Source: an uncultured Gammaproteobacteria bacterium (lineage in GTDB: Bacteria > Pseudomonadota > Gammaproteobacteria > CAZDOC01). Taken from it: a DNA stretch of 64,000 nucleotides. Shown here piece after piece: positions 1 through 64,000 of the stretch (the first letter of the stretch is position 1; each line of letters opens with the position of its first letter). The notes below the pieces were generated by a model. That model searched no databases. It saw nothing but the letters and a program-made list of their open reading frames with translations, and was not told the origin of the DNA. The stretch covers positions 1,284 through 65,283 of the forward strand of contig CAZDOC010000007.1 of the NCBI GenBank assembly GCA_964506945.1, given 5' to 3'. The position numbers were made by a program, and so were the translations under genes.

Positions 1-180
1 GGGGAATATGCCCCGGCGATAGGCCGCGAGCAGGTGTTCCCGATCCAGATCCCCCCCGGCGGCAAGCAGGCCATCGGGATCGTGCAGGGCCAGGCTGACC
101 GGAGGGAAATCCTCCTGCTGTTGCTCATTGGCGAAACAGTACAGTGAGTGCGTGTGATTGCGGGCTCTGCCTGCTGCCAT
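1..180 (-). CDS. aat: Leucyl/phenylalanyl-tRNA--protein transferase (5' part; runs off left edge)
   Basis: Not in the ORF track. Manual translation from ATG at 180 gives MAAGRARNH...[38 protein letters not shown], the typical Aat N-terminus. Confidence 0.92.
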
Positions 181-186
181 GACGCC

Positions 187-516
187 TCAGTCCTTGACGC
201 CCGGGGTAAAGACCGGGAAGGGGGCCACCTTGGCGTCGCCGGGCACGGAGTCCGTGATCTTGCCATGGCCCTCCTTTTCCACTTCATCGATGCGCAGTAC
301 CGCGTGTGTGGGAATGTAGAAACGCCGTACCCCGGCGAATTCGCTGCGCAGGCGTTCTTCCGCCGGGTCGACGACCACGCTGGTATGTTCACCGAAGATC
401 AGGTCTTCGACCTCGACGAAGCCCAGCATGCTGCTTTGCTGTATGCCGTGGGCATAGATCTCGTAGATTCTGCCCTGATTCTGAAAGCAGATCCTGAATA
501 TGGTCTTTTTCTTCAT
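187..516 (-). CDS. DUF1820 family protein
   Basis: IFRICFQNQGRIYEIYA...GFVEVEDLIFGEHTSVVVDPAEERLRSEFAGV..LRIDEVEKEG resembles DUF1820. Confidence 0.8.
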   Translation of the reverse strand: MKKKTIFRICFQNQGRIYEIYAHGIQQSSMLGFVEVEDLIFGEHTSVVVDPAEERLRSEFAGVRRFYIPTHAVLRIDEVEKEGHGKITDSVPGDAKVAPFPVFTPGVKD

Positions 517-598
517 GTCGACGTTGTCCCGGTGGTCTCACAGGATCAGCCCCTTAGGGTGACTGATTGTGGCGGTATCGCAGGAAGGTTGGAATCGA

Positions 599-1330
599 TC
601 AGCCCACGCATACGCACTTGCCGGCATCGAAGCCGGCCACCTGCTGATAGCCATGATAGCCCCTGGGGTTGCAAACGACACGGGTGCCACCGCAGAGGTA
701 ATCCGCGCAGTCGTGAATATGGCCATGGATCCACAGATCGATATCGAAATCGCGCATAAAGTCTTCCATGCGGTTGCAATAGGCATCGCGCAACGGGTGC
801 TCCGGCTCCTGATTCCAGCTCTTGCGGCTCGGTGCGTGGTGGCTGATAACGACGGTATGACCCGCGAAAGGGCGGTTGAGTTCGTTACTCAGCCAGGATA
901 CCGACTCCTGGCATTCCCTGAGGATGTCGCTGGGGATCAGGGGGGTGTCACGGTACAGGATCTGGTGATAATCGTTCATGTTGTCCCGCGCCACCGCCAT
1001 CAGCTGCGGGTCGCCATGGTTGAAATCCGTCCACAGGGTGCAGCCGATGAAACGGACCGAATCGAAGACCTCGCTGCTGCATTCCAGAAAACGGACCTGG
1101 CTGCCAGCGGCGGCCTGCCGCAGCTGTGTTCGCGTGGCGAACATCTCTCGGCCATAGAATTCATGATTGCCGGCGATGTACAGAACCGGGCGCCGGGATG
1201 CGCGCAGCCAGTTCAGGCCCTCGGTTCCGAGACCGATGTCACCGGCGGCAACGATGATGTCGGCATCGCTTTCAGGAAGCTCAAAGGGGCCGAATTCCAG
1301 ATGAATATCGGAGAAAAACTGGATCTTCAA
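599..1330 (-). CDS. Calcineurin-like metallophosphoesterase
   Basis: Motifs SDIHLE, AGDIG, GNHEFY, SHHAP and WIHGHIH. Likely TTG start at 1330; the ORF track extends to 1393. Confidence 0.85.
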   Translation of the reverse strand: MKIQFFSDIHLEFGPFELPESDADIIVAAGDIGLGTEGLNWLRASRRPVLYIAGNHEFYGREMFATRTQLRQAAAGSQVRFLECSSEVFDSVRFIGCTLWTDFNHGDPQLMAVARDNMNDYHQILYRDTPLIPSDILRECQESVSWLSNELNRPFAGHTVVISHHAPSRKSWNQEPEHPLRDAYCNRMEDFMRDFDIDLWIHGHIHDCADYLCGGTRVVCNPRGYHGYQQVAGFDAGKCVCVG

Positions 1331-1597
1331 GTTGTGCCGCTGCCTGGAGTATCGGAAATGGACACTTTGGCATGCGCGCCTGTCGAGGGTCAAATCTGCG
1401 CATCCCGGGCAGGCCGGCGGCAGTCTTTGTGATGCGGTGCGTTGCCCTTGCCATCACCCGCAGGGGATGCACCGGCAAGAGACGGGCCCGGGTGGGGCTT
1501 GGCAGGGGAAGATTCTTGCAGGGGGTGGAGGAAAATACTTGATTTTTTATATAAAACAGGTTTTTATTAAGGGATTCAAACAAACCACTTAAATACT

Positions 1598-3892
1598 GTG
1601 TCTCAGGCGCGACGTAAAAACGAATCCCCGCACGGCATCAACGTGCAACTGATCGCCCGTTTGCAGGAGGGCGGCATGATCCTGCTCTCGGCAAGCGCCC
1701 TGTTCCTGATCATCGCCCTGGTCTCGTATGCACCCCAGGACCCCGGCTGGTCGCATACCGGCAGCGGGCAGGCCATCCTGAACAAGGGCGGGGTGGTGGG
1801 CGCCTGGCTGGCCGATGTGCTGCTCTACCTGTTCGGCTACATGGCCTATATCTTCCCCTTGATGGTGGCCTTCAGCGGCTGGCTGGTGTTCCGGGGCCGG
1901 GGCCGGATTCAGCGGCTCGACTATTTTCATATCAGTACCCGGGCCATCGGTTTTGTACTGACCCTCACCATGGGCTGCGCCCTGGCCTGGCTGCGTCTGG
2001 GCAATGGCCTCAATCCACCTCAGAATGCCGGGGGTATCGTCGGCGATGTCAGCGGCAGTCTGTTGCTGGATATCTTCGGTGGTCCCGGCGGCGTGCTGCT
2101 GATGCTGGCGCTGTTCCTTACCGGTATCACCCTCTTCACCGGTCTGTCGTGGCTCAGGCTGATGGACATGATCGGGCGTTATGCTCTCGATGGCGGCGGA
2201 CTGCTGATGGACTACTGGGACCGCTTCCGGGAAGCGCGTACCGGGCGTCAGGCGCGCAGGGAACGCGAGGCGCTGGTGCGGGTGGAGAGTAAAAAGGTCG
2301 CCAGCCGGCCCAAACCCCGTATCGAGCCCACTATCGGCGATGTCGAGCGAGGCGAGCGCGCGGAAAAGGAAAAACAGGTGGTGCTGTTCGAGGCCCCGGC
2401 CGATAGCGCCGTGCCACCGCTGGGCCTGCTCGATCCCCCGCCGCCCGCGAAGGGGGGATATTCCACCGATGCCCTGCAGGCCCTGTCGCGACTGGTAGAG
2501 CTGAAACTGGCCGATTTTGGCGTCAGCGTCGAGGTGGTGGCGGTGCATCCGGGTCCGGTAATCACACGTTTCGAATTGCAGCCGGCCGCCGGTGTGAAGG
2601 TCAGCAAGATATCGAATCTGGCCAAGGACCTGGCGCGCTCATTGTCGACCACCAGTGTCAGGGTGGTGGACGTGATCCCCGGCAAGTCCGTGATAGGCCT
2701 GGAGATCCCCAACGAACAGCGGGAACTGGTCAGCCTCAGTGATATCATGAACTCACGGGAATTCGAGGCCAGTCACGCGCCCCTGACCCTGGCCCTGGGC
2801 AAGGACATAGGCGGCAAGCCCATGGTGGTGGACCTGGCGCGCATGCCGCACCTGCTGGTGGCGGGGACGACCGGTTCGGGCAAGTCGGTAGCCATCAACG
2901 CCATGATCCTGAGCCTGTTGTACAAATCCAGCGCCACGGATGTACGCCTGATCATGATAGACCCGAAAATGCTGGAATTGTCGGTCTATGAGGGGATCCC
3001 GGCATTGCTGGCGCCGGTGGTGACCGACATGAAGGAGGCCGCCAACGCCCTGCGCTGGTGCGTGGCCGAGATGGAGCGACGCTACAAGCTGATGGCGGCC
3101 TTGGGCGTGCGCAATATCAGTGGTTTCAACCGCAAGGTCCGTGAGGCGCGCAAGAAGAAGCAGCCCCTGCTGGATCCACTATATGTTGCCGCGGAGGGCG
3201 AGGAGGGCGCACCCGAACTGGAACCCTTGCCCTATATCGTGGTCTTCATCGATGAACTGGCCGACCTGATGATGGTGGTCGGCAAGAAGGTCGAGGAATT
3301 GATCGCACGCCTGGCGCAGAAGGCGCGGGCCTCCGGTATCCATCTGGTGCTGGCGACACAGCGGCCATCGGTGGATGTGATCACGGGGCTGATCAAGGCC
3401 AATATCCCGACCCGCATCGCCTTCCAGGTTTCATCCAAGGTGGATTCGCGCACCATCCTCGATCAGATCGGCGCGGAGCATCTGCTGGGACACGGGGACA
3501 TGCTCTACCTGGCCCCGGGGACCGGCATCCCCCTGCGTATCCACGGCGCCTTCGTCTCCGATCAGGAAGTGCACCAGGTGGTCGAATATCTCAAGCAGCA
3601 CGGGGAACCCAACTATATCGAGGCGGTGCTGGCCGCTCCCGGTGAGGGTGCGCAGGATGCCATTCCGGGTCTGGAGCCGGCGGACGAGGAGATGGATCCC
3701 CTGTATGATCAGGCCGTGCGGATCGTGACCGAAACCCGGCGGGCCTCGATCTCCGGGGTGCAGCGACGCCTGAAGATCGGCTATAACCGCGCCGCGCGCA
3801 TGATTGAGGAAATGGAGCGCAGTGGGGTGGTGGGGGAATTACAGGCCAATGGCAGCCGTGAGGTCCTGGCGCCAGCGCCTCCAAAAGACTGA
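1598..3892 (+). CDS. ftsK: DNA translocase FtsK
   Basis: N-terminal TM domain, Walker [30 protein letters not shown] and C-terminal gamma domain ([13 protein letters not shown]). Confidence 0.98.
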
Positions 3893-4533
3893 TGAGGTTC
3901 GATGTGAAAAGATGTGTGAGTTCGTGGCTCCTGAGCCTGTTGTTGCTGCCCCTGGCCGCCCAGGCCGGGGCTGGTGCGCGGGTCCTGGATGGTTTCATGC
4001 AGGGGCTGAAGACCCTGCGGGCGGATTTCAGCCAGACCCTCAGGGACGAACAGGGCGATGTGCTGGAAACGGCCAGCGGACGCATGGCGCTGGAGCGCCC
4101 GGGTCGATTTCGCTGGGATTACCTGCGTCCCTACGAACAGTCGATCATCGCCGATGGCAAGCGGATATGGGTCTATGACAAGGATCTGGAGCAGGTCACG
4201 GTAAAACCCCAGGCCAGGACCCTGGCCAGTTCCCCGGCCATGTTGCTCGGGGGTGAGGCCCGTATCCGTGACCAGTTCGAGGTGACCGATCTGGGCAGTC
4301 AGGATGGCCTGGACTGGGTGCGCCTGCAGCCCAGGGGCAGGGATGAGCAATACACGGGGATCGAACTGGGTTTTGCCGGCGTCACGCTCAGACGCATGCG
4401 CCTGGCGGATAATTTCGGCCAGACCACCCTGATCGAATTCAGCCATGAACAGCGCAATCCGGAGCTGGATGCGGACCTGTTCAGGTTTCAGCCCCCCGCC
4501 GGTGTCGACGTGATCGACGGTTCCGTACAGTAG
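3892..4533 (+). CDS. lolA: Outer-membrane lipoprotein chaperone LolA
   Basis: Signal peptide, [23 protein letters not shown]; canonical position after ftsK. Confidence 0.95.
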
Positions 4534-4549
4534 CAGCGGAGACCCGGGG

Positions 4550-5866
4550 ATGACGGTGTCTGCCTATGCGCCGCTGGCGGATCGCATGCGGCCGCTGACC
4601 ATAGACGAGATCATCGGCCAGCGGCACCTGCTGGGCGACGGTCGTCCCCTGCGCCTGGCGATAGAGGGCGGACACCTGCACTCGATGGTCTTCTGGGGCC
4701 CTCCCGGCACCGGCAAGACCACCCTGGCGCGCCTGGTCGCCGGCCATGCCAGGGCACGGTTCCTGACCCTCTCCGCGGTCCTGTCGGGGGTCAAGGACAT
4801 CCGCGCCGCCATCGCCGAGGCGCGCCAGGCGCGCGAACGGGGCGAAGATACCGTCTTGTTCGTGGACGAGGTCCACCGTTTCAACAAGTCCCAGCAGGAC
4901 GCCTTTTTGCCCCACATCGAGGATGGCACCATCGTCTTCATCGGCGCGACCACCGAGAATCCCTCCTTCGAACTCAACAACGCCTTGCTCTCAAGATTGC
5001 GGGTCTATGTGCTCAAAGCCTTCGATACGGCGCAGATCCGCGCCTTGATCGACCGCGTCCTGACGGACAGGGAACGGGGACTGGGTGGGCTGGGGCTGGA
5101 ACTGTCCGAGGACCTGCGCGCACGCCTGGCGGAGGCTGCCGACGGTGATGCGCGGCGGGCGCTGAATCTGCTGGAGGCGATGAGCGACCTGGCCCGTGAT
5201 GGCGGGGGCGACGAGGCCCTGTTGCGGGAACTCCTCAGCGGAGGCGGTCTGCGCCGTTTCGACAAGGGTGGCGAGGTCTTCTACGATCAGATCTCGGCAC
5301 TGCACAAGTCGGTGCGTGGGTCGGACCCCGACGCGGCCCTGTACTGGTATGCGCGCATGCTCGACGGTGGCTGCGATCCCCTCTATATTGCCCGGCGGGT
5401 GGTACGCATCGCCTCCGAGGATATCGGCAACGCCGATCCCCGCGCCCTGCGTCTGGCCCTGGATGCCTGGGAGACCCTGGAACGCCTGGGCAGCCCGGAA
5501 GGGGAACTGGCGTTGGCGCAGGCGCTGGTCTATCTGGCCTGCGCGGCCAAGAGCAACGCCGTGTATCGCGCCTTTTCGGCCGCCCGGGATGATGCCCGCC
5601 GGGGGGGGTCGGCGGAGGTGCCGCTGCATCTGCGCAATGCCCCGACCCGGTTGATGAAGGGGCTGGACTATGGCAAGGGCTACCGCTATGCCCATGACGA
5701 GCCGGAGGGCTATGCGGCGGGGGAGGACTATTTCCCCGAGGCGCTGCACGGGCGCAGGTATTATGAACCCGTTGAGCGGGGCCTGGAGATCCGTATCGCC
5801 GAAAAACTCAGGCATCTGCGGCAACTGGACCGCCAGGCGGGCCGGGGTGACAGGGGAAGGAAATGA
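4550..5866 (+). CDS. rarA: Replication-associated recombination protein A (AAA+ ATPase)
   Basis: [40 protein letters not shown]. Confidence 0.97.
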
Positions 5867-6237
5867 CGAATCTGATCTTGATCGCCGTGGGTGGCGCTAT
5901 CGGGGCCGTGCTGCGCTACTGGGTCTCCACCGGGGTATATGCCCTGCTGGGCCGGGGTCTGCCCTGGGGCACGCTGGCCGTGAACGTGATCGGCTCGGCC
6001 CTGATGGGCGTATTCTATGTGCTGTTGATCGAGCGCATGGCCGTCAGTGTGGCCTGGCGTTCGCTACTGCTGATCGGGCTGTTCGGGGCCTTCACGACCT
6101 TTTCGACCTTCTCGATCGAGACCCTGAACCTGCTCGAGAGTGGCGAACTGGCGCGCGCGGTGGTCAATATCCTGCTGAGCCTGTCGCTGTGTATGATAGC
6201 GGTGTGGCTGGGTGTCGTATTCGGGAGGCAGTTATGA
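5863..6237 (+). CDS. crcB: Fluoride efflux channel CrcB/Fluc
   Basis: [31 protein letters not shown]; four TM segments. Confidence 0.96.
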
Positions 6238-6542
6238 ATACCAAGGGCGTTACCATGGTGCGGATCTATCTGACCGAGGGCCAGGGTCAGATTCAGCAGG
6301 TGCTGGATTACCTCCATAATGACAGCGGGGTGCACGGGGTTACCGAGGTCCGTGCCACGGCGGGGTTTGGAGATTCCGGCAAGATGCATGAAGCGAGACT
6401 CATCGACCTGTCCCTGGATCTGCCCGTCGTCCTCGAATTCTTCGATGAGCCGTCCAAGGCCGAAGAGGTGATCGGGCATCTCAAGGACATGCTGAAATCC
6501 GGACATATCGTTCACTGGCCGGCGCACTGGAGCGAGCGATAG
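6234..6542 (+). CDS. DUF190 (PII-like) protein
   Basis: 3' part of ORF 5670-6542: [16 protein letters not shown]...GFGDSG...LSLDLPVVLEFFD. Start overlaps the crcB stop (ATGA); DUF190 genes typically follow crcB. Confidence 0.85.
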   Translation: MNTKGVTMVRIYLTEGQGQIQQVLDYLHNDSGVHGVTEVRATAGFGDSGKMHEARLIDLSLDLPVVLEFFDEPSKAEEVIGHLKDMLKSGHIVHWPAHWSER

Positions 6543-6725
6543 CCCTACGCGGGGAGAGGAACGAAAAGCGCTGGAGGAGGACGGTATTCCCCTCACGCCC
6601 GCGACCCGGATGAACCCCTGAAGACCAGGCATGGCAAGCAATTCATTTGAAATCAGGCGAAAAGTCGTATCTATTCGTATGCGGCGCTGCGGCGATCCGG
6701 GATGGATGTGGCAGCGCCTCCCTAA

Positions 6726-8087
<1,362 letters not shown>

Positions 8088-8256
8088 TTTCATGATCCTT
8101 GTGCGGTGTTTTATCATCCCCGGCGGGAATTGTTGTATCATCACCGGGTTTTGACCGGATGCGGGTCCCCTTCCCGGGGTACCGGATGGTGAATATCACT
8201 ACATACGGCGTGCAGCGCCACAGGCATCGAAGCTCAAGTCATAGGGGTTAATCAAG

Positions 8257-9801
8257 ATGAAGATAGGTATACCCAAGGAGGTCTATCCCGGGGAGAACCG
8301 GGTCGCGACCACGCCCGAGGTCGTGGGCAGACTGATCAAGCTGGGGTTCAAGGTGGCGGTGGAAAGTGGCGCCGGACAGGCGGCGAGTTTCTCCGATGCC
8401 GATTACCGCGAGGCCGGCGCCTCGATCCGGCGTGACGCCGCGTCGTTATGGTCCAAGGCGGATATCGTCATCAAGGTGCGCGCGCCAGAGCAGGACGAGA
8501 TTGCCCTGATGAAGGAGGGCACGACCCTGATCAGCTTCATCTGGCCGGCGCAAAACGAGGAACTGATGCAGCAACTGGCGGCCAGGAAGGCCACCGTGCT
8601 GGCCATGGACAGTGTTCCCCGGATGTCCCGGGCACAGAAGATGGACGCCCTCAGCTCCATGGCCAATATTGCGGGTTACCGCGCCATCATCGAGGCCGCC
8701 GAGAATTTCGGGCGCTTCTTCACCGGCCAGATCACCGCCGCCGGCAAGATCCCGCCCGCCAAGGTCATGGTCATCGGCGCCGGGGTCGCCGGACTGGCCG
8801 CCATCGGCACCGCCAAGAGCCTGGGCGCCATCGTGCGCGCCTTCGATACCCGCCCGGAGGTCAAGGAGCAGATCGAGAGCATGGACGCGGAATTCCTGGA
8901 ACTGGACTTCGAGGAGGAAGGCTCGGGCCAGGGGGGATACGCCAAGGTCATGAGCGAGGAATTCATCAAGGCGGAAATGGAACTGTTCGCGGCCCAGGCC
9001 GCTGAGGTGGACATCATCGTCACCACCGCGTTGATACCGGGCAAGCCGGCGCCACGCCTGATCACCACGGACATGGTCAAGTCCATGAAGGACGGCAGCG
9101 TGATCGTCGACCTGGCGGCCGAGCAGGGGGGCAACTGTGAACTGACCGAGGCCGGCCAGGTGGTGAAGAAACACGGCGTGACCCTGATCGGCTACACCGA
9201 TCTGCCCAGCCGCCTGCCGACCCAGTCCAGCCAGCTCTACGCCACCAATATCGCCCACCTGCTGGCCGATATGTGCAAGGACAAGGACGGCAGGATCACC
9301 GTCGACATGGAGGACGAGGTCATCCGTGGGGCCACCGTGATCAAGGCCGGCGAGATCACCTGGCCACCACCGCCACCCAAGCTTTCCGCCGCACCGGCGG
9401 CGCCCAAGGCCACGCCACCGACCCCCGAGCCGGTGGCCGAGGAGGAGGAAAAGGCGCAGCCCCTGTGGAAACAGTGGGCACCACTGGTGATCGCCGCCGC
9501 CGGGCTATTGTGGCTGGGATCGGTGGCGCCGGCCTCGTTCATGGCGCACTTTACCGTGTTCGTGCTGGCCTGCTTCGTGGGTTACATGGTCATCTGGAAC
9601 GTGTCGCCCTCATTGCATACGCCGCTGATGAGCGTCACCAATGCCATCAGCAGCATCATCATCATCGGCGCCCTGATCCAGGTATCCAATCCAGGAATAC
9701 TGGTGACCACGCTGGCCCTGCTGGCGATCCTGATCACCAGCGTCAATATCTTCGGTGGTTTCGCAGTGACCCGCCGCATGCTCGAAATGTTCAGGAAATA
9801 G
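8257..9801 (+). CDS. pntA: NAD(P) transhydrogenase subunit alpha
   Basis: [40 protein letters not shown]; Pro/Ala-rich linker before the TM part. Confidence 0.97.
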
Positions 9802-9811
9802 GGGGAAGGAC

Positions 9812-11209
9812 GTGGCACAAGGTACGGTTACAGTCGCCTATATCGGCGCAACTATCCTCTTCATCCTGGCCCTGGGCGGTCTGAGTCAGCATGAAACCGC
9901 CAGGCGTGGCAACCTGTACGGTATCATAGGCATGACCATCGCCGTGCTGGCGACCATCTTCAGCGGTGCGGTGACCAGTTACTGGCTGTTGCTGCTGATG
10001 ATGGCCCTGGGCGGCACCGCCGGCCTGGCCCTGGCGCAGCGCGTGCAGATGACCGAGATGCCCGAGCTGGTGGCCATTCTGCACAGCCTGGTGGGCATGG
10101 CCGCGGTGCTGGTGGGTTACGCCAACTTTCTGGATCCGGCCGGTGGTCTCGTAGGCGCGGAAAAGACCATCCACGAGATAGAGACCTATCTCGGCATCCT
10201 GATCGGCGCGGTGACCTTTTCCGGCTCGGTGATCGCCTATGGCAAGCTGAGTGGCAAGATAGGCAGCAAGCCTTTGCTGCTGCCGGGCCGGCACTGGCTC
10301 AATCTGGGCATGCTGATCCTGGCGATCATCTTCTGCAACAGCTTCCTCAATGCCACCGAGAGCGGTGGTGGACTGGAGCCCCTGTTGCTGATGACCCTGC
10401 TGGCGCTGATCTTCGGCGTACACATGGTCATGGCCATCGGCGGAGCGGACATGCCGGTGGTGATCTCCATGCTCAACAGTTATTCGGGCTGGGCGGCCTC
10501 GGCGACCGGCTTCATGCTCTCCAACGACCTGTTGATCGTCACCGGCGCCCTGGTCGGCAGCAGCGGCGCAATACTCAGCTATATCATGTGCCGGGCGATG
10601 AACCGCAAGTTCCTCAACGTGATTGCAGGCGGTTTTGGCACGGGTACGGGGCCCAGCGTGGGCAGTCAGATCGCCGAGGAGATCGGCGAGGTGACACCCA
10701 TCGATGCCGAGGGCGCCGCCGAGCTGCTCAAGGAGGCCAAAAAGGTGATCATCGTACCGGGATACGGCATGGCCGTGGCCCAGGCGCAGCATGCCGTGTA
10801 CGAGATGATCAAGACCCTGCGGGATCAGGGCGTCGATGTACGTTTCGGCATCCATCCCGTCGCCGGGCGCATGCCGGGACATATGAATGTGTTGCTGGCC
10901 GAGGCCCGGGTGCCCTATGACATCGTCTATGAAATGGATGAGATCAACGAGGATTTTCCCAATGTCGATGTCGCCGTGGTGATCGGCGCCAATGATATCG
11001 TCAACCCGTCGGCCATGGAGGATCCCAACAGCCCCATCGCCGGCATGCCCGTGCTGGAGGTCTGGAAGGCCAAACACGCCATCGTGCTCAAGCGCAGCAT
11101 GGCCTCGGGCTACGCGGGAGTGGACAATCCCCTGTTCTACCGTGAAAACACCCGCATGCTGTTCGGTGATGCGCGGGAGAGCATCGATGCGGTGTTCAAG
11201 GCCCTGTAG
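9812..11209 (+). CDS. pntB: NAD(P) transhydrogenase subunit beta
   Basis: [58 protein letters not shown]. Confidence 0.97.
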
Positions 11210-11416
11210 CTGAGTCGCGGTCTCCCGCCGGCCGCAGGCCTGGTGCGGGGGACCCGTATCTGAACACCGGTGCCATCGTGGTGACGGGATCATCACCGAT
11301 CCCTCTGCCCACTTGCCGAGGAGGGTGCTCTCATCTATTCTTCCCTCCCTCATTCATCGGCAACATCCGCCCTCAGTCTGACATGGTGCGCCAGTGAGAG
11401 AACGGACTGACAAGAC

Positions 11417-12253
11417 ATGAGCCTGTTGCTGTATATCCTCGTCTTCACCCTGCTCGGCGGCCTCTTGAGTGTCGTCGCGGCCTCGCTGTTCCTGCTGATC
11501 CCGGAGTCGCGCAGACAGACGGTCCTGCCTTACGGCGTCAGTTTCGCGATAGGCAGTCTGCTCAGTGTGTCCTTCATCGGTCTCCTGCCCGAGGCCCTGG
11601 AGCGTATCGGCATGCAGGGCAGTCCGCGTCTGTTCATGGTGGTGCTGGCGGCGTTGCTGGGTTTCTTCGTACTCGAGAAGATGCTGTTATGGCGGCACTG
11701 TCATGCCAGTGACTGCGAGGAGCATGGCCATGCCCGCCTGCAGCAACCCGCCGGCACACTGATCCTGTTCGGTGACGGCATCCACAACTTTGTCGACGGC
11801 ATCCTGATCGCCGCGGCCTTCATGACCGATATCAAACTCGGGATCATGACCAGCGTGGCGGTTGCGGCGCATGAGATCCCCCAGGAGGTTGGGGACTTCG
11901 CCATCCTGCTGCACAGTGGCTATACCCCGGGGCGGGCCTTTTTCTGGAATGCGGTCTCCAGTCTGACCACCATCGTCGGTGGTCTGCTGACCTATTTCGC
12001 CCTGGGCGATGTCCAGGACATGTTGCCCTACGTCCTGGCCATTGCCGCGGCCAGCTTCATTTATATCGCGGTGGCCGATCTGATCCCCAACCTGCATAAA
12101 CACGTCGAGTTGCGCGCCAGTATCCTGCAGCTGCTGATGATAGGGGCGGGGGTGTTGCTGATCTACGCGGTCCACGACCTTGCGCATCCCCATGACGGAG
12201 GCGGAGATGCCGATGTCTGGCGGCCCTCGGCCGTTATCGGCCAGCGGGTTTGA
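11417..12253 (+). CDS. ZIP family divalent metal transporter
   Basis: GDGIHNFVDG, HEIPQEVGDF, His-containing loop (HCHASDCEEHGH). Confidence 0.92.
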   Translation: MSLLLYILVFTLLGGLLSVVAASLFLLIPESRRQTVLPYGVSFAIGSLLSVSFIGLLPEALERIGMQGSPRLFMVVLAALLGFFVLEKMLLWRHCHASDCEEHGHARLQQPAGTLILFGDGIHNFVDGILIAAAFMTDIKLGIMTSVAVAAHEIPQEVGDFAILLHSGYTPGRAFFWNAVSSLTTIVGGLLTYFALGDVQDMLPYVLAIAAASFIYIAVADLIPNLHKHVELRASILQLLMIGAGVLLIYAVHDLAHPHDGGGDADVWRPSAVIGQRV

Positions 12254-12257
12254 ACGC

Positions 12258-12446
12258 TCAGGGACGAACCATGGAGATGAGCAGCAGCACGAACAATATC
12301 ACCGCCGCCAGCGGCAGCAGGATGCCTTGCCAGTCCCGGGCGCTGCCCTTGGGGCTCTCGCGCAGCATGCGCTTGGCGCTTGGCCACAGGTAGACCAGCA
12401 TCAGTACCAGTGGAATGGCATAGGCCAGCTGCATCCAGGTGGACAT
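12258..12446 (-). CDS. Small membrane protein with two TM helices, unknown function
   Basis: 62-aa ORF with two hydrophobic segments. It fits the gap between the ZIP gene and the hairpin downstream of yccA. Confidence 0.6.
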   Translation of the reverse strand: MSTWMQLAYAIPLVLMLVYLWPSAKRMLRESPKGSARDWQGILLPLAAVILFVLLLISMVRP

Positions 12447-12467
12447 GCAGGGCTTCCTCAGCTGAAA

Positions 12468-12493
12468 GAAAACCCGGCCTTGGCCGGGTTTTC
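12468..12493. terminator. Intrinsic terminator hairpin downstream of yccA
   Basis: Perfect inverted repeat GAAAACCCGGCC-TT-GGCCGGGTTTTC with T/A tracts on both sides. Confidence 0.8.
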
Positions 12494-12515
12494 ACCGAGG
12501 TTTTCGCAGATCGTG

Positions 12516-13190
12516 TCAGTCGTCACCACCCAGCACCCCCAGCAGCTGCAGCAGGCTGACGAACAGGTTGAGTATGTCCAGGTACAGGGCCACGGTCATA
12601 TACAGATAATTACCCTGACCGCCGCTGTGTACCATGCGGCTGGTGTCGTAGAGGATGAAACCGCTCATCAACAGGACGATACCGGCGGATATGGCCAGCT
12701 GCATAACCGGCATGTGCAGGAAGATATTCGCGATAGAGGCGATGATCGCCACCAGCAGGCCGGTGATCAGGAAGCCACCCATGAAGCTGAAGTCCTTGCG
12801 CGTGGTGAGGGCATAGCCGGACAGCCCCAGGAACACCACCCCGGTGCCACCGGCCGCGGTCATGACGATCTGAGGACCATTGGGCAAGGCCAGATGATAG
12901 GCCAGCATCGGGCCCAGACCGAAGCCCAGCAGACCGGTGATCGCAAAGACCACGCCGAGACCCGCCGCGGATTGCGCGGTGCGTGGCAGCACCAGCCATA
13001 ACAGTCCGATGGCGGCGATGCTGGTGATGATGCTGACCCCGGGTGGCGGGGCCAGGGCAACCGACACACCGGCCATCAATGCACTGAACAGCAGGGTCAT
13101 GGACAGCAGGGTATAGGTATTGCGGATCAGCTTGTTGCTGGCCAGGGTGGATGTTCGTGGATGGGCAACAGCGTATTCGTTCAATGCCAT
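12516..13190 (-). CDS. yccA: Bax inhibitor-1/YccA family membrane protein
   Basis: NKLIRNTYTLLSMT, RKDFSFMGGFL, ILYDTSRM, ALYLDILNLF. Start taken at ATG 13190 (track gives 13235). Confidence 0.93.
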   Translation of the reverse strand: MALNEYAVAHPRTSTLASNKLIRNTYTLLSMTLLFSALMAGVSVALAPPPGVSIITSIAAIGLLWLVLPRTAQSAAGLGVVFAITGLLGFGLGPMLAYHLALPNGPQIVMTAAGGTGVVFLGLSGYALTTRKDFSFMGGFLITGLLVAIIASIANIFLHMPVMQLAISAGIVLLMSGFILYDTSRMVHSGGQGNYLYMTVALYLDILNLFVSLLQLLGVLGGDD

Positions 13191-13411
13191 GTCTTGATCT
13201 CTCCAGATTGTTTCGTCGTTCGGTATGACAGTCATCGGCCGTCAGGGTTCTGTTGGTGTTCATCCTACTGGAGTCGCCGTGGATGTCCACCTCGAATTCC
13301 CGGCGGGCCCGAATTTATCAAGCCCTGTTCATGGGGTCCAGGCAAGGGAAAAACAAGTTGCCCGCTGTTGCCGTGCCGACCGGATGAGCATGACGCCGGC
13401 TGGCGTCCGCC

Positions 13412-14179
13412 TCAGGCGCTGACGGCGTCTATGGGGGGGCAGGAGGCGCACAGGCCGGCCATATCCTGGATCCCGGACGGGTCATGGATCTGCACGAGCT
13501 TGTGGTCTATGGATACGAGTCCTTGTTTTCCCATTGATTTCAATACCCTGCTGATGGTCGCCGGGGCCAGCCCCAGATAATTGGCGATATCGTGACGAGA
13601 CATGCTAAGGGTGAATTCCGTGCTGGAATATCCGCGCCTGGCGAAGCGCCTGGACAGGGTGCAGAGGAAATAGGCCAGACGTTCCTCGCTGGTGGTCTTG
13701 CCCAGTAGCAGCAGCAGTTCATGGTCATGCCGGATCTCCCGCCCGGCCAGATGCTGGAACTGGGCCTGGAACTCCGGGTACAGGCGGCACAGGTCGTTGT
13801 ATTGCTGCAATGTGATGCTGCAGACGGTCGATGTCTCAAGGGCCTCCGCCGTTGCCGTATGACGGTCGGCCTCCAGGGCCTCGAGACCCAGCAGTTCCCC
13901 CGGCAGATAAAAGCCGAGGATCTGGACGGTACCGTTGTCGTCCCTGAGGCTCAGTTTGAGTGATCCAGAGCCAATGAAATAGAGTTCCCTCAGCGTCTGC
14001 CCCTGATGATAGAGGATCTCGTGACGAGACAAGGGCTTGGGGTGGCCGATCTGGACATCGAGTCGCGCCAGTGCCTGGGGATCCAGTTCACGGGGCAGAC
14101 AGAGCTGTCTGAGCCGGCATTGACTGCAGCGCCTCCGGGGAGGGACCGGCTTCGTATCGTGTTCCGCTTTCACCATCAT
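13412..14179 (-). CDS. fnr: FNR-type O2-sensing Crp/Fnr regulator
   Basis: N-terminal C-x2-C-x5-C (CSQCRLRQLC), central Cys (STVCSI), HTH MSRHDIANYLGLAPATISR. Confidence 0.85.
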   Translation of the reverse strand: MMVKAEHDTKPVPPRRRCSQCRLRQLCLPRELDPQALARLDVQIGHPKPLSRHEILYHQGQTLRELYFIGSGSLKLSLRDDNGTVQILGFYLPGELLGLEALEADRHTATAEALETSTVCSITLQQYNDLCRLYPEFQAQFQHLAGREIRHDHELLLLLGKTTSEERLAYFLCTLSRRFARRGYSSTEFTLSMSRHDIANYLGLAPATISRVLKSMGKQGLVSIDHKLVQIHDPSGIQDMAGLCASCPPIDAVSA

Positions 14180-14378
14180 CTCTCCTGAGATGGGGCCATC
14201 TTACACGACTTCCGTTATGGTCGTGATGCGGTGGGATTGAATTGTCCCGTGATGCCCGCATATCTCTATACGACGGCGGCGTCATCAGCACGAGACCCTG
14301 GAACAATCAGGGTTTCCAGGGTCGATGGCCACGCGAATGATTCCAAGGCCAGAGGCCTAAGGCTGGCGAGGCAGGTTC

Positions 14379-15470
14379 ATGGCTATCCAGGAAAGTGAGA
14401 CAGCAACCCGCTACTGGCATGTACTCGATGATGGTCGTGTGCAGTGCGACCTGTGTCCACGTGCCTGCAAGCTGCACGAGGGCCAGCGTGGCCTGTGTTT
14501 CGTGCGCGCCAATCACCACGATCGGATCGTCCTGACCACCTATGGTCGTTCCAGTGGTTTCTGTATCGATCCCATAGAGAAAAAACCGCTGAACCATTTC
14601 TATCCCGGCTCTCCGGTGCTGTCCTTTGGTACCGCCGGCTGTAATCTGGCCTGCAAGTTCTGCCAGAACTGGGATATCAGCAAGTCGCGCGAGACCGACA
14701 CCCTGGCCGATGAGGCCAGCCCGGAAAAGATCGCCCGCGTGGCCGAATCCCTGGCTTGTGAGAGCGTGGCCTTCACCTACAACGATCCGGTCATCTTCAT
14801 GGAGTATGCGCTGGATGTCGCCGATGCCTGTCACGCACGTGGCATCAATAGCGTTGCGGTCACGGCCGGTTATATCAGCGCCGGTCCCCGGGAGGAATTC
14901 TTCCGGCGCATGGATGCGGCCAATGTGGACCTCAAGGGCTTCAGCGATTCGTTCTACTACAAGCTCTGTGGCGGACATCTCGCACCGGTACTGGAGACCC
15001 TGGAGACCATATACCACCATAGTGATTGCTGGCTGGAGCTGACCACGCTGCTGATCCCCGGTGAAAACGACTCAGCTGAGGAACTCGAAGCCATGACCCG
15101 CTGGGTGGTGGAACACCTGGGTCCGGATGTGCCGATGCATTTCACCGCCTTTCACCCCGACTGGAAGATGCGGGATAGGCCGCCGACACCACCGCGTACA
15201 CTCAGCCTGGCGCGCCAGATAGCCATCGATCAGGGGGTGCGTTATGCCTATACCGGTAATGTGCATGATCGGACCGGAGGCTCCACCTTCTGTCACCAGT
15301 GCGGCAAGGCCCTGATCATCCGCGACTGGCACCAGATCACGGCCTGGCACCTGGACGGGCAGGGCCGTTGTCCGGACTGCCATACACCGGTGGCCGGTCG
15401 CTTCCATGCCCGTCCGGGAGCATGGGGCAACCGTTACCAGCCGGTGCATCTCGCCGCGCTGCGAACATAG
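14379..15470 (+). CDS. amrS: AmmeMemoRadiSam system radical SAM enzyme
   Basis: N-terminal CDLCPRAC..CFVR, DPIEKKPLNHFYPG, CNLACKFCQNW, FTYNDP, C-terminal CHQC/CPDC. Confidence 0.92.
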   Translation: MAIQESETATRYWHVLDDGRVQCDLCPRACKLHEGQRGLCFVRANHHDRIVLTTYGRSSGFCIDPIEKKPLNHFYPGSPVLSFGTAGCNLACKFCQNWDISKSRETDTLADEASPEKIARVAESLACESVAFTYNDPVIFMEYALDVADACHARGINSVAVTAGYISAGPREEFFRRMDAANVDLKGFSDSFYYKLCGGHLAPVLETLETIYHHSDCWLELTTLLIPGENDSAEELEAMTRWVVEHLGPDVPMHFTAFHPDWKMRDRPPTPPRTLSLARQIAIDQGVRYAYTGNVHDRTGGSTFCHQCGKALIIRDWHQITAWHLDGQGRCPDCHTPVAGRFHARPGAWGNRYQPVHLAALRT

Positions 15471-15704
15471 CCATCCACCCCGGCCGGGGTTGCCGCCGTG
15501 GCCGGGCGTGGCCACGGCGGGGGCTGCAGGCAGCGTGGGTCCAACCTTATCGAGACCGTCATTCCAGAAAATATCTTTCACAAAAAAATAATATATATTT
15601 CTTGAACTTACCTGCTCCTGCCGGTCTATACTTCTCATCCGCCGCAGCTTGAAACCGCGGTGGATACGGGGTGGCTTCCACACGGCTAATGGGTCCGGGA
15701 ACCG

Positions 15705-15992
15705 ATGGATGAAGCGCAGCGAAAACGCCATGGGCAAGGGAAAACTTCATGTCGTACGACATCAATAACAGGCACGGCGCCATCAACGGTGGCCATGGCC
15801 TCCAGTGGTTCGGATTACACACAGTGTTCCGGCGTTGGCAAATGCCCCGGTCACAACGAATACAGGAGTATCGAGATCGCCTGCGCCGGTCGTCTCCGGT
15901 GCAAGGGTCGAGGGTTTGTCATGATGTCCCAGAGGCATATGACAATGTCGGTGGGACCCGCACATGAAGCGGGTCTTTTCAGTTATGGATAA
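15705..15992 (+). pseudogene. Degenerate, frameshifted paralog of the BufA2-type precursor peptide
   Basis: TQCSGVGKCPGHNEYRSIEIACAGRLRCKGRGFVMMS aligns to [37 protein letters not shown]. The homologous tail (AYDNVGGT) lies in another frame (ORF 15749-15967), and the signal peptide is eroded. Confidence 0.7.
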
Positions 15993-16005
15993 AGAGGGTA
16001 AGCTG

Positions 16006-16269
16006 ATGAAAAACATTGCAAAACCAGTAGGTCTGTCAATCGCTATCGCAGCCGCCGGGCTGTTTGTCGCCGCGCCGGCGGTGGTCAGCGCCACCGGGCA
16101 GGCCGAGGTCCAGTGCTATGGCGTCAATATGTGCAAGGGTCATAACGACTGCAAGACGGCCACCAATGCATGCAAGGGCAAAGCCAAATGCAAGGGCCAG
16201 GGCTTCGTAATGATGTCCAAGAAGGCCTGTGGCCATATTGGCGGTTCGACCACACCCAAGGGGAAATAA
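16006..16269 (+). CDS. BufA2-type bufferin metallophore precursor (signal peptide plus six-Cys core)
   Basis: [29 protein letters not shown] signal, then repeated CKG units. Directly upstream of DUF692 and DUF2063 genes. Start at 16006 has an AGAGGG RBS. Confidence 0.85.
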
Positions 16270-16276
16270 TCGGGCG

Positions 16277-16303
16277 GGCCGGGGAGGGACAGCCTCCCCG
16301 GCC
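16277..16303 (+). other. GC-rich 11-bp hairpin between precursor and MNIO genes
   Basis: GGCCGGGGAGG-GACAG-CCTCCCCGGCC, with no U-tract. Confidence 0.7.
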
Positions 16304-16308
16304 ATGAT

Positions 16309-17172
16309 ATGACGGGGGATCATGACGCCATGTCGGAGCAAAAAGACAAACCCTATCTCGGCTATGGGCTTGGCCTGCGCAGCGACTATTATGAAACCAT
16401 TCTCGAGGAGCTTCCGCCAGTAGACTGGTTCGAGATCCTGTCCGAGAACTATATGGTCGATGGCGGCAAGCCTTGGCATTACCTGGAACGCGTCAAGGCG
16501 CACTATCCGCTGGTGATGCATGGGGTTTCGATGTCCATTGGCGGCACCGATCCCCTGGATCGGGATTATCTGTGCAGGCTGAAACAGCTGCTGGATCGGG
16601 TCGAGCCCCGCTGGTTGTCCGACCACCTGTGCTGGACCGGGCAGGAGGGTCATAACCTGCACGACCTGATCCCGCTGCCCTATACCGATGAGGTGGTGAA
16701 ACACGTGGCCGCGCGGGTGCGGCAGGTTCAGGATACCCTTGAGCGGCGCATCCTGCTGGAGAATGTCTCCAGTTATGTGTCGTACAAGGACTCGAGCATG
16801 AGCGAGGCGGAATTTTTCACGGCCGTGGTCGAGGAGGCGGACTGCCTGATGCTGCTGGATGTCAACAACATCTACGTCAGCGCCTTCAACCACCAGTTCG
16901 ATCCGGTTTCCTATCTCGATGCCCTGCCGGTGGAACGCATCTACCAGATCCACCTGGCCGGTCACAGCCAGTACGGCGACTACATCATCGATACCCACGA
17001 CCATCCTATAGTGGACCCGGTCTGGGACCTGTACCGCATCACCCTGGAACGCTTCGGCCCGATCTCGACCATGATCGAGCGCGATGACCGCATGCCCCCG
17101 TTCCCGGAACTGATGCAGGAACTGGAGCAGGCGCGCGCGATCGGCAGACAGGCCCTGGGCGAGGCCGCCTGA
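16309..17172 (+). CDS. DUF692 multinuclear non-heme iron-dependent oxidative enzyme (MNIO, BufB-like)
   Basis: GYGLGLRS, WFEILSENY, HGVSMSIG, WLSDHLCW, LLENVSSY, LLDVNNIYV, IHLAGH, IDTHD, MIERD. Alternative start at 16330. Confidence 0.95.
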   Translation: MTGDHDAMSEQKDKPYLGYGLGLRSDYYETILEELPPVDWFEILSENYMVDGGKPWHYLERVKAHYPLVMHGVSMSIGGTDPLDRDYLCRLKQLLDRVEPRWLSDHLCWTGQEGHNLHDLIPLPYTDEVVKHVAARVRQVQDTLERRILLENVSSYVSYKDSSMSEAEFFTAVVEEADCLMLLDVNNIYVSAFNHQFDPVSYLDALPVERIYQIHLAGHSQYGDYIIDTHDHPIVDPVWDLYRITLERFGPISTMIERDDRMPPFPELMQELEQARAIGRQALGEAA

Positions 17173-17945
17173 TGGAGCTGGCCCGTCTGCAGCAGGCCTT
17201 CAAGGCGCATATCCTGGGCCAGGGCGATGCCATCGTGGCGGCCATCGTCGATAGCGGCAGGCTCAGCGCGGAAGACCGCCTTTCGATCTACGTGCATGCC
17301 TACAAGGCGCGCCTGGGCGAGGCCCTGGGCACCGATTACAAGGCCATCAAGGGCCTGCTGGGTGATGACGAATTCGAACGCATGGCCTCGTTGTATATAG
17401 ACGCCTGGCCATCACGGCATTATTCCCTGCGCTGGTTCGGCCGGCATCTGGCCGAATTTCTGGAAGACACCCTGGACGAATCCCAGGGCTTTCTGGTCGA
17501 GTTGGCGCGTCTGGAATGGGCCTTCGTGATGAGCTTCGATGCCGCCGACCGGGGCACGGTCAGTGAGGCCGAGGTCGCCGCGATACCGCCTCAGGACTGG
17601 CCCGGGCTCAGGCTGTCGCTGAGTCCGTCCGCCAGTTGCGGGTCTTATGCATGGAACGTGCTGGAGCTGTGGAAGCTGGGCCGTGATCAGGGTGAGGCGG
17701 CAGCACCCGTTCGCCTGCAAACACCGCGCAGCATCCTGATCTGGCGACAGCAGCTGCGGACCCGCTATCGCAGCCTGGAACCCGCCGAGGCCGCGGCTCT
17801 GCGCGTTGCCATGCAGGGTGGGGATTTTTCCGAAATCTGCGCCCGATTGACCGCGTTCCATGCCCAGGCGGAGGTGGCGCTGGCCGCGGCAACGCTGCTG
17901 AAGACCTGGATAGGCGACGGACTGGTGAGCGGATTGCACTACTGA
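17172..17945 (+). CDS. DUF2063 MNIO partner protein (BufC-like)
   Basis: RLSIYVHAY..RLGEAL...LGDDEF...LARLEWA; coupled to the DUF692 stop codon. Confidence 0.88.
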   Translation: MELARLQQAFKAHILGQGDAIVAAIVDSGRLSAEDRLSIYVHAYKARLGEALGTDYKAIKGLLGDDEFERMASLYIDAWPSRHYSLRWFGRHLAEFLEDTLDESQGFLVELARLEWAFVMSFDAADRGTVSEAEVAAIPPQDWPGLRLSLSPSASCGSYAWNVLELWKLGRDQGEAAAPVRLQTPRSILIWRQQLRTRYRSLEPAEAAALRVAMQGGDFSEICARLTAFHAQAEVALAAATLLKTWIGDGLVSGLHY

Positions 17946-18014
17946 GCCCGGCTTGTCCATGATGGCGCCCCGGGGCCACCCTGCGGTTGCATGCGTGGCC
18001 TCCATGCCGGTCGA

Positions 18015-20657
18015 TCATTTATCGGAGATCGCCGCCTGGGCAGCGGCCAGCCTGGCGATGGGGACGCGGAAGGGCGAACAGGACACATAGTCCAGCCCGG
18101 CCCGGTGGCAGAACGCGATCGAGGCCGGATCGCCGCCGTGTTCCCCACAGATCCCGCAGCTCAGGCCCTCGCGGGTCTTGCGCCCGCGTTTGACGGCCAT
18201 CCTCACCAGTTGACCGACTCCCTGGGTGTCCAGGGTCTGGAATGGACTGGTGGCGAGGATGTGGCGTTCCAGGTAGTCCGGCAGGAAGGTATTCACATCG
18301 TCACGGCTGAATCCCAGGGTCATCTGGGTCAGGTCATTGGTGCCGAAGCTGAAGAACTCCGCGGCTTCCGCGATCTCGTTCGCGCACAGGGCCGCGCGCG
18401 GCAGTTCGATCATCGTCCCTATCGGTATCCTCAGTTCTCCACGGAAATGCAGGGCCTTGCGCGTGGCCGCGATGGTGGCCTCGATCTCACCACGCAGTAC
18501 TTGCAGTTCGCCGGCGAAGCCCACCAGTGGCACCATGATCTCCGGGCGTACCGGGATGCGCTTGCGGCGGCAGTGGATGCAGGCCTCGGTGATGGCGCGG
18601 ACCTGCATGGCCATCACCTCCGGATAGGTGATCGCCAGCCGGCAGCCACGGTGACCGAGCATCGGATTGCGTTCTTCCAGTTGCGCCACGCGGCGTCTCA
18701 GCCGGGCCTGGGTGATCCCCATCCGCCGCGCCAGATGGGCCTGGGACCTGGCATCCCGCGGCAGGAATTCATGCAAGGGTGGATCGAGCAGGCGGATGGT
18801 GACCGGCAGACCCTTCATCGCCGTCAGCAGGCCAATGAAATCATCCCGCTGGTAGGGCAGGAGTCTGTCCAGTGCGGCGCGCCGTTCCTTCTCGTCGTCG
18901 GCCAGGATCATCTCACGCATGGCATCGATGCGTCCGCCTTCGAAAAACATGTGCTCGGTACGGCACAGACCGATACCCTCGGCGCCAAATCGACGCGCAC
19001 ATTCGGCATCGGCGGGTTTGTCGGCATTCGCGCGTACACCCAGACGGCGGTATTCGTCCGCCCACGCCATGATGGTGGCGAAGTCCCCGCTGAGCTCCGC
19101 CTCACGCGTGGCAACGCTGCCGGCCATGACCTCGCCGGTGTTGCCATCGATACTGATGACATCATCCGCGCCGAACTCCCGCCTGCCGATGCGCAAGCGG
19201 CGATTTTTGACATCGATCTCCAGCGCCGAGACCCCGGTTACGCAGCATTTGCCCCAGCCCCGGGCGACGACCGCCGCATGGCTGGTGGTGCCCCCGGTGG
19301 CGGTCAGGATGCCGGCGGCGGCATGCATGCCCTCGATGTCCTCCGCGCTGGTTTCCTGGCGCACCAGGATCAGTTGCTCACCCGCGGCTCGACGGGTCAC
19401 GACCTCGGCCGCGGTGAAGGCGGGTTTGCCCACCGCGGCGCCGGGTGAGGCAGGAAGGCCGCGGGCCAGCACGCTGCGTTTCGCCGCCGGATCGAAGGAG
19501 GGATGCAGGAGCTGGTTCAGTCCCTCCGGGTCGATGCGCAGCAGCGCGGTTTTCCTGCCGATCTTCCCTTCCGCGACCAGCTCGGCGGCGATGCGCAGCG
19601 CCGCGGCCGTGGTACGCTGACCGGTGCGTGTCTGCAGCATGTACAAGCGCCCCCGCTCGATGGTGAACTCGATGTCCTGCATGTCGCGGTAGTGACTTTC
19701 CAGGGTCTTCTTGACCTTCAGCAACTGCTTGAAGACCTTGCGGTTCCAGTCCTTCAGTGCAGCCATGGGTCGCGGGGTGCGTATGCCGGCGACCACATCC
19801 TCGCCCTGGGCGTTGACCAGGAATTCACCATAGAAGGCATTGGCGCCGGTGGCCGGATTACGGGTGAAGGCCACCCCGGTGGCAGAATCCTCGCCGAGGT
19901 TGCCGAACACCATCATCTGCACGTTGACCGCCGTTCCAAGGTCCTCTCCAATGGCATGGATCCGCCGGTAACTGACGGCCCGGGGGGTATTCCAGCTGCG
20001 GAACACCGCCTCGATGGCGCGCAGCAGTTGCTGGTAGGGGTCCTGGGGGAAATCCTCGCCGGTATGGCGCCGATAGATGGCCATGTATTCCCTGATCAGC
20101 TTCTCCAGCGCCATGTCTTCGAGTTCTGCGTCCGTGGTGGCGCCATGCTGCCGGCGGCATGCCCGCAGGGCCTGTTCGAAGTCATCGTGCGGCACCTGCA
20201 TCACCACATCGCCAAACATGCCGATCAGTCGCCGGTAGGCATCCAGGGCAAAGCGCCGGCTATGATTTCGCCTGCCCAGGGCCTCGACGATGTCATCATT
20301 GAGACCCAGATTGAGGACGGTATCCATCATCCCGGGCATGCTGACGGCCGCGCCGCTGCGTACGGACAGCAGCAGGGGATTATCCGGATCGGCGAATCGG
20401 CGGCGGCTGTCCTTCTCCAGGCGGCGCAGGGCCTTGTCGATCGCCTTTCGCAGTCTTCCGGGCAGTTGCCCGCCGGCGTGCAGATAATCCAGGCAGCTGC
20501 GCGTGCCGATGGTAAAGCCCGGGGGGATGGGCAGGCCGATACGGGCCATCTCAGCCAGATTGGCGCCCTTGCCACCGAGCTGCCGGCGCATGCCGGCGTT
20601 GCCATCGACCCGGGAAGGTCCGAAATAGAACACTTGTCTGTCGGTTTTCACTCTCAT
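18015..20657 (-). CDS. ppdK: Pyruvate, phosphate dikinase
   Basis: LGGKGANLAEM, SVRSGA..SMPGMMDTVLNLG, GGTTSHAAVVARGWG, GLCRTEHMF, FSFGTNDLTQ, GICGEHGG. Confidence 0.97.
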   Translation of the reverse strand: MRVKTDRQVFYFGPSRVDGNAGMRRQLGGKGANLAEMARIGLPIPPGFTIGTRSCLDYLHAGGQLPGRLRKAIDKALRRLEKDSRRRFADPDNPLLLSVRSGAAVSMPGMMDTVLNLGLNDDIVEALGRRNHSRRFALDAYRRLIGMFGDVVMQVPHDDFEQALRACRRQHGATTDAELEDMALEKLIREYMAIYRRHTGEDFPQDPYQQLLRAIEAVFRSWNTPRAVSYRRIHAIGEDLGTAVNVQMMVFGNLGEDSATGVAFTRNPATGANAFYGEFLVNAQGEDVVAGIRTPRPMAALKDWNRKVFKQLLKVKKTLESHYRDMQDIEFTIERGRLYMLQTRTGQRTTAAALRIAAELVAEGKIGRKTALLRIDPEGLNQLLHPSFDPAAKRSVLARGLPASPGAAVGKPAFTAAEVVTRRAAGEQLILVRQETSAEDIEGMHAAAGILTATGGTTSHAAVVARGWGKCCVTGVSALEIDVKNRRLRIGRREFGADDVISIDGNTGEVMAGSVATREAELSGDFATIMAWADEYRRLGVRANADKPADAECARRFGAEGIGLCRTEHMFFEGGRIDAMREMILADDEKERRAALDRLLPYQRDDFIGLLTAMKGLPVTIRLLDPPLHEFLPRDARSQAHLARRMGITQARLRRRVAQLEERNPMLGHRGCRLAITYPEVMAMQVRAITEACIHCRRKRIPVRPEIMVPLVGFAGELQVLRGEIEATIAATRKALHFRGELRIPIGTMIELPRAALCANEIAEAAEFFSFGTNDLTQMTLGFSRDDVNTFLPDYLERHILATSPFQTLDTQGVGQLVRMAVKRGRKTREGLSCGICGEHGGDPASIAFCHRAGLDYVSCSPFRVPIARLAAAQAAISDK

Positions 20658-20675
20658 CTCCAGAGCCCTTGTCGC

Positions 20676-21941
20676 TTATAGCAAATGGATGGCCATGCCC
20701 AGCCCGATGAAGCCGGACAGGATCGTCAGGGAAAAACAGACGGCGATGCGGCGTCCCATGAGACCGCCACACAGGCCGATGACCAGACCGGCCTTGACGA
20801 CGGTATTGACGATGGCGGCGATGAAGATCCCGCTGGCCGCCACCATGAGCGCGAGATCGTCGTGACTCATGCGCGCCAGCGACATGGTAATGGCATCGAC
20901 ATCGCTGATCCCGGAAAAGGCCGCCAGCAAGTAGATGCCGGTACTGCCGAACCAGTGTTTCAGGGCCTGCGCCAGAAGCATGACCAGCGCCAGCAAGGCC
21001 CCGAACTGCAAGGCCACCTTCAGGTCGAAGGGGTTCTTCAATTCCAGATCGGGGTTGTGGCGGCTGACGCTGGAGTGTTTCAGCAACCACCAGGCGCAGA
21101 CGTAGGCGACCACCGTCATCAGACCGATTGGCCAGGCCAGTACGGGCAGCAGGGCCGGCTGGATCAGTGAAGATACCACCAGGATACGGGGGAACATCGT
21201 CGCCGAGGCGGCGGTGACGCCGGCAGCCAGCAGGCCCTGGTTGTCGGCGGATTGCCTGCCCAGGTGGGAGAAATTCAAGGCCACGGCCGTGGAGGCCACC
21301 AGTCCCCCGGAGATGGCCGTCAGCATGATCCCACGACTGGTGCCGATGATCTTGACCGCGAAATAGCCGATGAAGGAAATACCGGCGATCAATACCACCA
21401 TCCACCAGATTTCGTAGGGGTTGAGTGCCTGCCAGGGTCCGTAACCCCGGTCGGGAATCACCGGCAGCAGGACGATGGAGATCAATAACAATTGCAGGAT
21501 GGCACGCAATTCATTCGCTTGCAGGTGGGCTATCCATGCATGCAGGCGGTCTTTCAGGCCGAGCAGCACGGTGATCACCACCGCGCTGACGATGGCGATC
21601 ACCGTTGAACCCATCATCACCATGGCCCCGAGGATGTAGGTCAGCATCGCCGCCACGATGGTGGTAATGCCGAAGTCCAGGGATTCCTGGGTTTCCAGCC
21701 AGTGGGCCACGATCAGCAGCGCGGTCAGTCCCAGCAGGCCGAGGCCCACCAGGATCGGGGTGTATTCCTGGCTCAACAGGCCGCACAGGGCCCCCAGCAG
21801 CCCGATGAGGCCGAAGGAACGGATTCCGGCGATATGGCTGCCTTCCCGTTGCGCGCGCACGTCCCAGCTGCGCTCCAGGCCGATCAGCAGCCCGATGGCC
21901 AGGGCTATCGCGAGCGGGTGAAGCAGATCAGCACCAGGCAT
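20676..21941 (-). CDS. MgtC/SapB family membrane protein with DUF4010 domain
   Basis: LIGLERSW, AGIRSFGLIG, GITTIVA, GGLVASTA, SGISDVDAIT. Stop lies 18 bp upstream of the ppdK start on the same strand. Confidence 0.88.
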   Translation of the reverse strand: MPGADLLHPLAIALAIGLLIGLERSWDVRAQREGSHIAGIRSFGLIGLLGALCGLLSQEYTPILVGLGLLGLTALLIVAHWLETQESLDFGITTIVAAMLTYILGAMVMMGSTVIAIVSAVVITVLLGLKDRLHAWIAHLQANELRAILQLLLISIVLLPVIPDRGYGPWQALNPYEIWWMVVLIAGISFIGYFAVKIIGTSRGIMLTAISGGLVASTAVALNFSHLGRQSADNQGLLAAGVTAASATMFPRILVVSSLIQPALLPVLAWPIGLMTVVAYVCAWWLLKHSSVSRHNPDLELKNPFDLKVALQFGALLALVMLLAQALKHWFGSTGIYLLAAFSGISDVDAITMSLARMSHDDLALMVAASGIFIAAIVNTVVKAGLVIGLCGGLMGRRIAVCFSLTILSGFIGLGMAIHLL

Positions 21942-22023
21942 GGCGGGTTGTCGTGTATCGCGTATTCATCTTGTTCAGTATTGCTGAACCCGAAGTCTCT
22001 GGCCAGGCAAAATCCTCACAGAC

Positions 22024-22037
22024 ATGATATGGATCAA
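22024..22037. promoter_or_regulatory. Putative FNR box upstream of the mgtC-like/ppdK operon
   Basis: ATGAT-atgg-ATCAA, 9/10 match to TTGAT-N4-ATCAA, about 83 bp upstream of the start at 21941. Confidence 0.5.
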
Positions 22038-22129
22038 TTTCCTTTGCCACAGGCTTTAGATTTTATTTTCAGTGCCGTAGAATGCCCGCACCCCGGGCGA
22101 CCCGCCCATATCGGCGCCATCGGCATACC

Positions 22130-22220
22130 GGAGAGGTGGCAGAGTGGTTGAATGCACCGGTCTTGAAAACCGGCAAGGGTTTATAGCCCTTCCAGGGTTC
22201 GAATCCCTGCCTCTCCGCCA
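22130..22220 (+). tRNA. tRNA-Ser(TGA)
   Basis: Acceptor stem GGAGAGG/CCTCTCC-G-CCA, anticodon arm CCGGT-CTTGAAA-ACCGG, long variable arm, GGTTCGAATCC T-arm. Confidence 0.97.
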
Positions 22221-23144
22221 TTACTTCTGCTTGCGCCGCATCATGGCTTGTCCCCGAAGTCACGCCGGCCGTGTGGCGGCCGGACCCGCGGCAAACAGAC
22301 CCTCCAGCCGTGAACTCATGGCGCATTCTCTTATTCACGCATACCGGTTTCCTTCTTGAAGTCCAGGCCATGTGAATCCTCCTAGGCGCATGTTGTGGTC
22401 AGTGCCGTCACAGGCAGCATCATTCATACAAGCGTCATGACAGGCAAGTTTTTTCGCCTGTATGACGCTGACAGTCAAGCAATTGCACAGCCTGGGTCAA
22501 AGGGAGCCCGTCTGGAGGTATCCCATTGCCTACTCCGTGGTCTGGTGTTGTTTGCCCCAGGCCGTATTGCCGTTCCAGTGTCGCTGGCCGTATCTATTCA
22601 GGCCGAGGCTTCCGGGGTGTAGGATAGCCGCTGGTGAATGCCGTTCGCGCTGTCTTGTAATTCGGGCATGGGTTACCTAGAATGCATACGGAACCGTATG
22701 GTTTGTCCACGGTTCATGACGGCTTTCAACAGCCATGACAGATCCCGCGATGGCAGGATTGTACGATTTTGGGGAGATCGGTAAGGTAAGCTCCTGACCG
22801 TTCGCCATCATTGATGGATGGATATGACTCCAAGGGCCGCGCGGCTTAGTGGTTTAATGGCCTACTGGCCTTGATATCGGCTGTTGGCGCCTGATCGCGG
22901 GATTGCTGCCGGGGCCCGGCATGCTGCGGTGCGATATCGCGAGTCCGTGGGCTGGGCTCACGGCATGCCGCGGCCGCATCCGCGAAGTGAATTCCGGATC
23001 GCGTCAGGGATGATGTGAATGGATACGGTTACGGATGTACGACATGGGAATAAAGCGGGGCATGATCGATTCCGTTTGACCACGGACATCGATATATCCA
23101 CCGCACCAACGGGCCCAGGTTTACAATCGGACTGAGGACGCCTG

Positions 23145-24173
23145 ATGAAGCAGAGAAGGCCAGCAACGCTGGAAGCCTGTTCCATTGCCAGGGTCATGCT
23201 CAAGGCAGGCCTGCTGCTGTTGATACTGGCGCTTGTCGGTGCTTGTGAGGCACCACTGGATCTCGAGCGCCTCAAGACGCAAGAGAGTAATCCCATCCGC
23301 CGTTCTGATCTGTTTCAGGCCGTGACGGTACAAGGCATGAATGTCGTGATCGTGGGCAGGGACAGCGCCCTGCTGACTTCCCATGACCAGGCCCGGACCT
23401 GGCAGCGTCATGAATTCCCGGGGTTTCCCAGTTTTATCGATATCACCTCCTGCCCAAATGGTGAATTTGTCGCCCTGGATACCGAAGCGGGTGTCTGGGT
23501 CAGTACGGATCAGGGTGACGACTGGCGCAGACATCCTATCAAGACCGATGAGACCGTACAGGCGATCACCTGTGGCAGCGATAATCGTCTCTGGGTGGTG
23601 GGCAGTTTCACCACGATCCTTCAGAGCGGGGACCTCGGCGAGACCTGGTCCAGCCGCTCTTTCGATGTCGATGCCATATTGAACGGTATCCAGTTCTTCG
23701 ATGACAAGCAGGGTATCGTGGTCGGTGAATTCGGTACCTTCATGACCACATCGGATGGTGGCAAGAACTGGTCACGGGATCTGTCCATTCCCAACGAATT
23801 CTATCCACAGGACATGTATTTTGTTGACCCGCGACACGGCTGGGTGGTGGGACTGGGGGGCACGGTATTGTATACCCGGGATGGTGGCCATACCTGGGAG
23901 TCCCAGGACACCGCCACCAAGGTGAGTCTGTACGGGATCGCCATGGTCGGCAAGGAGGCCTTCATCATCGGCCGTGAAGGGGTCCTGCTGAAACGCCAGG
24001 GAGCGCGCTGGCAAAAGCTGACCTATGGCAATCCGGCACGACTGTTCCTCCGCGCCATCTCCAGTCTTGGCGATGGCCGACTCATCGTTGGTGGACAGGC
24101 GGGCGCACTGATGCTGATCGATACACGGCACGGAACATCCATTCGTTCCAGCAATACGGACACCGGAGCCTGA
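23145..24173 (+). CDS. YCF48/BNR-repeat beta-propeller, probable lipoprotein
   Basis: Lipobox-like LVGAC; repeated S/T-x-D-x-G-x-x-W (STDQGDDW, SGDLGETW, TSDGGKNW, TRDGGHTW). Confidence 0.88.
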   Translation: MKQRRPATLEACSIARVMLKAGLLLLILALVGACEAPLDLERLKTQESNPIRRSDLFQAVTVQGMNVVIVGRDSALLTSHDQARTWQRHEFPGFPSFIDITSCPNGEFVALDTEAGVWVSTDQGDDWRRHPIKTDETVQAITCGSDNRLWVVGSFTTILQSGDLGETWSSRSFDVDAILNGIQFFDDKQGIVVGEFGTFMTTSDGGKNWSRDLSIPNEFYPQDMYFVDPRHGWVVGLGGTVLYTRDGGHTWESQDTATKVSLYGIAMVGKEAFIIGREGVLLKRQGARWQKLTYGNPARLFLRAISSLGDGRLIVGGQAGALMLIDTRHGTSIRSSNTDTGA

Positions 24174-26608
24174 TGCCCGTGAATACTGAAAAATTCTTTT
24201 TCCGTTTTGGCAACCTGTTGTTTGATCATCGCAAGCTGGTTTTGAGCTTCATCGCCCTGGTCACGGTGTTTTTTGCCCTCCAGATCCCCTATGTCAGGAT
24301 GCTTTCGGATTTTGCCGATCTGTTGCCGCAGGATCACCCCTACATCAAGCTGCACAACAGTATCCGTGACAATTTCGGCGGAGCCAATATCATTACCCTG
24401 GCGGTCGAGGTGGACAAGGGCACGATCTTCACCAATGACACCCTGGCAAGGATTTTCCGGGTTACCCAGGCCCTCGATAGTGTGGACAACATCAATCACG
24501 ATCTGCTGACCAGCCTGACACATCGCAACACCCGCAAGGTATTCATGACCCCGGACGGATCGGTGCGTTCGCAGAATTACTACGATCCTCATCATGGCCA
24601 TTACAATGACAAGGAATTGAAATCCATGATGGGGGCCGGTGGTCACTATACCGATGCCGAGCTGGCGGCAATGCGCAGCGATGTTCTGGGTAGCTCCAAC
24701 GTCTATGGCGTACTGGTCTCACCGGACATGAAGGCGGCCTTGATCAAGGGCACGCTGAACGAAGGCAAGCTGGATTATGGACGGGTATTCGATCAGATCC
24801 AGGCCATCCGTAAAAAGGAGACGGTTCCAGGCATAAAGATATATGCCACGGGGCATCCTGTACTGGTAGGCTGGGTGGATTCCTACAGCACCCAGATCCT
24901 GGAAATATTCCTGTACACCTTGTTGATTGTACTTGCCATATTGATCGTCTATACACGCCGTCTCTATGGCGTCCTGCTGCCCATGTTCGGCATGGCGGTG
25001 ACCAGTGTCTGGGGTATCGGCTTCATGGGCTTGATGCATTACAACCTGGATCCCCTGATGCTGGTCGTGCCGTTCCTGATTTCGGCGCGGGCACTCTCGC
25101 ATGGGATCCAGAAGGTCGAGCGATATTTCTATGAATTGAACCGGACAGGTGATCGAATCCCGGCCTCACGCAATACCTTCAATGCCCTGTTCCGGCCCGG
25201 TGCACTGGCAATCATAGCCGATGCCGCCGCGCTGTTCATGATCGGCCTGGGTTCCGTGCCTATCAATGACAAGATGGCGATATACGCCTCGTTCTGGGCC
25301 ATGACCATGATCGTCACGGTCCTCATCATGGTGCCGATGCTGCTGGCCTTGTTGCCAACGCCAGCAAATACCGCGATAAAACATACCTATATCCGCAGAC
25401 TGTTTCCAAAGCTGGCCATCATCACGGGCACTCCGGCGCGTTCCAGGATGATCCTTGTCCTGGGCCTGGTGATCCTGTCGATTGGTGCCTATATGGGGAC
25501 CAAGGTCCAGGTGGGCGAGCAGGAACCGGGTTCACCGCTATTGTATCGGGATCATGATTTCAATATCTCATCCGCCAACATCAATTCATTGTTCCCGGGA
25601 TCCGAGGAGATGTTCGTCATCGCCCGCACCGATGACAAGGGTGGAATCAAGCAACCCCAAGTGGTCAAGGCCTTGCAGGATTTTCAGTCCTACATGCTGC
25701 TGGATGACCATCTGGGAGGAGTCAAGGGCATACCGAATCTGATCACCCAGGTCAACCAGCTGACCCGCAACGATGACCCGCGCTGGGCCGTGGTGCCCAA
25801 CCGGGCCTCCGATGTGGGCGGACTCATGTATATGTACATGATGTCATCACCGATTCCGGGTGCTCTGCTGCAATATGTCGATACGGATAACCGCCTGGCC
25901 AACATGGTGTTCTACTATAAGGATCACACCGGCAAGACCATACGCAGGGCTATCCATATGGCCAAGGAGTGGACCCGGAAGGTAGGCGACAAGATCAAGG
26001 GATTGCATATTGAGCTGGCTGGTGGACCTATAGGAGTAACCGCTGCGATCAACGAAGAGGCCTACAAGACCAATCTGATAGTCGTGCCCACGGTTCTGCT
26101 GCTGGTATTGGTGTTCACCATGATTTTTTATCGTTCCTTCCATGCCGGTCTGATGATGCTGGTATCCATGGGTTTCGCTACCACCCTGAGCTATGCCTGC
26201 ATGTATGTATTGGGCATGGGCCTGAATGTCAACACCGTGCCGATGATCGCGGTAGGTATCGGACTCGGAGTCGATTACTCCATCTACATGATGGATCGTA
26301 TCCATGAAGAGATGCCTATCGCCCGCGATCTCCAGGATGCCATACGCCGGGCCGTCGGCACCACGGGTGTTGCCATCAGTTTCACCGCGACGACCTTGAT
26401 TGGCGGTATCATCATGTGGGTGCTGATCTCGGATCTGCGATTCCAGGCGGACTCGGCCCGTCTGCTGATAATCATGCTGATCCTGAATGGTTTTGCGGCC
26501 ATCTTCCTGATCCCGGCCTGGGTGGATATCTTCAAGCCTCGTTTCATTACCGAGGTCACGGGTCATAATGAAGGCAAGCCCATGCGTCTCAGGGACGAGC
26601 CCATATGA
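24173..26608 (+). CDS. RND/MMPL-family membrane transporter
   Basis: Two TM bundles plus two soluble domains; GLGVDYSIY, GVAISFTATTL, SDLRFQ; coupled to the YCF48 gene. Confidence 0.9.
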   Translation: MPVNTEKFFFRFGNLLFDHRKLVLSFIALVTVFFALQIPYVRMLSDFADLLPQDHPYIKLHNSIRDNFGGANIITLAVEVDKGTIFTNDTLARIFRVTQALDSVDNINHDLLTSLTHRNTRKVFMTPDGSVRSQNYYDPHHGHYNDKELKSMMGAGGHYTDAELAAMRSDVLGSSNVYGVLVSPDMKAALIKGTLNEGKLDYGRVFDQIQAIRKKETVPGIKIYATGHPVLVGWVDSYSTQILEIFLYTLLIVLAILIVYTRRLYGVLLPMFGMAVTSVWGIGFMGLMHYNLDPLMLVVPFLISARALSHGIQKVERYFYELNRTGDRIPASRNTFNALFRPGALAIIADAAALFMIGLGSVPINDKMAIYASFWAMTMIVTVLIMVPMLLALLPTPANTAIKHTYIRRLFPKLAIITGTPARSRMILVLGLVILSIGAYMGTKVQVGEQEPGSPLLYRDHDFNISSANINSLFPGSEEMFVIARTDDKGGIKQPQVVKALQDFQSYMLLDDHLGGVKGIPNLITQVNQLTRNDDPRWAVVPNRASDVGGLMYMYMMSSPIPGALLQYVDTDNRLANMVFYYKDHTGKTIRRAIHMAKEWTRKVGDKIKGLHIELAGGPIGVTAAINEEAYKTNLIVVPTVLLLVLVFTMIFYRSFHAGLMMLVSMGFATTLSYACMYVLGMGLNVNTVPMIAVGIGLGVDYSIYMMDRIHEEMPIARDLQDAIRRAVGTTGVAISFTATTLIGGIIMWVLISDLRFQADSARLLIIMLILNGFAAIFLIPAWVDIFKPRFITEVTGHNEGKPMRLRDEPI

Positions 26609-26792
26609 GGGCGCCCGTGGACATTGCTTGCATGAATCGTCTAGAGGCTGAATGGAATGCCACCCCTGCCAGCAAGGAGGATCGGCCCAGTTCGCAGGGA
26701 TATCTCGATAAATCAGACAGTTCCGAATGCCCGCCCAAACCGATATGAAGGAACGGCATGGGCGCCCGGTTATATCTGGAGCATAAGCGATC

Positions 26793-28415
26793 TTGGAGTT
26801 CGAAAAGCGGACACCCGAAGAATCGGAAGGCGCCATCCTCGCGCACAGCCTGCCGCTGAAGAACCACAGGCTCAGGAAGGGTGCCGTTCTGACGGACGCG
26901 GATATCAGGGACCTGGTGGCGGAAGGATACGCGTTCATCAGGGTCGCCATTCCAGGGCAGGATGACATGGTCGAGGATGATGCCGCGCTCAGCCTGGCAA
27001 TGGCTCTCCAGGGGGAGCGGGTCAGGGTCGAACGGCCGTTGATGGGCAGATGTAATCTCTGGGCTGAGTCATACGGTTTGCTGGTGCTTGAGCACGATAT
27101 CCTGGATACCATAAATCTGGTGCATGAGTCGATGACGGTGGCGACCTTGAAACCCTTCGCCATCGTCAGTGATTCACAGTTGCTGGCTACCGTGAAGGCC
27201 ATACCCTATGCGGTTGCCACCGATGTGATCCGGAAGTGTCACGATATTCTGGCCCAACACCCTGCGGCCATACGTGTACGGCCCTTCCAGCGGTATTCGG
27301 TGGGTCTGATTCAGACGAGTCTGGGTACGCCCAAGGACGATTTGCTCGACAAGACCCGAACGGTTCTGAGTAACCGTCTCCACAATCTGAATAGCAGTAT
27401 CGGTTGGGAAGTCCGTTGCCAGCACGAAGAGGAAGCGCTTGTGTCGGCCATACACGAACTCAGGCAACAGGGCGTGGACATGATGGTGATATCGGGGGCC
27501 TCCGCGGTAGTGGATCGCCGTGACGTGATCCCTTCCGCCATTACTGCGGTGGGTGGCGCCGTACGGCATTACGGCATGCCGGTCGATCCCGGCAATCTGC
27601 TCCTGCTGGCCGGCGTGGATGATATCCCGGTGCTGGGCATGCCAGGCTGTGCGCGCTCGCCCAAGTACAATGGTTTCGATATGGTCCTGGAACGACTGAT
27701 TGCCGGCCTGGATGTCAGTGCGCGGGATATCATGTCCATGGGGGTTGGAGGGCTATTGAACGAGATCGGAACCCGCCCACAGCCACGGGTCACCACTCAT
27801 GCCGCTGCTGTCGCCAGCAAGGCAAGGAAGATTACGGCGTTGGTATTGGCCGCTGGCGAGTCGAAACGCATGGGGGATGACAACAAACTGTTGCTTGAGT
27901 TCGGGGGACGGCCCATGATTGCGCATACACTGGAAAACCTGGTGAACTCATGTATCGATGACATCCTGGTAATCACCGGCAAGGACGAGGACAGGATCCG
28001 GCTTGCCCTGGGTCAGTATGATCTCGAGTTCGTTCATAATGCCTGCTATGCGGATGGGATCAGCACATCGATCATCTGTGGCCTCAATCGTCTGGACGAT
28101 AACAGCGAGGCCGTACTGGTGGTACTGGGTGACATGCCGATGATCTCCAGTGAATGTCTGGAAAGACTGGTGACCAGCCTGGACCCAGAAGGTGGCTGTG
28201 AGATATGTGTGCCCGTCTACGATGGAAAATGGGGCAACCCGGTATTATGGTCCCGCAGGTTCTTTCAGGAAATGATGCACCTCGACGGAGATCATGGCGC
28301 CAGGCATCTGCTCTATAAGCATGCCGAGGTGGTAAAGGAGGTAGAGATGCCGGATGCGGGTGTGCTGATGGATTTCGATACCAGGGAATCCCTGTCAGAT
28401 CTTCAGCTTCAATAG
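26793..28415 (+). CDS. MoeA-like molybdopterin-binding domain fused to MocA/MobA-like nucleotidyltransferase
   Basis: GAILAHS...GRCNL...YGMPVDPGNLL...GMPGCARSP, followed by LVLAAGESKRMG..NKLL, LGDMP, GNPVLW, GDHGAR. TTG start. Confidence 0.88.
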   Translation: MEFEKRTPEESEGAILAHSLPLKNHRLRKGAVLTDADIRDLVAEGYAFIRVAIPGQDDMVEDDAALSLAMALQGERVRVERPLMGRCNLWAESYGLLVLEHDILDTINLVHESMTVATLKPFAIVSDSQLLATVKAIPYAVATDVIRKCHDILAQHPAAIRVRPFQRYSVGLIQTSLGTPKDDLLDKTRTVLSNRLHNLNSSIGWEVRCQHEEEALVSAIHELRQQGVDMMVISGASAVVDRRDVIPSAITAVGGAVRHYGMPVDPGNLLLLAGVDDIPVLGMPGCARSPKYNGFDMVLERLIAGLDVSARDIMSMGVGGLLNEIGTRPQPRVTTHAAAVASKARKITALVLAAGESKRMGDDNKLLLEFGGRPMIAHTLENLVNSCIDDILVITGKDEDRIRLALGQYDLEFVHNACYADGISTSIICGLNRLDDNSEAVLVVLGDMPMISSECLERLVTSLDPEGGCEICVPVYDGKWGNPVLWSRRFFQEMMHLDGDHGARHLLYKHAEVVKEVEMPDAGVLMDFDTRESLSDLQLQ

Positions 28416-28422
28416 CGTACCG

Positions 28423-29403
28423 GTGCAGACGATGGCCCGGATCAATGAACAAGGCAGCCGTCGGGATCTGAAGGAGTCTGTTCGGCTGGCTATCGTCCAG
28501 GTCGAGGCCGAACAGTTATCCAACCGGGATTTCTCCCGTTTTGACTGCCAGCAGTTCGACTTGCCCGGGGAGCTGACCGTCTACGATATCACCATCGACC
28601 CGGCGATAATCAATCGCAAGGCCATGCATATCGGCAAGGATGCTAATAACGACTATTTCCTGACCACCCTGATCTATGGTGAGGCGCATATAGAACAACA
28701 GGGTGCGAGTTATACACTGAAACCGGGGGACCTCGCCCTGATGGCCGGCGGGTTACCCTATCTGATCAAATATACCGAACGCAGCAACAGACTGATTGTC
28801 CGTATTCCCTTTCACATCTTCAAGGAACGCCTGGTCAGCTCGGATCACCACTTGATCATCGGCAAGCTGCCCAGTGATGGTATCGGCCTGGTCGTCAACG
28901 ATCTGATGAAACTGGTGGCTTCGGATGCGCGCAAGCTGCCGATCACGGATCAATATACTTTGTCACAGAGTCTTCTGGAACTGACGGGCGCCTTGACCCG
29001 CTCACTGATCAAGACCCTGGATCTGAAGCAGAAAAGCAGGCATCCGGGGCTGTTCAACAGGGTATTGGCCTATATCGAGGAACACTACATGGATCCGGGT
29101 CTGACGCCGAAGATGATCGCGGATGCCAACGGCATATCGACCCGGTATCTGCATAGCCTGTTCCGGCAGTCCGGAAAAACGGTCTTGAGATGGGTATGGG
29201 AACGTCGCCTGAAGGCGGCTCGCAGCGATCTGCTGGATCCCACCCAGATGCAAAAACGTATCAGTGAAATAGCCTTCCGTCAGGGCTTCAACGATTCGGC
29301 GCATTTCAGTCGATCCTTCAGAAACCGTTTTGGAATTTCCCCCACTGAATTACGCCGCCGGGCCGCGGCGGCAAAATCAACGCCTCCAGCCGCGGATACC
29401 TGA
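28423..29403 (+). CDS. AraC family transcriptional regulator
   Basis: C-terminal double HTH (ISTRYLHSLF...ISEIAFRQGFNDSAHFSRSFRNRFGISPTELR) and N-terminal ligand-binding domain. Confidence 0.92.
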   Translation: MQTMARINEQGSRRDLKESVRLAIVQVEAEQLSNRDFSRFDCQQFDLPGELTVYDITIDPAIINRKAMHIGKDANNDYFLTTLIYGEAHIEQQGASYTLKPGDLALMAGGLPYLIKYTERSNRLIVRIPFHIFKERLVSSDHHLIIGKLPSDGIGLVVNDLMKLVASDARKLPITDQYTLSQSLLELTGALTRSLIKTLDLKQKSRHPGLFNRVLAYIEEHYMDPGLTPKMIADANGISTRYLHSLFRQSGKTVLRWVWERRLKAARSDLLDPTQMQKRISEIAFRQGFNDSAHFSRSFRNRFGISPTELRRRAAAAKSTPPAADT

Positions 29404-29643
29404 GTGCACTCACAGACAAGAGGTCGAACCTTGCAGGTCAAGTAAAATCTTGCCGTTGGGCCTATTATGGAAATACAGAAATTCATGGCGGGCTCCCGGG
29501 GCCCGTAACACTCCGAGACACGCTGGCAGAGCGGATGCATCCTGGCGAAATGCGGTCACATGGAGCGGCCGTCAACGCAGCAGGTTTCCGTGCTGCCGCC
29601 TGGAATGCCCGTGCTATCCCGGCAAACCACGAGGGACAACAAA

Positions 29644-30732
29644 ATGAACGCTCTCACACAACCGAAAGTGGGTGTCATATTCAAATCATATGAGCCCATG
29701 GCATCGATGCGGAAGTACGCCATGCAGACGGAGGCCTCCGGTATGACGGGAGGGTTCTGGATAGCCGAGGCCTATCACTGGTTCCGTCAATACGGCCTGG
29801 AATCGCGCGGCTGCTTCGCCACCCTGGCCGCGGTCGCCCTGGCAACCCGGGATATTCCCGTGGGGCTGGGCATCACCTCCCCCTACATCAGGCACCCGAC
29901 GGCGCTGGCTTCCGAGGCCGCGGCCATCGACGAACTCTCCAATGGGCGGTTCATCATGGGGATCGGCGTAGGCAAGGTCGGTATCGAGTACCTTGAATAC
30001 GATATCGATGTACTCAGGCCGGTTCCGGTCCATCATGAATCCATGCAGATCATGCGCAAGGTATTCAGCGGCGAGCCTTTTGATTACAAAGGCAAGATTT
30101 TTGAATCCAGCATGCCTGGGTATGACCGTGCCGCGGCGGGTCTGCGCACCGATATCCCCATCTATGTCGGTGCGACGGGGCCGTTCATGCAACGTCTTTC
30201 AGGCCGGGAAAGTGATGGCATGCTTCTGGCCGGCCTGACCTCGCCTGCATTCGTGAAGTATGCCCGGGACAATATGCGGGCCGGTGCTGAAAAGGCCGGT
30301 CGCACCCTGCCGGAAGATTTCCCCGTGGGCGGCGTCATACTCTGCGCCTGTTCCAGGGATGGCGACAAGGCCCGGGACGCGACCCGTTCCTATACGGGAA
30401 CCTATATCGTCAACAAGATACGCAATATCAAAAACGATGTCATTCTTGCAGGATCCGGACTTCCCGACGAGGCCTGGGAACCCTTCCGCAAAGCCATCGC
30501 CGAGGGCACACAGGACCATGTGACGCACCTGGTCACCGATGAGATGATGCGCAGGTTCACGGTGATCTCGGGTACACCGGAGGATTGCCTGGAGATCACC
30601 CAGGAACTGGTGGATGCCGGGCTCAACCTGCCGTTGCTGGAGGTTGTCGGTGAAACGGAACAGGACAACCTGGAGACCATACGACTGATGGGTCAGGAAG
30701 TCGTACCCAATCTTGTCCCGGGCGTGAGATAG
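29644..30732 (+). CDS. Luciferase-like (LLM) oxidoreductase, Mer-like, probably F420-dependent
   Basis: FWIAEAY, GLGITSPYIRHP, DELSNGRFIMGIGVG, PIYVGATGP. Start at 29644 with GAGGG RBS. F420 use is inferred from context. Confidence 0.82.
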   Translation: MNALTQPKVGVIFKSYEPMASMRKYAMQTEASGMTGGFWIAEAYHWFRQYGLESRGCFATLAAVALATRDIPVGLGITSPYIRHPTALASEAAAIDELSNGRFIMGIGVGKVGIEYLEYDIDVLRPVPVHHESMQIMRKVFSGEPFDYKGKIFESSMPGYDRAAAGLRTDIPIYVGATGPFMQRLSGRESDGMLLAGLTSPAFVKYARDNMRAGAEKAGRTLPEDFPVGGVILCACSRDGDKARDATRSYTGTYIVNKIRNIKNDVILAGSGLPDEAWEPFRKAIAEGTQDHVTHLVTDEMMRRFTVISGTPEDCLEITQELVDAGLNLPLLEVVGETEQDNLETIRLMGQEVVPNLVPGVR

Positions 30733-30742
30733 AGGTGGGATC

Positions 30743-31699
30743 ATGAAGCTGTCCACATTCAGAAAATGCCCGGACAAGGAGGTCACCATGGGAGGGGTGA
30801 TCAGGGATGTCTATATCGATCTGCATGTAATGTCTGGTGGCGAATTGCCGGCGGACATGATCGGATTCCTGCGCGCCGGTGAGGAGGCCATGGATCAGGC
30901 CCGCGCGCTGTTGCGGGAGGCTGAAGCCAATCTTCACGGCTCGCGGCCGGCGGATCTGTGTCGTGATGATGGTGCGCGCTATGCCTATGATGAAGACGAG
31001 GTGGAACAGCTGTCCCCGGTGCCTCAGCCCGGGAAGATAGTCCACACTTCCTGTAATTTTGATTCCCATCTTGCCGAACTGAGTACCTGGAACGATCCGG
31101 AATGGGCATCGCACAACTGGCAGGATTTCCATTTTGAGCATCCCACGGGCTTTCTGGAGGCGCCTTCTTCCGTGGTTCCAAACGGCGCCAGGGTCGAGAT
31201 CCCGGTCTTTACCCGGCAACTCGATTACGAGATAGAGATAGCCATCGTCATTGCCAGGGAGGCCTACAGGGTCTCCGTGGCCGACGCCCCTGACTATGTG
31301 GCGGGCTACATGATATTCAACGATCTCTCCGCACGTGATATCCAGGCCCGGGAACATTCCAACAAGGTCATCCTGATGGGCAAGAGTTTCAGGGGGTCAT
31401 GCCCGTTGGGACCCTTCCTGGTGACTACGGATGAATTGTCCGATCCGCACAATCTGGAGATGAAACTGCGCGTCAACGGTGAATTGCGTCAGGACGCGAA
31501 TACCTCGCAAATGCATTACAAGACCGCGGAGCTGGTTTCCTGGTGGTCACATATGGGCCTGTATCCCGGAGATGTGATCACCAGTGGCAGTCCTCCCGGG
31601 GTCATCGCGGGCATGAAGGAGCCGGTATGGCTGAAGCCCGGGGATGTGATCGATGCCAGTATTCAGGAACTGGGTACCCTGACCACCTATATCGGCTGA
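30743..31699 (+). CDS. Fumarylacetoacetate hydrolase family protein
   Basis: LDYEIEIAIVI, GYMIFNDLSARDIQ, GKSF, LGPFLVT, PGDVITSGSPPGV. Confidence 0.92.
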   Translation: MKLSTFRKCPDKEVTMGGVIRDVYIDLHVMSGGELPADMIGFLRAGEEAMDQARALLREAEANLHGSRPADLCRDDGARYAYDEDEVEQLSPVPQPGKIVHTSCNFDSHLAELSTWNDPEWASHNWQDFHFEHPTGFLEAPSSVVPNGARVEIPVFTRQLDYEIEIAIVIAREAYRVSVADAPDYVAGYMIFNDLSARDIQAREHSNKVILMGKSFRGSCPLGPFLVTTDELSDPHNLEMKLRVNGELRQDANTSQMHYKTAELVSWWSHMGLYPGDVITSGSPPGVIAGMKEPVWLKPGDVIDASIQELGTLTTYIG

Positions 31700-31750
31700 A
31701 TGCCGGGCTGCGCGGTATGCCGGCCGGTTGAATCTTAACGAGGCAGAACT

Positions 31751-33022
31751 ATGTCCACGAGCTTGAACGACGATCTGATCAACGAGGCCATTCGACACAT
31801 CGATCGGGAGCGCCTGATCAACCTGGTCATGAGACTGGTGGACATACCCAGTCCAACCGGACAGGAAGCGGAAATGGCGCGAGCGGTTCATGAGGAACTC
31901 GAGTCCGCCGGTTTTGACGCAACGCTGCAGCCCATTGGTGATGATCGCTACAATGCCGTTGGCCGTCTGCAGGGGCGGGGAGGTGGCAAGTCCGTGATGT
32001 TCAACGGGCACCTGGATACCTCGTTCGGGCCAGAACAGGCCCATCGCGGCATAGGCTACCAATGCAAGGCCACCCTGATCGATGATGCATGGATCTATGG
32101 TATGGGTTCCTTCAATATGAAGAGCGCCATGGGAACCTATATCGTCGCCTCCGAGGCCATCAGCAAGGCGGGTATCACCCTGGCCGGGGATATCGTGATC
32201 GCGGGCGTTGCCGGTGAGATTGAAAAGGCGCCGGTGAATGAATTCGAGGGTCGCCAGTATCAGGGCTACGGTGTCGGCACGAAATATGCGATAACCCATG
32301 GCGCCATAGCCGATTACTGTATCCTGGGTGAGCCAACCAACATGATGCTCATCCCCAGGCATTGTGGCACGACCTGGATCAAGATAACCATCCCCGGTCG
32401 CCTGATCCATACCGCGTGGTCGGATGTGGAAAGCAATGCCATCAATAAATCGAGGAAGGTCCTGGACGCCATTCATGAATGGATCCCGGATTACTGCCGG
32501 CGCAATGCCCTGGGAGATTTTCAACCCCGGGTAAACGTCTCTGCGATACAGGGTGGCTGGACCTGGCGTGGTGCCAGGACACCGGACAATTGCTGCATCT
32601 ACATGGATGTGCGTACCTTGCCGGACACGTTGCCGGTCGAGGCCTATGCCGAGGTACGCACACTGCTTGACGATCTGGTCAGGGCAAACCCCGAGCTGGA
32701 AGGCAGCAAGGCGGAGGTCTATGTCAGCGCACCAGGCACTTCGATACCCGATGACCACGAGCTGGTACGGACCATCATCGATGCGCATACCGCCCAGCTC
32801 GGGCAGGCGCCAGAGATGGGGACGGAAACCTGGTACAGCGATGCGGCGCATATGAATCGTTATGGGATCCCGACCGTCAATTACGGATCCGCGGGCAGGA
32901 TCCAGAGCGGTGGCGGCGGCTTCTCGGTCAATCAGGGCGAGGCCGTCCACATAGGTGATATGCTGGACATCATCAAGGTGTATATTCAGGTTCTGATCAC
33001 GCTTTGCGGTACCGTGGACTAG
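31751..33022 (+). CDS. M20/ArgE-DapE family amidohydrolase with atypical metal ligands
   Basis: FNGHLDT, IYGMGSFNMKS, AGEIE, LGEPT, SDAAHM. Confidence 0.8.
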   Translation: MSTSLNDDLINEAIRHIDRERLINLVMRLVDIPSPTGQEAEMARAVHEELESAGFDATLQPIGDDRYNAVGRLQGRGGGKSVMFNGHLDTSFGPEQAHRGIGYQCKATLIDDAWIYGMGSFNMKSAMGTYIVASEAISKAGITLAGDIVIAGVAGEIEKAPVNEFEGRQYQGYGVGTKYAITHGAIADYCILGEPTNMMLIPRHCGTTWIKITIPGRLIHTAWSDVESNAINKSRKVLDAIHEWIPDYCRRNALGDFQPRVNVSAIQGGWTWRGARTPDNCCIYMDVRTLPDTLPVEAYAEVRTLLDDLVRANPELEGSKAEVYVSAPGTSIPDDHELVRTIIDAHTAQLGQAPEMGTETWYSDAAHMNRYGIPTVNYGSAGRIQSGGGGFSVNQGEAVHIGDMLDIIKVYIQVLITLCGTVD

Positions 33023-33034
33023 ATTCAGGCAGCC

Positions 33035-35389
33035 ATGCACGACGTATACGAGGATATCCTCAGCAAGGCCGTATCGGATGGGCCGGTTTCCCATACGGAT
33101 GCCTTGCGCCTTGGCGAATGCCAGGACTTGCCGGCATTGATGCGGACTGCATCCCGCATCCGTGACCAGGGTCATGGCCCGATCGTGGGTTATTCCCCCA
33201 AGGTCTTCATTCCACTGACGAAGTTGTGTCGTGATGTCTGCCACTACTGTACCTTTGCCGAAGTGCCCGGAAGGGCGGGTCCCGCGTATCTGGATGCCGA
33301 TGAAGTCATGGCCATAGCCAGATCGGGTCTCGAGGCCGGATGTCACGAGGCCTTGTTCACCCTCGGCGACAAGCCGGAGTTGCGCTATGCGGCCGCGCGA
33401 CGCGAGTTGCGGGCACTGGGACACCGGACCACGCTTTCGTATCTGGCCGACATGGCCAGACTGGTGCTGAACGAGACCGGTCTGTTGCCCCATATCAATG
33501 CCGGGGTCATGGGCCGGGGGGATCTGCTCGCATTGAGAGCCGTTTCCCTGTCCCAGGGCCTGATGCTGGAAAACATCTCCTCGAGGCTATGCCTCAGGGG
33601 CGGCCCACATTTTGGATCCCCGGACAAGATCCCGGCGGCGCGTCTCAGTACCATCGCGGCTGCCGGTGGTGCTCGCGTGCCGTTCACCTCAGGGATCCTG
33701 ATAGGTATCGGGGAGACACGCAGAGAGCGTATCGAATCACTGCTGGCATTGCGGGATCTGAATGATACCGATGGCCATATCCAGGAGATCATCATCCAGA
33801 ATTTTCGCCGCAAGGCGGCGACTCTGATGCGGGATGCCCCGGAACCGGATATCGATGACATGCTCTGGACGGTTTGCATGGCGCGAATCATCTTCGGCGC
33901 GCGGATGAATATTCAGGTTCCACCCAACCTCATGCCTGAGGCCCTGCCGGCCCTCATCGATGCCGGTATCAATGACTGGGGCGGTATTTCACCGGTGACC
34001 CCGGATCATGTCAATCCCGAGGCGGCATGGCCACATCTGTCGCGACTGCGATCCGTCACTGAAGCCGCCGGAAAACAACTGACAGCCAGACTGCCGCTCT
34101 ATCCCTCCTATATCGAGCGTATGCACGAATGGGTGGACAGTGACCTTCATCGGCAGGTATTGCTGAGGATCGACGCCCTGGGTCATGCGCGTACCGATGA
34201 CTGGCATCCCGGAGATGGGCTGGCCGTCCCCCGGCTCAGACGACCCGGCGCGGTTACTGGCTCCGGCAGCAGACTCACTGGCGTGATCAGCAAGGCCATG
34301 GCGGGACAGAGGTTGAGCGAGGATGAGATCGTGGGGCTGTTCGCAAGCAGGGGGGGCGATCTCGAGGCGGTCTGCCGCGCCGCCGACGAGCTACGCATCG
34401 CTGTCAATGGCCAGGTCGTCAGTTATGTCGTCAATCGCAATATCAACTACACCAATATCTGTTATTTCGGTTGCCGGTTCTGCGCCTTCTCCAAGGGCCG
34501 GGTCAGCGAGAATCTGCGCGAACGCGGTTACAGGCTGGACCTGAAGGAGATCCAGAAACGTGTACTTGAGGCCTGGTCCGCCGGGGCAACGGAGGTCTGC
34601 CTGCAGGGGGGCATACACCCGGACTATACCGGTGAGACCTATCTCGCCATCGTCGATGCGATCAAGAAGGTACAGCCCAATATCCATGTGCATGCGTTCT
34701 CCCCCCTGGAGATCAGTCACGGCGCCGATACCCTGGGTCTGCCACTGAAGGCATATCTGCTGGAACTGCAGCAGGCGGGTCTGGCGAGTCTTCCCGGAAC
34801 GGCCGCGGAGATCCTGGACGACGAGGTTCGCGCCATCATATGCCCTGACAAACTGAATACCGGCGAATGGCTGAAGGTCATTAAAACGGCGCATGATATC
34901 GGCATGCCCACCACGGCGACGATCATGTTCGGGCATGTCGACACACCACGTCACTGGGCAAGGCATTTGTTGCTGATCCGTGATTTGCAGGCCGGGACCG
35001 GTGGCTTCACGGAGTTCGTGCCACTACCCTATATCCACATGCAGGCCCCGCTGAGTAAAAAGGGTCGTTCCAGGCCTGGCCCCACATACCGTGAGACGCT
35101 GTTGATGCATGCTGTCGCGCGTCTTGTCCTGCATACGGAAATCGGCAATATACAGGCGTCATGGGTGAAGCTGGGGCAGGAAGGGATCAAGGACTGCCTG
35201 GACGCCGGGGTAAACGATCTGGGTGGCACACTGATGAATGAGAGTATCAGTCGTGCGGCCGGTGCGGGTTTCGGGCAGGAATTCAGTGAAGCCGATCTCA
35301 GGTGTTTCATTCAGTCCTGTGGCAGGATGCCACAACAGCGGACGACACTTTATGGTGATGTGGCCGCCATAAGCAGTCGCAGTGCCTGA
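33035..35389 (+). CDS. fbiC: Bifunctional FO (7,8-didemethyl-8-hydroxy-5-deazariboflavin) synthase, CofG-CofH fusion
   Basis: CofG domain YSPKVFIPLTKLCRDVCHYC..QVPPNL..GINDWGGISP; CofH domain NRNINYTNICYFGCRFCAFSKG..EVCLQGG..TEFVPLP..GVNDLGGTLMNESISRAAG. Confidence 0.95.
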   Translation: MHDVYEDILSKAVSDGPVSHTDALRLGECQDLPALMRTASRIRDQGHGPIVGYSPKVFIPLTKLCRDVCHYCTFAEVPGRAGPAYLDADEVMAIARSGLEAGCHEALFTLGDKPELRYAAARRELRALGHRTTLSYLADMARLVLNETGLLPHINAGVMGRGDLLALRAVSLSQGLMLENISSRLCLRGGPHFGSPDKIPAARLSTIAAAGGARVPFTSGILIGIGETRRERIESLLALRDLNDTDGHIQEIIIQNFRRKAATLMRDAPEPDIDDMLWTVCMARIIFGARMNIQVPPNLMPEALPALIDAGINDWGGISPVTPDHVNPEAAWPHLSRLRSVTEAAGKQLTARLPLYPSYIERMHEWVDSDLHRQVLLRIDALGHARTDDWHPGDGLAVPRLRRPGAVTGSGSRLTGVISKAMAGQRLSEDEIVGLFASRGGDLEAVCRAADELRIAVNGQVVSYVVNRNINYTNICYFGCRFCAFSKGRVSENLRERGYRLDLKEIQKRVLEAWSAGATEVCLQGGIHPDYTGETYLAIVDAIKKVQPNIHVHAFSPLEISHGADTLGLPLKAYLLELQQAGLASLPGTAAEILDDEVRAIICPDKLNTGEWLKVIKTAHDIGMPTTATIMFGHVDTPRHWARHLLLIRDLQAGTGGFTEFVPLPYIHMQAPLSKKGRSRPGPTYRETLLMHAVARLVLHTEIGNIQASWVKLGQEGIKDCLDAGVNDLGGTLMNESISRAAGAGFGQEFSEADLRCFIQSCGRMPQQRTTLYGDVAAISSRSA

Positions 35390-35446
35390 GTTTGCCGGCG
35401 TGATGAGCGTGGCGATCTCTGGTCGGGCATACAGGAGGTGTTATTG

Positions 35447-36262
35447 ATGACAGCACATGAATTGCATGAGTCCCTGTCGGCCGCAAAGGTTTATGACCTC
35501 GGTCAGCCCTACTGGAATACCATGCCGGTGCATCCCTTCGATCCACCGTTCCAGTCTTATCTCTATCGTTACCATGAATACGTGCGCAAGTCCTTCGATG
35601 AACTGGGCATAGAGCCCGGCTTCTCCGACGCCATCAGTATCATGATCACCTCGAATCATTCAGGCACACATTTCGATCTGCCGATTCACATGTCACAGGA
35701 CAACAAGGTCCAGGGGATCGATGTTACTCCCTATCAGCGGGATACCGGCTTCAAGGACCTGCCGCAACCCCTGCACAGTCTCGAAGCCGTCCCCCCTCTC
35801 ATCCTGCGTACCGTATTGCTGGATATTCCGGCCTACAAGGGGGTAGATATACTGGCCGAACGCTATCCGATTACCGCGCAAGACCTCGAAGGGGCATTGG
35901 CGCGGGAAGAACTGTCCATCAATGAGGGCGATTGCATCCTGATCCGTACCGGCTATGGACGGTATTTCGAGACGGACAGGCAGACCTATCTGAATCGATG
36001 GGCCGGACTGACGGATGCGGCGGCCCATTGGCTCGCCGATCGGAACCCCCGCCTCGTAGGCATGGATAACCTGTCCCTGGGTGTTCCTGAGCCATTTTCA
36101 TGCCATCGCATCCTGCTGGTCGAACAGGGAATATACCTGATGAAGAGCCTGGCACTGGAGGAGATATGCCATGACGAACAATATCTGTCCACGGTGATCG
36201 TGTTGCCGCTGAAGATAAAAGGGGGGGAGGCTTCGCTGGTGCGGCCCATGGCGTTGGCATGA
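35447..36262 (+). CDS. Cyclase family hydrolase (kynurenine formamidase/isatin hydrolase-like)
   Basis: HSGTHFDLPIH, LIRTGY, LVGMDN, PLKIKGGEASLVRP. ATG at 35447 follows an AGGAGG RBS. Confidence 0.88.
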   Translation: MTAHELHESLSAAKVYDLGQPYWNTMPVHPFDPPFQSYLYRYHEYVRKSFDELGIEPGFSDAISIMITSNHSGTHFDLPIHMSQDNKVQGIDVTPYQRDTGFKDLPQPLHSLEAVPPLILRTVLLDIPAYKGVDILAERYPITAQDLEGALAREELSINEGDCILIRTGYGRYFETDRQTYLNRWAGLTDAAAHWLADRNPRLVGMDNLSLGVPEPFSCHRILLVEQGIYLMKSLALEEICHDEQYLSTVIVLPLKIKGGEASLVRPMALA

Positions 36263-36356
36263 ACCGCGTGAAAGTATCCCTTTGACAGGTCGGGGATCCG
36301 GGTGGATGCGGGGATCACCATCCTTGCCCGGGTCCTGAAGAGAACAGATCAAGCCT

Positions 36357-37553
36357 ATGAGATATAACATACCTAGAGAGAAAGTCTGGACCAGTTCCAT
36401 CAATGAAAGGCCTGATATCCAGGCCTGCTTCGATCATGAAAAGCCCATTCGTTTCTACGATACCACGCTCAGGGATGGTGAGCAGTCAGTCGGGGTGTGC
36501 TTCAGTCCGGAACAAAAGTTCGAGATTGCCTGCATGCTTTCCGAGTTGGGTGTCGGCCGTATTGAATCGGGCTTTCCACAGGTATCTGAGGCAGATAACG
36601 AGGCGGTGAAGCGCATTCTTGCGGCAGGACTCGATGCGGAGATATGGGGTTTTTCCCGTTGTGTGCAGTCTGACATCGATGCCCATGTCGAGCTGGGCAC
36701 CGAGAACATATTGATGGAGATCTCGACCAGCGAGATCAAGATGAAGGCTTACGGATTCGATCGGCCCAAGGTCATGGAGCGCGTCTGCGCCTCGATTGAG
36801 CATGCCCGCTCCAACGGCATCGGCAAGATCAATTTCTTCGCGGTAGACGCCACCCGCTCGGATCCGGGGTTCCTGAAGGAGATATATACTGCCGCGATCT
36901 CGGCCGGTGCGGATGAGATCTCCGTGGTCGATACCATCGGCGCCTGTGCCCCCGAGGCAGTGGAGTGGCTGATCAGGGAGGTGAAATCCTGGATTGGAGA
37001 TACCCCGCTGCATTGGCATGGGCACAACGATTTTGGTCTCGCGACGGCCTCGGCGATTGCCGCGGTACGGGCTGGCGCGGACTGGATCCAGGGGACCATC
37101 AACGGCATGGGTGAACGTGCCGGCAATGCCGATATCGCCGAGGTGGCGCTGGCACTGCAGTGTCTCTACCACGTGCCCGCGGAGCTGGACCTGGGCCGGG
37201 CGCGAGCCGTCTCAAAATATGTCCAGCAAGCCGGCGCCTATACTGTCGATGGCTGGAAACCGGTGGTCGGTGAATATCTCTATACCCGCGAGAGCGGCGC
37301 GGTCGCCACGCAGTTCCACCTTCCCGAGGCGATAGAGCCCTATGCCGCGGATATCGTTGCTGCTCCACGCAGGATCGTGCTGGGCAAGAAAAGTGGCCTG
37401 GCGAGCCTGGACCTGAAGGCCAGGGAACTGGGTATCGATATCCCGAAGGCACAGCGCGATGCGGTTCTCGCCGAGGTCAAGGCCCTCTCAGTGGAGAAAT
37501 CAGGTCTGGTCTCGGATGATGAATTCATCACCATCGTCAGCCATCATGGATGA
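36357..37553 (+). CDS. Homocitrate/isopropylmalate synthase-like DRE-TIM enzyme without a LeuA regulatory domain
   Basis: DTTLRDGEQ, HWHGHNDFGLA, INGMGERAGNA; 398 aa. Confidence 0.88.
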   Translation: MRYNIPREKVWTSSINERPDIQACFDHEKPIRFYDTTLRDGEQSVGVCFSPEQKFEIACMLSELGVGRIESGFPQVSEADNEAVKRILAAGLDAEIWGFSRCVQSDIDAHVELGTENILMEISTSEIKMKAYGFDRPKVMERVCASIEHARSNGIGKINFFAVDATRSDPGFLKEIYTAAISAGADEISVVDTIGACAPEAVEWLIREVKSWIGDTPLHWHGHNDFGLATASAIAAVRAGADWIQGTINGMGERAGNADIAEVALALQCLYHVPAELDLGRARAVSKYVQQAGAYTVDGWKPVVGEYLYTRESGAVATQFHLPEAIEPYAADIVAAPRRIVLGKKSGLASLDLKARELGIDIPKAQRDAVLAEVKALSVEKSGLVSDDEFITIVSHHG

Positions 37554-37568
37554 CTCCGGTTATGGACC

Positions 37569-38522
37569 ATGAAGCAGATTGAAAGTGTGTGTATCGTCGG
37601 CGCCGGCACCATCGGCAGTCTTTTCGCCGGGCATCTTGGAACGGTCGTTGATACGAAGGTGCTGACGCGGAGGGAGGCGCATGCCCGGACCCTGAATGAA
37701 TGCGGTCTGCGGATCAGCGGCAAATCCGATCTGCTGGCGATGGTGACGGCATCGACGAAGGCCACCGATTTGGGAGATCCCGATCTGGTGATCATCGCCA
37801 CCAAGGCGCTGGCGGTGGAAACCAGTGCCAGGAACATACAGGGCCACTTTCCTGATGCGCATGTATTGATGGTGCAGAATGGCCTGGGCTGCGAGGAGAT
37901 CGTGAAGCAATATGGTGACTGGCCCATTATCTCGGGGGTCACCTTCATGAGCGGTACGCGGCATTCGGACGCGCATGTGGAGTATGAACTCGATACCGCC
38001 ACATGGATAGGTCCCTGGGCGCAGAGCAATGCCAGTTTCGAGTCGGTCAAGCAGGTGGCGGCGTTGCTGGAACACGCCGGCCTGAAGGCCGAGGCCTATG
38101 CCGATCTGTTGCCGCATCAATGGTCCAAGCTCATCTTCAATTCCGCCATCAACAGCATTGCGGCCATAACCGATCTGCCACATGTAAAGGCCTTCGCCAG
38201 GCAAGCCGCGATCGATGATCTGGGTCATCTGGTTCATGCCATGATGGATGAGGCCAAGGCTATTGCCGCGGCACGAGGCGTCACGCTTGCGGATGATCCC
38301 TGGGAGATGAATGTGAAGGCCGTGGGGCAGGGCATGACCGGTGGCGATGCCTACGCCCATGTGCCATCGATGCTCGATGATATACAAAACCGGCGCCTGA
38401 CGGAGATCGACTGGATCACCGGGGCGATCGTGCGCGAGGCCATCAAGGCGGGGATCCCGGCGCCCTATCATGAGACGCTTTACCGGCTGGTGAAGGCGCG
38501 GGAGTCGAGCTGGAGGGCCTGA
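37569..38522 (+). CDS. Ketopantoate reductase (PanE/ApbA) family oxidoreductase 1
   Basis: GAGTIGS, IATKA, QNGLG, WSKLIFNSAIN, SMLDDI, TEIDWITG. Confidence 0.88.
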   Translation: MKQIESVCIVGAGTIGSLFAGHLGTVVDTKVLTRREAHARTLNECGLRISGKSDLLAMVTASTKATDLGDPDLVIIATKALAVETSARNIQGHFPDAHVLMVQNGLGCEEIVKQYGDWPIISGVTFMSGTRHSDAHVEYELDTATWIGPWAQSNASFESVKQVAALLEHAGLKAEAYADLLPHQWSKLIFNSAINSIAAITDLPHVKAFARQAAIDDLGHLVHAMMDEAKAIAAARGVTLADDPWEMNVKAVGQGMTGGDAYAHVPSMLDDIQNRRLTEIDWITGAIVREAIKAGIPAPYHETLYRLVKARESSWRA

Positions 38523-38631
38523 AAGTATTGTGATCATCCCGGACCTTCCTGTGATACAGGGAGGTGTCGCCAGAATCGACCACATGAGTGACCGATCTTG
38601 CGAGACCACCGGGAACCGCGTTTTCGGTGCG

Positions 38632-38691
38632 CATCCCTGGTTGAACAGGGATGGATTGTTCAGGGTTTGCTGTACTGTGTTTGCTGTACTG
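38632..38691. repeat. Inverted repeat plus tandem 13-bp direct repeat upstream of the second PanE-like gene
   Basis: CATCCCTG-gttgaa-CAGGGATG (38632-38653); GTTTGCTGTACTG at 38665-38677 and 38679-38691. Confidence 0.7.
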
Positions 38692-38778
38692 GGTTTCCAA
38701 AAGATTTTCCATGATCAGGCCATGTCCGGTTATGCGGGTGGGGGTCATGGACTCACGACAACAGAGGACTTTTAGCCA

Positions 38779-39726
38779 ATGAGGATCTGCATTATCGGCT
38801 GTGGCGCGATCGGCAGTCTGTACGCCGCGCACCTTGGCACCCTGGATGACGTGGAGGTCTGGGCCTACGATCTCAACAAGGACCACGTCGATGCCATCAA
38901 CGAAAATGGCCTGCGTCTGACGGGACTCAGCGATATCGTCGCCCCGGTCCAGGCACGTTGTGATGCCGCCGACATACCTCCCTGTGATTTCGGCATCATC
39001 GCCACCAAGAGCATGTTCACGCGCCCGGCAATGGAGGCGAGCGCGCGGATCTTCACTGATGGTGCCGTGTGCTCCGTCCAGAATGGAATAGGCAATGAAG
39101 AGGTCGTGGCCGAATATGTCCCCCGGGTCATACAGGGCACGATCTTCCCGGCCGGCCATATCACCGCCCCGGGTGTCGTCAACCAGGATGCCGCCGGTAA
39201 CACCTGGATCGGGCCGTTCGCCCCCAAGCCGGCCAGCATGCAGGAGGTCGAGCAACTGGCGGATGCCATACTCCGCAGCGGCATGGATTGCCAGGCCATG
39301 GAAGACGCTCGTGGCGCCCAGTGGACCAAACTGATATTCAATGCCGCTTCCAATGCCATGGGGGCCCTGACCCGCCTGCCTCATGGTGTCGCCTGTGATC
39401 AACCCGCTGTACGCAAGCTCATGTCCGGGCTGGTAAGGGAAGGCGTGGCCGTGGCGGATGCCCTGGGGATCACCCTGGACTCCGATCCCGAGGCCTTGCT
39501 GGACTATGGCAGGGAGAAGGCCTACTACCATCCCCCCAGCATGCTGCAGGATGTCCTGGCGCATAGAAATACCGAGGTCGATGCACTCAATGGCGGCATC
39601 GTCCGCCTGGGCAAGGAACTCGGCATACCCTGTCCACTGAACGAGGCCTGTACCGCCATCATCAAGGGTCTGGAATATTCCTGGGTCATGGAAATACCGG
39701 AAGACACCCAGACGGCCCATCGCTGA
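38779..39726 (+). CDS. Ketopantoate reductase (PanE/ApbA) family oxidoreductase 2
   Basis: GCGAIGS, IATKS, QNGIG, WTKLIFNAASN, PSMLQDV, TEVDALNG. Confidence 0.88.
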   Translation: MRICIIGCGAIGSLYAAHLGTLDDVEVWAYDLNKDHVDAINENGLRLTGLSDIVAPVQARCDAADIPPCDFGIIATKSMFTRPAMEASARIFTDGAVCSVQNGIGNEEVVAEYVPRVIQGTIFPAGHITAPGVVNQDAAGNTWIGPFAPKPASMQEVEQLADAILRSGMDCQAMEDARGAQWTKLIFNAASNAMGALTRLPHGVACDQPAVRKLMSGLVREGVAVADALGITLDSDPEALLDYGREKAYYHPPSMLQDVLAHRNTEVDALNGGIVRLGKELGIPCPLNEACTAIIKGLEYSWVMEIPEDTQTAHR

Positions 39727-39839
39727 CAGGTTCACAGCCCGCTCAACGGTTGGAGAAACAGGATCGACGAATCGTGACAGTCGAATATCTTACGATCCTC
39801 GCAATGGCGAGGGCTCCATGCACAGACGAAGGATGACCC

Positions 39840-40994
39840 ATGAGTGAATATATCAACCGTTTCCGGCCCAGCCAGGCTGAAATCGATCGCCGCTATGCCA
39901 ATACCCGCATGGCAATGGAACAGGCCGGACTCGATGCCTTGATCATCAGTGGCAGTGAATACAGTGGCTTCGAGGGTGCGGTCCGCTACATGTGCGGCTT
40001 TCTTGTCCTGCATCGTTATGCCTATGTCGTCATCCCGCTGGAAGGCGAGCCGGTGTGTGTGTTTCCGCGCGAGGCAACCTGGGTCGGCGATCACAGCGCC
40101 ACGTTTATCGAACGCAGGGAGTTTCCCGCCCATTGTGGTGAATGGATGGCTGGCTTCCTGAAAGAGAGGAAGATCAAACGGCTGGGGATCTACGGGCTGG
40201 AATACATCATCAATGTGCGTGACTATCGGGCCCTCGCGGCATGCGATTTCGAACTGATCGATTTTGAACGGCAATTCGATTATTCACGGGCGCAAAAAAG
40301 CGAGGAAGAACTCCGCTCGGTGCGGCATTCCATGGAGATCAACAAGGAAGGGGTCCTCGCGGTCATACGCTCATACCAGGCCGGCAGGACCGAGGCCGAG
40401 CTGATGGGGCTGGCGGAAGATGTCTTCGCACGCAGGGGATGTGCCAGGAACACCATGGACATGGTGCAGATGGGTCCGAACGGCTCCCTGGAGCCACAGA
40501 TGGTGTTTCCCAGTCAGAGACCCCTGCGTGACACGGATGGCATGATGTACGGGCTGGAAATTGCGGGAGAAGGGGGCCACTGGGTAGAATTCTCCCGGCC
40601 GCTGATGCCGGGAGGTATGGACCCCGTTACCCGGGAGATGATGTCCGCCTACCAGGAATTCCACGAACTGGCCAGGGAATACATGAAGGCGGGCAACCGT
40701 GTGGAAGACGTCGTCAATGCGTGCATGAAGCCGATCTACGACAGGGGTTACCGCTCGGGACATGTCTGCGGCCATTCCATCGGCATGACCATGATCGAGA
40801 TGCCCCGTATCGGTGAGGGTTTCGACTTCGTGCTGCCGGAGAATATGGTCTGTTCCATGCACCCGCATTTCATGAACCAGGAACGCACCCATTCCCTGTA
40901 TTTCCAGGAGACCTATCGTGTGGGCAAGGACGCCGGGGAACCCCTGTCAGGGGTGCCCATCAAGGCCTACGAAGGTGGAGAGACCCAGCTTTGA
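39840..40994 (+). CDS. M24 (creatinase/Xaa-Pro aminopeptidase fold) hydrolase
   Basis: N-terminal EIDRRY..AGLDALII domain, KSEEEL, GHVCGHSIG, LPENMVCSMHP, QETY. The 3' end overlaps the convergent MFS gene by 35 bp. Confidence 0.82.
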   Translation: MSEYINRFRPSQAEIDRRYANTRMAMEQAGLDALIISGSEYSGFEGAVRYMCGFLVLHRYAYVVIPLEGEPVCVFPREATWVGDHSATFIERREFPAHCGEWMAGFLKERKIKRLGIYGLEYIINVRDYRALAACDFELIDFERQFDYSRAQKSEEELRSVRHSMEINKEGVLAVIRSYQAGRTEAELMGLAEDVFARRGCARNTMDMVQMGPNGSLEPQMVFPSQRPLRDTDGMMYGLEIAGEGGHWVEFSRPLMPGGMDPVTREMMSAYQEFHELAREYMKAGNRVEDVVNACMKPIYDRGYRSGHVCGHSIGMTMIEMPRIGEGFDFVLPENMVCSMHPHFMNQERTHSLYFQETYRVGKDAGEPLSGVPIKAYEGGETQL

Positions 40995-42261
40995 GATGTT
41001 GTCGGCCGTTCACCTGTCGTAGTAATGGATAAGGGCCAAGCAGGGTGATCAGCATGGTGCCGATGACCGCGATGGCGGTCAATATCCAGAGCGCGCCGAT
41101 ATAGTTTCCCATATGGTCATAATAGATGCCGAGTATCGGCGGGCCGAAGGCCGAGCCGATCTGGAAGGCGGCGAACATGGTCCCATAGATCTGGCAAAAT
41201 GAACGAAGGCCAAAATAGCGGCTGCACAGGTAGGCAATTTCACTGATTTCCGATCCCGTGGCCAGGCCGACGAAGATCGCGGCGACGACGACCAGCTTGC
41301 CGGATGTGCCAAGCGCCAGGATGACGATGCCGGTGATCAGGAACAGCAGGAAGAATGCCGTGACATACGGGGCAAAGAAGTGATCCATCAGCAGCCCGCC
41401 CAGGATGCGCCCGGTGACCAGTCCCACACCCAGCAAGGACATGCACAGGGCGGCCTTGTCCGGGCTGATGCCACGGTCTGTCAGCATCGGCACCAGGTGC
41501 GCAAGGATACTGGTAATGGCGATGCCGACCAGCAGGAATGAGGTGAAGATCAGCCAGAAGCTTTTCGTCCTGAGGGCCTCCCGGGCAAGCAGGCCGGACG
41601 CGGATGAGGGCGCCGGCGATGCGATATTCGCCGGCATGTCTTCCAGGCCATCCGCCTGCAGGCCCATATCCCGGGGTCTTTCCCTGAACAGGAACAGGGT
41701 CATGGGCAGGGAGACACACAGGACCGTCAGGGCGAAACCGACATAGGCGGAGCGCCAGCCATAATGCTCGATCATGAACTGGGCAAAGGCCGGCACGAGG
41801 GTGGCGCCCACGCCAAAGCCGGACAGTGCGATACCCAGCGCCAGACCACGCCTGCGGTTGAACCAGTTGATGATCACCCGGGAGTAACTCTGTGGCAGGG
41901 TTCCGGCACCCAGGATCGGGATCAGCAGGAACATGGCATAGAATTGCCAGATATTGCCCGTCAGCAGGGCCATTGATGCCACCGTCAGGGCCATCATGAC
42001 GATCGAGGGGATGATGACGCGTCGCACCCCCAGCCTGTCGATCAGCAGCCCGATGCCTGGCGAGACAATGACCACCGCGATATTGGTCATGGTCAGCGCG
42101 AATGACATCTCACCGCGCTGCCAGCCAAATTCACTTTCCAGCGGTCTGACGAAGGTTCCAAAGGCGAAGACGGTGAACATGGCATAGCTGAGTGCCATGC
42201 CCACGAATGAAGTGAGTACGTTCCACCAGCCGAAAAATATGGGTCGTCCTGAATGTGGCAT
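40960..42261 (-). CDS. MFS transporter
   Basis: About 12 TM segments; GLLIDRLGVRR, WFNRRRGLALG, GRILGGLLMD. Confidence 0.9.
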   Translation of the reverse strand: MPHSGRPIFFGWWNVLTSFVGMALSYAMFTVFAFGTFVRPLESEFGWQRGEMSFALTMTNIAVVIVSPGIGLLIDRLGVRRVIIPSIVMMALTVASMALLTGNIWQFYAMFLLIPILGAGTLPQSYSRVIINWFNRRRGLALGIALSGFGVGATLVPAFAQFMIEHYGWRSAYVGFALTVLCVSLPMTLFLFRERPRDMGLQADGLEDMPANIASPAPSSASGLLAREALRTKSFWLIFTSFLLVGIAITSILAHLVPMLTDRGISPDKAALCMSLLGVGLVTGRILGGLLMDHFFAPYVTAFFLLFLITGIVILALGTSGKLVVVAAIFVGLATGSEISEIAYLCSRYFGLRSFCQIYGTMFAAFQIGSAFGPPILGIYYDHMGNYIGALWILTAIAVIGTMLITLLGPYPLLRQVNGRQHLKAGSLHLRRP

Positions 42262-42463
42262 GATGCCCCGTTTTTGTTATGCACCCACAGTCAACTGATC
42301 CGACATCCAAGGTCAAGCAGAAGCGGCCTGCCCATACTAGGATATGGATAAGGATTCTACTACGCCATCCTGACCCGGGACCAGATCCGGACGGAGTCCG
42401 GCAGCCTTGCGAGCGCCTGCTGGAACAGGTGACGACGAACAGTTTGCGACACGGAACATGACC

Positions 42464-43129
42464 ATGTCTGATGAGATACCGACAATCGCGATCCTGGGGG
42501 GCACCGGGAACCTGGGTCTTGCCCTGGCATGGCGTTGGGCCAGAGCCGGCTATCCCGTTTCCATTGGCTCACGTTCAGAGGAAAAGGCCAGGGACGCGGC
42601 AGACAGGCTCAATGAAAGAACCGGCCGGGACAATGTGAACGGCTGCAGTCATGCCGACGCCGTCCGCGATGCCGACATCGTCGTTCTGACCGTCCCCTAT
42701 GCGGCTCACGAGTCCACCCTGAAGACCATCAAGGCACATCTCTCGGGTCAGGTGCTGATCGACACCACCGTTCCCCTCAGGCCGCCCAGGGTGAGCGTCG
42801 TGCAATTGCCGGCAGAGGGCACGGTCGCGGTCCACACCCAGGAATACCTGGGGTCGGGCGCCCGCGTCGTTGCCGCATTTCACAATGTCGCCGCCAGTCT
42901 CCTCGACAAGGAGGGTGACATCGACTCTGATGTGCTGGTGACATCGGACGATGATGAGGCGAAGGCAGGGGTGATAGCGCTGGCGAAGGCCGCGGGATGC
43001 CATGCCCTGGATGCCGGGGCACTGGCCAATGCCATCGTTATGGAATCGCTCACCAGCCTGTTGATCCACTTGAACAGGACATACAAGAGCGGACATGCCG
43101 GGATCCGGATAACCGGCCTGAATGAGTGA
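42464..43129 (+). CDS. npdG: NADPH-dependent F420 reductase (F420H2:NADP+ oxidoreductase)
   Basis: IAILGGTGNLG, IGSRSEEKA, LTVPY, IDTTVPL, VVAAFHNVAA, ESLTSLLIHLNRTYK..AGIRITG. Start at 42464 (track gives 42407). Confidence 0.92.
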   Translation: MSDEIPTIAILGGTGNLGLALAWRWARAGYPVSIGSRSEEKARDAADRLNERTGRDNVNGCSHADAVRDADIVVLTVPYAAHESTLKTIKAHLSGQVLIDTTVPLRPPRVSVVQLPAEGTVAVHTQEYLGSGARVVAAFHNVAASLLDKEGDIDSDVLVTSDDDEAKAGVIALAKAAGCHALDAGALANAIVMESLTSLLIHLNRTYKSGHAGIRITGLNE

Positions 43130-43138
43130 GGGATGATG

Positions 43139-43319
43139 TTGTCGAGAATTCTGGAGCAAGCCCTGGATGGTCCATCGAGTCAATCGCGCTGTTGATCCGG
43201 CCTTCTCCTTCCGATTGATGCGGAATGGCTTGAAGTGTATGCCCCGGCATGTGGCCTGACCTCCTCCTGTGCGGACATGCACGCCCTCCATCCAGGGCTT
43301 GCTCCAGGATTCTGACAAT
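43139..43319. repeat. About 180-bp intergenic element bounded by ~31-bp imperfect inverted repeats (MITE-like or large stem-loop)
   Basis: TTGTCgAGAATtCTGGAGCAAGCCCTGGATGG (43139-43170) pairs with CCATCCAGGGCTTGCTCCAGgATTCTGACAA (43288-43318); the 20-bp core is perfect. Confidence 0.75.
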
Positions 43320-43373
43320 TGAACCCCGTCGGGATCGGCTATCCCCGGATCACATTTCCCCGGGCATCGGTTG

Positions 43374-44144
43374 TCAGGGCCGGAACAGGTCCTGGGATTT
43401 GTCCCGTAACAGGCACCGTGCTCCCTGTCCTGATGGTGAGACGGGATAACCCCGGATCAGAACGACGGGTGTTGCCTCGTCGGCCTCCCCCATCATCAGG
43501 CAGGCCGCAGCGGCGAGAGCGTCGGCATCCGCGGTCTCGCTGACCAGTAACCGGCGGTCATACATGTCATGCCGGCCCCGCAGGTCGCGCAGGGTCTGAA
43601 AGCCGGCCGCGCCGATGGCGACACCGACACTGCCCAGGCGCCAGGGACGGCCGATACTGTCGGTAACGAGGATCCCGACCTGTTTGCCGGTGATGCGCAG
43701 CAGCGATTCCCGCAGGGCCCTGGCCGAGGCATCCGGGTCCCTGGGTAGCAGCAGGACCCGTTCACCGCCATCATCGGCATTACCGATATTGGAATGATCG
43801 ATGCCTGCATTCGCCAGTATGACACCGCTGTTGTGTTCGACGATGATGAGTCCGGGTCTGAGGGCGATGATCTCCCGTGACTCCGCCAGCACCAGTTCAA
43901 TCAGCCTGGGATCCTTGTCGACCTTATGGGCCAGTTCCCGCGCCTGCCGTGAAGGGGTGACCGATGCCAGTTCGACAAAACGGTCCTCGGCCTTGGATAC
44001 GATCTTCTGTGCCAGGCAGAGAATATCGCCATCATGCAAGGCATTGCCTGATGCGGTCAGCGCCTGCGCCATGATCCGCGCCAGATCCACACCGGCCTCG
44101 ATGACGGGTATGCCCGGGATGGTGATGACTTGTAGTGTATCCAA
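43374..44144 (-). CDS. cofE: Coenzyme F420-0:L-glutamate ligase (standalone, no nitroreductase domain)
   Basis: AQKIVSKAEDR, ANAGIDHSN, LLPRDPDASA, VTDSIGRPWRLG, ADALAAAA, GEADEATPVVLIRG. Likely TTG start at 44144 (track gives 44348). Confidence 0.93.
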   Translation of the reverse strand: MDTLQVITIPGIPVIEAGVDLARIMAQALTASGNALHDGDILCLAQKIVSKAEDRFVELASVTPSRQARELAHKVDKDPRLIELVLAESREIIALRPGLIIVEHNSGVILANAGIDHSNIGNADDGGERVLLLPRDPDASARALRESLLRITGKQVGILVTDSIGRPWRLGSVGVAIGAAGFQTLRDLRGRHDMYDRRLLVSETADADALAAAACLMMGEADEATPVVLIRGYPVSPSGQGARCLLRDKSQDLFRP

Positions 44145-44315
44145 AGGCTGTGTCTCGTGCGCACCATGTTGCGGGAGCTGGATCGACCAACAGGTCTCGT
44201 GCAAGACCCCCGACAGGAGGATCCTTTTCGGTCCATTGTCAGGGGCATCCCGGGGCCGAGATCCCGGCCCCGGCCATTCTAGCGGAGAACCCTGATTGAT
44301 GACACACTGTCCAGC

Positions 44316-45296
44316 ATGATCACTCTGGGAAAGATCCAGCCAAAACACCTGGTCCTGTCCGGCGGTGTCGGCGGTGCCAAACTGGTCCTGGGCCTGTCAC
44401 ATGCGCTGCCACCCGAGAGCCTGCATGTCGTGGTCAATAGCGCCGATGATTTCGTCCACCAGGGCCTTTATGTCTGCCCGGATATCGATACCCTGATCTA
44501 TACGCTCGCGGGCCTGAACAACAGGGAACTGGGCTGGGGGCGCGCGGACGAAACCTGGAACTATATGCAGGCCTGTGAAGAACTGGGCCTGGAACACTGG
44601 TTCAGGCTCGGTGACAAGGACCTTGCCCTGCATGTCCACCGTACCCGGCAGCTGGCACAGGGTGCCGCGCTCTCCGGGGTCGTGGATGATCTGTGCACAC
44701 GTTTCGGTATCACCGTGAAGCTGATGCCCATGAGTGACGACCCCGTGCGGACCTTCGTGGAGAGCGGGGCGGGCAGGCTTGCCTTCCAGGAATATTTCGT
44801 CAAGCATGCTTGTGAACCGGTGGTGCATGATATCGTCTTCGATGGTGCTGAGACGGCCAGACCCTGTGCCGGGATCCCCGCCATACTGGAAGACCCCGGG
44901 CTTCAGGCGGTCATAATCGCGCCCTCCAATCCGTTCCTCAGCATCCGGCCGATCCTCTCCTGTGGTGGTCTCCAGAAGACCTTGTCCCGCACACGGGCAC
45001 CCTGTGTCGTCGTCTCACCCATCGTACAGGGGCAGGCGCTGAAAGGCCCCACCGCAAAACTGATGCGGGAACTGGGTCTGGATTGTGATGTGCCGGCGAT
45101 AGCCGGTCTGTATGCCGATATCGCCGACGGCATCGTCATCGATGCCCGGGATGCAGGCCATGTCGCGGCTATCGAGGCACGGGGGCTGCGCGTCATGACC
45201 ACGGACATCATCATGCAATCCCTGCGGGACCGCATCAGGCTGGCGCGGGAGGTCGTCGGGTTCGCCCGCACCCTGTGGGCGGGAGAGGACGACTGA
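44316..45296 (+). CDS. cofD: 2-phospho-L-lactate transferase (CofD/FbiA)
   Basis: LSGGVGGAKL, NSADDF, PDIDTLIYTL, WFRLGDKD, FQEYFVK, PSNPFLSI, VSPIVQGQALKGP. Confidence 0.95.
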   Translation: MITLGKIQPKHLVLSGGVGGAKLVLGLSHALPPESLHVVVNSADDFVHQGLYVCPDIDTLIYTLAGLNNRELGWGRADETWNYMQACEELGLEHWFRLGDKDLALHVHRTRQLAQGAALSGVVDDLCTRFGITVKLMPMSDDPVRTFVESGAGRLAFQEYFVKHACEPVVHDIVFDGAETARPCAGIPAILEDPGLQAVIIAPSNPFLSIRPILSCGGLQKTLSRTRAPCVVVSPIVQGQALKGPTAKLMRELGLDCDVPAIAGLYADIADGIVIDARDAGHVAAIEARGLRVMTTDIIMQSLRDRIRLAREVVGFARTLWAGEDD

Positions 45297-45297
45297 G

Positions 45298-45933
45298 ATG
45301 TGGGTCATCGTACCGGTCAAGAGACTTCGCAACTGCAAACGCCGGCTGTCCACCGTCCTCGATACCGGGCAGCGCGCACGGTTCAGCCGCCTGCTCCTGC
45401 TCGATGTCCTGTCGGCCCTGGCGGCCCCTGCGGGTGTCCAGGGCATCACCCTGGTCAGCAGTGATCCCGGACTGGCCGGCGTGGCGCGGAACTGTCAGGC
45501 GGATCTCCTGTTGCTGGAGAAGGATTCCGGTTATTCAGAGGATGTCCTGCTGGCCATAGGGCGCCTGGGCCGGGACGAGAGGGAACGGATCGCCATCATT
45601 CCGTCCGATGTCCCGCGGATATCACCTGCCGAGGTAGCGGGTCTCTGCCGCTCACCGCGCGGCGGTATCACGCTCTGCCCGGCCCACCGGGACGCAGGAA
45701 CCAATGCCCTGGTCTTTACCTCCCCGCTCACGATACCGCTGTTGTTTGGCAAGGACAGTTTCTACCGGCACCGGCAGGCGGCCATCCGTGACGGCCTCGA
45801 GGTCCAGGTCATGGACCTGCCGGGACTGGCGCGTGATATCGATCGCCCGGAGGACCTTCTCTGGCTGGCCTCGCAGGCAGGCGGGGGACTGGCATGGTCC
45901 TATCTCAGGGAGGAACTCCGTATCGCCTGTTGA
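45298..45933 (+). CDS. cofC: 2-phospho-L-lactate/PEP guanylyltransferase (CofC/FbiD)
   Basis: VIVPVK..CKRRLS, PSDVP, GTNAL, FGKDSF..H, DIDRPEDL. Confidence 0.92.
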   Translation: MWVIVPVKRLRNCKRRLSTVLDTGQRARFSRLLLLDVLSALAAPAGVQGITLVSSDPGLAGVARNCQADLLLLEKDSGYSEDVLLAIGRLGRDERERIAIIPSDVPRISPAEVAGLCRSPRGGITLCPAHRDAGTNALVFTSPLTIPLLFGKDSFYRHRQAAIRDGLEVQVMDLPGLARDIDRPEDLLWLASQAGGGLAWSYLREELRIAC

Positions 45934-45992
45934 TGAAGCCGGGTGCCACGAACGTGATCCCTGGAGGTCCTTGCCGGCGCCATCACCGGCTC

Positions 45993-48900
45993 TCAGGCCG
46001 TCTGGCGATGCTCGACGCTGACGGTTTCACCTCGCTGCGCATGGATGTGCTCATACAGGCTCATCGGGGAATTGTGTGAGCAGTCGATGATGACCCCCTG
46101 CCCATGCAGGGCATCCTGAAGGGCGGCGCTTATGGTGTGCAGCGGCGCGCCGCCGCCTTCTCCCATGCCCTTGGCGCCGTTATAGCTGAACGGTGAGGGG
46201 GTCTCGATATTGGCATACTTCAGGATTGGCATGTTGTTGATCGTGATCGGCGCATAATCGGTGAACGATCCCGACAGGACATTGCCCTCATCGTCGTAGG
46301 GCATGGTCTCTATCAGGGCCGCGCCCAGTCCATGGGCAGTGGCTCCATGGACCTGGCCCTCGACGATCATGTGATTGATGACCTTGCCGCAATCATCGAC
46401 GGCGGCATAATCCAGGATCCGGGTCTGGCCGGTTTTCACATCGACCTCGACCACCGCCATATGCAGTTGCAGGGCATAGGTGAGGGTGAGATTGCCATAT
46501 TTCCTGTCCAGATCGGGGATCTGGAACGGTGGCACGTACACATGCCGGGCATTGAGGCTGATATCCCGCAGTTCCTCCGGCAAGGTCGCGTTGTTGTAGT
46601 TCACCATGTTCGACAGGGCCCAGTAGTTGACGGACTTGTCGGTACCGCTCACCCTGACTTCAGGGCCTTCATTGCCCATGCCGAATTCCAGATCGTCCTC
46701 ATTGGCCTCGAGGGCATGCGCCGCCAGTTTTCTCATTTCCGATTTGAGTTTGGTGACGGCGCCATGAATCGAGGACAGCCCGGTTACCGCGAACTGGCTG
46801 GCATAGGTGCCACAGGTGCCGGTATGCGAGTTGCGTTCGGTATCAAAACCGGTTTTTACGATGACCTGACTGGTGCCGATGCCCAGTTCATCCGCCACCA
46901 CCTGGGCAGCGGTCGTTTCGTGGCCTTGTCCCTGAGGAAAGGAGCCGACGCAAACGGAGACGGAACCGTCGAGGTCCAGTTTTACTATCGCTGTCTGGGA
47001 ATTGCCGGAGAACGGCAGAAAAGGATTGATGATCCTCGCCTGCGCAAAATTATTGGTGCCGGAATCCAGGGTGGTGCCTATGCCGATACCCAGCAGGCGG
47101 CCCTGCGCGCGCGCCTCGTCCTGTTTCCGCCGCCACGCGTCCCAGCCGATGAGTTCCTTGGCCCTGGCCATCATCGCGGGGAAATCCCCGGAATCGTAGA
47201 TACAGCCATTCGGTGTGGTGTAGGGGAACTCTTCGATGTAGTTGCGCAGCCTGATCTCGTCCGCGGGGATCCCCAGTTCATGACCGCAGATATCGATAAC
47301 ACGCTCCATGAACCACATGTGCGGCAGGCGCGAATAACCGCGGTTGGGTGCGCACGGCCCCTTGTTGGTCATCACCTGGCTGAAATCGATGCGCACATTG
47401 CGCAGCTTGTAGGCCGCCGGCAGTACCTGGGACCAGATCACGCATCCCAGGGGTTCATACCGGGGGTAGGCGCCACAGTCATCGACATGGCGGGAACGCA
47501 GGCCGGTGATGACGCCGCGCTCGTCCAGGGCCACCTCGGTATCGAAATAGTCCCGTTCGCTGCCATGCCCCCCCGCCTGCATGTATTCACTGCGGGTCTC
47601 CACCCATTTGACGGGTCTGCCGCCCAGTTTGCGCGAGGCCAGCGCCGCCAGTGTCATATAGGGGTAGTTGCAGATCTTGTTGCCGAAACTGCCGCCGATG
47701 TCATGGGTGCGCAGGCGGATCTGATCGATACGGACATTGAGAGCGCTCGCGATCATGGTCAGAGGGACCGTCATGGCGGTATTCGAGAAGAAATCGAGTT
47801 TGTCGCGGGGATCCCAGGTGGCCACGACCGCGTTGGTTTCCAGTGGCGTGCTGCTGAAGCGATGAAACTTCAGATGATCGATCCGGATCACATGCGCGGC
47901 GTCCCTGAAGGCCGCATCGACATCGCCGTATTCATAAACCCCTTGCCAGGTCCTGTTCGTTCCTGCGGACTCATGCAATACCACCTTGTCCTCCAGTGCC
48001 TCGCTACAGGTGACGACGGCGGGCAGCTTTTCATATTCCACGCCGATCAACTGCGCCGCATCCGTGGCTATCTCCACGGATTCCGCGATCACTGCGGCAA
48101 CGGGATCCCCCTGGTAAACCACCTTGTCGACCGCCAGCGCATAGTCCTTGATACTGGCGCTGGGCTCCTGGCCGATTTGCATGAAGGGAACCATGAGTTC
48201 GGTGATCTCCCTGCCGGTGAGCGTGCCCAGGACACCGGGCAGGGATTCGGCCTGGGAGACATCGATTTCCAGTATGCGGGCATGTGCATAGGGTGAGCGT
48301 ACCAGGACCATGTGCAACATGCCGCCGGCTTGCAGATCATCCACATACAATCCCTGGCCCCGGATGAGGCGCATGTCTTCCTTGCGGGCCAGGGCGCCGG
48401 ATTGTCGCGGCATGGCAAGTATCCGTTCCATCCGGGATTTGGCATCCTGCTGCAGGACCCGCGCATCCTCCGGCTGTTCCGCCAGGCCCGTGTCCCGGGC
48501 CTTCGCTACGCCGGTGGTGGAGACGGTCGTGGCCTGTTGACCCCCACGACCCAGCAGAAAGGCGATCAGACGGGAATACCAGGGGCTCTTCGCGGGTGCC
48601 TGTACAGCCCTGCTCGCCATCGCCTCCGGAGTCAGTGATTGTTGCAGGCTGTTGATCAGTACGTTGATCTCTTTTTCCGCATAGCCTCGCAGACCCCCGC
48701 CGGCCAGGGACAGGATCTTGCCTGCCAGAACGGTCTCGGCGCTCCATTTGATCCGGGTTGCATCGCCCAGGGGTTCGAGCCGGAACGCAGAGACCATCTG
48801 GTAGGCCCCCTGCATGACCTTGCCCTTGCCGATATAGCGGATACTCTCCGGAGGCAGGGCTTCATCGAGGATCAATCGAGTCGATGCCAGCGCGCGGATC

Positions 48901-49067
48901 TTGCCGATGCCCACCTTTACCCGCAGATTTGCCGTTTTTTCATCGAGCATCTCCAGGCTGTGATAGGTCGGCAGCAGGGGGGCGAATTTTTCCGGATCCG
49001 AGAGCAGCTCGAATACCTTCTCCCTGGGGAGTTCGATCCTGAATTCGCCGTCAAATTTCATCTCCAT
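45993..49067 (-). CDS. Xanthine-oxidase-family Mo-cofactor large subunit with N-terminal CoxG (SRPBCC) domain
   Basis: First ~145 aa are CoxG-like. Then RKEDMRLIRGQGLYVDD, RSPYAHARI, GGSFGNK, PNRGYSR, GQGHET, VHGATAHG, AKGMGEGG, all in one ORF. Confidence 0.88.
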   Translation of the reverse strand: MEMKFDGEFRIELPREKVFELLSDPEKFAPLLPTYHSLEMLDEKTANLRVKVGIGKIRALASTRLILDEALPPESIRYIGKGKVMQGAYQMVSAFRLEPLGDATRIKWSAETVLAGKILSLAGGGLRGYAEKEINVLINSLQQSLTPEAMASRAVQAPAKSPWYSRLIAFLLGRGGQQATTVSTTGVAKARDTGLAEQPEDARVLQQDAKSRMERILAMPRQSGALARKEDMRLIRGQGLYVDDLQAGGMLHMVLVRSPYAHARILEIDVSQAESLPGVLGTLTGREITELMVPFMQIGQEPSASIKDYALAVDKVVYQGDPVAAVIAESVEIATDAAQLIGVEYEKLPAVVTCSEALEDKVVLHESAGTNRTWQGVYEYGDVDAAFRDAAHVIRIDHLKFHRFSSTPLETNAVVATWDPRDKLDFFSNTAMTVPLTMIASALNVRIDQIRLRTHDIGGSFGNKICNYPYMTLAALASRKLGGRPVKWVETRSEYMQAGGHGSERDYFDTEVALDERGVITGLRSRHVDDCGAYPRYEPLGCVIWSQVLPAAYKLRNVRIDFSQVMTNKGPCAPNRGYSRLPHMWFMERVIDICGHELGIPADEIRLRNYIEEFPYTTPNGCIYDSGDFPAMMARAKELIGWDAWRRKQDEARAQGRLLGIGIGTTLDSGTNNFAQARIINPFLPFSGNSQTAIVKLDLDGSVSVCVGSFPQGQGHETTAAQVVADELGIGTSQVIVKTGFDTERNSHTGTCGTYASQFAVTGLSSIHGAVTKLKSEMRKLAAHALEANEDDLEFGMGNEGPEVRVSGTDKSVNYWALSNMVNYNNATLPEELRDISLNARHVYVPPFQIPDLDRKYGNLTLTYALQLHMAVVEVDVKTGQTRILDYAAVDDCGKVINHMIVEGQVHGATAHGLGAALIETMPYDDEGNVLSGSFTDYAPITINNMPILKYANIETPSPFSYNGAKGMGEGGGAPLHTISAALQDALHGQGVIIDCSHNSPMSLYEHIHAQRGETVSVEHRQTA

Positions 49068-49070
49068 CGT

Positions 49071-49559
49071 TCAGTCCTCACGCATGACCCTGGCGGCTTG
49101 TTGAATGGATTTGATGATATTCTGGTAGCCGGTACAACGGCAGACATTACCCGCCAGACGCCGGCGGATGTCCTTGAGATCGGGATCGGGCTGCTCGGCC
49201 AGAAGCGCCAGGGATGACATCAGCATGCCCGGGGTGCAATAGCCGCATTGCAGGCCATGGTTTTCCGAAAAGGCCTGCTGCAGCGGATGCAACACACCGT
49301 CTTTTTCCAGACCCTCGACGGTCAGGATCTCACCGCCATCGGCCTGCACGGCGAGCAGGGTGCAGGATTTCACCGCGTCCCCGTCCAGGATCACGGTACA
49401 GGCCCCGCAATAGCTGGTATCACAGCCGATATGGGTGCCCGTCAGGCCCAGCACCTTGCGAATGAACTCGACCAGCAGCAGGCGGGGTTCTATCCGTTGC
49501 CGGTGGGTCTTGCCGTTGACGATAATGGTGACGGGGACGATCTGCTTGTGCTCAGACAT
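49071..49559 (-). CDS. 2Fe-2S small subunit (CoxS/CutS-like)
   Basis: [33 protein letters not shown]. Start at 49559. Confidence 0.93.
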
Positions 49560-50448
49560 ATTCTGTTTTCCCGTTGACTTGTTTCCCACGCGCGCGTTCG
49601 ATGGCGGTATGTGCCGCCTTGATGAACAGGGAATGCAGCATGCTGCGCTTGAATGACGCCGACCCCCGCGAGTCCGATGGCGGATCCGAGCGGGAGATGA
49701 TTGCCTCGGCGGCCAGTTCGATATTCTTGCTGGACAGTTCCTGGCCGCGCAGGACGGCTTCGGCTTCTTCGCAGATCACCGGTCGGGGACCGGCGGAGCC
49801 GAGCACCAGGCGCACGTCCTTGCAGACATCGTCATCTGCCAGGGTCAGCTGTACGCCCGCCGTGGCGGCGGGGTAGGCCGGGGCGGCCTTCTTGAATCCC
49901 AGGTAGGCGCCGCCGCTGCGGCCTTGCGGGATGCGAAAGCGGATCTCCCTGACCAGTTCGGAATCCTTCAGTGCCGTGGTATAGGAGTCCTTGATGAAAT
50001 CCCTGATGGACAGGACCCGCTCGCCCGAGGCACCCTGGCAGACGACCTCGGCATCCAGGGTATGCAACAATGACGGCCAGTCACAACTGGGATCGGCGCT
50101 GCTGACGGAGCCGCCAATCGTGCCACGACTGCGCACCTGTGGGTCGGCGATGCCATTGGCGCAGTCTCTGACGATGGGGAACATCGCCGCGATATCCGAG
50201 CGGGCGATACGGGCGTGCGTGGACAGGGCGCCGATACAGATCCGGCCGTCTTCCTTGACCATGTGACGCAGGTTCGGCAGTCGTCCGATGTCGATCAGTG
50301 CCGTGGGTTCATCCATACGCAGTTTCAGTATCGGGATCAGGGATTGTCCACCGGCAAGCGGTTTCGCGCCTTCCCCGAGTTCCGACAGCAGGCGGATCGC
50401 CTCATCCAGGGTGGCGGGGCGGTAATAATCAAAGGCTGCGGGATACAT
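49552..50448 (-). CDS. FAD-binding medium subunit (CoxM/CutM-like)
   Basis: [35 protein letters not shown] region. Confidence 0.93.
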
Positions 50449-50897
50449 TCGTCATCATGCTCCAAATCATGCGGCATCGTGCCGGGACCTGCGGGTCTGT
50501 CTGCCTGCCGGGGGTGATCCTAAGGCGGCGCCCAGGCCGATGCCAGACGATACCGCATTGCAGCAATCCGGGTCGGGGACGTTTTCATCGCTATCATGCG
50601 TCATCAAGCCGATGCTGGCGTGGTCCGGAACGAGCCGGGATCCGGGCGCAGGCAGACACCGGTGGCGCTGGCTGCCAGGACCCTGATCCTGGCGCCCGGT
50701 GCTGAAAATATACAGTATAAACAGAAGACAAAAGCCGCTTTCACCATTTCCTGCCCTTGCGCCCCAGATGCCGATTGGCGATACCCTCGGGTTGTCGTGG
50801 ACAGCCCGGAACCCGCAAGCCCCTATCGTGGTCTCGATTGCCAGGCGGTCCTGGACAAGTATAAAACATATTCCCAAAAAAACCATACGCAAGCGTA

Positions 50898-50926
50898 TTG
50901 ACATGTTTTGTCATCTCGCCTAGCCT
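50898..50926 (+). promoter_or_regulatory. Putative sigma70 promoter for the rightward Mo-enzyme operon
   Basis: TTGACA-17 bp-TAGCCT, flanked and overlapped by palindromes. Confidence 0.6.
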
Positions 50927-51041
50927 TGGTCATGAATTGCCGATTCATGGAGATCCTTCCGGCAACGGTTCCGGGGGTACGGTGCAGTGACAAGCGGCCG
51001 GAGTTCCGGTGTTCGTCAACATCTGATCGCAAGGGGGTATC

Positions 51042-51917
51042 GTGGCACTGAGCAGTGTGCAGACCTATTACAGCCCCGACAGTGAAGCGGAGGTCGTCCG
51101 CTTGCTGGACAAGCACGAAGACAGCGCCCTGATCGTCGCCGGCGGCACCTTCCTGCACGGCCTCAGCTCCCGTGGCCTGCTGATGGGTATCGAGGCCCTG
51201 ATCGATATCCAGAACCTGCGTCTGGATTCCATACAGACCGATGACGGTAGCCTCGGCCTGGGCGCGACCACGCGCTTCGAACAACTCAAGACCCGCCTCA
51301 GCCCCATGCATGCCCCCTGGCTGGGCGCGGTCCTCGATGCCCTCGAGTATCCCCCGGTGCAGGTCCTGAACGCGGCCACCATCGGTGGCTGCATTGCCTC
51401 GTCCTGCCCCTTTTTCGACCTGCCGGTCAGTTTCCTGGCCCTGAACGGCACGGTGCAGATCATGGGTCCGGCAGGGGTCCGGGAGACCCCGCTGGAGGGC
51501 CTCTACACGGGTCTGTTCGAAACCGCGCTGGAAGGCAATGAATTCATCCGCGGGATACGGCTCCAGGCACCCGCCACATCCGCGGCCAGTGCTTTTCTCA
51601 AGCTCGAGAGCAATGCCAACGACCTGGCCATACTCAATCTTGCCATCAGCGTGTCCCTGGATGGATCGGGCCGATGCAGCGGGGTGCGGGTCTTTGCCGG
51701 TGGTGGTGTCGGCGAGGTCCCGGTCAGGCTGTCGGGCGCCGAGCAGGTGCTGGTCGGCGCCCGGCTCGATGACGAGACCCTGACGGCGGCGAGCCAGGCC
51801 GCACTACAGGATGTCGATCCGATCTCCGACCATCGTGCCTCGGCGGAGTACCGCAAGGCCATGACCGGGGTGCTGACCCGGCGCGTACTGCAAGCGATCC
51901 GTGAACGTCTCGCATAG
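51042..51917 (+). CDS. FAD-binding subunit, xanthine dehydrogenase family
   Basis: IVAGGTFL, VLNAATIGGCIA, SDHRASAEYR. GTG start. Confidence 0.9.
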   Translation: MALSSVQTYYSPDSEAEVVRLLDKHEDSALIVAGGTFLHGLSSRGLLMGIEALIDIQNLRLDSIQTDDGSLGLGATTRFEQLKTRLSPMHAPWLGAVLDALEYPPVQVLNAATIGGCIASSCPFFDLPVSFLALNGTVQIMGPAGVRETPLEGLYTGLFETALEGNEFIRGIRLQAPATSAASAFLKLESNANDLAILNLAISVSLDGSGRCSGVRVFAGGGVGEVPVRLSGAEQVLVGARLDDETLTAASQAALQDVDPISDHRASAEYRKAMTGVLTRRVLQAIRERLA

Positions 51918-51926
51918 AGGGGAACC

Positions 51927-52406
51927 ATGATGAAGCAGGTGATAGCGCTCGAAATCAATGGTGAGGTGCAGGAACTGCCGGTGGCGCCCTATGACAGCCT
52001 GCTGCATTGCCTGCGTGATGGTGCGAACCTGCTGGCCGCGAAGCGTGGCTGTGATTCCGGAGGCTGTGGTTGCTGCACGGTACTCATCGATGGCAAGGCG
52101 GTCTATTCCTGCATGACCCTGGCCATGTCGGTACAGGGCAGGAAGATCACCACGGTCGAAGGCTTGTCCCGGGGTGGAGCGCTGGAACCCATTCAACAGG
52201 CCTTCATCGATACCGGCGCGGTCCAGTGTGGCTATTGCACCTGTGGCATGATGATGGCCTCGAAAAATCTGCTGGACGACAACCCTCATCCCAGTGAGGC
52301 AGAGATACGCAAGGGTATCTCCGGGAACCTGTGCCGTTGTACCGGCTACAGCAAGATCGTCGATGCCGTGCGCATGGCCGCTGGCGAGCCTGGCCCGGAA
52401 GCATGA
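51927..52406 (+). CDS. 2Fe-2S subunit, xanthine dehydrogenase family
   Basis: KRGCDSGGCGCCTV, QCGYCTCG, GNLCRCTGY. Confidence 0.93.
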   Translation: MMKQVIALEINGEVQELPVAPYDSLLHCLRDGANLLAAKRGCDSGGCGCCTVLIDGKAVYSCMTLAMSVQGRKITTVEGLSRGGALEPIQQAFIDTGAVQCGYCTCGMMMASKNLLDDNPHPSEAEIRKGISGNLCRCTGYSKIVDAVRMAAGEPGPEA

Positions 52407-52482
52407 AGGCGATCGTTCCAGCAGCCACCGCCAGGATGTCACGTCTCCCCCGAACAGAGCGCCCATCTACGAGAATGCCACC

Positions 52483-54813
52483 ATGTCAGAGCTGAATGTC
52501 ATCGGTAAGAGCATCCGCAGGCCGGATGCCCACGACAAGGTCACGGGAGGCCGGCATTTCCCGGTGAATGTCAGTCTGCCGGGCATGCTGCATGCCCGCT
52601 TGCTGCGCAGCCCGTTTCCCCATGCACGCATCGTCAGCATCGATACCTCGGAGGCCGAGGCCCTGCCTGGCGTCAGGGCCGTGCTGGTTCCCGACGAGGT
52701 TCCGCAGATCCGCCTGACCCCGGTCTACTTCACCCCGGTACAGTCGCCGACCATGGTCCAGGATTTCATGGTGATGACCCGCGATGTGCGCTGGGTCGGC
52801 CAACCCGTGGCCGCGGTGGCGGCGTCATCCGCGGAGATTGCCGAGGCGGCAATCGAACTGATCGATGTGGAGTACGAGGAACTCCCCGCGGTTTTCGATC
52901 CCGAGGAAGCGATGGGCGAGGGTGCGCCGCAGTTGCACCCGGGTGCCGAACACAACATCGCCAAGCATGAGGTCTTCAGCATGGGCGACCTGGAGCAGGG
53001 CTTCGCCGAGGCGGATCACATCTTCGAAGGGGTCTATCAGACCCAGCGGGTGCATACCTGTTACATGGAACCCCGCGTCTGCGTCGTGGACAGCGATACC
53101 CAGGGTCGTCTGACCGTTCATTCCTCCATGCAACATGCCTTCGGCCTCAGGGAAAAGCTGGCCTTTGCCCTGGGTATCCCGGAAAGCCGGGTCAATGTCA
53201 TCAGGCCCGCCTATATCGGGGGCGGCTTTGGCGGCAAGCTGGACATGGGCTTCATCGAGCCGATCGCGGCCCTGCTGAGCCTCAAGACCGGCCGGCCCGT
53301 GCGCGCCGAGCAGACCCGCGCCGAGGACTTCATCAGTACCGCGCGTCACCCCATCAAGGTCTATCTGAAGACCGGCGTGAAGAACGATGGCAGCTTTACC
53401 GCGCGTTATATCAAGAGCGTGCTCGATACCGGCGCCCATGCCACGCATGGGTCGGAGGTCATCATGGTGCACGGCCTGTATGGGACCTTGTTCCCGTGGA
53501 CCTGTCCCAACCAGACCTGGGAAGGGTTTGCCGTCTATACCAACAACATGATCGGTGGCGGTTTCAGGGGCTACGGGGCGCCGCAGGGATGCTTCGCCGT
53601 CGAGTCGCAGAATGACGAGATCTGTGAGTCCCTGGGCCTGGACCCGATCGCCTTCCGCCTGAAGAACACCCGCAGGGAAGGGGACCCCCATCCCGTCCTG
53701 CAGGGGCACAAGCTGAACAGCTATCGCCTGGACGAGTGTCTCAGGACGGGGGCGCAGCATATAGGTTTCGAGCGGCGCCAGGCCGCCGGTTCGTCTGCCG
53801 GGGCCATCAAGCGGGGCATGGGCTTCGCCTGTCATCCGCTGTGGGTCAGCGGCTGCGTGGGGTTCCCGGATATCTACGAGCATTCCGGCGCGGTGATCAA
53901 GCTGAACCGGGATGCCACCGCGGACATCATCAGCGCCTGCGTGGATATCGGCTCCGGGCAGACCACCATGCTGACCCAGGTCGTGGCCGAGGAACTGGGT
54001 CTGCCGGCCGAATCCGTGCGCCTGGTCTATGCCGATACCGATACCGCTCCCTTCGATGCCCCCACGCATGCCAGCCGGGCAACCTATGCCGCCGGCGCGG
54101 CTACCCGGGCCGCCGCCATCGAGGCGAGAAAGCGCCTGTTCGAGGTCGCCGGCCATGTGATGGAGGCCAATCCGGAAGACCTGCTCATCCAGGATGGCAA
54201 GGTCATGGTCAAGGGGGCCCCGGATTCGGCCATGCCGATGCAGGACATCATCGCCAGGGCCGAATCCCCCTTCATACAGGTAGGCGAACAGGGCCCGTTT
54301 CCAACCACGCTGGAGGAGAAGGGGACCATCATGGGCATGGCCAGCATGGCGCCACCGAGCAACCCCACCCCGGTCGCGGCGGAGTTCGTCGAGCTGGAAG
54401 TCGATACGGAGACCGGGGAGGTCAGGATCCTGCGCGTGGTCTATGCTCATGACATAGGCAAGCTGATCCATCGTTGCTCGGCCGAGGGACAGGTCGAGGG
54501 CGGCTTCCAGCAGGGCATGGGCTATGCCCTGATGGAGAACATGGTCTTCGACCAGGAGACGGGCGCCTGCCTGACGGGCGACTTCCTGGATTACAAGATG
54601 CCGACGGCCATGGAGATGCCCGCATCGATAGAGAGCATCTTCATAGAATCCAATGAACCCAGCGGCCCCTACGGCGCCAAGAGTCTCTCGGAGATGTGCA
54701 TCATTCTCCCGGCCGCGGCCATCGCCAATGCCGTCTATAACGCCATCGGGGTCAGGATCACGGAACTGCCGATCACACCGGAGAAGATCCTCAGGGCCCT
54801 GGGCAGGATCTGA
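52483..54813 (+). CDS. Mo-cofactor-binding large subunit, xanthine dehydrogenase family
   Basis: DAHDKVTG, RSPFPHARI, GGGFGGK, FRGYGAPQG, GQVEGG..QGMG, AKSLSE. Start at 52483 (track gives 52294). Confidence 0.92.
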   Translation: MSELNVIGKSIRRPDAHDKVTGGRHFPVNVSLPGMLHARLLRSPFPHARIVSIDTSEAEALPGVRAVLVPDEVPQIRLTPVYFTPVQSPTMVQDFMVMTRDVRWVGQPVAAVAASSAEIAEAAIELIDVEYEELPAVFDPEEAMGEGAPQLHPGAEHNIAKHEVFSMGDLEQGFAEADHIFEGVYQTQRVHTCYMEPRVCVVDSDTQGRLTVHSSMQHAFGLREKLAFALGIPESRVNVIRPAYIGGGFGGKLDMGFIEPIAALLSLKTGRPVRAEQTRAEDFISTARHPIKVYLKTGVKNDGSFTARYIKSVLDTGAHATHGSEVIMVHGLYGTLFPWTCPNQTWEGFAVYTNNMIGGGFRGYGAPQGCFAVESQNDEICESLGLDPIAFRLKNTRREGDPHPVLQGHKLNSYRLDECLRTGAQHIGFERRQAAGSSAGAIKRGMGFACHPLWVSGCVGFPDIYEHSGAVIKLNRDATADIISACVDIGSGQTTMLTQVVAEELGLPAESVRLVYADTDTAPFDAPTHASRATYAAGAATRAAAIEARKRLFEVAGHVMEANPEDLLIQDGKVMVKGAPDSAMPMQDIIARAESPFIQVGEQGPFPTTLEEKGTIMGMASMAPPSNPTPVAAEFVELEVDTETGEVRILRVVYAHDIGKLIHRCSAEGQVEGGFQQGMGYALMENMVFDQETGACLTGDFLDYKMPTAMEMPASIESIFIESNEPSGPYGAKSLSEMCIILPAAAIANAVYNAIGVRITELPITPEKILRALGRI

Positions 54814-54919
54814 AGGGTCGCGGCACAGGGGCCCTGGCCGGCGCGGCGCAATATCGAGGGATATCCCGACTGGCCCGGGGCGAGACTTGCAGGCCTGAAC
54901 CTGACCTGGAAACAGGGGA

Positions 54920-57691
54920 GTGAGTCGTATGCACGCACAAAGCAAGCCCCAGGGCACGGAAAGCAAGCCCCGGGGCAAGAAGATCTCCACCTATTGCTAT
55001 CAATGTGTCAACGGGCCGGACATCCTCACGGTCGAGGTCATCGACGGCGTGGCCACCCGGATCGAACCGAATTTCGACCTCAAGGGCGAGCACCCGGCCG
55101 ATGGCAAGGTCTGTGTCAAACCCTTTGGACTGATCCAGAAACTCTACAATCCCAACCGGCTCAAGAAGCCGATGAAGCGCACCAACCCGAAAAAGGGCAA
55201 GGATGAAGACCCGGGCTGGGTCGAGATCGGCTGGGACGAGGCCCTGGATATCGTGGCCGGGAAACTGGCCCGGATCCGGGAGCAGGGACTGACCGATGAA
55301 AACGGCAATCCCCGCCTGGCCTTTACCACCGGGGGGGCCGCGACCCCCTATAAATACATGGGCAGTTTCCCGGCCTTCCTGGTCGCCTGGGGGCCGATAG
55401 ACCAGAGCATCGGCGCGGGTGGCACCGTCAAGTGCTACCACAGCGAGCATATGTTCGGCGAACTCTGGCACCGCGCCTTTACCGTGTTGCCGGATACCCC
55501 CAGCTGTGAATACATCATCTCCTTCGGCAACAATATCAATGCCTCCGGTGGCGTGACCGGTGTGCGCCGGCATGCCGATGCCAGGGCGCATGGCATGAAA
55601 CGCATCCAGTTCGAGCCCCATCTGTCGGTGACCGGGGCCACGGCCTCGGAATGGGTGCCCATCAAGCCACAGACCGATTCCGCCGTGCTCTTCGCCATGC
55701 TGCACGTGCTGCTGCACGAAACCCCCATCGATGAGCTGGACGTGCCCTTCCTGCGGGACCATACCGCCTCACCCTACCTGGTCGGCCCCCACGGTTTCTA
55801 TCTGCGTGATCCCGGGTCCGGCAAGCCACTGGTGTGGGACAACAATACCACCGAGGCGGTGCCCTTCGATCGGGCCGGCATCGATCCCGCCCTGCTGGGG
55901 CCTTTCACGGTCGGCCGGGCGCTGGAGAAGGGCGCCGATGATGCGTCCTGGACACACGAGGGCGTGGTGGCCTTTACCGGACTGGACATGGCGCGCAAAC
56001 TCGTGGCCGACAAGACCCCGGAATGGGCCGAGGGGATCTCCGATGTCCCCGCCGCGACCACCCGGCGAGTGGCACGGGAATTCCTGCAGCACGCCCATAT
56101 CGGTGAGACCATCGAGATAGACGGCAGGGTCCTGCCCTATCGCCCGGTCGCGAGTGTACTGGGAAAATCCGTCAACAATGGCTGGGGCGGCTATGAATGT
56201 GTCTGGGCGCATACCATGATGCAGGTGCTGGTTGGCGCCCTGGAGGTGCCGGGCGGTCTGCTGGGCAGCACCGTGCACCTGTCCGGCGATACGGACTGGG
56301 ATCGCATGCTGACCGTGGAGCCGGGGGAGGACGGTTTCATGAAGGCCCCGTTCAATCCCACCAGCAAGGACGAATGGAACGCCCATCCGACCAACCGCCA
56401 TGCGGAAAGCAGTCTCACGCCCATGGCCGGTCACAACCAGGGGGCGCAGTTGTTCGGCGCCACGACCATGGCCTGGCTGCGTCTGCAGGGACGCGCCGCC
56501 AAGAGCTGGCCCAGGCCCAATCCGCCGGATGTGTGGTTCGTCTACAAGTGCAATCCGGCCATTTCATTTTCCGAGACCGACAGGATCTGCGAGGAGATGG
56601 CGCAGTTTCCGTTCATCGCGGCCTTCACCTATCAGCTGGACGAGACGGTACACTTCGCCGATGTGCTGATGCCGGAGGCGACCGATCTGGAAAGCGATCA
56701 ATTACTGCGTATCGGCGGGACGCACTATTTCGAGAATCACTGGGTGACTGAGGGCTGGGCCTTGCGCCAGGCGGTGGTCGAGCCCCAGGGTGAGGCGCGT
56801 GATTTCAGCTGGATCGCCAACCAGCTGGCGCGCAGGCTGGGTATGCTGGAAGAATACAACACCATGATCAACTTCGGTGTGTGCGGCATTCCACTGCAGG
56901 GAGAGGGTTATGATTTCAGCATCGACCCGACCACGGAACATCCCCAGGAAGAGATCTGGGATGCCGTGTGCAAGGCGGCCAGTTACGATATCACCGGCGG
57001 CCAGGAGACGCTCGGGATCGACTGGTTCAGGGAACACGGTTACAAGACCCGGCCCTTCTCGCGCCTGCACTGGTATCTGTTCCCGCTGATGCAGGACATG
57101 GGCCTGCGCTTCGAACTGCCCTACCAGGAACGCTATTTCCGCATGGGCCGGGAACTGGCCAACCGCCTGCACGAGACCGGCGCCGACTGGTGGGACCGGC
57201 AGCTGGCGGAATACGAGCCCCTGCCGGAATGGCGCGATCTGAACAAGCTCTGGGACGAGATCATCGCCAAGAACAACCATGTCGATCCCGCCGATTACCC
57301 CTTCTGGCTGCTGACCGGGCGCAGCATGCAGTATGCCTGGGGCGCCAATGTCAGCATACAGATGATGAATGAGGTCTCGAACAACGTATTCGGCCACGAC
57401 GGCATCATAATGAACGCCGGCAGGGCCGCGGAAATGGGTATCGAGGATGGCGATACCATCGAGGTGGAATCTCCCGTCGCCAGCACCCGCGGCATCGCGC
57501 GCCTGCGCCAGGGGGTGCGCCCGGATGTCATCATCATGCTGGCCCAGTTCGGGCAATGGAATACGCCCGTGGCCAAGGAACTGAAACGCCCCAACCTGAA
57601 CAGACTGGTGCCGATGAACCAGGATTCGGTCGATGCCGGCGGCGCGAGTATCGACGGCACCAAAGTCAAGATCAAACGCGTGGAGGCCTGA
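54920..57691 (+). CDS. DMSO-reductase-family Mo-bisPGD enzyme, phenylacetyl-CoA:acceptor oxidoreductase large subunit-like (PadB-like)
   Basis: TYCYQCVNGPD..IEPNF..HPADGKVCVKPFGLIQKLYNP resembles the PadB N-terminus as I recall it; no Tat signal; C-terminal LLTGRSMQY. Confidence 0.75.
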   Translation: MSRMHAQSKPQGTESKPRGKKISTYCYQCVNGPDILTVEVIDGVATRIEPNFDLKGEHPADGKVCVKPFGLIQKLYNPNRLKKPMKRTNPKKGKDEDPGWVEIGWDEALDIVAGKLARIREQGLTDENGNPRLAFTTGGAATPYKYMGSFPAFLVAWGPIDQSIGAGGTVKCYHSEHMFGELWHRAFTVLPDTPSCEYIISFGNNINASGGVTGVRRHADARAHGMKRIQFEPHLSVTGATASEWVPIKPQTDSAVLFAMLHVLLHETPIDELDVPFLRDHTASPYLVGPHGFYLRDPGSGKPLVWDNNTTEAVPFDRAGIDPALLGPFTVGRALEKGADDASWTHEGVVAFTGLDMARKLVADKTPEWAEGISDVPAATTRRVAREFLQHAHIGETIEIDGRVLPYRPVASVLGKSVNNGWGGYECVWAHTMMQVLVGALEVPGGLLGSTVHLSGDTDWDRMLTVEPGEDGFMKAPFNPTSKDEWNAHPTNRHAESSLTPMAGHNQGAQLFGATTMAWLRLQGRAAKSWPRPNPPDVWFVYKCNPAISFSETDRICEEMAQFPFIAAFTYQLDETVHFADVLMPEATDLESDQLLRIGGTHYFENHWVTEGWALRQAVVEPQGEARDFSWIANQLARRLGMLEEYNTMINFGVCGIPLQGEGYDFSIDPTTEHPQEEIWDAVCKAASYDITGGQETLGIDWFREHGYKTRPFSRLHWYLFPLMQDMGLRFELPYQERYFRMGRELANRLHETGADWWDRQLAEYEPLPEWRDLNKLWDEIIAKNNHVDPADYPFWLLTGRSMQYAWGANVSIQMMNEVSNNVFGHDGIIMNAGRAAEMGIEDGDTIEVESPVASTRGIARLRQGVRPDVIIMLAQFGQWNTPVAKELKRPNLNRLVPMNQDSVDAGGASIDGTKVKIKRVEA

Positions 57692-57694
57692 GCC

Positions 57695-58351
57695 ATGACT
57701 CGTTATGTAATGGTCGCGGACATGAACCGTTGCGTTGGCTGCCAGACCTGCACCGCGGCCTGCAAACATACCAACGCCACCCTGCCGCAGGTGGAATGGC
57801 GCAAGGTGCTCGATATCGAGTGGGGTGAGTACCCCGATGCCCACCGCGTCTTCATGCCCGTCGGTTGCCAGCACTGCGCCGATCCCCCCTGCATGAGCGT
57901 CTGTCCCAGCACCGCCACCGGGCAGCGCGAGGACGGCCTGGTCACCATCGATTACGATCTCTGCATCGGCTGTGGATACTGCATGGTGGCCTGCCCCTAC
58001 CAGGCCCGCTACAAGGTCTCGGAGCCGCACTTCGCCTATGGCGATACGCCGATGGCATCGGAGGCCGCGCGCTTCGATGAAAAGCGTATCGGTGTCGCCC
58101 AGAAATGCACCTTCTGCGCGGATCGCGTGGATGACGGCCTGGCCAGGGGCCTGACGCCGGGGCTCGATCCCGATGCCACGCCCGGATGCGTCAACGCCTG
58201 TATCGCCGATGCCCTCACCTTTGGCGATATCGAGGATGAAAACAGCAATGTCTCCCGCCTGCTGGAGGAGAACACCTGGTTCCAGATGCACGCCGAGCTG
58301 GAGACGGAGACCGGCTTTTATTACCTGTGGGACCAAGAGCCAGGGGAGTGA
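57695..58351 (+). CDS. 4Fe-4S dicluster subunit (PadC/DmsB-like)
   Basis: CVGCQTCTAAC, CQHCADPPCMSVCP, CIGCGYCMVACPY, KCTFC, PGCVNAC. Confidence 0.9.
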   Translation: MTRYVMVADMNRCVGCQTCTAACKHTNATLPQVEWRKVLDIEWGEYPDAHRVFMPVGCQHCADPPCMSVCPSTATGQREDGLVTIDYDLCIGCGYCMVACPYQARYKVSEPHFAYGDTPMASEAARFDEKRIGVAQKCTFCADRVDDGLARGLTPGLDPDATPGCVNACIADALTFGDIEDENSNVSRLLEENTWFQMHAELETETGFYYLWDQEPGE

Positions 58352-58358
58352 ACCCAAA

Positions 58359-59237
58359 GTGACGAGATATGGCAGTATTCTGCAAACCTACTGGGACTGG
58401 CGCGCCGCCGGCAACTTCATCTTTGGCGGCACCGGCAGCGGCCTGCTGATCGGTGCGGTCATGCTGGCCTATCCCGGCCCCCTGGACCCGGTGCTGGGCC
58501 TGCTGGCACTGGCCTTCATGGGCCTGGGGCTGTTCCTGGTCTGGCTGGAGATCGGCAAACCGCTGCGTTTCCTGCATGTGTACTTCCATCCGCAGACCTC
58601 GTGGATGACCCGCGAAGGGAGTGTCGCCGGCCTGCTGTTCCCGGTGGCCCTGCTGGCCATGTATCTGGGATCCGCCTGGCTGGTCGCGATCACGGGCCTG
58701 CTTGCGGCCATGTTCCTCTATTGTCAGGCCAGGATACTGCAGGCCTCGAAAGGGGTCCCTGCCTGGCGCGATCCCGCCATGGTGCCGCTGATCCTCGGCA
58801 CGGGTCTGGTCGAGGGTACGGCAATCGCCCTGGCCGCCCTGTGTCTGGGCGCCGGGCCGTCGCCGTCGCTGGTGACGGCCTTCGCCGTATTACTCCTGCT
58901 GCGGGCCTATCTGTGGAAGCGATACGGCAACAGTCTGCATCGGCATGATGCCCCCCGGGAGACACTGGCCGTCATCGATGGCATGGACGGCCTCACGCTG
59001 TGGGGCGGGAATATCGTCCCCCTGCTGCTGCTTATCGTCGCCTCGCTGGTCCCCGCCCTGGCCCCGTTGTCGCTCCTCCTCGCGGCGGCAGGCGCACTCT
59101 TCAGTGGCTGGCACATGAAATACGCCCTCGTCAGGCGGGCCTCCCAGCTACAGGGCTACGCCTTCGGCAGGCTGCGCAAGGGGCGGCCCAGGATCAAGCC
59201 CCCGGTACGCAGGCAGCCGGATCGTTTTGTGTTGTAG
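58359..59237 (+). CDS. Membrane anchor subunit (PadD/DmsC/NrfD-like)
   Basis: QTYWDWRAAGNFIFGGTGSG, EIGKPLR, SWMTRE; multiple TM segments. GTG start at 58359. Confidence 0.85.
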   Translation: MTRYGSILQTYWDWRAAGNFIFGGTGSGLLIGAVMLAYPGPLDPVLGLLALAFMGLGLFLVWLEIGKPLRFLHVYFHPQTSWMTREGSVAGLLFPVALLAMYLGSAWLVAITGLLAAMFLYCQARILQASKGVPAWRDPAMVPLILGTGLVEGTAIALAALCLGAGPSPSLVTAFAVLLLLRAYLWKRYGNSLHRHDAPRETLAVIDGMDGLTLWGGNIVPLLLLIVASLVPALAPLSLLLAAAGALFSGWHMKYALVRRASQLQGYAFGRLRKGRPRIKPPVRRQPDRFVL

Positions 59238-59306
59238 TTCCACATCAGGCCTGTACCCATCCGTGCCGATGCAATCCCCGCGTATTGAAACCCGCCTGTC
59301 CTGAAT

Positions 59307-59891
59307 ATGTATCCAAGCATCGAAAAGGCCAGCGAGGGAGAGTCTGACAGTCCCATCGTCACCTTCATCATCAACAACCGGGTGATCCCCGGAAAGGAAG
59401 CGGATTTCGAAAGATTCCTGAAAGACATCAACAAAAAGGCCATGACCTATCCCGGACATATGGGGGTGAATTTCATCCGTCCGGGTCCGAACGACCAGAC
59501 CTATACCACCATCGTCCGTTTCGACAACTACGAGCATCTGCATGACTGGCTGGAATCGGATGCGCGCAAGGAATACATGAAGAATATCGAGGACCTGGTG
59601 GAAAGCGATCCGGAGATCCGTATCGAAACCGGCCTGGAGTACTGGTTCACCCCGCTGGCGGTGGATCCCAAGATCCCCAGGCGCTGGAAACAGATGGTGA
59701 TCACGCTAAGCGCCATCTACCCGCTGACCCTGCTGCTGGGGGTGTTCTTCAGCCTGTTCGATCCTCATTCGGTCTTTGTTACCGAACCGCTGATACACAA
59801 ACTGCTCGGCTCCATCCTGCTGGTGTTCCTGATGGTCTACCTGGTGATGCCCGGATATACCCGGCTGATGGCGAAGTGGCTGTACAAATGA
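59307..59891 (+). CDS. Antibiotic biosynthesis monooxygenase (ABM)-domain protein with C-terminal TM helices
   Basis: YPGHMGV, IVRFDNYEHLHDWLES..RK, TGLEYWF, PRRWKQ, VMPGYTRL. Confidence 0.78.
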   Translation: MYPSIEKASEGESDSPIVTFIINNRVIPGKEADFERFLKDINKKAMTYPGHMGVNFIRPGPNDQTYTTIVRFDNYEHLHDWLESDARKEYMKNIEDLVESDPEIRIETGLEYWFTPLAVDPKIPRRWKQMVITLSAIYPLTLLLGVFFSLFDPHSVFVTEPLIHKLLGSILLVFLMVYLVMPGYTRLMAKWLYK

Positions 59892-59941
59892 GCGCCTGCA
59901 GGATCGGCCTGCGGCCTTGAGACATACAGTCGGCAGGGGAC

Positions 59942-61606
59942 TCACATATCGGGATAGTTCGGCCCGCCGCCCCCTTCCGGCGTCACCCAGGTGATGTTCC
60001 GGCACGGGTCCTTGATGTCGCAGGCCTTGCAGTGCAGGCAGTTCTGGGCGTTGATCTGCAGGCGTGGCCCACCCGTTTCGTCCGTGACGATTTCATAGAC
60101 CCCGGCGGGGCAGTAGCGTTGTTCCGGGGCATCGTAGCGTTCCAGGCTGGCGCCGATGGCCAGTCGTGGATCCTTGAGTCGCAGATGGCAGGGCTGGTCT
60201 TCCTCGTGATTGGTGTTGGAGAGAAAGACCGATGACAGGCGATCGAAGCTGATCTGCGCATCGGGTTTCGGGTAGGCGATCCGCCGGCACTGTTGCCGGG
60301 GACGCAGTCTGTCACGGTCGCTGACACGGTCATGGATCGTCAGCGGCAGGGCCCCGGAGAAGAGATTCTGATCGAGCAGGTTATAGGCCCCGCCGGCGTA
60401 GAGGCCGAAGCGGTGTATGACGGAGCCGAAATTCCGGCTGCGATGGAGTTCGTCATACAGCCAGGACTGCCGGTAGCGTAGCTCATGCCCCCCGGGGTCT
60501 TCATCCTCCCTGGCGGTGTGGTCCAGCGCGGCATGGATGCTCTCGGCCGCCAGGGCGCCGGACTTCATGGCCGTATGGATGCCCTTGATCTTGGAGAAAT
60601 TCAGGGTTCCGGCCTCACAGCCGGCCAGCAGGGCCCCGGGCATGACCATCCTGGGCTGGGACAGCAGCCCGCCCTTGCTGAGGGTCCTGGCGCCATAGGC
60701 GATGCGGCGTCCACCGGCCAGGGTCTCGCGTATCAGGGGATGCTGCTTGTAGCGCTGGAATTCCTCGAACGGGCTGAGGTAGGGGTTGGCATAATTGAGA
60801 TCGGTGATCAGGCCCACGCTGACCCGGTTGTCGGCCAGGTGATAGAGGAAGGATCCGCCCGTGGCTGCCGATTCACTGAGTGGCCAGCCGGCGCCGTGGA
60901 GGACCCGCCCGGGTTCATGCCGGGCCGGATCGATCTCCCACAGTTCCTTGATGCCGAGGGCATAATGTTGCGGGTCGCGGCCTTCATCGAGCCGGAAATG
61001 CGCGATCAGCCGCCGGCCCAGGTGACCGCGGCAGCCCTCCGCGAAGAGGGTGTATCTCGCCCGCAACGCCATGCCGGGCTGATAGCCGGGTTTGTGGCTG
61101 CCGTCCGCGGCCACGCCCATATCCCCGGTGATCACCCCGCTGACCCGGTTGCCCTCATCGATGATCACCTCCGCGGCGGGGAAGCCGGGGAAGATGTCCA
61201 CCCCCAGTTCCTCCGCCTGCCGGGCCAGCCAGCGGCACAGCAGGCCCAGGCTGATGATATGGTTGCCCTGGTTGCGCATGGGTCTGGGGACCAGGAATTC
61301 CGGGATACGGGTGGCATGCCGCGGGTCCCTGAAAAAATAGACCTCGTCACGGCCGACCGGGACCTCGACCGGGGCCCCTCGCTGTTTCCAGTCCGGGAGC
61401 AACTCATCCAGCGCGCGGGTCTCGAAGATTGCGCCCGAGAGGATATGCGCCCCGATCTCAGAGCCCTTCTCCAGGATACAGACCGATATATCCTGCTCAC
61501 TGTCCGCGGCCAGCTGGCGCAGGCGGATCGCCGCCGACAGTCCGCAGGGGCCCCCGCCTACGATGACCACGTCGTATTCCATGCTTTCCCGTTGCATCGG
61601 CGCCAT
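59942..61606 (-). CDS. Electron transfer flavoprotein-ubiquinone oxidoreductase
   Basis: YDVVIVGGGPCGLSAA, EKGSEIGAHILSGA, YCPAGVYE, NCLHCKACDIKDP, PEGGGGPNY. Confidence 0.96.
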   Translation of the reverse strand: MAPMQRESMEYDVVIVGGGPCGLSAAIRLRQLAADSEQDISVCILEKGSEIGAHILSGAIFETRALDELLPDWKQRGAPVEVPVGRDEVYFFRDPRHATRIPEFLVPRPMRNQGNHIISLGLLCRWLARQAEELGVDIFPGFPAAEVIIDEGNRVSGVITGDMGVAADGSHKPGYQPGMALRARYTLFAEGCRGHLGRRLIAHFRLDEGRDPQHYALGIKELWEIDPARHEPGRVLHGAGWPLSESAATGGSFLYHLADNRVSVGLITDLNYANPYLSPFEEFQRYKQHPLIRETLAGGRRIAYGARTLSKGGLLSQPRMVMPGALLAGCEAGTLNFSKIKGIHTAMKSGALAAESIHAALDHTAREDEDPGGHELRYRQSWLYDELHRSRNFGSVIHRFGLYAGGAYNLLDQNLFSGALPLTIHDRVSDRDRLRPRQQCRRIAYPKPDAQISFDRLSSVFLSNTNHEEDQPCHLRLKDPRLAIGASLERYDAPEQRYCPAGVYEIVTDETGGPRLQINAQNCLHCKACDIKDPCRNITWVTPEGGGGPNYPDM

Positions 61607-61614
61607 GTCCCCCG

Positions 61615-62568
61615 TCAGCGGTCGCCCGGTCCAGCGTCCAGCTCGCGCAACAGCTGGGGGACGATCTCGAACAGATCGCCGACGATACCGTAGTTCGCGA
61701 CCTGGAATATCGGCGCATCGGCATCCTTGTTGATGGCCACCACCACCTGGCTGTCCTTCATCCCGGCAAGGTGCTGGATGGCCCCTGAGATGCCGACGGC
61801 GATGTACAGTTTGGGCGCGACGACCTTGCCGGTCTGGCCAACCTGGGCATCATTGCCGATAAAACCGGCGTCCACCGCCGCCCTGGATGCGCCAATCGCG
61901 GCGCCCAGCCTGTCCGCCAGCTGCTCGACCAGGGCGAAGTTCTCCTTGCTGCCCAGACCACGGCCGCCGGAGACGACGATCTCCGCGCTGGCCAGATCGG
62001 GGCGATCCGAGATCGTCGGGTCGTTGCGCACCAGTTCGGACAGGCCGCTGTCAACGGCCCCGCCGATCTCGACGATGCCGGCGGCTTCGCCTTGCCGGCC
62101 CCCGGCGGCCGGGAAGGCGGTGGCGCGGACCGTGAGCACCTTGATCGGATCGTCCGACTGCACCGTGGCGATGATATTTCCGGCATAGATCGGCCGCTGG
62201 AAGGTATCCGGCGACTGGACGGCGATGATCTCGGATATCTGCGCGACATCGAGCAGGGCCGCCACGCGCGGCAACAGGTTCTTGCCGGTGGTCGTTGCCG
62301 GGCCCAGGATGTGGGTGTACGCGGATGCCTGCTGGCGGACCAGGGGCGCGATATTCTCTGCCAGTTGCGCCGCGCAGGCGGGATCGTCGCATAACAGGAC
62401 CTGCCCGACCCCGGCGATCGTGGTCAGGCCCAGGGCGATGTCCCGGCACTGGTGTCCCGCCACCAGGACATCGACGCTCGCGGAGATGCCAAGGCCCGCG
62501 GTGATCGCCGACAGCGTGGCGCTGTTCAGGGTCTGGTTGTCGTGGTCGGCTATTATCAGGCATTGCAT
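61615..62568 (-). CDS. etfA: Electron transfer flavoprotein alpha subunit
   Basis: VVSGGRG, GASRAAVDAG, QVGQTGKVVAP, GISGAIQHLAGM. Confidence 0.96.
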   Translation of the reverse strand: MQCLIIADHDNQTLNSATLSAITAGLGISASVDVLVAGHQCRDIALGLTTIAGVGQVLLCDDPACAAQLAENIAPLVRQQASAYTHILGPATTTGKNLLPRVAALLDVAQISEIIAVQSPDTFQRPIYAGNIIATVQSDDPIKVLTVRATAFPAAGGRQGEAAGIVEIGGAVDSGLSELVRNDPTISDRPDLASAEIVVSGGRGLGSKENFALVEQLADRLGAAIGASRAAVDAGFIGNDAQVGQTGKVVAPKLYIAVGISGAIQHLAGMKDSQVVVAINKDADAPIFQVANYGIVGDLFEIVPQLLRELDAGPGDR

Positions 62569-62569
62569 G

Positions 62570-63319
62570 TCAGATCACCCCGGCTTCATGACGCAGTTTA
62601 TCCAGCAGCTCGGCCGCGTCCGCGACCAGGATCCCGGCCTCGCGCGTGGCCGGATCGGCAACCCGCAGCAGTTTCAGGCGGGGCTTGAGCGCGACCCCGA
62701 GGTCTCCGGGCGTGAGTGTCTCCATGGGTTTCTTCCTGGCCTTCATGATATCCGGGAGCTTGGCGTAGCGCGGCTCGTTCAGGCGCAGGTCGGTGGTGAC
62801 CACGGCAGGCAGTTTCAGGCGCAGTGTCTGTGTGCCGCTGTCCGTTTCCCGGGTCACCAGCGCGCTGTCGTCCTCCAGTTTCAGCTCGCAGGCGAAGCTG
62901 CCCTGGCCCCAGCCGAGCAGGGCGGCGAGCATCTGGCCGGTCTGGTTGGCGTCATCGTCTATGGCCTGTTTGCCCAGCAGTATCAGCCCCGGTCCTTGCC
63001 GGTCGGCGATGGCCTTGAGCAGCCTGGCCACATCCAGGGGCTGGAGATCCCCGTCGGTATCGACATGCATGCCGCGGTCCGCACCCATGGCCAGCCCGGC
63101 GCGGATGGTCTCCTGGCAGGCGGGTCCTCCCAGGGACACCAGCACCACCTCGCTGGCCAGGCCCTGCTCCTTGAGCCTCAGGGCCTCTTCCACGGCGATC
63201 TCGTCGAAGGGATTCATAGACATCTTGAGATTGCTGGTATCGACGCCGCTGCCATCGGCCTTCGGATGCACGCGGACGTTGTAGTCCACCACGCGTTTGA
63301 CCGCCACCAGTATGATCAT
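62570..63319 (-). CDS. etfB: Electron transfer flavoprotein beta subunit
   Basis: VAVKRVVD, MNPFDEIAVEEA, GKQAIDDD, NEPRY. Start at 63319. Confidence 0.96.
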   Translation of the reverse strand: MIILVAVKRVVDYNVRVHPKADGSGVDTSNLKMSMNPFDEIAVEEALRLKEQGLASEVVLVSLGGPACQETIRAGLAMGADRGMHVDTDGDLQPLDVARLLKAIADRQGPGLILLGKQAIDDDANQTGQMLAALLGWGQGSFACELKLEDDSALVTRETDSGTQTLRLKLPAVVTTDLRLNEPRYAKLPDIMKARKKPMETLTPGDLGVALKPRLKLLRVADPATREAGILVADAAELLDKLRHEAGVI

Positions 63320-64000
63320 TCCTCTTCCCCCCATGATTGAATGACGCCGAGTTGCCGCAAACCATCGATCCGTTCCCGCTCCAGGCCCAGCAGTTCATCC
63401 AGGACCGCGTCGGTATGTTCCCCCAGGAGTGGCGGCGCCTGCTCACTGTGATGCGCCGCGCGCGCGAACCTGATCGGGCTGGCCACAGTATCGAACTCGC
63501 CGGCCAGGCGGTGGGACATTCTTCTGAGCATGCCCCGGTGGCGGATCTGCCGATCGTCGAAGACCTTGTCGATGGTGTTGATCGGCCCGCAGGGGATCCG
63601 CCGGGAACGCAATTCCCGCAGCCATTCCCGCGCGCTCCGGGTCTTGAAGGCCTGCTCCAGGATCGGCAGCAGGGCCGCCTTGTTGCGTACCCGTTCACGG
63701 TTGCTGGCATAGCGTGGGTCCCCGGCAAGTTGCGGTTGCCCGAGCAGTTCGCACAGGCGGGAGAACTGTGCGTCATTGCCGACCGCCAGGACGATATGCG
63801 CATCGGCGGTGGCGAAGCTCTGGTAGGGAACGATATTCGGGTGGCCGTTGCCCTGGCGGCGGGGAACCGCGCCCGTGGTCAGGTAGTTCATGGCCTGGTT
63901 GGCGAGCACGGCGGCCTGCACGTCCAGCAGCGAGAGGTCGATATAATCGCCCTTGCCAGAGTTCCGGCGTTCGATCAGCGCCGCCAGGATGGCGACGGTC
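63316..64000 (-). CDS. CaiB/BaiF (family III) CoA-transferase, 3' part (5' end beyond window)
   Basis: Frame is open to the edge: TVAILAALIERRNSGKGDYIDLSLLDVQAAVLANQAMNY..GNGHPNIVPYQ..VGNDAQF..PPLLGEHT. Confidence 0.92.
   Translation of the reverse strand, partial: TVAILAALIERRNSGKGDYIDLSLLDVQAAVLANQAMNYLTTGAVPRRQGNGHPNIVPYQSFATADAHIVLAVGNDAQFSRLCELLGQPQLAGDPRYASNRERVRNKAALLPILEQAFKTRSAREWLRELRSRRIPCGPINTIDKVFDDRQIRHRGMLRRMSHRLAGEFDTVASPIRFARAAHHSEQAPPLLGEHTDAVLDELLGLERERIDGLRQLGVIQSWGEEE

Follow-up and report, generated by a model that had tools for sequence, protein, structure and literature searches.

We analysed a 64,000-nucleotide stretch of a contig from an uncultured Gammaproteobacteria bacterium (hereafter the window), in which three consecutive minus-strand genes encode the subunits of a molybdenum hydroxylase in the order M-S-L (Table 1). 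The first-pass annotation had proposed this order, together with a 1024-aa open reading frame joining a CoxG domain, a linker and a CoxL-type subunit, and an active-site loop reading PNRGYSR; the open reading frame call, the Pfam matches and the M and S coordinates bear out the first two, and the loop is present at residues 574–580. Pfam places COXG at residues 7–145 of the 1024-aa protein, Ald_Xan_dh_C at 237–349, MoCoBD_1 at 370–610 and MoCoBD_2 at 635–947, and the stop codon of the S gene lies 3 nt ahead of the CoxG-L start. Judged from its sequence, the gene product is the large subunit of a xanthine-oxidase-family molybdenum hydroxylase that carries an N-terminal CoxG module. Conserved M and S genes precede the fused gene in each related locus whose contig reaches far enough, so that in all of these, as in the window, a COXG domain and all three subunits are encoded together.

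Table 1. Position of the fused gene, its parts and the adjoining subunit genes within the window.
Feature	Position (nt)	Strand	Evidence
Fused CoxG-L gene	45993..49067	(-)	Single 1024-aa ORF, no stops; Pfam architecture
CoxG/SRPBCC domain, residues 1–145	48633..49067	(-)	Pfam COXG 7–145, E 1.1e-18
Variable flexible linker, residues 146–226	48390..48632	(-)	Low residue conservation; AF2 pLDDT
Conserved Trp/Arg/Leu amphipathic tail of the CoxG module, S161–R174 (SPWYSRLIAFLLGR)	48546..48587	(-)	Family motif; AF2 helix
CoxL/Qor-type catalytic part, residues 227–1024	45996..48389	(-)	Pfam Ald_Xan_dh_C, MoCoBD_1, MoCoBD_2
Active-site loop P574–R580 (PNRGYSR), clade signature	47328..47348	(-)	Alignment of family members
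E970 codon in GMGEGG, catalytic-type glutamate	46158..46160	(-)	Invariance in alignment
Shine-Dalgarno-like GAGGA	49075..49079	(-)	7 nt upstream of CoxG ATG, within S gene end
[2Fe-2S] small subunit S, 172-aa ORF	49071..49589	(-)	Pfam Fer2_2 + Fer2
FAD-binding medium subunit M	49552..50448	(-)	Pfam FAD_binding_5 + CO_deh_flav_C

The fusion is genuine and belongs to a conserved family, far beyond chance. A domain-architecture search, as suggested at the outset, recovered the same N-terminal CoxG joined to a Mo-hydroxylase large subunit in at least 154 protein clusters of similar length, some of them on megabase-size contigs. The first-pass annotation had allowed for a stop codon or frameshift between the two domains, or for translation from internal methionines only. 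The CoxG/L junction reads through without a stop in all 14 of 14 independent assemblies. The linker, 76–97 aa long in the relatives, is devoid of methionine in 7 of 13 related loci; in the window protein it contains Met213 and Met219, neither of which is conserved among relatives, and internal translation starts were rejected on this ground. A GGAGG stands at the matching place before the CoxG ATG in 13/13 relatives, which argues likewise for initiation at the CoxG start. An artefact of assembly or annotation, or a pair of proteins made from internal starts, as the two linker methionines of the window protein might be taken to indicate, is hardly credible against the intact frames, the methionine-free linkers, the conserved Shine-Dalgarno-like site and the breadth of the family. 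Within a class-level sample, N-terminally fused genes were present in 2 of 400 genomes; the order-level survey took in one genome in that order, the window's own.

The catalytic part matches PF01315 (hammerhead) as well as PF02738 and PF20256 (Moco-binding), all far above the cut-offs, and is modelled by AF2 with pLDDT values mostly above 90. Its best relative of known structure is quinoline 2-oxidoreductase (1t3q_B, E 4e-110, aligned residues 218–1008), the large subunit of which, QorL, shares the three-subunit organisation but lacks a CoxG domain and has the loop GAYRGVGF where the window protein has APNRGYSR. Across 75 aligned sequences, the loop residues N575, R576, G577, Y578, S579 and R580 are invariant, as are G967, G969, E970 and G971 and the sequence GGSFGNK (a GG-x-FG-x-K motif) at position 458. 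From established knowledge of xanthine-oxidase-family enzymes, we take E970 to be the catalytic glutamate. Of the 120 members listed, 103 have precisely PNRGYSR and one further member has ANRGYSR; the loop aligns with the Qor sequence GAYRGVGF and the HmfA-like sequence GLVRGFGG. A literature search found no paper reporting the NRGYSR motif. The loop of form I CoxL is (A/S)YRCS(F/L)R, with a Cu-binding Cys (PMC13240472), and that of form II CoxL-like proteins is AYRGAGR. Because both motifs are missing from the window protein, it is not a CO dehydrogenase (CODH), in agreement with the first reading of the locus; form I and form II are each ruled out by the loop APNRGYSR, the former also by scores for the CODH NCBIfam models that fall below their cut-offs (TIGR02416, 424.6 vs 991 bits; NF040766, 499.8 vs 950 bits).

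The CoxG domain scores 67.8 bits against the COXG profile (PF06240; cut-off 22.2 bits) and covers positions 1–139 of the 140 in the profile. Sequence matches in the PDB include 2ns9_A (E 2.4e-13) and the Mycobacterium smegmatis CoxG 8uds_D (E 2.2e-5). The resemblance to the single characterised CoxG is remote (E 2e-5). An AlphaFold model, proposed earlier as a check, returned a helix-grip CoxG domain, disordered linker parts and a confident catalytic part; in the CoxG domain, strands of the β-sheet extend across residues 2–116 and are followed by a long C-terminal helix (126–144). With regard to a basic, Lys-rich face at the cavity opening, eleven positions of the domain carry Lys or Arg in at least 80% of members; the net charge of the domain is ~0. 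A transmembrane (TM) helix was not found in the linker, where the maximum 19-residue Kyte-Doolittle mean (KD19) is 0.59, and a linker-borne TM anchor was rejected on this value. The second, stand-alone CoxG of the same genome does possess a TM helix (KD19 2.27). Topology would rule out a genuine membrane-crossing segment between domains that are both cytoplasmic.

The linker that the first-pass annotation described is present, at about 80 residues rather than the ~60 it had estimated. The amphipathic stretch noted within it is real as well; it is not incidental to the linker but represents the tail conserved in this CoxG subfamily. The majority-residue frequency in the tail is 0.54, as compared to 0.17–0.39 in the other 10-residue blocks of the linker, and the motif G-W-[LF]-[SA]-R-[LI]-L-R-x-L-x-G, of which G-W-[LF]-x-R-[LI]-L-x-x-L is a shorter form, occurs in 101 of 114 members. 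Hydrophobic residues fall at positions i, i+1, i+4, i+5 and i+8, and the net charge is +2.2. The family mean hydrophobic moment of the tail is 0.53, compared to 0.30 for the remaining 12-mers of the linker; the tail value does not reach the 95th percentile of the control segments from linkers (0.60). In the window protein itself, the tail exceeds the family average in hydrophobicity but falls short of it in amphipathicity, and does not rank among the top hydrophobic-moment windows of its own linker. AF2 places a helix at residues 163–171 with disorder on both sides (pLDDT <50 at 154–163 and 173–198); confidence is low for the tail and for the last SRPBCC helix (pLDDT about 50–57). Stand-alone CoxGs end in the same tail, at the place where other CoxGs have their TM helix, and the same tail forms the extreme C-terminus of HmfA-like proteins. 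By analogy with the anchored CoxGs, we propose that the tail may be a peripheral membrane-binding helix in place of the TM helix.

A functional frame for the CoxG module is provided by M. smegmatis, whose CoxG is a menaquinone-binding protein that cells require for CO oxidation and that has been modelled at the CoxL/CoxM interface near the FAD (PMC12202499). The M. smegmatis protein (8uds) and the window protein both have a COXG domain encoded with M, S and L subunits and a flexible linker that leads to a membrane-associating element (putative in the window protein). They differ in that the anchor proposed here is an amphipathic helix of ~12 residues and not a TM helix, and in that the partner enzyme, with its PNRGYSR loop, is not a CODH. 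Outside the CODHs, SpmC and PicA3 are reported as SRPBCC domains fused to a [2Fe-2S] subunit, and HpdA3 as a separate, TM-anchored SRPBCC protein essential for the pyridine hydroxylase HpdA1-4 (bioRxiv 10.1101/2020.01.08.898148). The N-heterocycle hydroxylases SpmABC, PicA and HpdA1-4 share with the window enzyme the condition of non-CODH molybdenum hydroxylases that need or carry an SRPBCC component. Unlike SpmC and PicA3, which bear the SRPBCC domain on S, the window has an S subunit made up of Fer2 and Fer2_2 only and an SRPBCC domain at the N-terminus of L; an SRPBCC-[2Fe-2S] fusion of the SpmC/PicA3 type was rejected accordingly.

Taken together, the best-supported reading, close to the one first proposed and considered probable by analogy with these systems, is that the module serves as a quinone shuttle tethered to the enzyme, with a peripheral helix keeping it at the membrane. 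The protein belongs to an M-S-L hydroxylase of the CoxL/Qor branch, with a complete CoxG module (SRPBCC domain, short spacer and Trp/Arg/Leu amphipathic tail) fused to the N-terminus of its large subunit. The substrate would be oxidised at Mo, and electrons would reach the FAD of the M subunit by way of two [2Fe-2S] clusters. The CoxG domain, on a leash of ~80 residues, may take a respiratory quinone from the membrane, present it at the L/M interface near the FAD and then return the quinol; the tail would stand in for the classical C-terminal TM helix of CoxG and keep module and enzyme at the cytoplasmic membrane face. We infer quinone binding, docking near the FAD and association of the tail with the membrane by extension from the characterised CoxG.

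Two further roles for the module deserve weighing. The tail could be a protein-protein docking peptide that clamps CoxG onto M, S, L or a second protomer, in which case the enzyme would be soluble and would meet a quinone or another acceptor without membrane binding. Its conservation is sequence-specific (among motif-bearing members, W in 101/101, R in 78/101 and L in 68/101), and the SRPBCC-bearing SpmC and PicA3 are reported to lack a TM or signal sequence. Generic membrane-targeting helices usually show looser residue conservation than this tail, and so strict a pattern fits a specific protein-protein contact equally well. Three observations nonetheless make docking the unlikely alternative: i) in stand-alone CoxGs, the tail follows a flexible spacer and lies exactly at the TM-helix site of other CoxGs, ii) the tail abounds in Trp and Arg, both characteristic of membrane interfaces, and iii) in the AF2 monomer, it is docked neither to L nor to the SRPBCC domain.

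Alternatively, the ligand of the SRPBCC domain could be a hydrophobic substrate or product, a cofactor or an intermediate of maturation, with the domain feeding the Mo site instead of the FAD site. SRPBCC/START domains bind many hydrophobic ligands, and genes for BNR, MMPL/RND, DUF1302 and DUF1329 proteins are found near the fused gene in Ca. Thiodiazotropha and in the window; such gene sets are often tied to the uptake of hydrophobic compounds. Against this, the enzymes that CoxG-type domains go with act on widely differing, hydrophilic substrates, namely CO, 2-furoyl-CoA, picolinate and 3-hydroxypyridine, and the element that CoxG-associated enzymes have in common is the electron-transfer chain. 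Since the substrates differ and are hydrophilic, a shared role on the electron-acceptor side is the more natural one to assign. Moreover, in a carboxidotroph without CoxG, CODH activity was down only about half, according to earlier work as summarised by Kropp (PMC12202499), and M. smegmatis lysates without CoxG still held active CODH (PMC12202499). As CODH activity persists without it, CoxG is dispensable for active-site assembly. A non-quinone ligand is distinctly unlikely.

CoxG-CoxL fusions, and CoxG beside non-CODH enzymes, have already been reported (Kropp 2025, PMC12202499); together with the HmfA, SpmC and PicA3 fusions, they overturn the rarity implied when CoxG was first described at this locus as normally a separate protein. 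The published fusions include one from A. ehrlichii, and a B. japonicum fusion is also known. HmfA, the large subunit of 2-furoyl-CoA dehydrogenase encoded in hmfABCDE (Koopman 2010; Donoso 2021, PMC8091172), is the relative with which the window protein is most easily confused. Both are L subunits of about the same length (~1010–1015 aa in HmfA) with a COXG domain and a G-W-x-x-R-L-L-x-x-L tail, and JGI names point to HmfA for the members P0032, P0102, P0103, P0114, P0119 and P0120. In the HmfA-like protein encoded in a canonical C. pinatubonensis hmf cluster, however, the COXG domain is C-terminal (852–989 of 1012) and the tail is the protein end, whereas the COXG domain of the window protein is N-terminal; the loop is TGLVRGFGG as opposed to APNRGYSR; and the cluster runs L-M-S with genes for a CoA ligase and a hydratase behind, as opposed to M-S-L. 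The L parts of the window protein and of this HmfA-like protein are 35% identical, below the criterion of at least 45% identity for HmfA homologues (PMC8091172). A scan of ORFs from across the window turned up neither an AMP-binding ligase (hmfD) nor an enoyl-CoA hydratase (hmfE). With the CoxG C-terminal and the loop different in HmfA, the gene order different and the hmfD/E partners absent here, the window protein is almost certainly not HmfA, and this identity was rejected.

The CoxG domain of the window protein is 42–44% identical to stand-alone CoxGs and 32% identical to the HmfA-like CoxG. Because the fused CoxG is closer to the stand-alone proteins than to that of HmfA, sequence comparison suggests that window-type and HmfA-type fusions arose as two independent events. 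A likely origin of the window-type fusion is shown by a related locus (L020) with an unfused M-S-coxG-coxL arrangement, in which coxG and coxL share an ATGA overlap. The coxG product of this locus has 189 aa with the tail at its end; it is 42% identical to the CoxG domain of the window protein, and the N-terminus of L is 61% identical. Most likely, the ancestral operon ran M-S-G-L, and read-through from coxG into the adjoining, overlapping coxL produced the fusion.

The neighbourhood of the fused gene includes genes for an MFS transporter (lactate/oxalate-formate type), M24 and M20 proteins, a cyclase and an FAA hydrolase, and further for two PanE-like reductases, a LeuA-like synthase and F420 genes. 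As a clue to the substrate this set is no more than suggestive; the NRGYSR loop and the neighbouring amidohydrolase-type genes would be compatible with a small N-containing substrate. The first-pass label ‘heteroaromatic hydroxylase’ is accordingly tentative. CoxD/CoxE maturation genes adjoin the fused gene in Denitratisoma and Thiodiazotropha; the window genome has a single borderline VWA_CoxE match, located elsewhere in the genome. The gene island that houses the NRGYSR hydroxylase is conserved across Gamma- and Betaproteobacteria and also carries a PadBCD-like Mo enzyme and F420/CofC-like genes.

How soluble molybdenum hydroxylases supply the respiratory chain with electrons has been explained only recently, and for CO dehydrogenase, where CoxG extracts the quinone. 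The present family extends this picture to conserved non-CODH enzymes in which a putative shuttle is covalently tethered to the catalytic subunit; the gain is incremental, since the principle and the existence of such fusions have been published. CoxG appears to have been fused independently to L in at least two orientations, to which the literature adds fusions to S, and a short amphipathic tail recurs where a TM anchor otherwise sits. Together, these observations support the view that CoxG-type shuttling may be general for xanthine-oxidase-family enzymes. For the NRGYSR-loop clade, the database label ‘2-furoyl-CoA dehydrogenase’ is wrong. More tentatively, it is possible that the tail is a general TM-less anchor of the CoxG subfamily, one that wires the NRGYSR-loop hydroxylase directly to the quinone pool; because a tail of this kind would lie in the membrane plane, fusion to either end of L, or to S, would be allowed. 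The fused protein offers a single-chain, 1:1 system for testing CoxG shuttling and, if the tail does act as such an anchor, would furnish a tractable single-chain model of electron transfer from soluble xanthine-oxidase-family enzymes to membrane quinones.

As the first-pass annotation had described, CoxG and a CoxL-type large subunit (L) are encoded in a single 1024-aa ORF, and the gene order is FAD subunit (M), [2Fe-2S] subunit (S), then CoxG-L; in Pfam, COXG is followed by three large-subunit domains, and all three genes are on the minus strand. The PNRGYSR loop and the amphipathic stretch, hereafter the tail, were likewise located. That description was right in all points except the length of the linker, given as ~60 aa and measured at ~80 aa (residues 146–226). 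The CoxG-L ATG lies 3 nt from the S stop codon, with a Shine–Dalgarno-like GAGGA located within the end of the S gene.

Features of the fused gene, its surroundings and related loci
Feature	Location	Strand	Remarks
Fused CoxG-L gene	45993-49067	-	one uninterrupted ORF, 1024 aa
COXG domain	residues 7-145		Pfam, 67.8 bits vs cut-off 22.2
Ald_Xan_dh_C	residues 237-349		Pfam
MoCoBD_1	residues 370-610		Pfam
MoCoBD_2	residues 635-947		Pfam
Tail SPWYSRLIAFLLGR	residues 161-174
Active-site loop PNRGYSR	residues 574-580
[2Fe-2S] subunit (S)	49071-49589	-	directly upstream of fused gene
FAD subunit (M)	49552-50448	-	upstream of fused gene
Second Mo-hydroxylase operon M2-S2-L2	51042-54813	+	divergent from fused operon
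MocA-like gene	26793-28415	+	540 aa; C-terminal third (residues 349-512) MobA/MocA-like nucleotidyltransferase
BNR/Ycf48-like protein, MMPL/RND transporter, AraC_binding_2 regulator	23145-29403	+
Same set, Ca. Thiodiazotropha locus L022	405-8286 and 15533-23075
Betaproteobacterial island, Denitratisoma oestradiolicum locus L021	LR778301.1, 1-18290
Stand-alone CoxG of the same genome	G000:C7:68226-68642 (L001:1375-1932)	-	~185 aa; ~3 kb past window end
Five ORFs (322-520 aa), no Pfam match at E 1e-5	17991-19448, 19503-20681, 58173-59237; 9791-11353, 16036-17004	+; -

A domain-architecture search for N-terminal CoxG joined to a large subunit, using query words from residues 1–235 only and candidates limited to full-length proteins, returned at least 154 protein clusters. 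All 120 listed clusters carry COXG and large-subunit domains, a few being shortened at contig ends, and nearly all are 1000–1050 aa long; several members reside on megabase-scale contigs, some of them chromosome-sized (3.5–4.7 Mb). Across the junction, the window and 13 related loci (Gammaproteobacteria MAGs, Thiotrichaceae and Ca. Thiodiazotropha) contain zero stops, with linkers of 76–97 aa, and this comparison speaks strongly against a masked stop or frameshift. Translation from internal Met codons, also raised in the first-pass annotation, finds no conserved start because the linkers of seven of the 13 relatives are Met-free; a GGAGG stands a few bases 5′ of the CoxG ATG in 13/13. Among 400 evenly sampled genomes from the window's class, the form with CoxG N-terminal to L was present in two, the window's own and one other; one of the 400 held a 1004-aa open frame with a CoxG domain, and a few held stand-alone relatives. 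The fused family is sparse among sequenced species and well represented in metagenomes.

The best solved relative of the catalytic part is quinoline 2-oxidoreductase QorL (1t3q_B, E 4e-110), followed by CoxL/CutL and a nicotine-pathway dehydrogenase. No NCBIfam equivalog matched the window protein at cut-off, and both NCBIfam CO dehydrogenase (CODH) models score about half their cut-offs. The active-site loop is (A/S)YRCS(F/L)R in form I CODH and AYRGAGR in form II (PMC13240472); (A/S)PNRGYSR stands in place of both. CODH identity was rejected on the absent loops and the low model scores, as had been claimed from the loop. Because these loops are replaced, while N575–R580 is invariant and both E970, the glutamate in GMGEGG, and the motif GGSFGNK are conserved in a 75-sequence alignment, the sequence evidence assigns the catalytic part to a distinct Mo-hydroxylase clade. 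A heteroaromatic substrate is plausible. Mesorhizobium loti plasmid pML2037 encodes an unfused homolog of 821 aa (55.6% identity, loop GSNRGYSR), so the clade is not confined to fused forms. The M. loti gene (locus L003, 6995–9460) has no adjoining M and S genes; its neighbours are an FAD-dependent monooxygenase, an amidohydrolase and FCD-type regulators, with an SRPBCC gene ~10 kb off.

Some fused-family members bear the JGI label “2-furoyl-CoA dehydrogenase large subunit”, that is, HmfA, which has 1015 aa in C. basilensis (PMC8091172). As reference we took a canonical hmfABCDE cluster, plasmid-borne in Cupriavidus pinatubonensis, which comprises LysR, L (1012 aa), FAD, 2Fe-2S, AMP-binding ligase, enoyl-CoA hydratase, MFS and XdhC genes. 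There, COXG is C-terminal (residues 852–989), whereas in the window protein it is N-terminal; the L parts share 35% identity, the HmfA-like loop is TGLVRGFGG rather than (A/S)PNRGYSR, and neither CoA ligase nor enoyl-CoA hydratase was found among the ORFs scanned from across the window. HmfA identity was rejected on these grounds, and for the fused clade the JGI label is an over-annotation. The two proteins do share the tail: the HmfA C-terminal end (…RSPGWIARLLALLGVRR) aligns with window residues 160–171 (…KSPWYSRLIAFL).

A G-W-[LF]-[SA]-R-[LI]-L-R-x-L-x-G motif is present in 101 of 114 full-length family members while the rest of the linker is variable, and the majority-residue frequency is 0.54 in the tail versus 0.17–0.39 in adjacent linker blocks, marking the tail as a conserved island. 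Its hydrophobic residues fall at i, i+1, i+4, i+5 and i+8, its mean net charge is +2.2, and its mean hydrophobic moment is 0.53 versus 0.30 ± 0.16 for other linker 12-mers, a clear rise that nonetheless falls short of the controls' 95th percentile of 0.60. An AlphaFold2 model (75-sequence alignment, mean pLDDT 80.9, pTM 0.77) renders the L domain confidently and the SRPBCC domain as a helix-grip fold; the tail is predicted as a short helix (163–171) flanked by disorder and packed on neither domain. A search with residues 1–178 (phmmer, 1.84 billion representative proteins) gave 880 relatives; among the 150 closest, ~14 end in a transmembrane (TM) helix and at least seven end, after a flexible spacer, in a Trp/Arg/Leu tail (for example PWWRRLLRRFRSWVAG, LWQRLLAWWRSR, SWLVRVLRALGLRR and GWLSKLRALLMKF). 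The same kind of tail thus occurs in stand-alone proteins and in those with CoxG fused at either terminus of L. Since stand-alone relatives end in such tails where others have a TM helix, the tail belongs to the CoxG module and stands at the position of the membrane anchor. No TM-grade segment was found in the window protein's linker (maximum 19-residue Kyte–Doolittle mean 0.59); a membrane span between two cytoplasmic domains is impossible, which would account for the presence of the tail, rather than a TM helix, in fused forms. The main rival reading takes the tail for a subunit-docking peptide, which its fairly strict sequence conservation fits as well.

The second CoxG of the genome has the classical layout that the window protein lacks: an SRPBCC domain, a spacer and a C-terminal 21-residue hydrophobic TM helix (LWIAAGIASALLIGLLAFYAL; 19-residue mean 2.27). 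It may partner the unfused second M-S-L enzyme of the window. A LysR-type regulator adjoins it.

The closest tail-bearing stand-alone CoxG (P0125; 189 aa, 42% identical) comes from a metagenomic contig, where M (297 aa) and S (160 aa) precede it in that order and an L-type gene follows. The ATG of this L-type gene overlaps the coxG stop (AAAATGAGT); its product begins MSWVGKSLRRKEDDRLIRG… and shares 61% identity with window residues 225–299. This operon represents the unfused version of the one in the window. The fused gene could have arisen from such an operon by loss of the coxG stop codon and some linker growth. The fused CoxG is 42–44% identical to stand-alone CoxGs versus 32% to the HmfA CoxG; therefore, the N- and C-terminal fusions are probably independent events.

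The M-S-(CoxG-L) order is constant among relatives, and in the closest of these, as in the window, F420 genes (cofC, cofD, cofE, npdG) and an MFS transporter of lactate/oxalate-formate type adjoin the operon. In D. oestradiolicum and Ca. Thiodiazotropha, CoxD-like and CoxE-like genes follow the fused gene, and Denitratisoma has XdhC and a MocA-like gene in addition; AraC_binding_2 regulators lie near the fused gene in both, and the same type occurs in the window. No clear CoxE was found in the window's genome, the only match (26.6 bits, C28:7241–7585) falling within a 669-aa frame; either maturation differs or the genes fall within the ~3% that the assembly lacks. L2 carries no CoxG, has the loop GGGFRGYGA, and best matches the NCBIfam models XdhA and 4-hydroxybenzoyl-CoA reductase alpha, reaching the cut-off of neither. 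The window island also encodes a Mo-bisPGD enzyme with a 4Fe-4S partner, ETF, ETF-QO and several amidohydrolase-type genes. The 540-aa MocA-like protein, whose first ~340 residues had no Pfam match at E 1e-5, is probably the source of the hydroxylases' cytosine dinucleotide cofactor; in Denitratisoma, XdhC is followed by a gene of comparable length and type. The BNR/MMPL/AraC set, which recurs close to the fused operon and is present in two copies plus DUF1302 and DUF1329 in Ca. Thiodiazotropha, resembles an importer or exporter regulated together with the fused enzyme. The Denitratisoma island has two Mo-bisPGD enzymes with 4Fe-4S and DmsC-like proteins, a stand-alone COXG gene and a CofC-family gene, followed by M-S-(CoxG-L), CoxD-like, CoxE-like, XdhC and MocA-like genes. 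This island resembles the window's, so the hydroxylase/PadBCD-like/CofC-type association reaches across two classes.

CoxG as a quinone shuttle, CoxG-L fusions and SRPBCC-fused hydroxylases are already published; the accessible literature yielded no account of a distinct NRGYSR clade with CoxG at the N-terminus, of the unfused precursor operon, or of a recurrent amphipathic tail replacing the TM anchor. The M. smegmatis CoxG holds menaquinone in its cavity, is required for CO oxidation in cells and not for enzyme activity in lysates, has a C-terminal TM helix as its membrane anchor, and was placed by modelling at the CoxL/CoxM interface, its opening facing FAD; the same study reports CoxG-CoxL fusions in B. 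japonicum and A. ehrlichii and CoxG homologs beside non-CODH family members (Kropp et al., PMC12202499). 3-Hydroxypyridine dehydrogenase requires an SRPBCC component, and such a domain is joined to the FeS subunit in the N-heterocycle hydroxylases SpmABC and PicA (bioRxiv 10.1101/2020.01.08.898148), whereas in the window it is carried at the N-terminus of L. The CoxG-bearing enzymes act on unrelated hydrophilic substrates and have the electron-acceptor side as their common denominator, which argues for a role in common on that side. Judged by homology and domain anatomy, the most economical reading is a tethered quinone shuttle with its tail at the membrane: the window protein would carry its own shuttle on a leash of ~80 residues, and the amphipathic tail would hold the CoxG module at the membrane surface.

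Follow-up and report, generated by a model that had tools for sequence, protein, structure and literature searches.

A PadBCD-like complex from a sister clade of pad-linked PadB, encoded among molybdenum hydroxylase and F420-associated genes in an uncultured gammaproteobacterium

Results

A PadBCD-like complex next to a molybdenum hydroxylase

Six forward-strand genes at positions 51042 to 59237 of the window (the whole 64,000-nucleotide stretch of contig that was analyzed) encode a xanthine-oxidase-family trimer of FAD, 2Fe-2S, and Mo subunits, here called X1, followed by proteins resembling PadB, PadC, and PadD (Table 1). On balance, we read the PadBCD-like complex as a catalytically competent, cytoplasm-facing, quinone-reducing dehydrogenase of the PadB family that would act on a non-phenylacetyl substrate, as part of an uncharacterized multi-molybdoenzyme pathway.

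The identities of the six genes were assigned with Pfam and NCBIfam models, which confirm the first-pass annotation of PadBCD-like genes beside an FAD/2Fe-2S/Mo trimer on one strand. The open reading frame listed for the X1 Mo subunit begins at 52294, though translation more likely starts at the ATG at 52483; the PadB-like subunit is 920 aa long from the ATG at 54929 and 923 aa from a GTG at 54920, and hydropathy indicates at least six hydrophobic helices in the PadD-like protein. Co-transcription of the trimer with the PadBCD-like genes, as had been proposed, is plausible in the window, where the genes share a strand, the intergenic gaps are 9, 76, 115, 3, and 7 bp, and a search of the + strand between the six genes found no terminator-like hairpin. 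This arrangement is nevertheless not a conserved trait, since X1 in relatives often diverges from PadBCD or occupies the opposite strand.

Table 1. Features of the window that bear on the PadBCD-like complex.
Feature	Position	Strand	Properties
BNR/Ycf48-like protein and HAE3-type RND (MMPL) transporter, AmeCD-like	23145..26608	+	
XdhC-MocA fusion	26793..28415	+	Sole Moco nucleotidyltransferase-like gene detected in the genome
LLM1, Mer-like F420-dependent LLM oxidoreductase	29644..30732	+	362 aa; 83% identity to the copy in the L004 PadBCD-X1-X2 operon
NpdG, NADPH-dependent F420 reductase	42407..43129	+	NCBIfam TIGR01915, 199.5 bits (cut-off 149.8)
X2, second xanthine-oxidase-family trimer	45993..50448	-	FAD 49552-50448, 2Fe-2S 49071-49589, Mo 45993-49067
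X1 FAD subunit, CoxM/XdhB-like	51042..51917	+	291 aa; Pfam FAD_binding_5 and CO_deh_flav_C
X1 [2Fe-2S] subunit	51927..52406	+	159 aa; Pfam Fer2 and Fer2_2
X1 molybdopterin subunit	52483..54813	+	776 aa; Pfam Ald_Xan_dh_C, MoCoBD_1/2
PadB-like Mo-bisPGD catalytic subunit, clade II	54929..57691	+	Pfam Molybdopterin and Molydop_binding
PadC-like four-cluster [4Fe-4S] ferredoxin subunit	57695..58351	+	218 aa; Pfam Fer4_11 and related models; Cys motifs checked
PadD-like NrfD-type membrane anchor	58359..59237	+	292 aa, start GTG 58359; weak Pfam NrfD match
ABM-domain protein, C-terminal membrane helices	59307..59891	+	194 aa; also after PadD in L010
ETF-QO (59942-61606), ETF alpha (61615-62568), ETF beta (62570-63334)	59942..63334	-	
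Family III CoA-transferase, C-terminal part	63316..64000	-	Cut by the window end

Resemblance to PadBCD and position in a sister clade

In denitrifying phenylacetate degraders, PadBCD oxidizes phenylacetyl-CoA to phenylglyoxylate, which PadEFGHI decarboxylates. PadBCD is, to our knowledge, the sole characterized member of its branch of the DMSO reductase family, and PDB searches found no PadBCD structure. It is classified as a phenylacetyl-CoA:acceptor (quinone) oxidoreductase, EC 1.17.5.1, and the pad cluster has been described (PMC4453571). As a reference we used a Thauera operon (locus L096) with a complete padBCD-EGHI-paaK set, in which PadE, PadG, PadH, PadI, and PaaK score above NCBIfam cut-offs. 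The window proteins are 56% (PadB, full length), 68% (PadC), and 43% (PadD) identical to this copy, and the alpha (about 915 aa), beta (about 215 aa), and gamma (about 290-300 aa) subunits follow the same B-C-D order, as in PadBCD of Thauera and Aromatoleum. The PadB-like N-terminus has no RR in its first 40 residues, and so no Tat signal, and its FS0 motif, C26-x2-C29-x4-D34...C65, is unusual in that the third Cys is replaced, again as in PadB; the lack of a twin-arginine signal agrees with the cytoplasmic orientation of PadBCD, and the degenerate FS0 motif is characteristic of the family. None of C26, C29, and C65 varies, and D34 gives way to Cys or His solely in distant representatives, while the Mo-ligand Cys172, within a KCYHSEH motif shared with PadBCD, is invariant and aligns with the Mo-site cysteine of ArrA and PsrA. 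Identity, gene order, missing Tat signal, and FS0 motif together bear out the description of the complex as PadBCD-like.

Other identities fit poorly. SoeABC (sulfite:quinone oxidoreductase) is likewise a cytoplasm-facing, three-subunit member of the DMSO reductase family with an NrfD-type anchor, but homologues in purple sulfur bacteria and Sedimenticola, which we take to be SoeA, are just 24-26% identical to the window PadB-like protein. SoeABC, Psr, Phs, Ttr, and Arr were rejected on that identity to the presumed SoeA loci, on NCBIfam scores far below cut-off, and on the lack of a Tat signal.

Within the PadB family, the window protein falls in a 28-row clade (clade II; SH-aLRT 100) that is sister to a pad-linked clade. 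In clade II, paaK, paaX, or padE-I are nearby in none of the eight rows whose context is known, compared with 12 of 17 in the sister clade. Placement inside the pad-linked clade is rejected by an AU test (delta lnL 427, p 4e-40) on a quick tree search under LG+G4; the tested clade had been designated post hoc, with the tree in view. The first-pass annotation had proposed phylogeny as a check on its reading, a position outside the PadB clade counting against it, and the protein does lie outside the clade of PadB proteins that accompany paaK, paaX, or padE-I. The two clades are identically conserved in 235 of 923 columns and differ at five conserved sites, three of which (A166, G168, and T169; S, Q, and G in clade I) adjoin the Mo-ligand cysteine, so that the loop preceding the ligand reads A-G-G-T in the window protein and S-G-Q-G in PadBCD. 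The best reading of these differences is that the window complex belongs to a sister clade with an altered loop beside the Mo ligand and would not be a phenylacetyl-CoA enzyme. Other clade II members have very different neighbors (a PQQ dehydrogenase, a TPP enzyme, a hydantoinase), and the clade is probably heterogeneous in substrate. A literature search on PadBCD, phenylacetyl-CoA dehydrogenase, and 4-hydroxybenzoyl-CoA reductase (4-HBCR) with padB found no paper on clade II or its linkage to XDH-family enzymes.

Absence of the phenylacetate pathway

Where PadBCD operates with a phenylacetate-CoA ligase and a phenylglyoxylate:acceptor oxidoreductase, the window complex has no paaK/padJ, padEFGHI, paaX, or fdhD nearby or anywhere in its genome. 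The earlier observation that the window lacks a 2-oxoacid:acceptor oxidoreductase and a CoA ligase thus holds and extends to the whole genome, and the search for padE-J that had been suggested finds their homologues absent from an assembly that is 97% complete. In tblastn searches with Thauera PadE, PadG, PadI, PaaK, and PaaX (E<=1e-5), the one match was between the ferredoxin part of PadI and the PadC-like gene itself, which is also all that the PadI NCBIfam model detects; this model finds no PadI in two further genomes (G003 and G004) and scores 839 and 834 bits, above its cut-off, in the positive controls Thauera and Magnetospirillum.

These absences bear on the possibility that the complex is an isofunctional phenylacetyl-CoA:quinone oxidoreductase whose product leaves without PadEFGHI, for example as benzaldehyde, which the XDH-family trimer would then oxidize as an aldehyde oxidoreductase. 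The 56% identity to an operon-verified PadB, the common architecture, the JGI name of relatives (phenylacetyl-CoA:acceptor oxidoreductase), and a TPP enzyme directly upstream in one clade II locus would fit such an enzyme. We nevertheless consider it very unlikely, given that PaaK and PaaX are found nowhere in the genome, that the protein sits in a sister clade with changed residues by the Mo ligand and without paa or pad neighbors in any of its loci of known context, and that the island has no visible benzoylformate-decarboxylase-type gene.

Two separate molybdenum hydroxylases

Both X1 and the divergent X2 have the xanthine oxidase-family layout of an FAD subunit, a 2x[2Fe-2S] subunit, and a Mo subunit with hammerhead and MoCoBD_1/2 domains, and as judged from their predicted proteins they are separate, complete Mo hydroxylases. 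X1 resembles no single characterized enzyme at the equivalog level. Its Mo subunit scores below every NCBIfam cut-off (626/916 and 623/780 bits for XdhA, 561/995 for 4-HBCR alpha), as do its FAD (125/310) and FeS (182/217) subunits against E. coli XdhABC-type models and the trimer against 4-HBCR models (561/995, 66/405, and 170/258 bits), of which 4hydrxCoA_B covers residues 126-285 only of the FAD subunit. The best solved structure for the Mo subunit is 4-HBCR alpha (1RM6_A, 379 bits), and X1 shares the three-subunit FAD/2Fe-2S/Mo layout of HcrABC (PDB 1RM6), but its 291-aa FAD subunit lacks the [4Fe-4S] insert of 4-HBCR beta. Because E. coli-type XdhA models give X1 slightly higher scores than 4-HBCR models do, the argument for a CoA-ester substrate of X1 is weak. 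Purine-specific enzymes carry Glu after GGGFGGK; X1 has Leu.

The X2 Mo subunit (1024 aa) matches quinoline 2-oxidoreductase and form-II/CoxL-type CO-dehydrogenase-like enzymes best (372 and 354 bits). Loci related to the window also contain the accessory genes coxG, coxD, and coxE, as with CO-dehydrogenase-like enzymes, but unlike those enzymes X2 has a CoxG domain fused to the N-terminus of its large subunit, and its active-site loop, PNRGYSR, corresponds to neither the CO-dehydrogenase nor the form II motif.

Conserved linkage in relatives

X1 adjoins the complex in at least four different arrangements, in the window and in L002/L003, L004, L035/L105, L097, L101, L102, L111, and G014. Each of the four genomes with a close PadB-like protein has an X2 orthologue (73-74% identity); orthologues of X2 and LLM1 lie within at most 80 kb in three of them, the fourth (G014) has them on other short contigs, and both are absent from all five comparison genomes. 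In L004/L173/L174, L004 being a distant genome (PadB-like identity 67%), PadBCD-CoxG-X1-X2-CoxDE-LLM1-NpdG-ETF form a single same-strand run, and homologues of the BNR/Ycf48-like and RND transporter genes stand directly upstream of PadBCD in L004 (AmeABCD is described in PMC6394551). ETF genes recur beside the complex in L002, L010, L035, L099, L100, and L174, and a family III CoA-transferase and an acyl-CoA dehydrogenase adjoin it in several loci. The window too has a family III CoA-transferase gene, cut by its end and overlooked in the first pass, beyond which the contig continues with genes for an acyl-CoA dehydrogenase, LysR, CoxG, DUF3179, and LLM2. The neighborhood of XDH-family trimers, CoxG, F420-dependent LLM proteins, and ETF sets the window complex apart from PadBCD. 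A link to H4MPT, considered because of an Ftr gene close to the L004 operon, was dropped, as the window's genome has no Ftr homologue.

The linkage is not uniform. G004 keeps the complex without X1 (best X1 match 40%), several close loci have no X1 within 10 kb, and X1 is dispensable. Much of the synteny (ETF, gcdH-like genes) is shared by lineages that are fairly related, and common descent rather than function may explain it. An order-level genome search returned the window's own genome only, 400 genomes sampled from the class yielded 10 matches, too few for phyletic statistics, and a plasmid collection held no informative relative (best identity 30% for PadB, 43% for X1). The variable gene order, the loci without X1, and an F420 operon that stands alone elsewhere would suit a reading in which X1, X2, the F420 genes, and the clade II PadBCD work independently of one another within a variable island, their adjacency having no functional meaning. 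We hold this to be possible but doubtful, as the same set recurs in a tight run in the distant L004 and X2 and LLM1 track the close PadB-like proteins. The conserved island instead probably encodes an oxygen-independent oxidation pathway.

The repeated adjacency to XDH trimers and to CoxG, a membrane-recruiting protein, could also mean that the PadBCD-like complex oxidizes no substrate itself and serves as a membrane quinone-reductase module for electrons from X1 and X2, like Qrc or the ACIII pseudo-molybdoenzymes. We give this little credence. Like PadB, the complex retains the Mo-ligand Cys, the two pterin-binding domains, and FS0, and conservation of the ligand and cofactor domains led us to reject a pseudo-molybdoenzyme identity; moreover, X1 and X2 have FAD exit subunits of their own, G004 lacks X1, and other clade II members are found with no XDH, and some with no membrane subunit.

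The cyclase and an indole route

The first-pass annotation had suggested that an aryl- or heteroaryl-acetyl-CoA analogue is oxidized and, together with an isatin-hydrolase-like cyclase, that indole or oxindole might be the starting compound. No direct evidence supports the acyl-CoA analogue. The indole route would have a Mo hydroxylase convert indole to oxindole and the PadBCD-like complex oxidize the C3 methylene (or 2-aminophenylacetyl-CoA) to isatin or isatinate, with the cyclase as isatin hydrolase. In its favor, the reaction would be chemically similar, again at a benzylic methylene alpha to a carbonyl, quinoline 2-oxidoreductase is the best structural match of X2, and L007, L098, and L109 have PF04199 cyclase genes in the vicinity of PadB-like genes, but those cyclases belong to different subfamilies closest to generic metal hydrolases, and the L004 operon has no cyclase. 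The window cyclase lies 19 kb from the complex inside an F420-associated LLM-FAH-M20-FbiC-x-HMGL operon. Elongatibacter sediminis and Candidatus Thiodiazotropha share this operon but have no orthologue of the PadBCD-like genes, X1, or X2 within 10 kb of it, and the indole route therefore gains no support from the cyclase. The PDB matches of the cyclase include no solved isatin hydrolase, the best being an uncharacterized protein, and the isatin-hydrolase identity was set aside for want of any particular similarity to the solved enzymes. We judge the route to be highly improbable.

Discussion

If the PadBCD-like complex is a substrate dehydrogenase, as we favor, its chemistry may be sketched by analogy with PadBCD. 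The alpha subunit (Mo-bis-pyranopterin and FS0), the beta subunit (four [4Fe-4S] clusters), and the NrfD-type anchor would form a cytoplasm-facing, quinone-reducing complex that inserts a water-derived oxygen at an activated C-H (methylene) position of a cytoplasmic substrate and passes electrons through the FeS chain to membrane quinone. That substrate would probably be a CoA thioester, a hint taken from the nearest characterized relatives of the complex and of X1, PadB and 4-HBCR, which act on aromatic CoA thioesters, and from the CoA-transferase and acyl-CoA dehydrogenase genes that adjoin the complex in several loci. X1 and the CoxG-fused X2 most likely carry out other steps of the same oxygen-independent pathway, which would also draw on two Mer-like F420-dependent LLM oxidoreductases, NpdG, and ETF/ETF-QO.

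A more speculative extension, which we put forward tentatively, is that uncultured sediment Gammaproteobacteria have an undescribed oxygen-independent catabolic pathway, encoded by the island at 23-72 kb, in which the clade II PadBCD, X1, and X2 would successively oxidize one (hetero)aromatic or otherwise activated substrate with oxygen from water, with electrons delivered to quinone and ETF and a reductive step performed by the Mer-like F420H2-dependent LLM proteins. If true, this would be the first functional link of proteobacterial F420 with molybdenum hydroxylases.

Proteins of a large sister clade are being given the KO-derived name "phenylacetyl-CoA:acceptor oxidoreductase", and more than 100 sequence clusters (at least 60% identity) carry a label of that kind. 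Because no clade II locus of known context has phenylacetate genes in its vicinity, such annotations likely overstate anaerobic phenylalanine and phenylacetate degradation in metagenomes. The recurrent linkage of two Mo hydroxylases, F420-dependent LLM proteins, and ETF singles out specific genes through which a new oxygen-independent oxidation pathway could be tested, and it offers proteobacterial F420 a candidate physiological context.

The complex and its family

Positions 51042-59237 carry six genes on one strand, a xanthine-oxidase-family trimer (X1) and then PadB-, PadC-, and PadD-like genes, as the first-pass annotation had reported and domain assignments confirmed. The intergenic gaps are, in order, 9, 76, 115, 3, and 7 bp, no terminator-like hairpin was found between the six genes on the + strand, and their co-transcription is plausible. 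The window corresponds to C7:1284-65283, and its source genome (2.66 Mb, 97% complete) is the sole representative of its order in the genome set searched.

Features of the window and its continuation on contig C7
Feature	Position	Strand	Details
BNR/Ycf48-like and HAE3 RND genes	23145-26608		
XdhC-MocA fusion	26793-28415		transferase domain C7:29114-29641
F420 operon block	28423-45933		
LLM1	29644-30732		
Cyclase	35438-36262		
X2	45993-50448		divergent trimer
FAD subunit (X1)	first gene of 51042-59237	+	291 aa
[2Fe-2S] subunit (X1)	second gene of 51042-59237	+	159 aa
Xanthine-oxidase-family molybdopterin subunit (X1)	likely start 52483	+	776 aa
DMSO-reductase-family catalytic subunit	ATG 54929	+	920 aa; Shine-Dalgarno GGGGAG 8 nt upstream
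Four-cluster ferredoxin	fifth gene of 51042-59237	+	218 aa
NrfD-like membrane protein	GTG 58359	+	292 aa
Family III CoA-transferase	63316-64000		succinate-glutarate type; cut by window end
Conserved set, part 1	~C7 24-72 kb		AmeCD-like transporter, XdhC-MocA, LLM1, NpdG, F420 biosynthesis genes, X2, X1, PadBCD-II
Conserved set, part 2	~C7 24-72 kb		ETF-QO/ETF, family III CoA-transferase, acyl-CoA dehydrogenase, LysR, CoxG, DUF3179, LLM2

Since NCBIfam offers no model dedicated to the PadB family, and the named models that match best (PhsA, DmsA, and ArrA) all score far under cut-off, a bona fide pad operon was sought as a reference. The Thauera genome, in which the PadI model scores 839 bits, encodes at locus L096 a 913-aa DMSO-reductase-family protein with PadC, PadD, PadE, PadG, PadH, PadI, and PaaK, the last five exceeding equivalog cut-offs, in the layout of the published pad cluster (PMC4453571). 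To this locus the window PadB-like protein is 56% identical over its full length, the PadC-like protein 68%, and the PadD-like protein 43%. Like PadB, the window protein lacks a twin-arginine signal and has an FS0 motif in which the third cysteine is replaced (C26-x2-C29-x4-D34...C65); Cys172, invariant in a KCYHSEH motif, aligns with the Mo-site cysteine of ArrA and PsrA, and 235 of 923 alignment columns are identically conserved in the window clade and the pad-linked clade described below. From these identities and the four common features, the complex is a genuine and apparently catalytically intact PadB-family member; the PadBCD-like architecture proposed for it stands. It is neither SoeABC nor a periplasmic reductase nor a cofactor-less scaffold.

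The XdhC-MocA fusion is the sole Moco nucleotidyltransferase-like gene found genome-wide, with no separate MobA detected, yet the PadB-like enzyme would be expected to require a guanine dinucleotide cofactor. Elsewhere in the family, the Thauera genome (G001) holds two PadBCD sets with 64% identity between them: the canonical padBCD-EGHI-paaK operon (L096) and a set (L009/L008) next to a PaaX-type regulator. Upstream of this second set lie XdhC, a MobA/MocA-like NTP-transferase, and FdhD, with no XDH enzyme nearby. In Rubrivivax sp. SCN 71-131, a single 1213-aa ORF (L011:9787-13428) apparently covers PadB-like and PadC-like parts and could reflect either a gene fusion or a frame artefact.

A sister clade of the phenylacetate enzyme

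In a tree of 57 sequences (IQ-TREE quick search, LG+G4), the window protein groups with every homologue of at least 60% identity in a 28-row clade (SH-aLRT 100), here clade II; in its eight rows of known context, no paaK, paaX, or padE-I gene lies within 10 kb. The 17-row sister clade (support 86) has at least one of these genes in that range in 12 rows and holds full padBCD-EGHI-paaK operons of Rhodocyclaceae (L015, L022, L028, and L096). Placing the window protein inside this pad-linked clade, a group defined post-tree, is rejected by an AU test (delta lnL 427, p 4e-40). Only five sites are conserved in each clade yet differ between the two, and three (S166A, Q168G, and G169T) directly precede the Mo ligand Cys172, the pattern expected of the same chemistry acting on another substrate. 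A search of the window genome at E<=1e-5 finds nothing homologous to PaaK, PadE, PadG, PadI, PaaX, or FdhD, which bears out the earlier remark that PadEFGHI and PadJ are lacking; PadI is also missing from G003 and G004, two further genomes that hold close relatives, with Thauera and Magnetospirillum as positive controls. The protein thus falls outside the PadB clade, an outcome that counts against the first-pass annotation by the standard it had set itself; the tree, the AU test, and the absent pad and paa genes together indicate that the complex is not the phenylacetate enzyme.

Two molybdenum trimers and a larger conserved gene set

Among solved structures, the X1 Mo subunit is closest to the alpha subunit of 4-hydroxybenzoyl-CoA reductase (4-HBCR; 379 bits versus 297 for quinoline oxidoreductase), but the X1 FAD subunit, unlike that of 4-HBCR, has no extra [4Fe-4S] insert. 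By NCBIfam, X1 is marginally nearer E. coli-type XdhA than 4-HBCR, every score being under cut-off. After GGGFGGK it has Leu; purine hydroxylases have Glu at this residue. The most apt label for X1 is that of an uncharacterised oxidative hydroxylase. X2, in which CoxG is fused N-terminally and which has a PNRGYSR loop, is nearest to quinoline 2-oxidoreductase and CoxL.

X1 lies beside close relatives of the complex (67-81% identity) at L002/L003, G014, L004, L035/L105, L097, L101, L102, and L111, variously upstream on the same strand, divergent, or downstream on either strand. It is not obligatory: no X1 was found within 10 kb at L010/L100, L099, L103, or L098, and its best match in the whole of genome G004 is just 40%. 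X2 follows the presence of the complex more closely than X1: its orthologues, at 73-74% identity, are present in each of the four genomes that have the close PadB-like protein and missing from all five comparison genomes. In Thiotrichaceae bacterium UBA4486, the X2 orthologue (G003:C3:67831-70893) contains one in-frame TGA, which may reflect a sequencing error, pseudogenisation, or a recoded codon.

The most informative comparator contig (L004/L173/L174; 4.68 Mb) encodes a PadB-like protein with 67% identity to that of the window. One run on a single strand there comprises, in order, BNR, MMPL, DUF1302, DUF1329, PadB, PadC, PadD, CoxG, X1, X2, CoxD, CoxE, LLM1, NpdG, ETF-beta, and ETF-alpha, with LLM2 slightly beyond. 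LLM1 and LLM2 are Mer-like F420-dependent enzymes under their equivalog cut-off, and NpdG is over its own. The comparator LLM1 is 83% identical to the window LLM1, the comparator LLM2 76% to a gene just past the window end, and a free CoxG of the comparator 60% to another gene there; acyl-CoA dehydrogenase, LysR, a free CoxG, DUF3179, and the second Mer-like LLM all lie past that end (L175). The complex thus belongs to a more extensive conserved gene set on C7.

The CoxG-DUF3179 pair also adjoins X1 in L097. The BNR/Ycf48-like and HAE3 RND genes resemble AmeC and AmeD of the four-part AmeABCD transporter (PMC6394551); no DUF1302/DUF1329 partners adjoin them, and contig C34 carries weak homologues. 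In Aromatoleum toluclasticum (L047), a 52%-identical MMPL gene stands beside another DMSO-reductase-family enzyme and an XDH-like gene. Just downstream of the Mer-like LLM operon, the comparator contig has Ftr (formylmethanofuran:H4MPT formyltransferase) and serine-cycle-type genes (L174:16268-20107); both of the latter have homologues of about 60% identity on contig C24 of the window genome, which has no Ftr homologue.

Proposed substrate and mechanism

By homology, the Mo centre of the alpha subunit would withdraw hydride or electrons from an activated C-H, and the oxygen added to the substrate would come from water. FS0 and the four beta-subunit clusters would then carry the electrons to the NrfD-type anchor, where quinone would accept them on the cytoplasmic side. 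Our best guess for the substrate is a CoA thioester, because the characterised proteins closest to the complex and X1, PadB and 4-HBCR, both use aromatic CoA thioesters. Several loci also have genes for a family III CoA-transferase and an acyl-CoA dehydrogenase in the vicinity of the complex, and in L007 these stand directly upstream of the PadB-like gene.

The first-pass annotation had also floated an indole/oxindole route with the isatin-hydrolase-like cyclase, chemically attractive because the C3 methylene of oxindole resembles the PadBCD substrate. This route gains no support: the cyclase PDB matches include no solved isatin hydrolase, and the gene belongs to a separate operon made up of LLM1, an FAH-family hydrolase, an M20 deacylase, FbiC, the cyclase, and an HMGL-like synthase; in its vicinity are two PanE paralogues, an M24 peptidase, AraC, cofC/D/E, and npdG. 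The F420 block is conserved (58-82% identity) in Elongatibacter sediminis (L176) and Candidatus Thiodiazotropha (L177) with no PadBCD-like gene or X1 or X2 orthologue within 10 kb; L177 has an unrelated XDH-type trimer (37% identity), and in both the cyclase slot holds another protein. Cyclase-family genes near some other PadB-like genes (L007, L098, and L109) are of different subfamilies, nearest generic metal hydrolases. The block resembles a fixed gammaproteobacterial module associated with F420, perhaps serving biosynthesis instead of catabolism.

Judged on its sequence, the complex is real and intact, a sister clade of a known kind of enzyme in a conserved context of several molybdoenzymes and F420 genes. 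Metagenomic "PadB" assignments derived from KO should not be taken to mean phenylacetate degradation.
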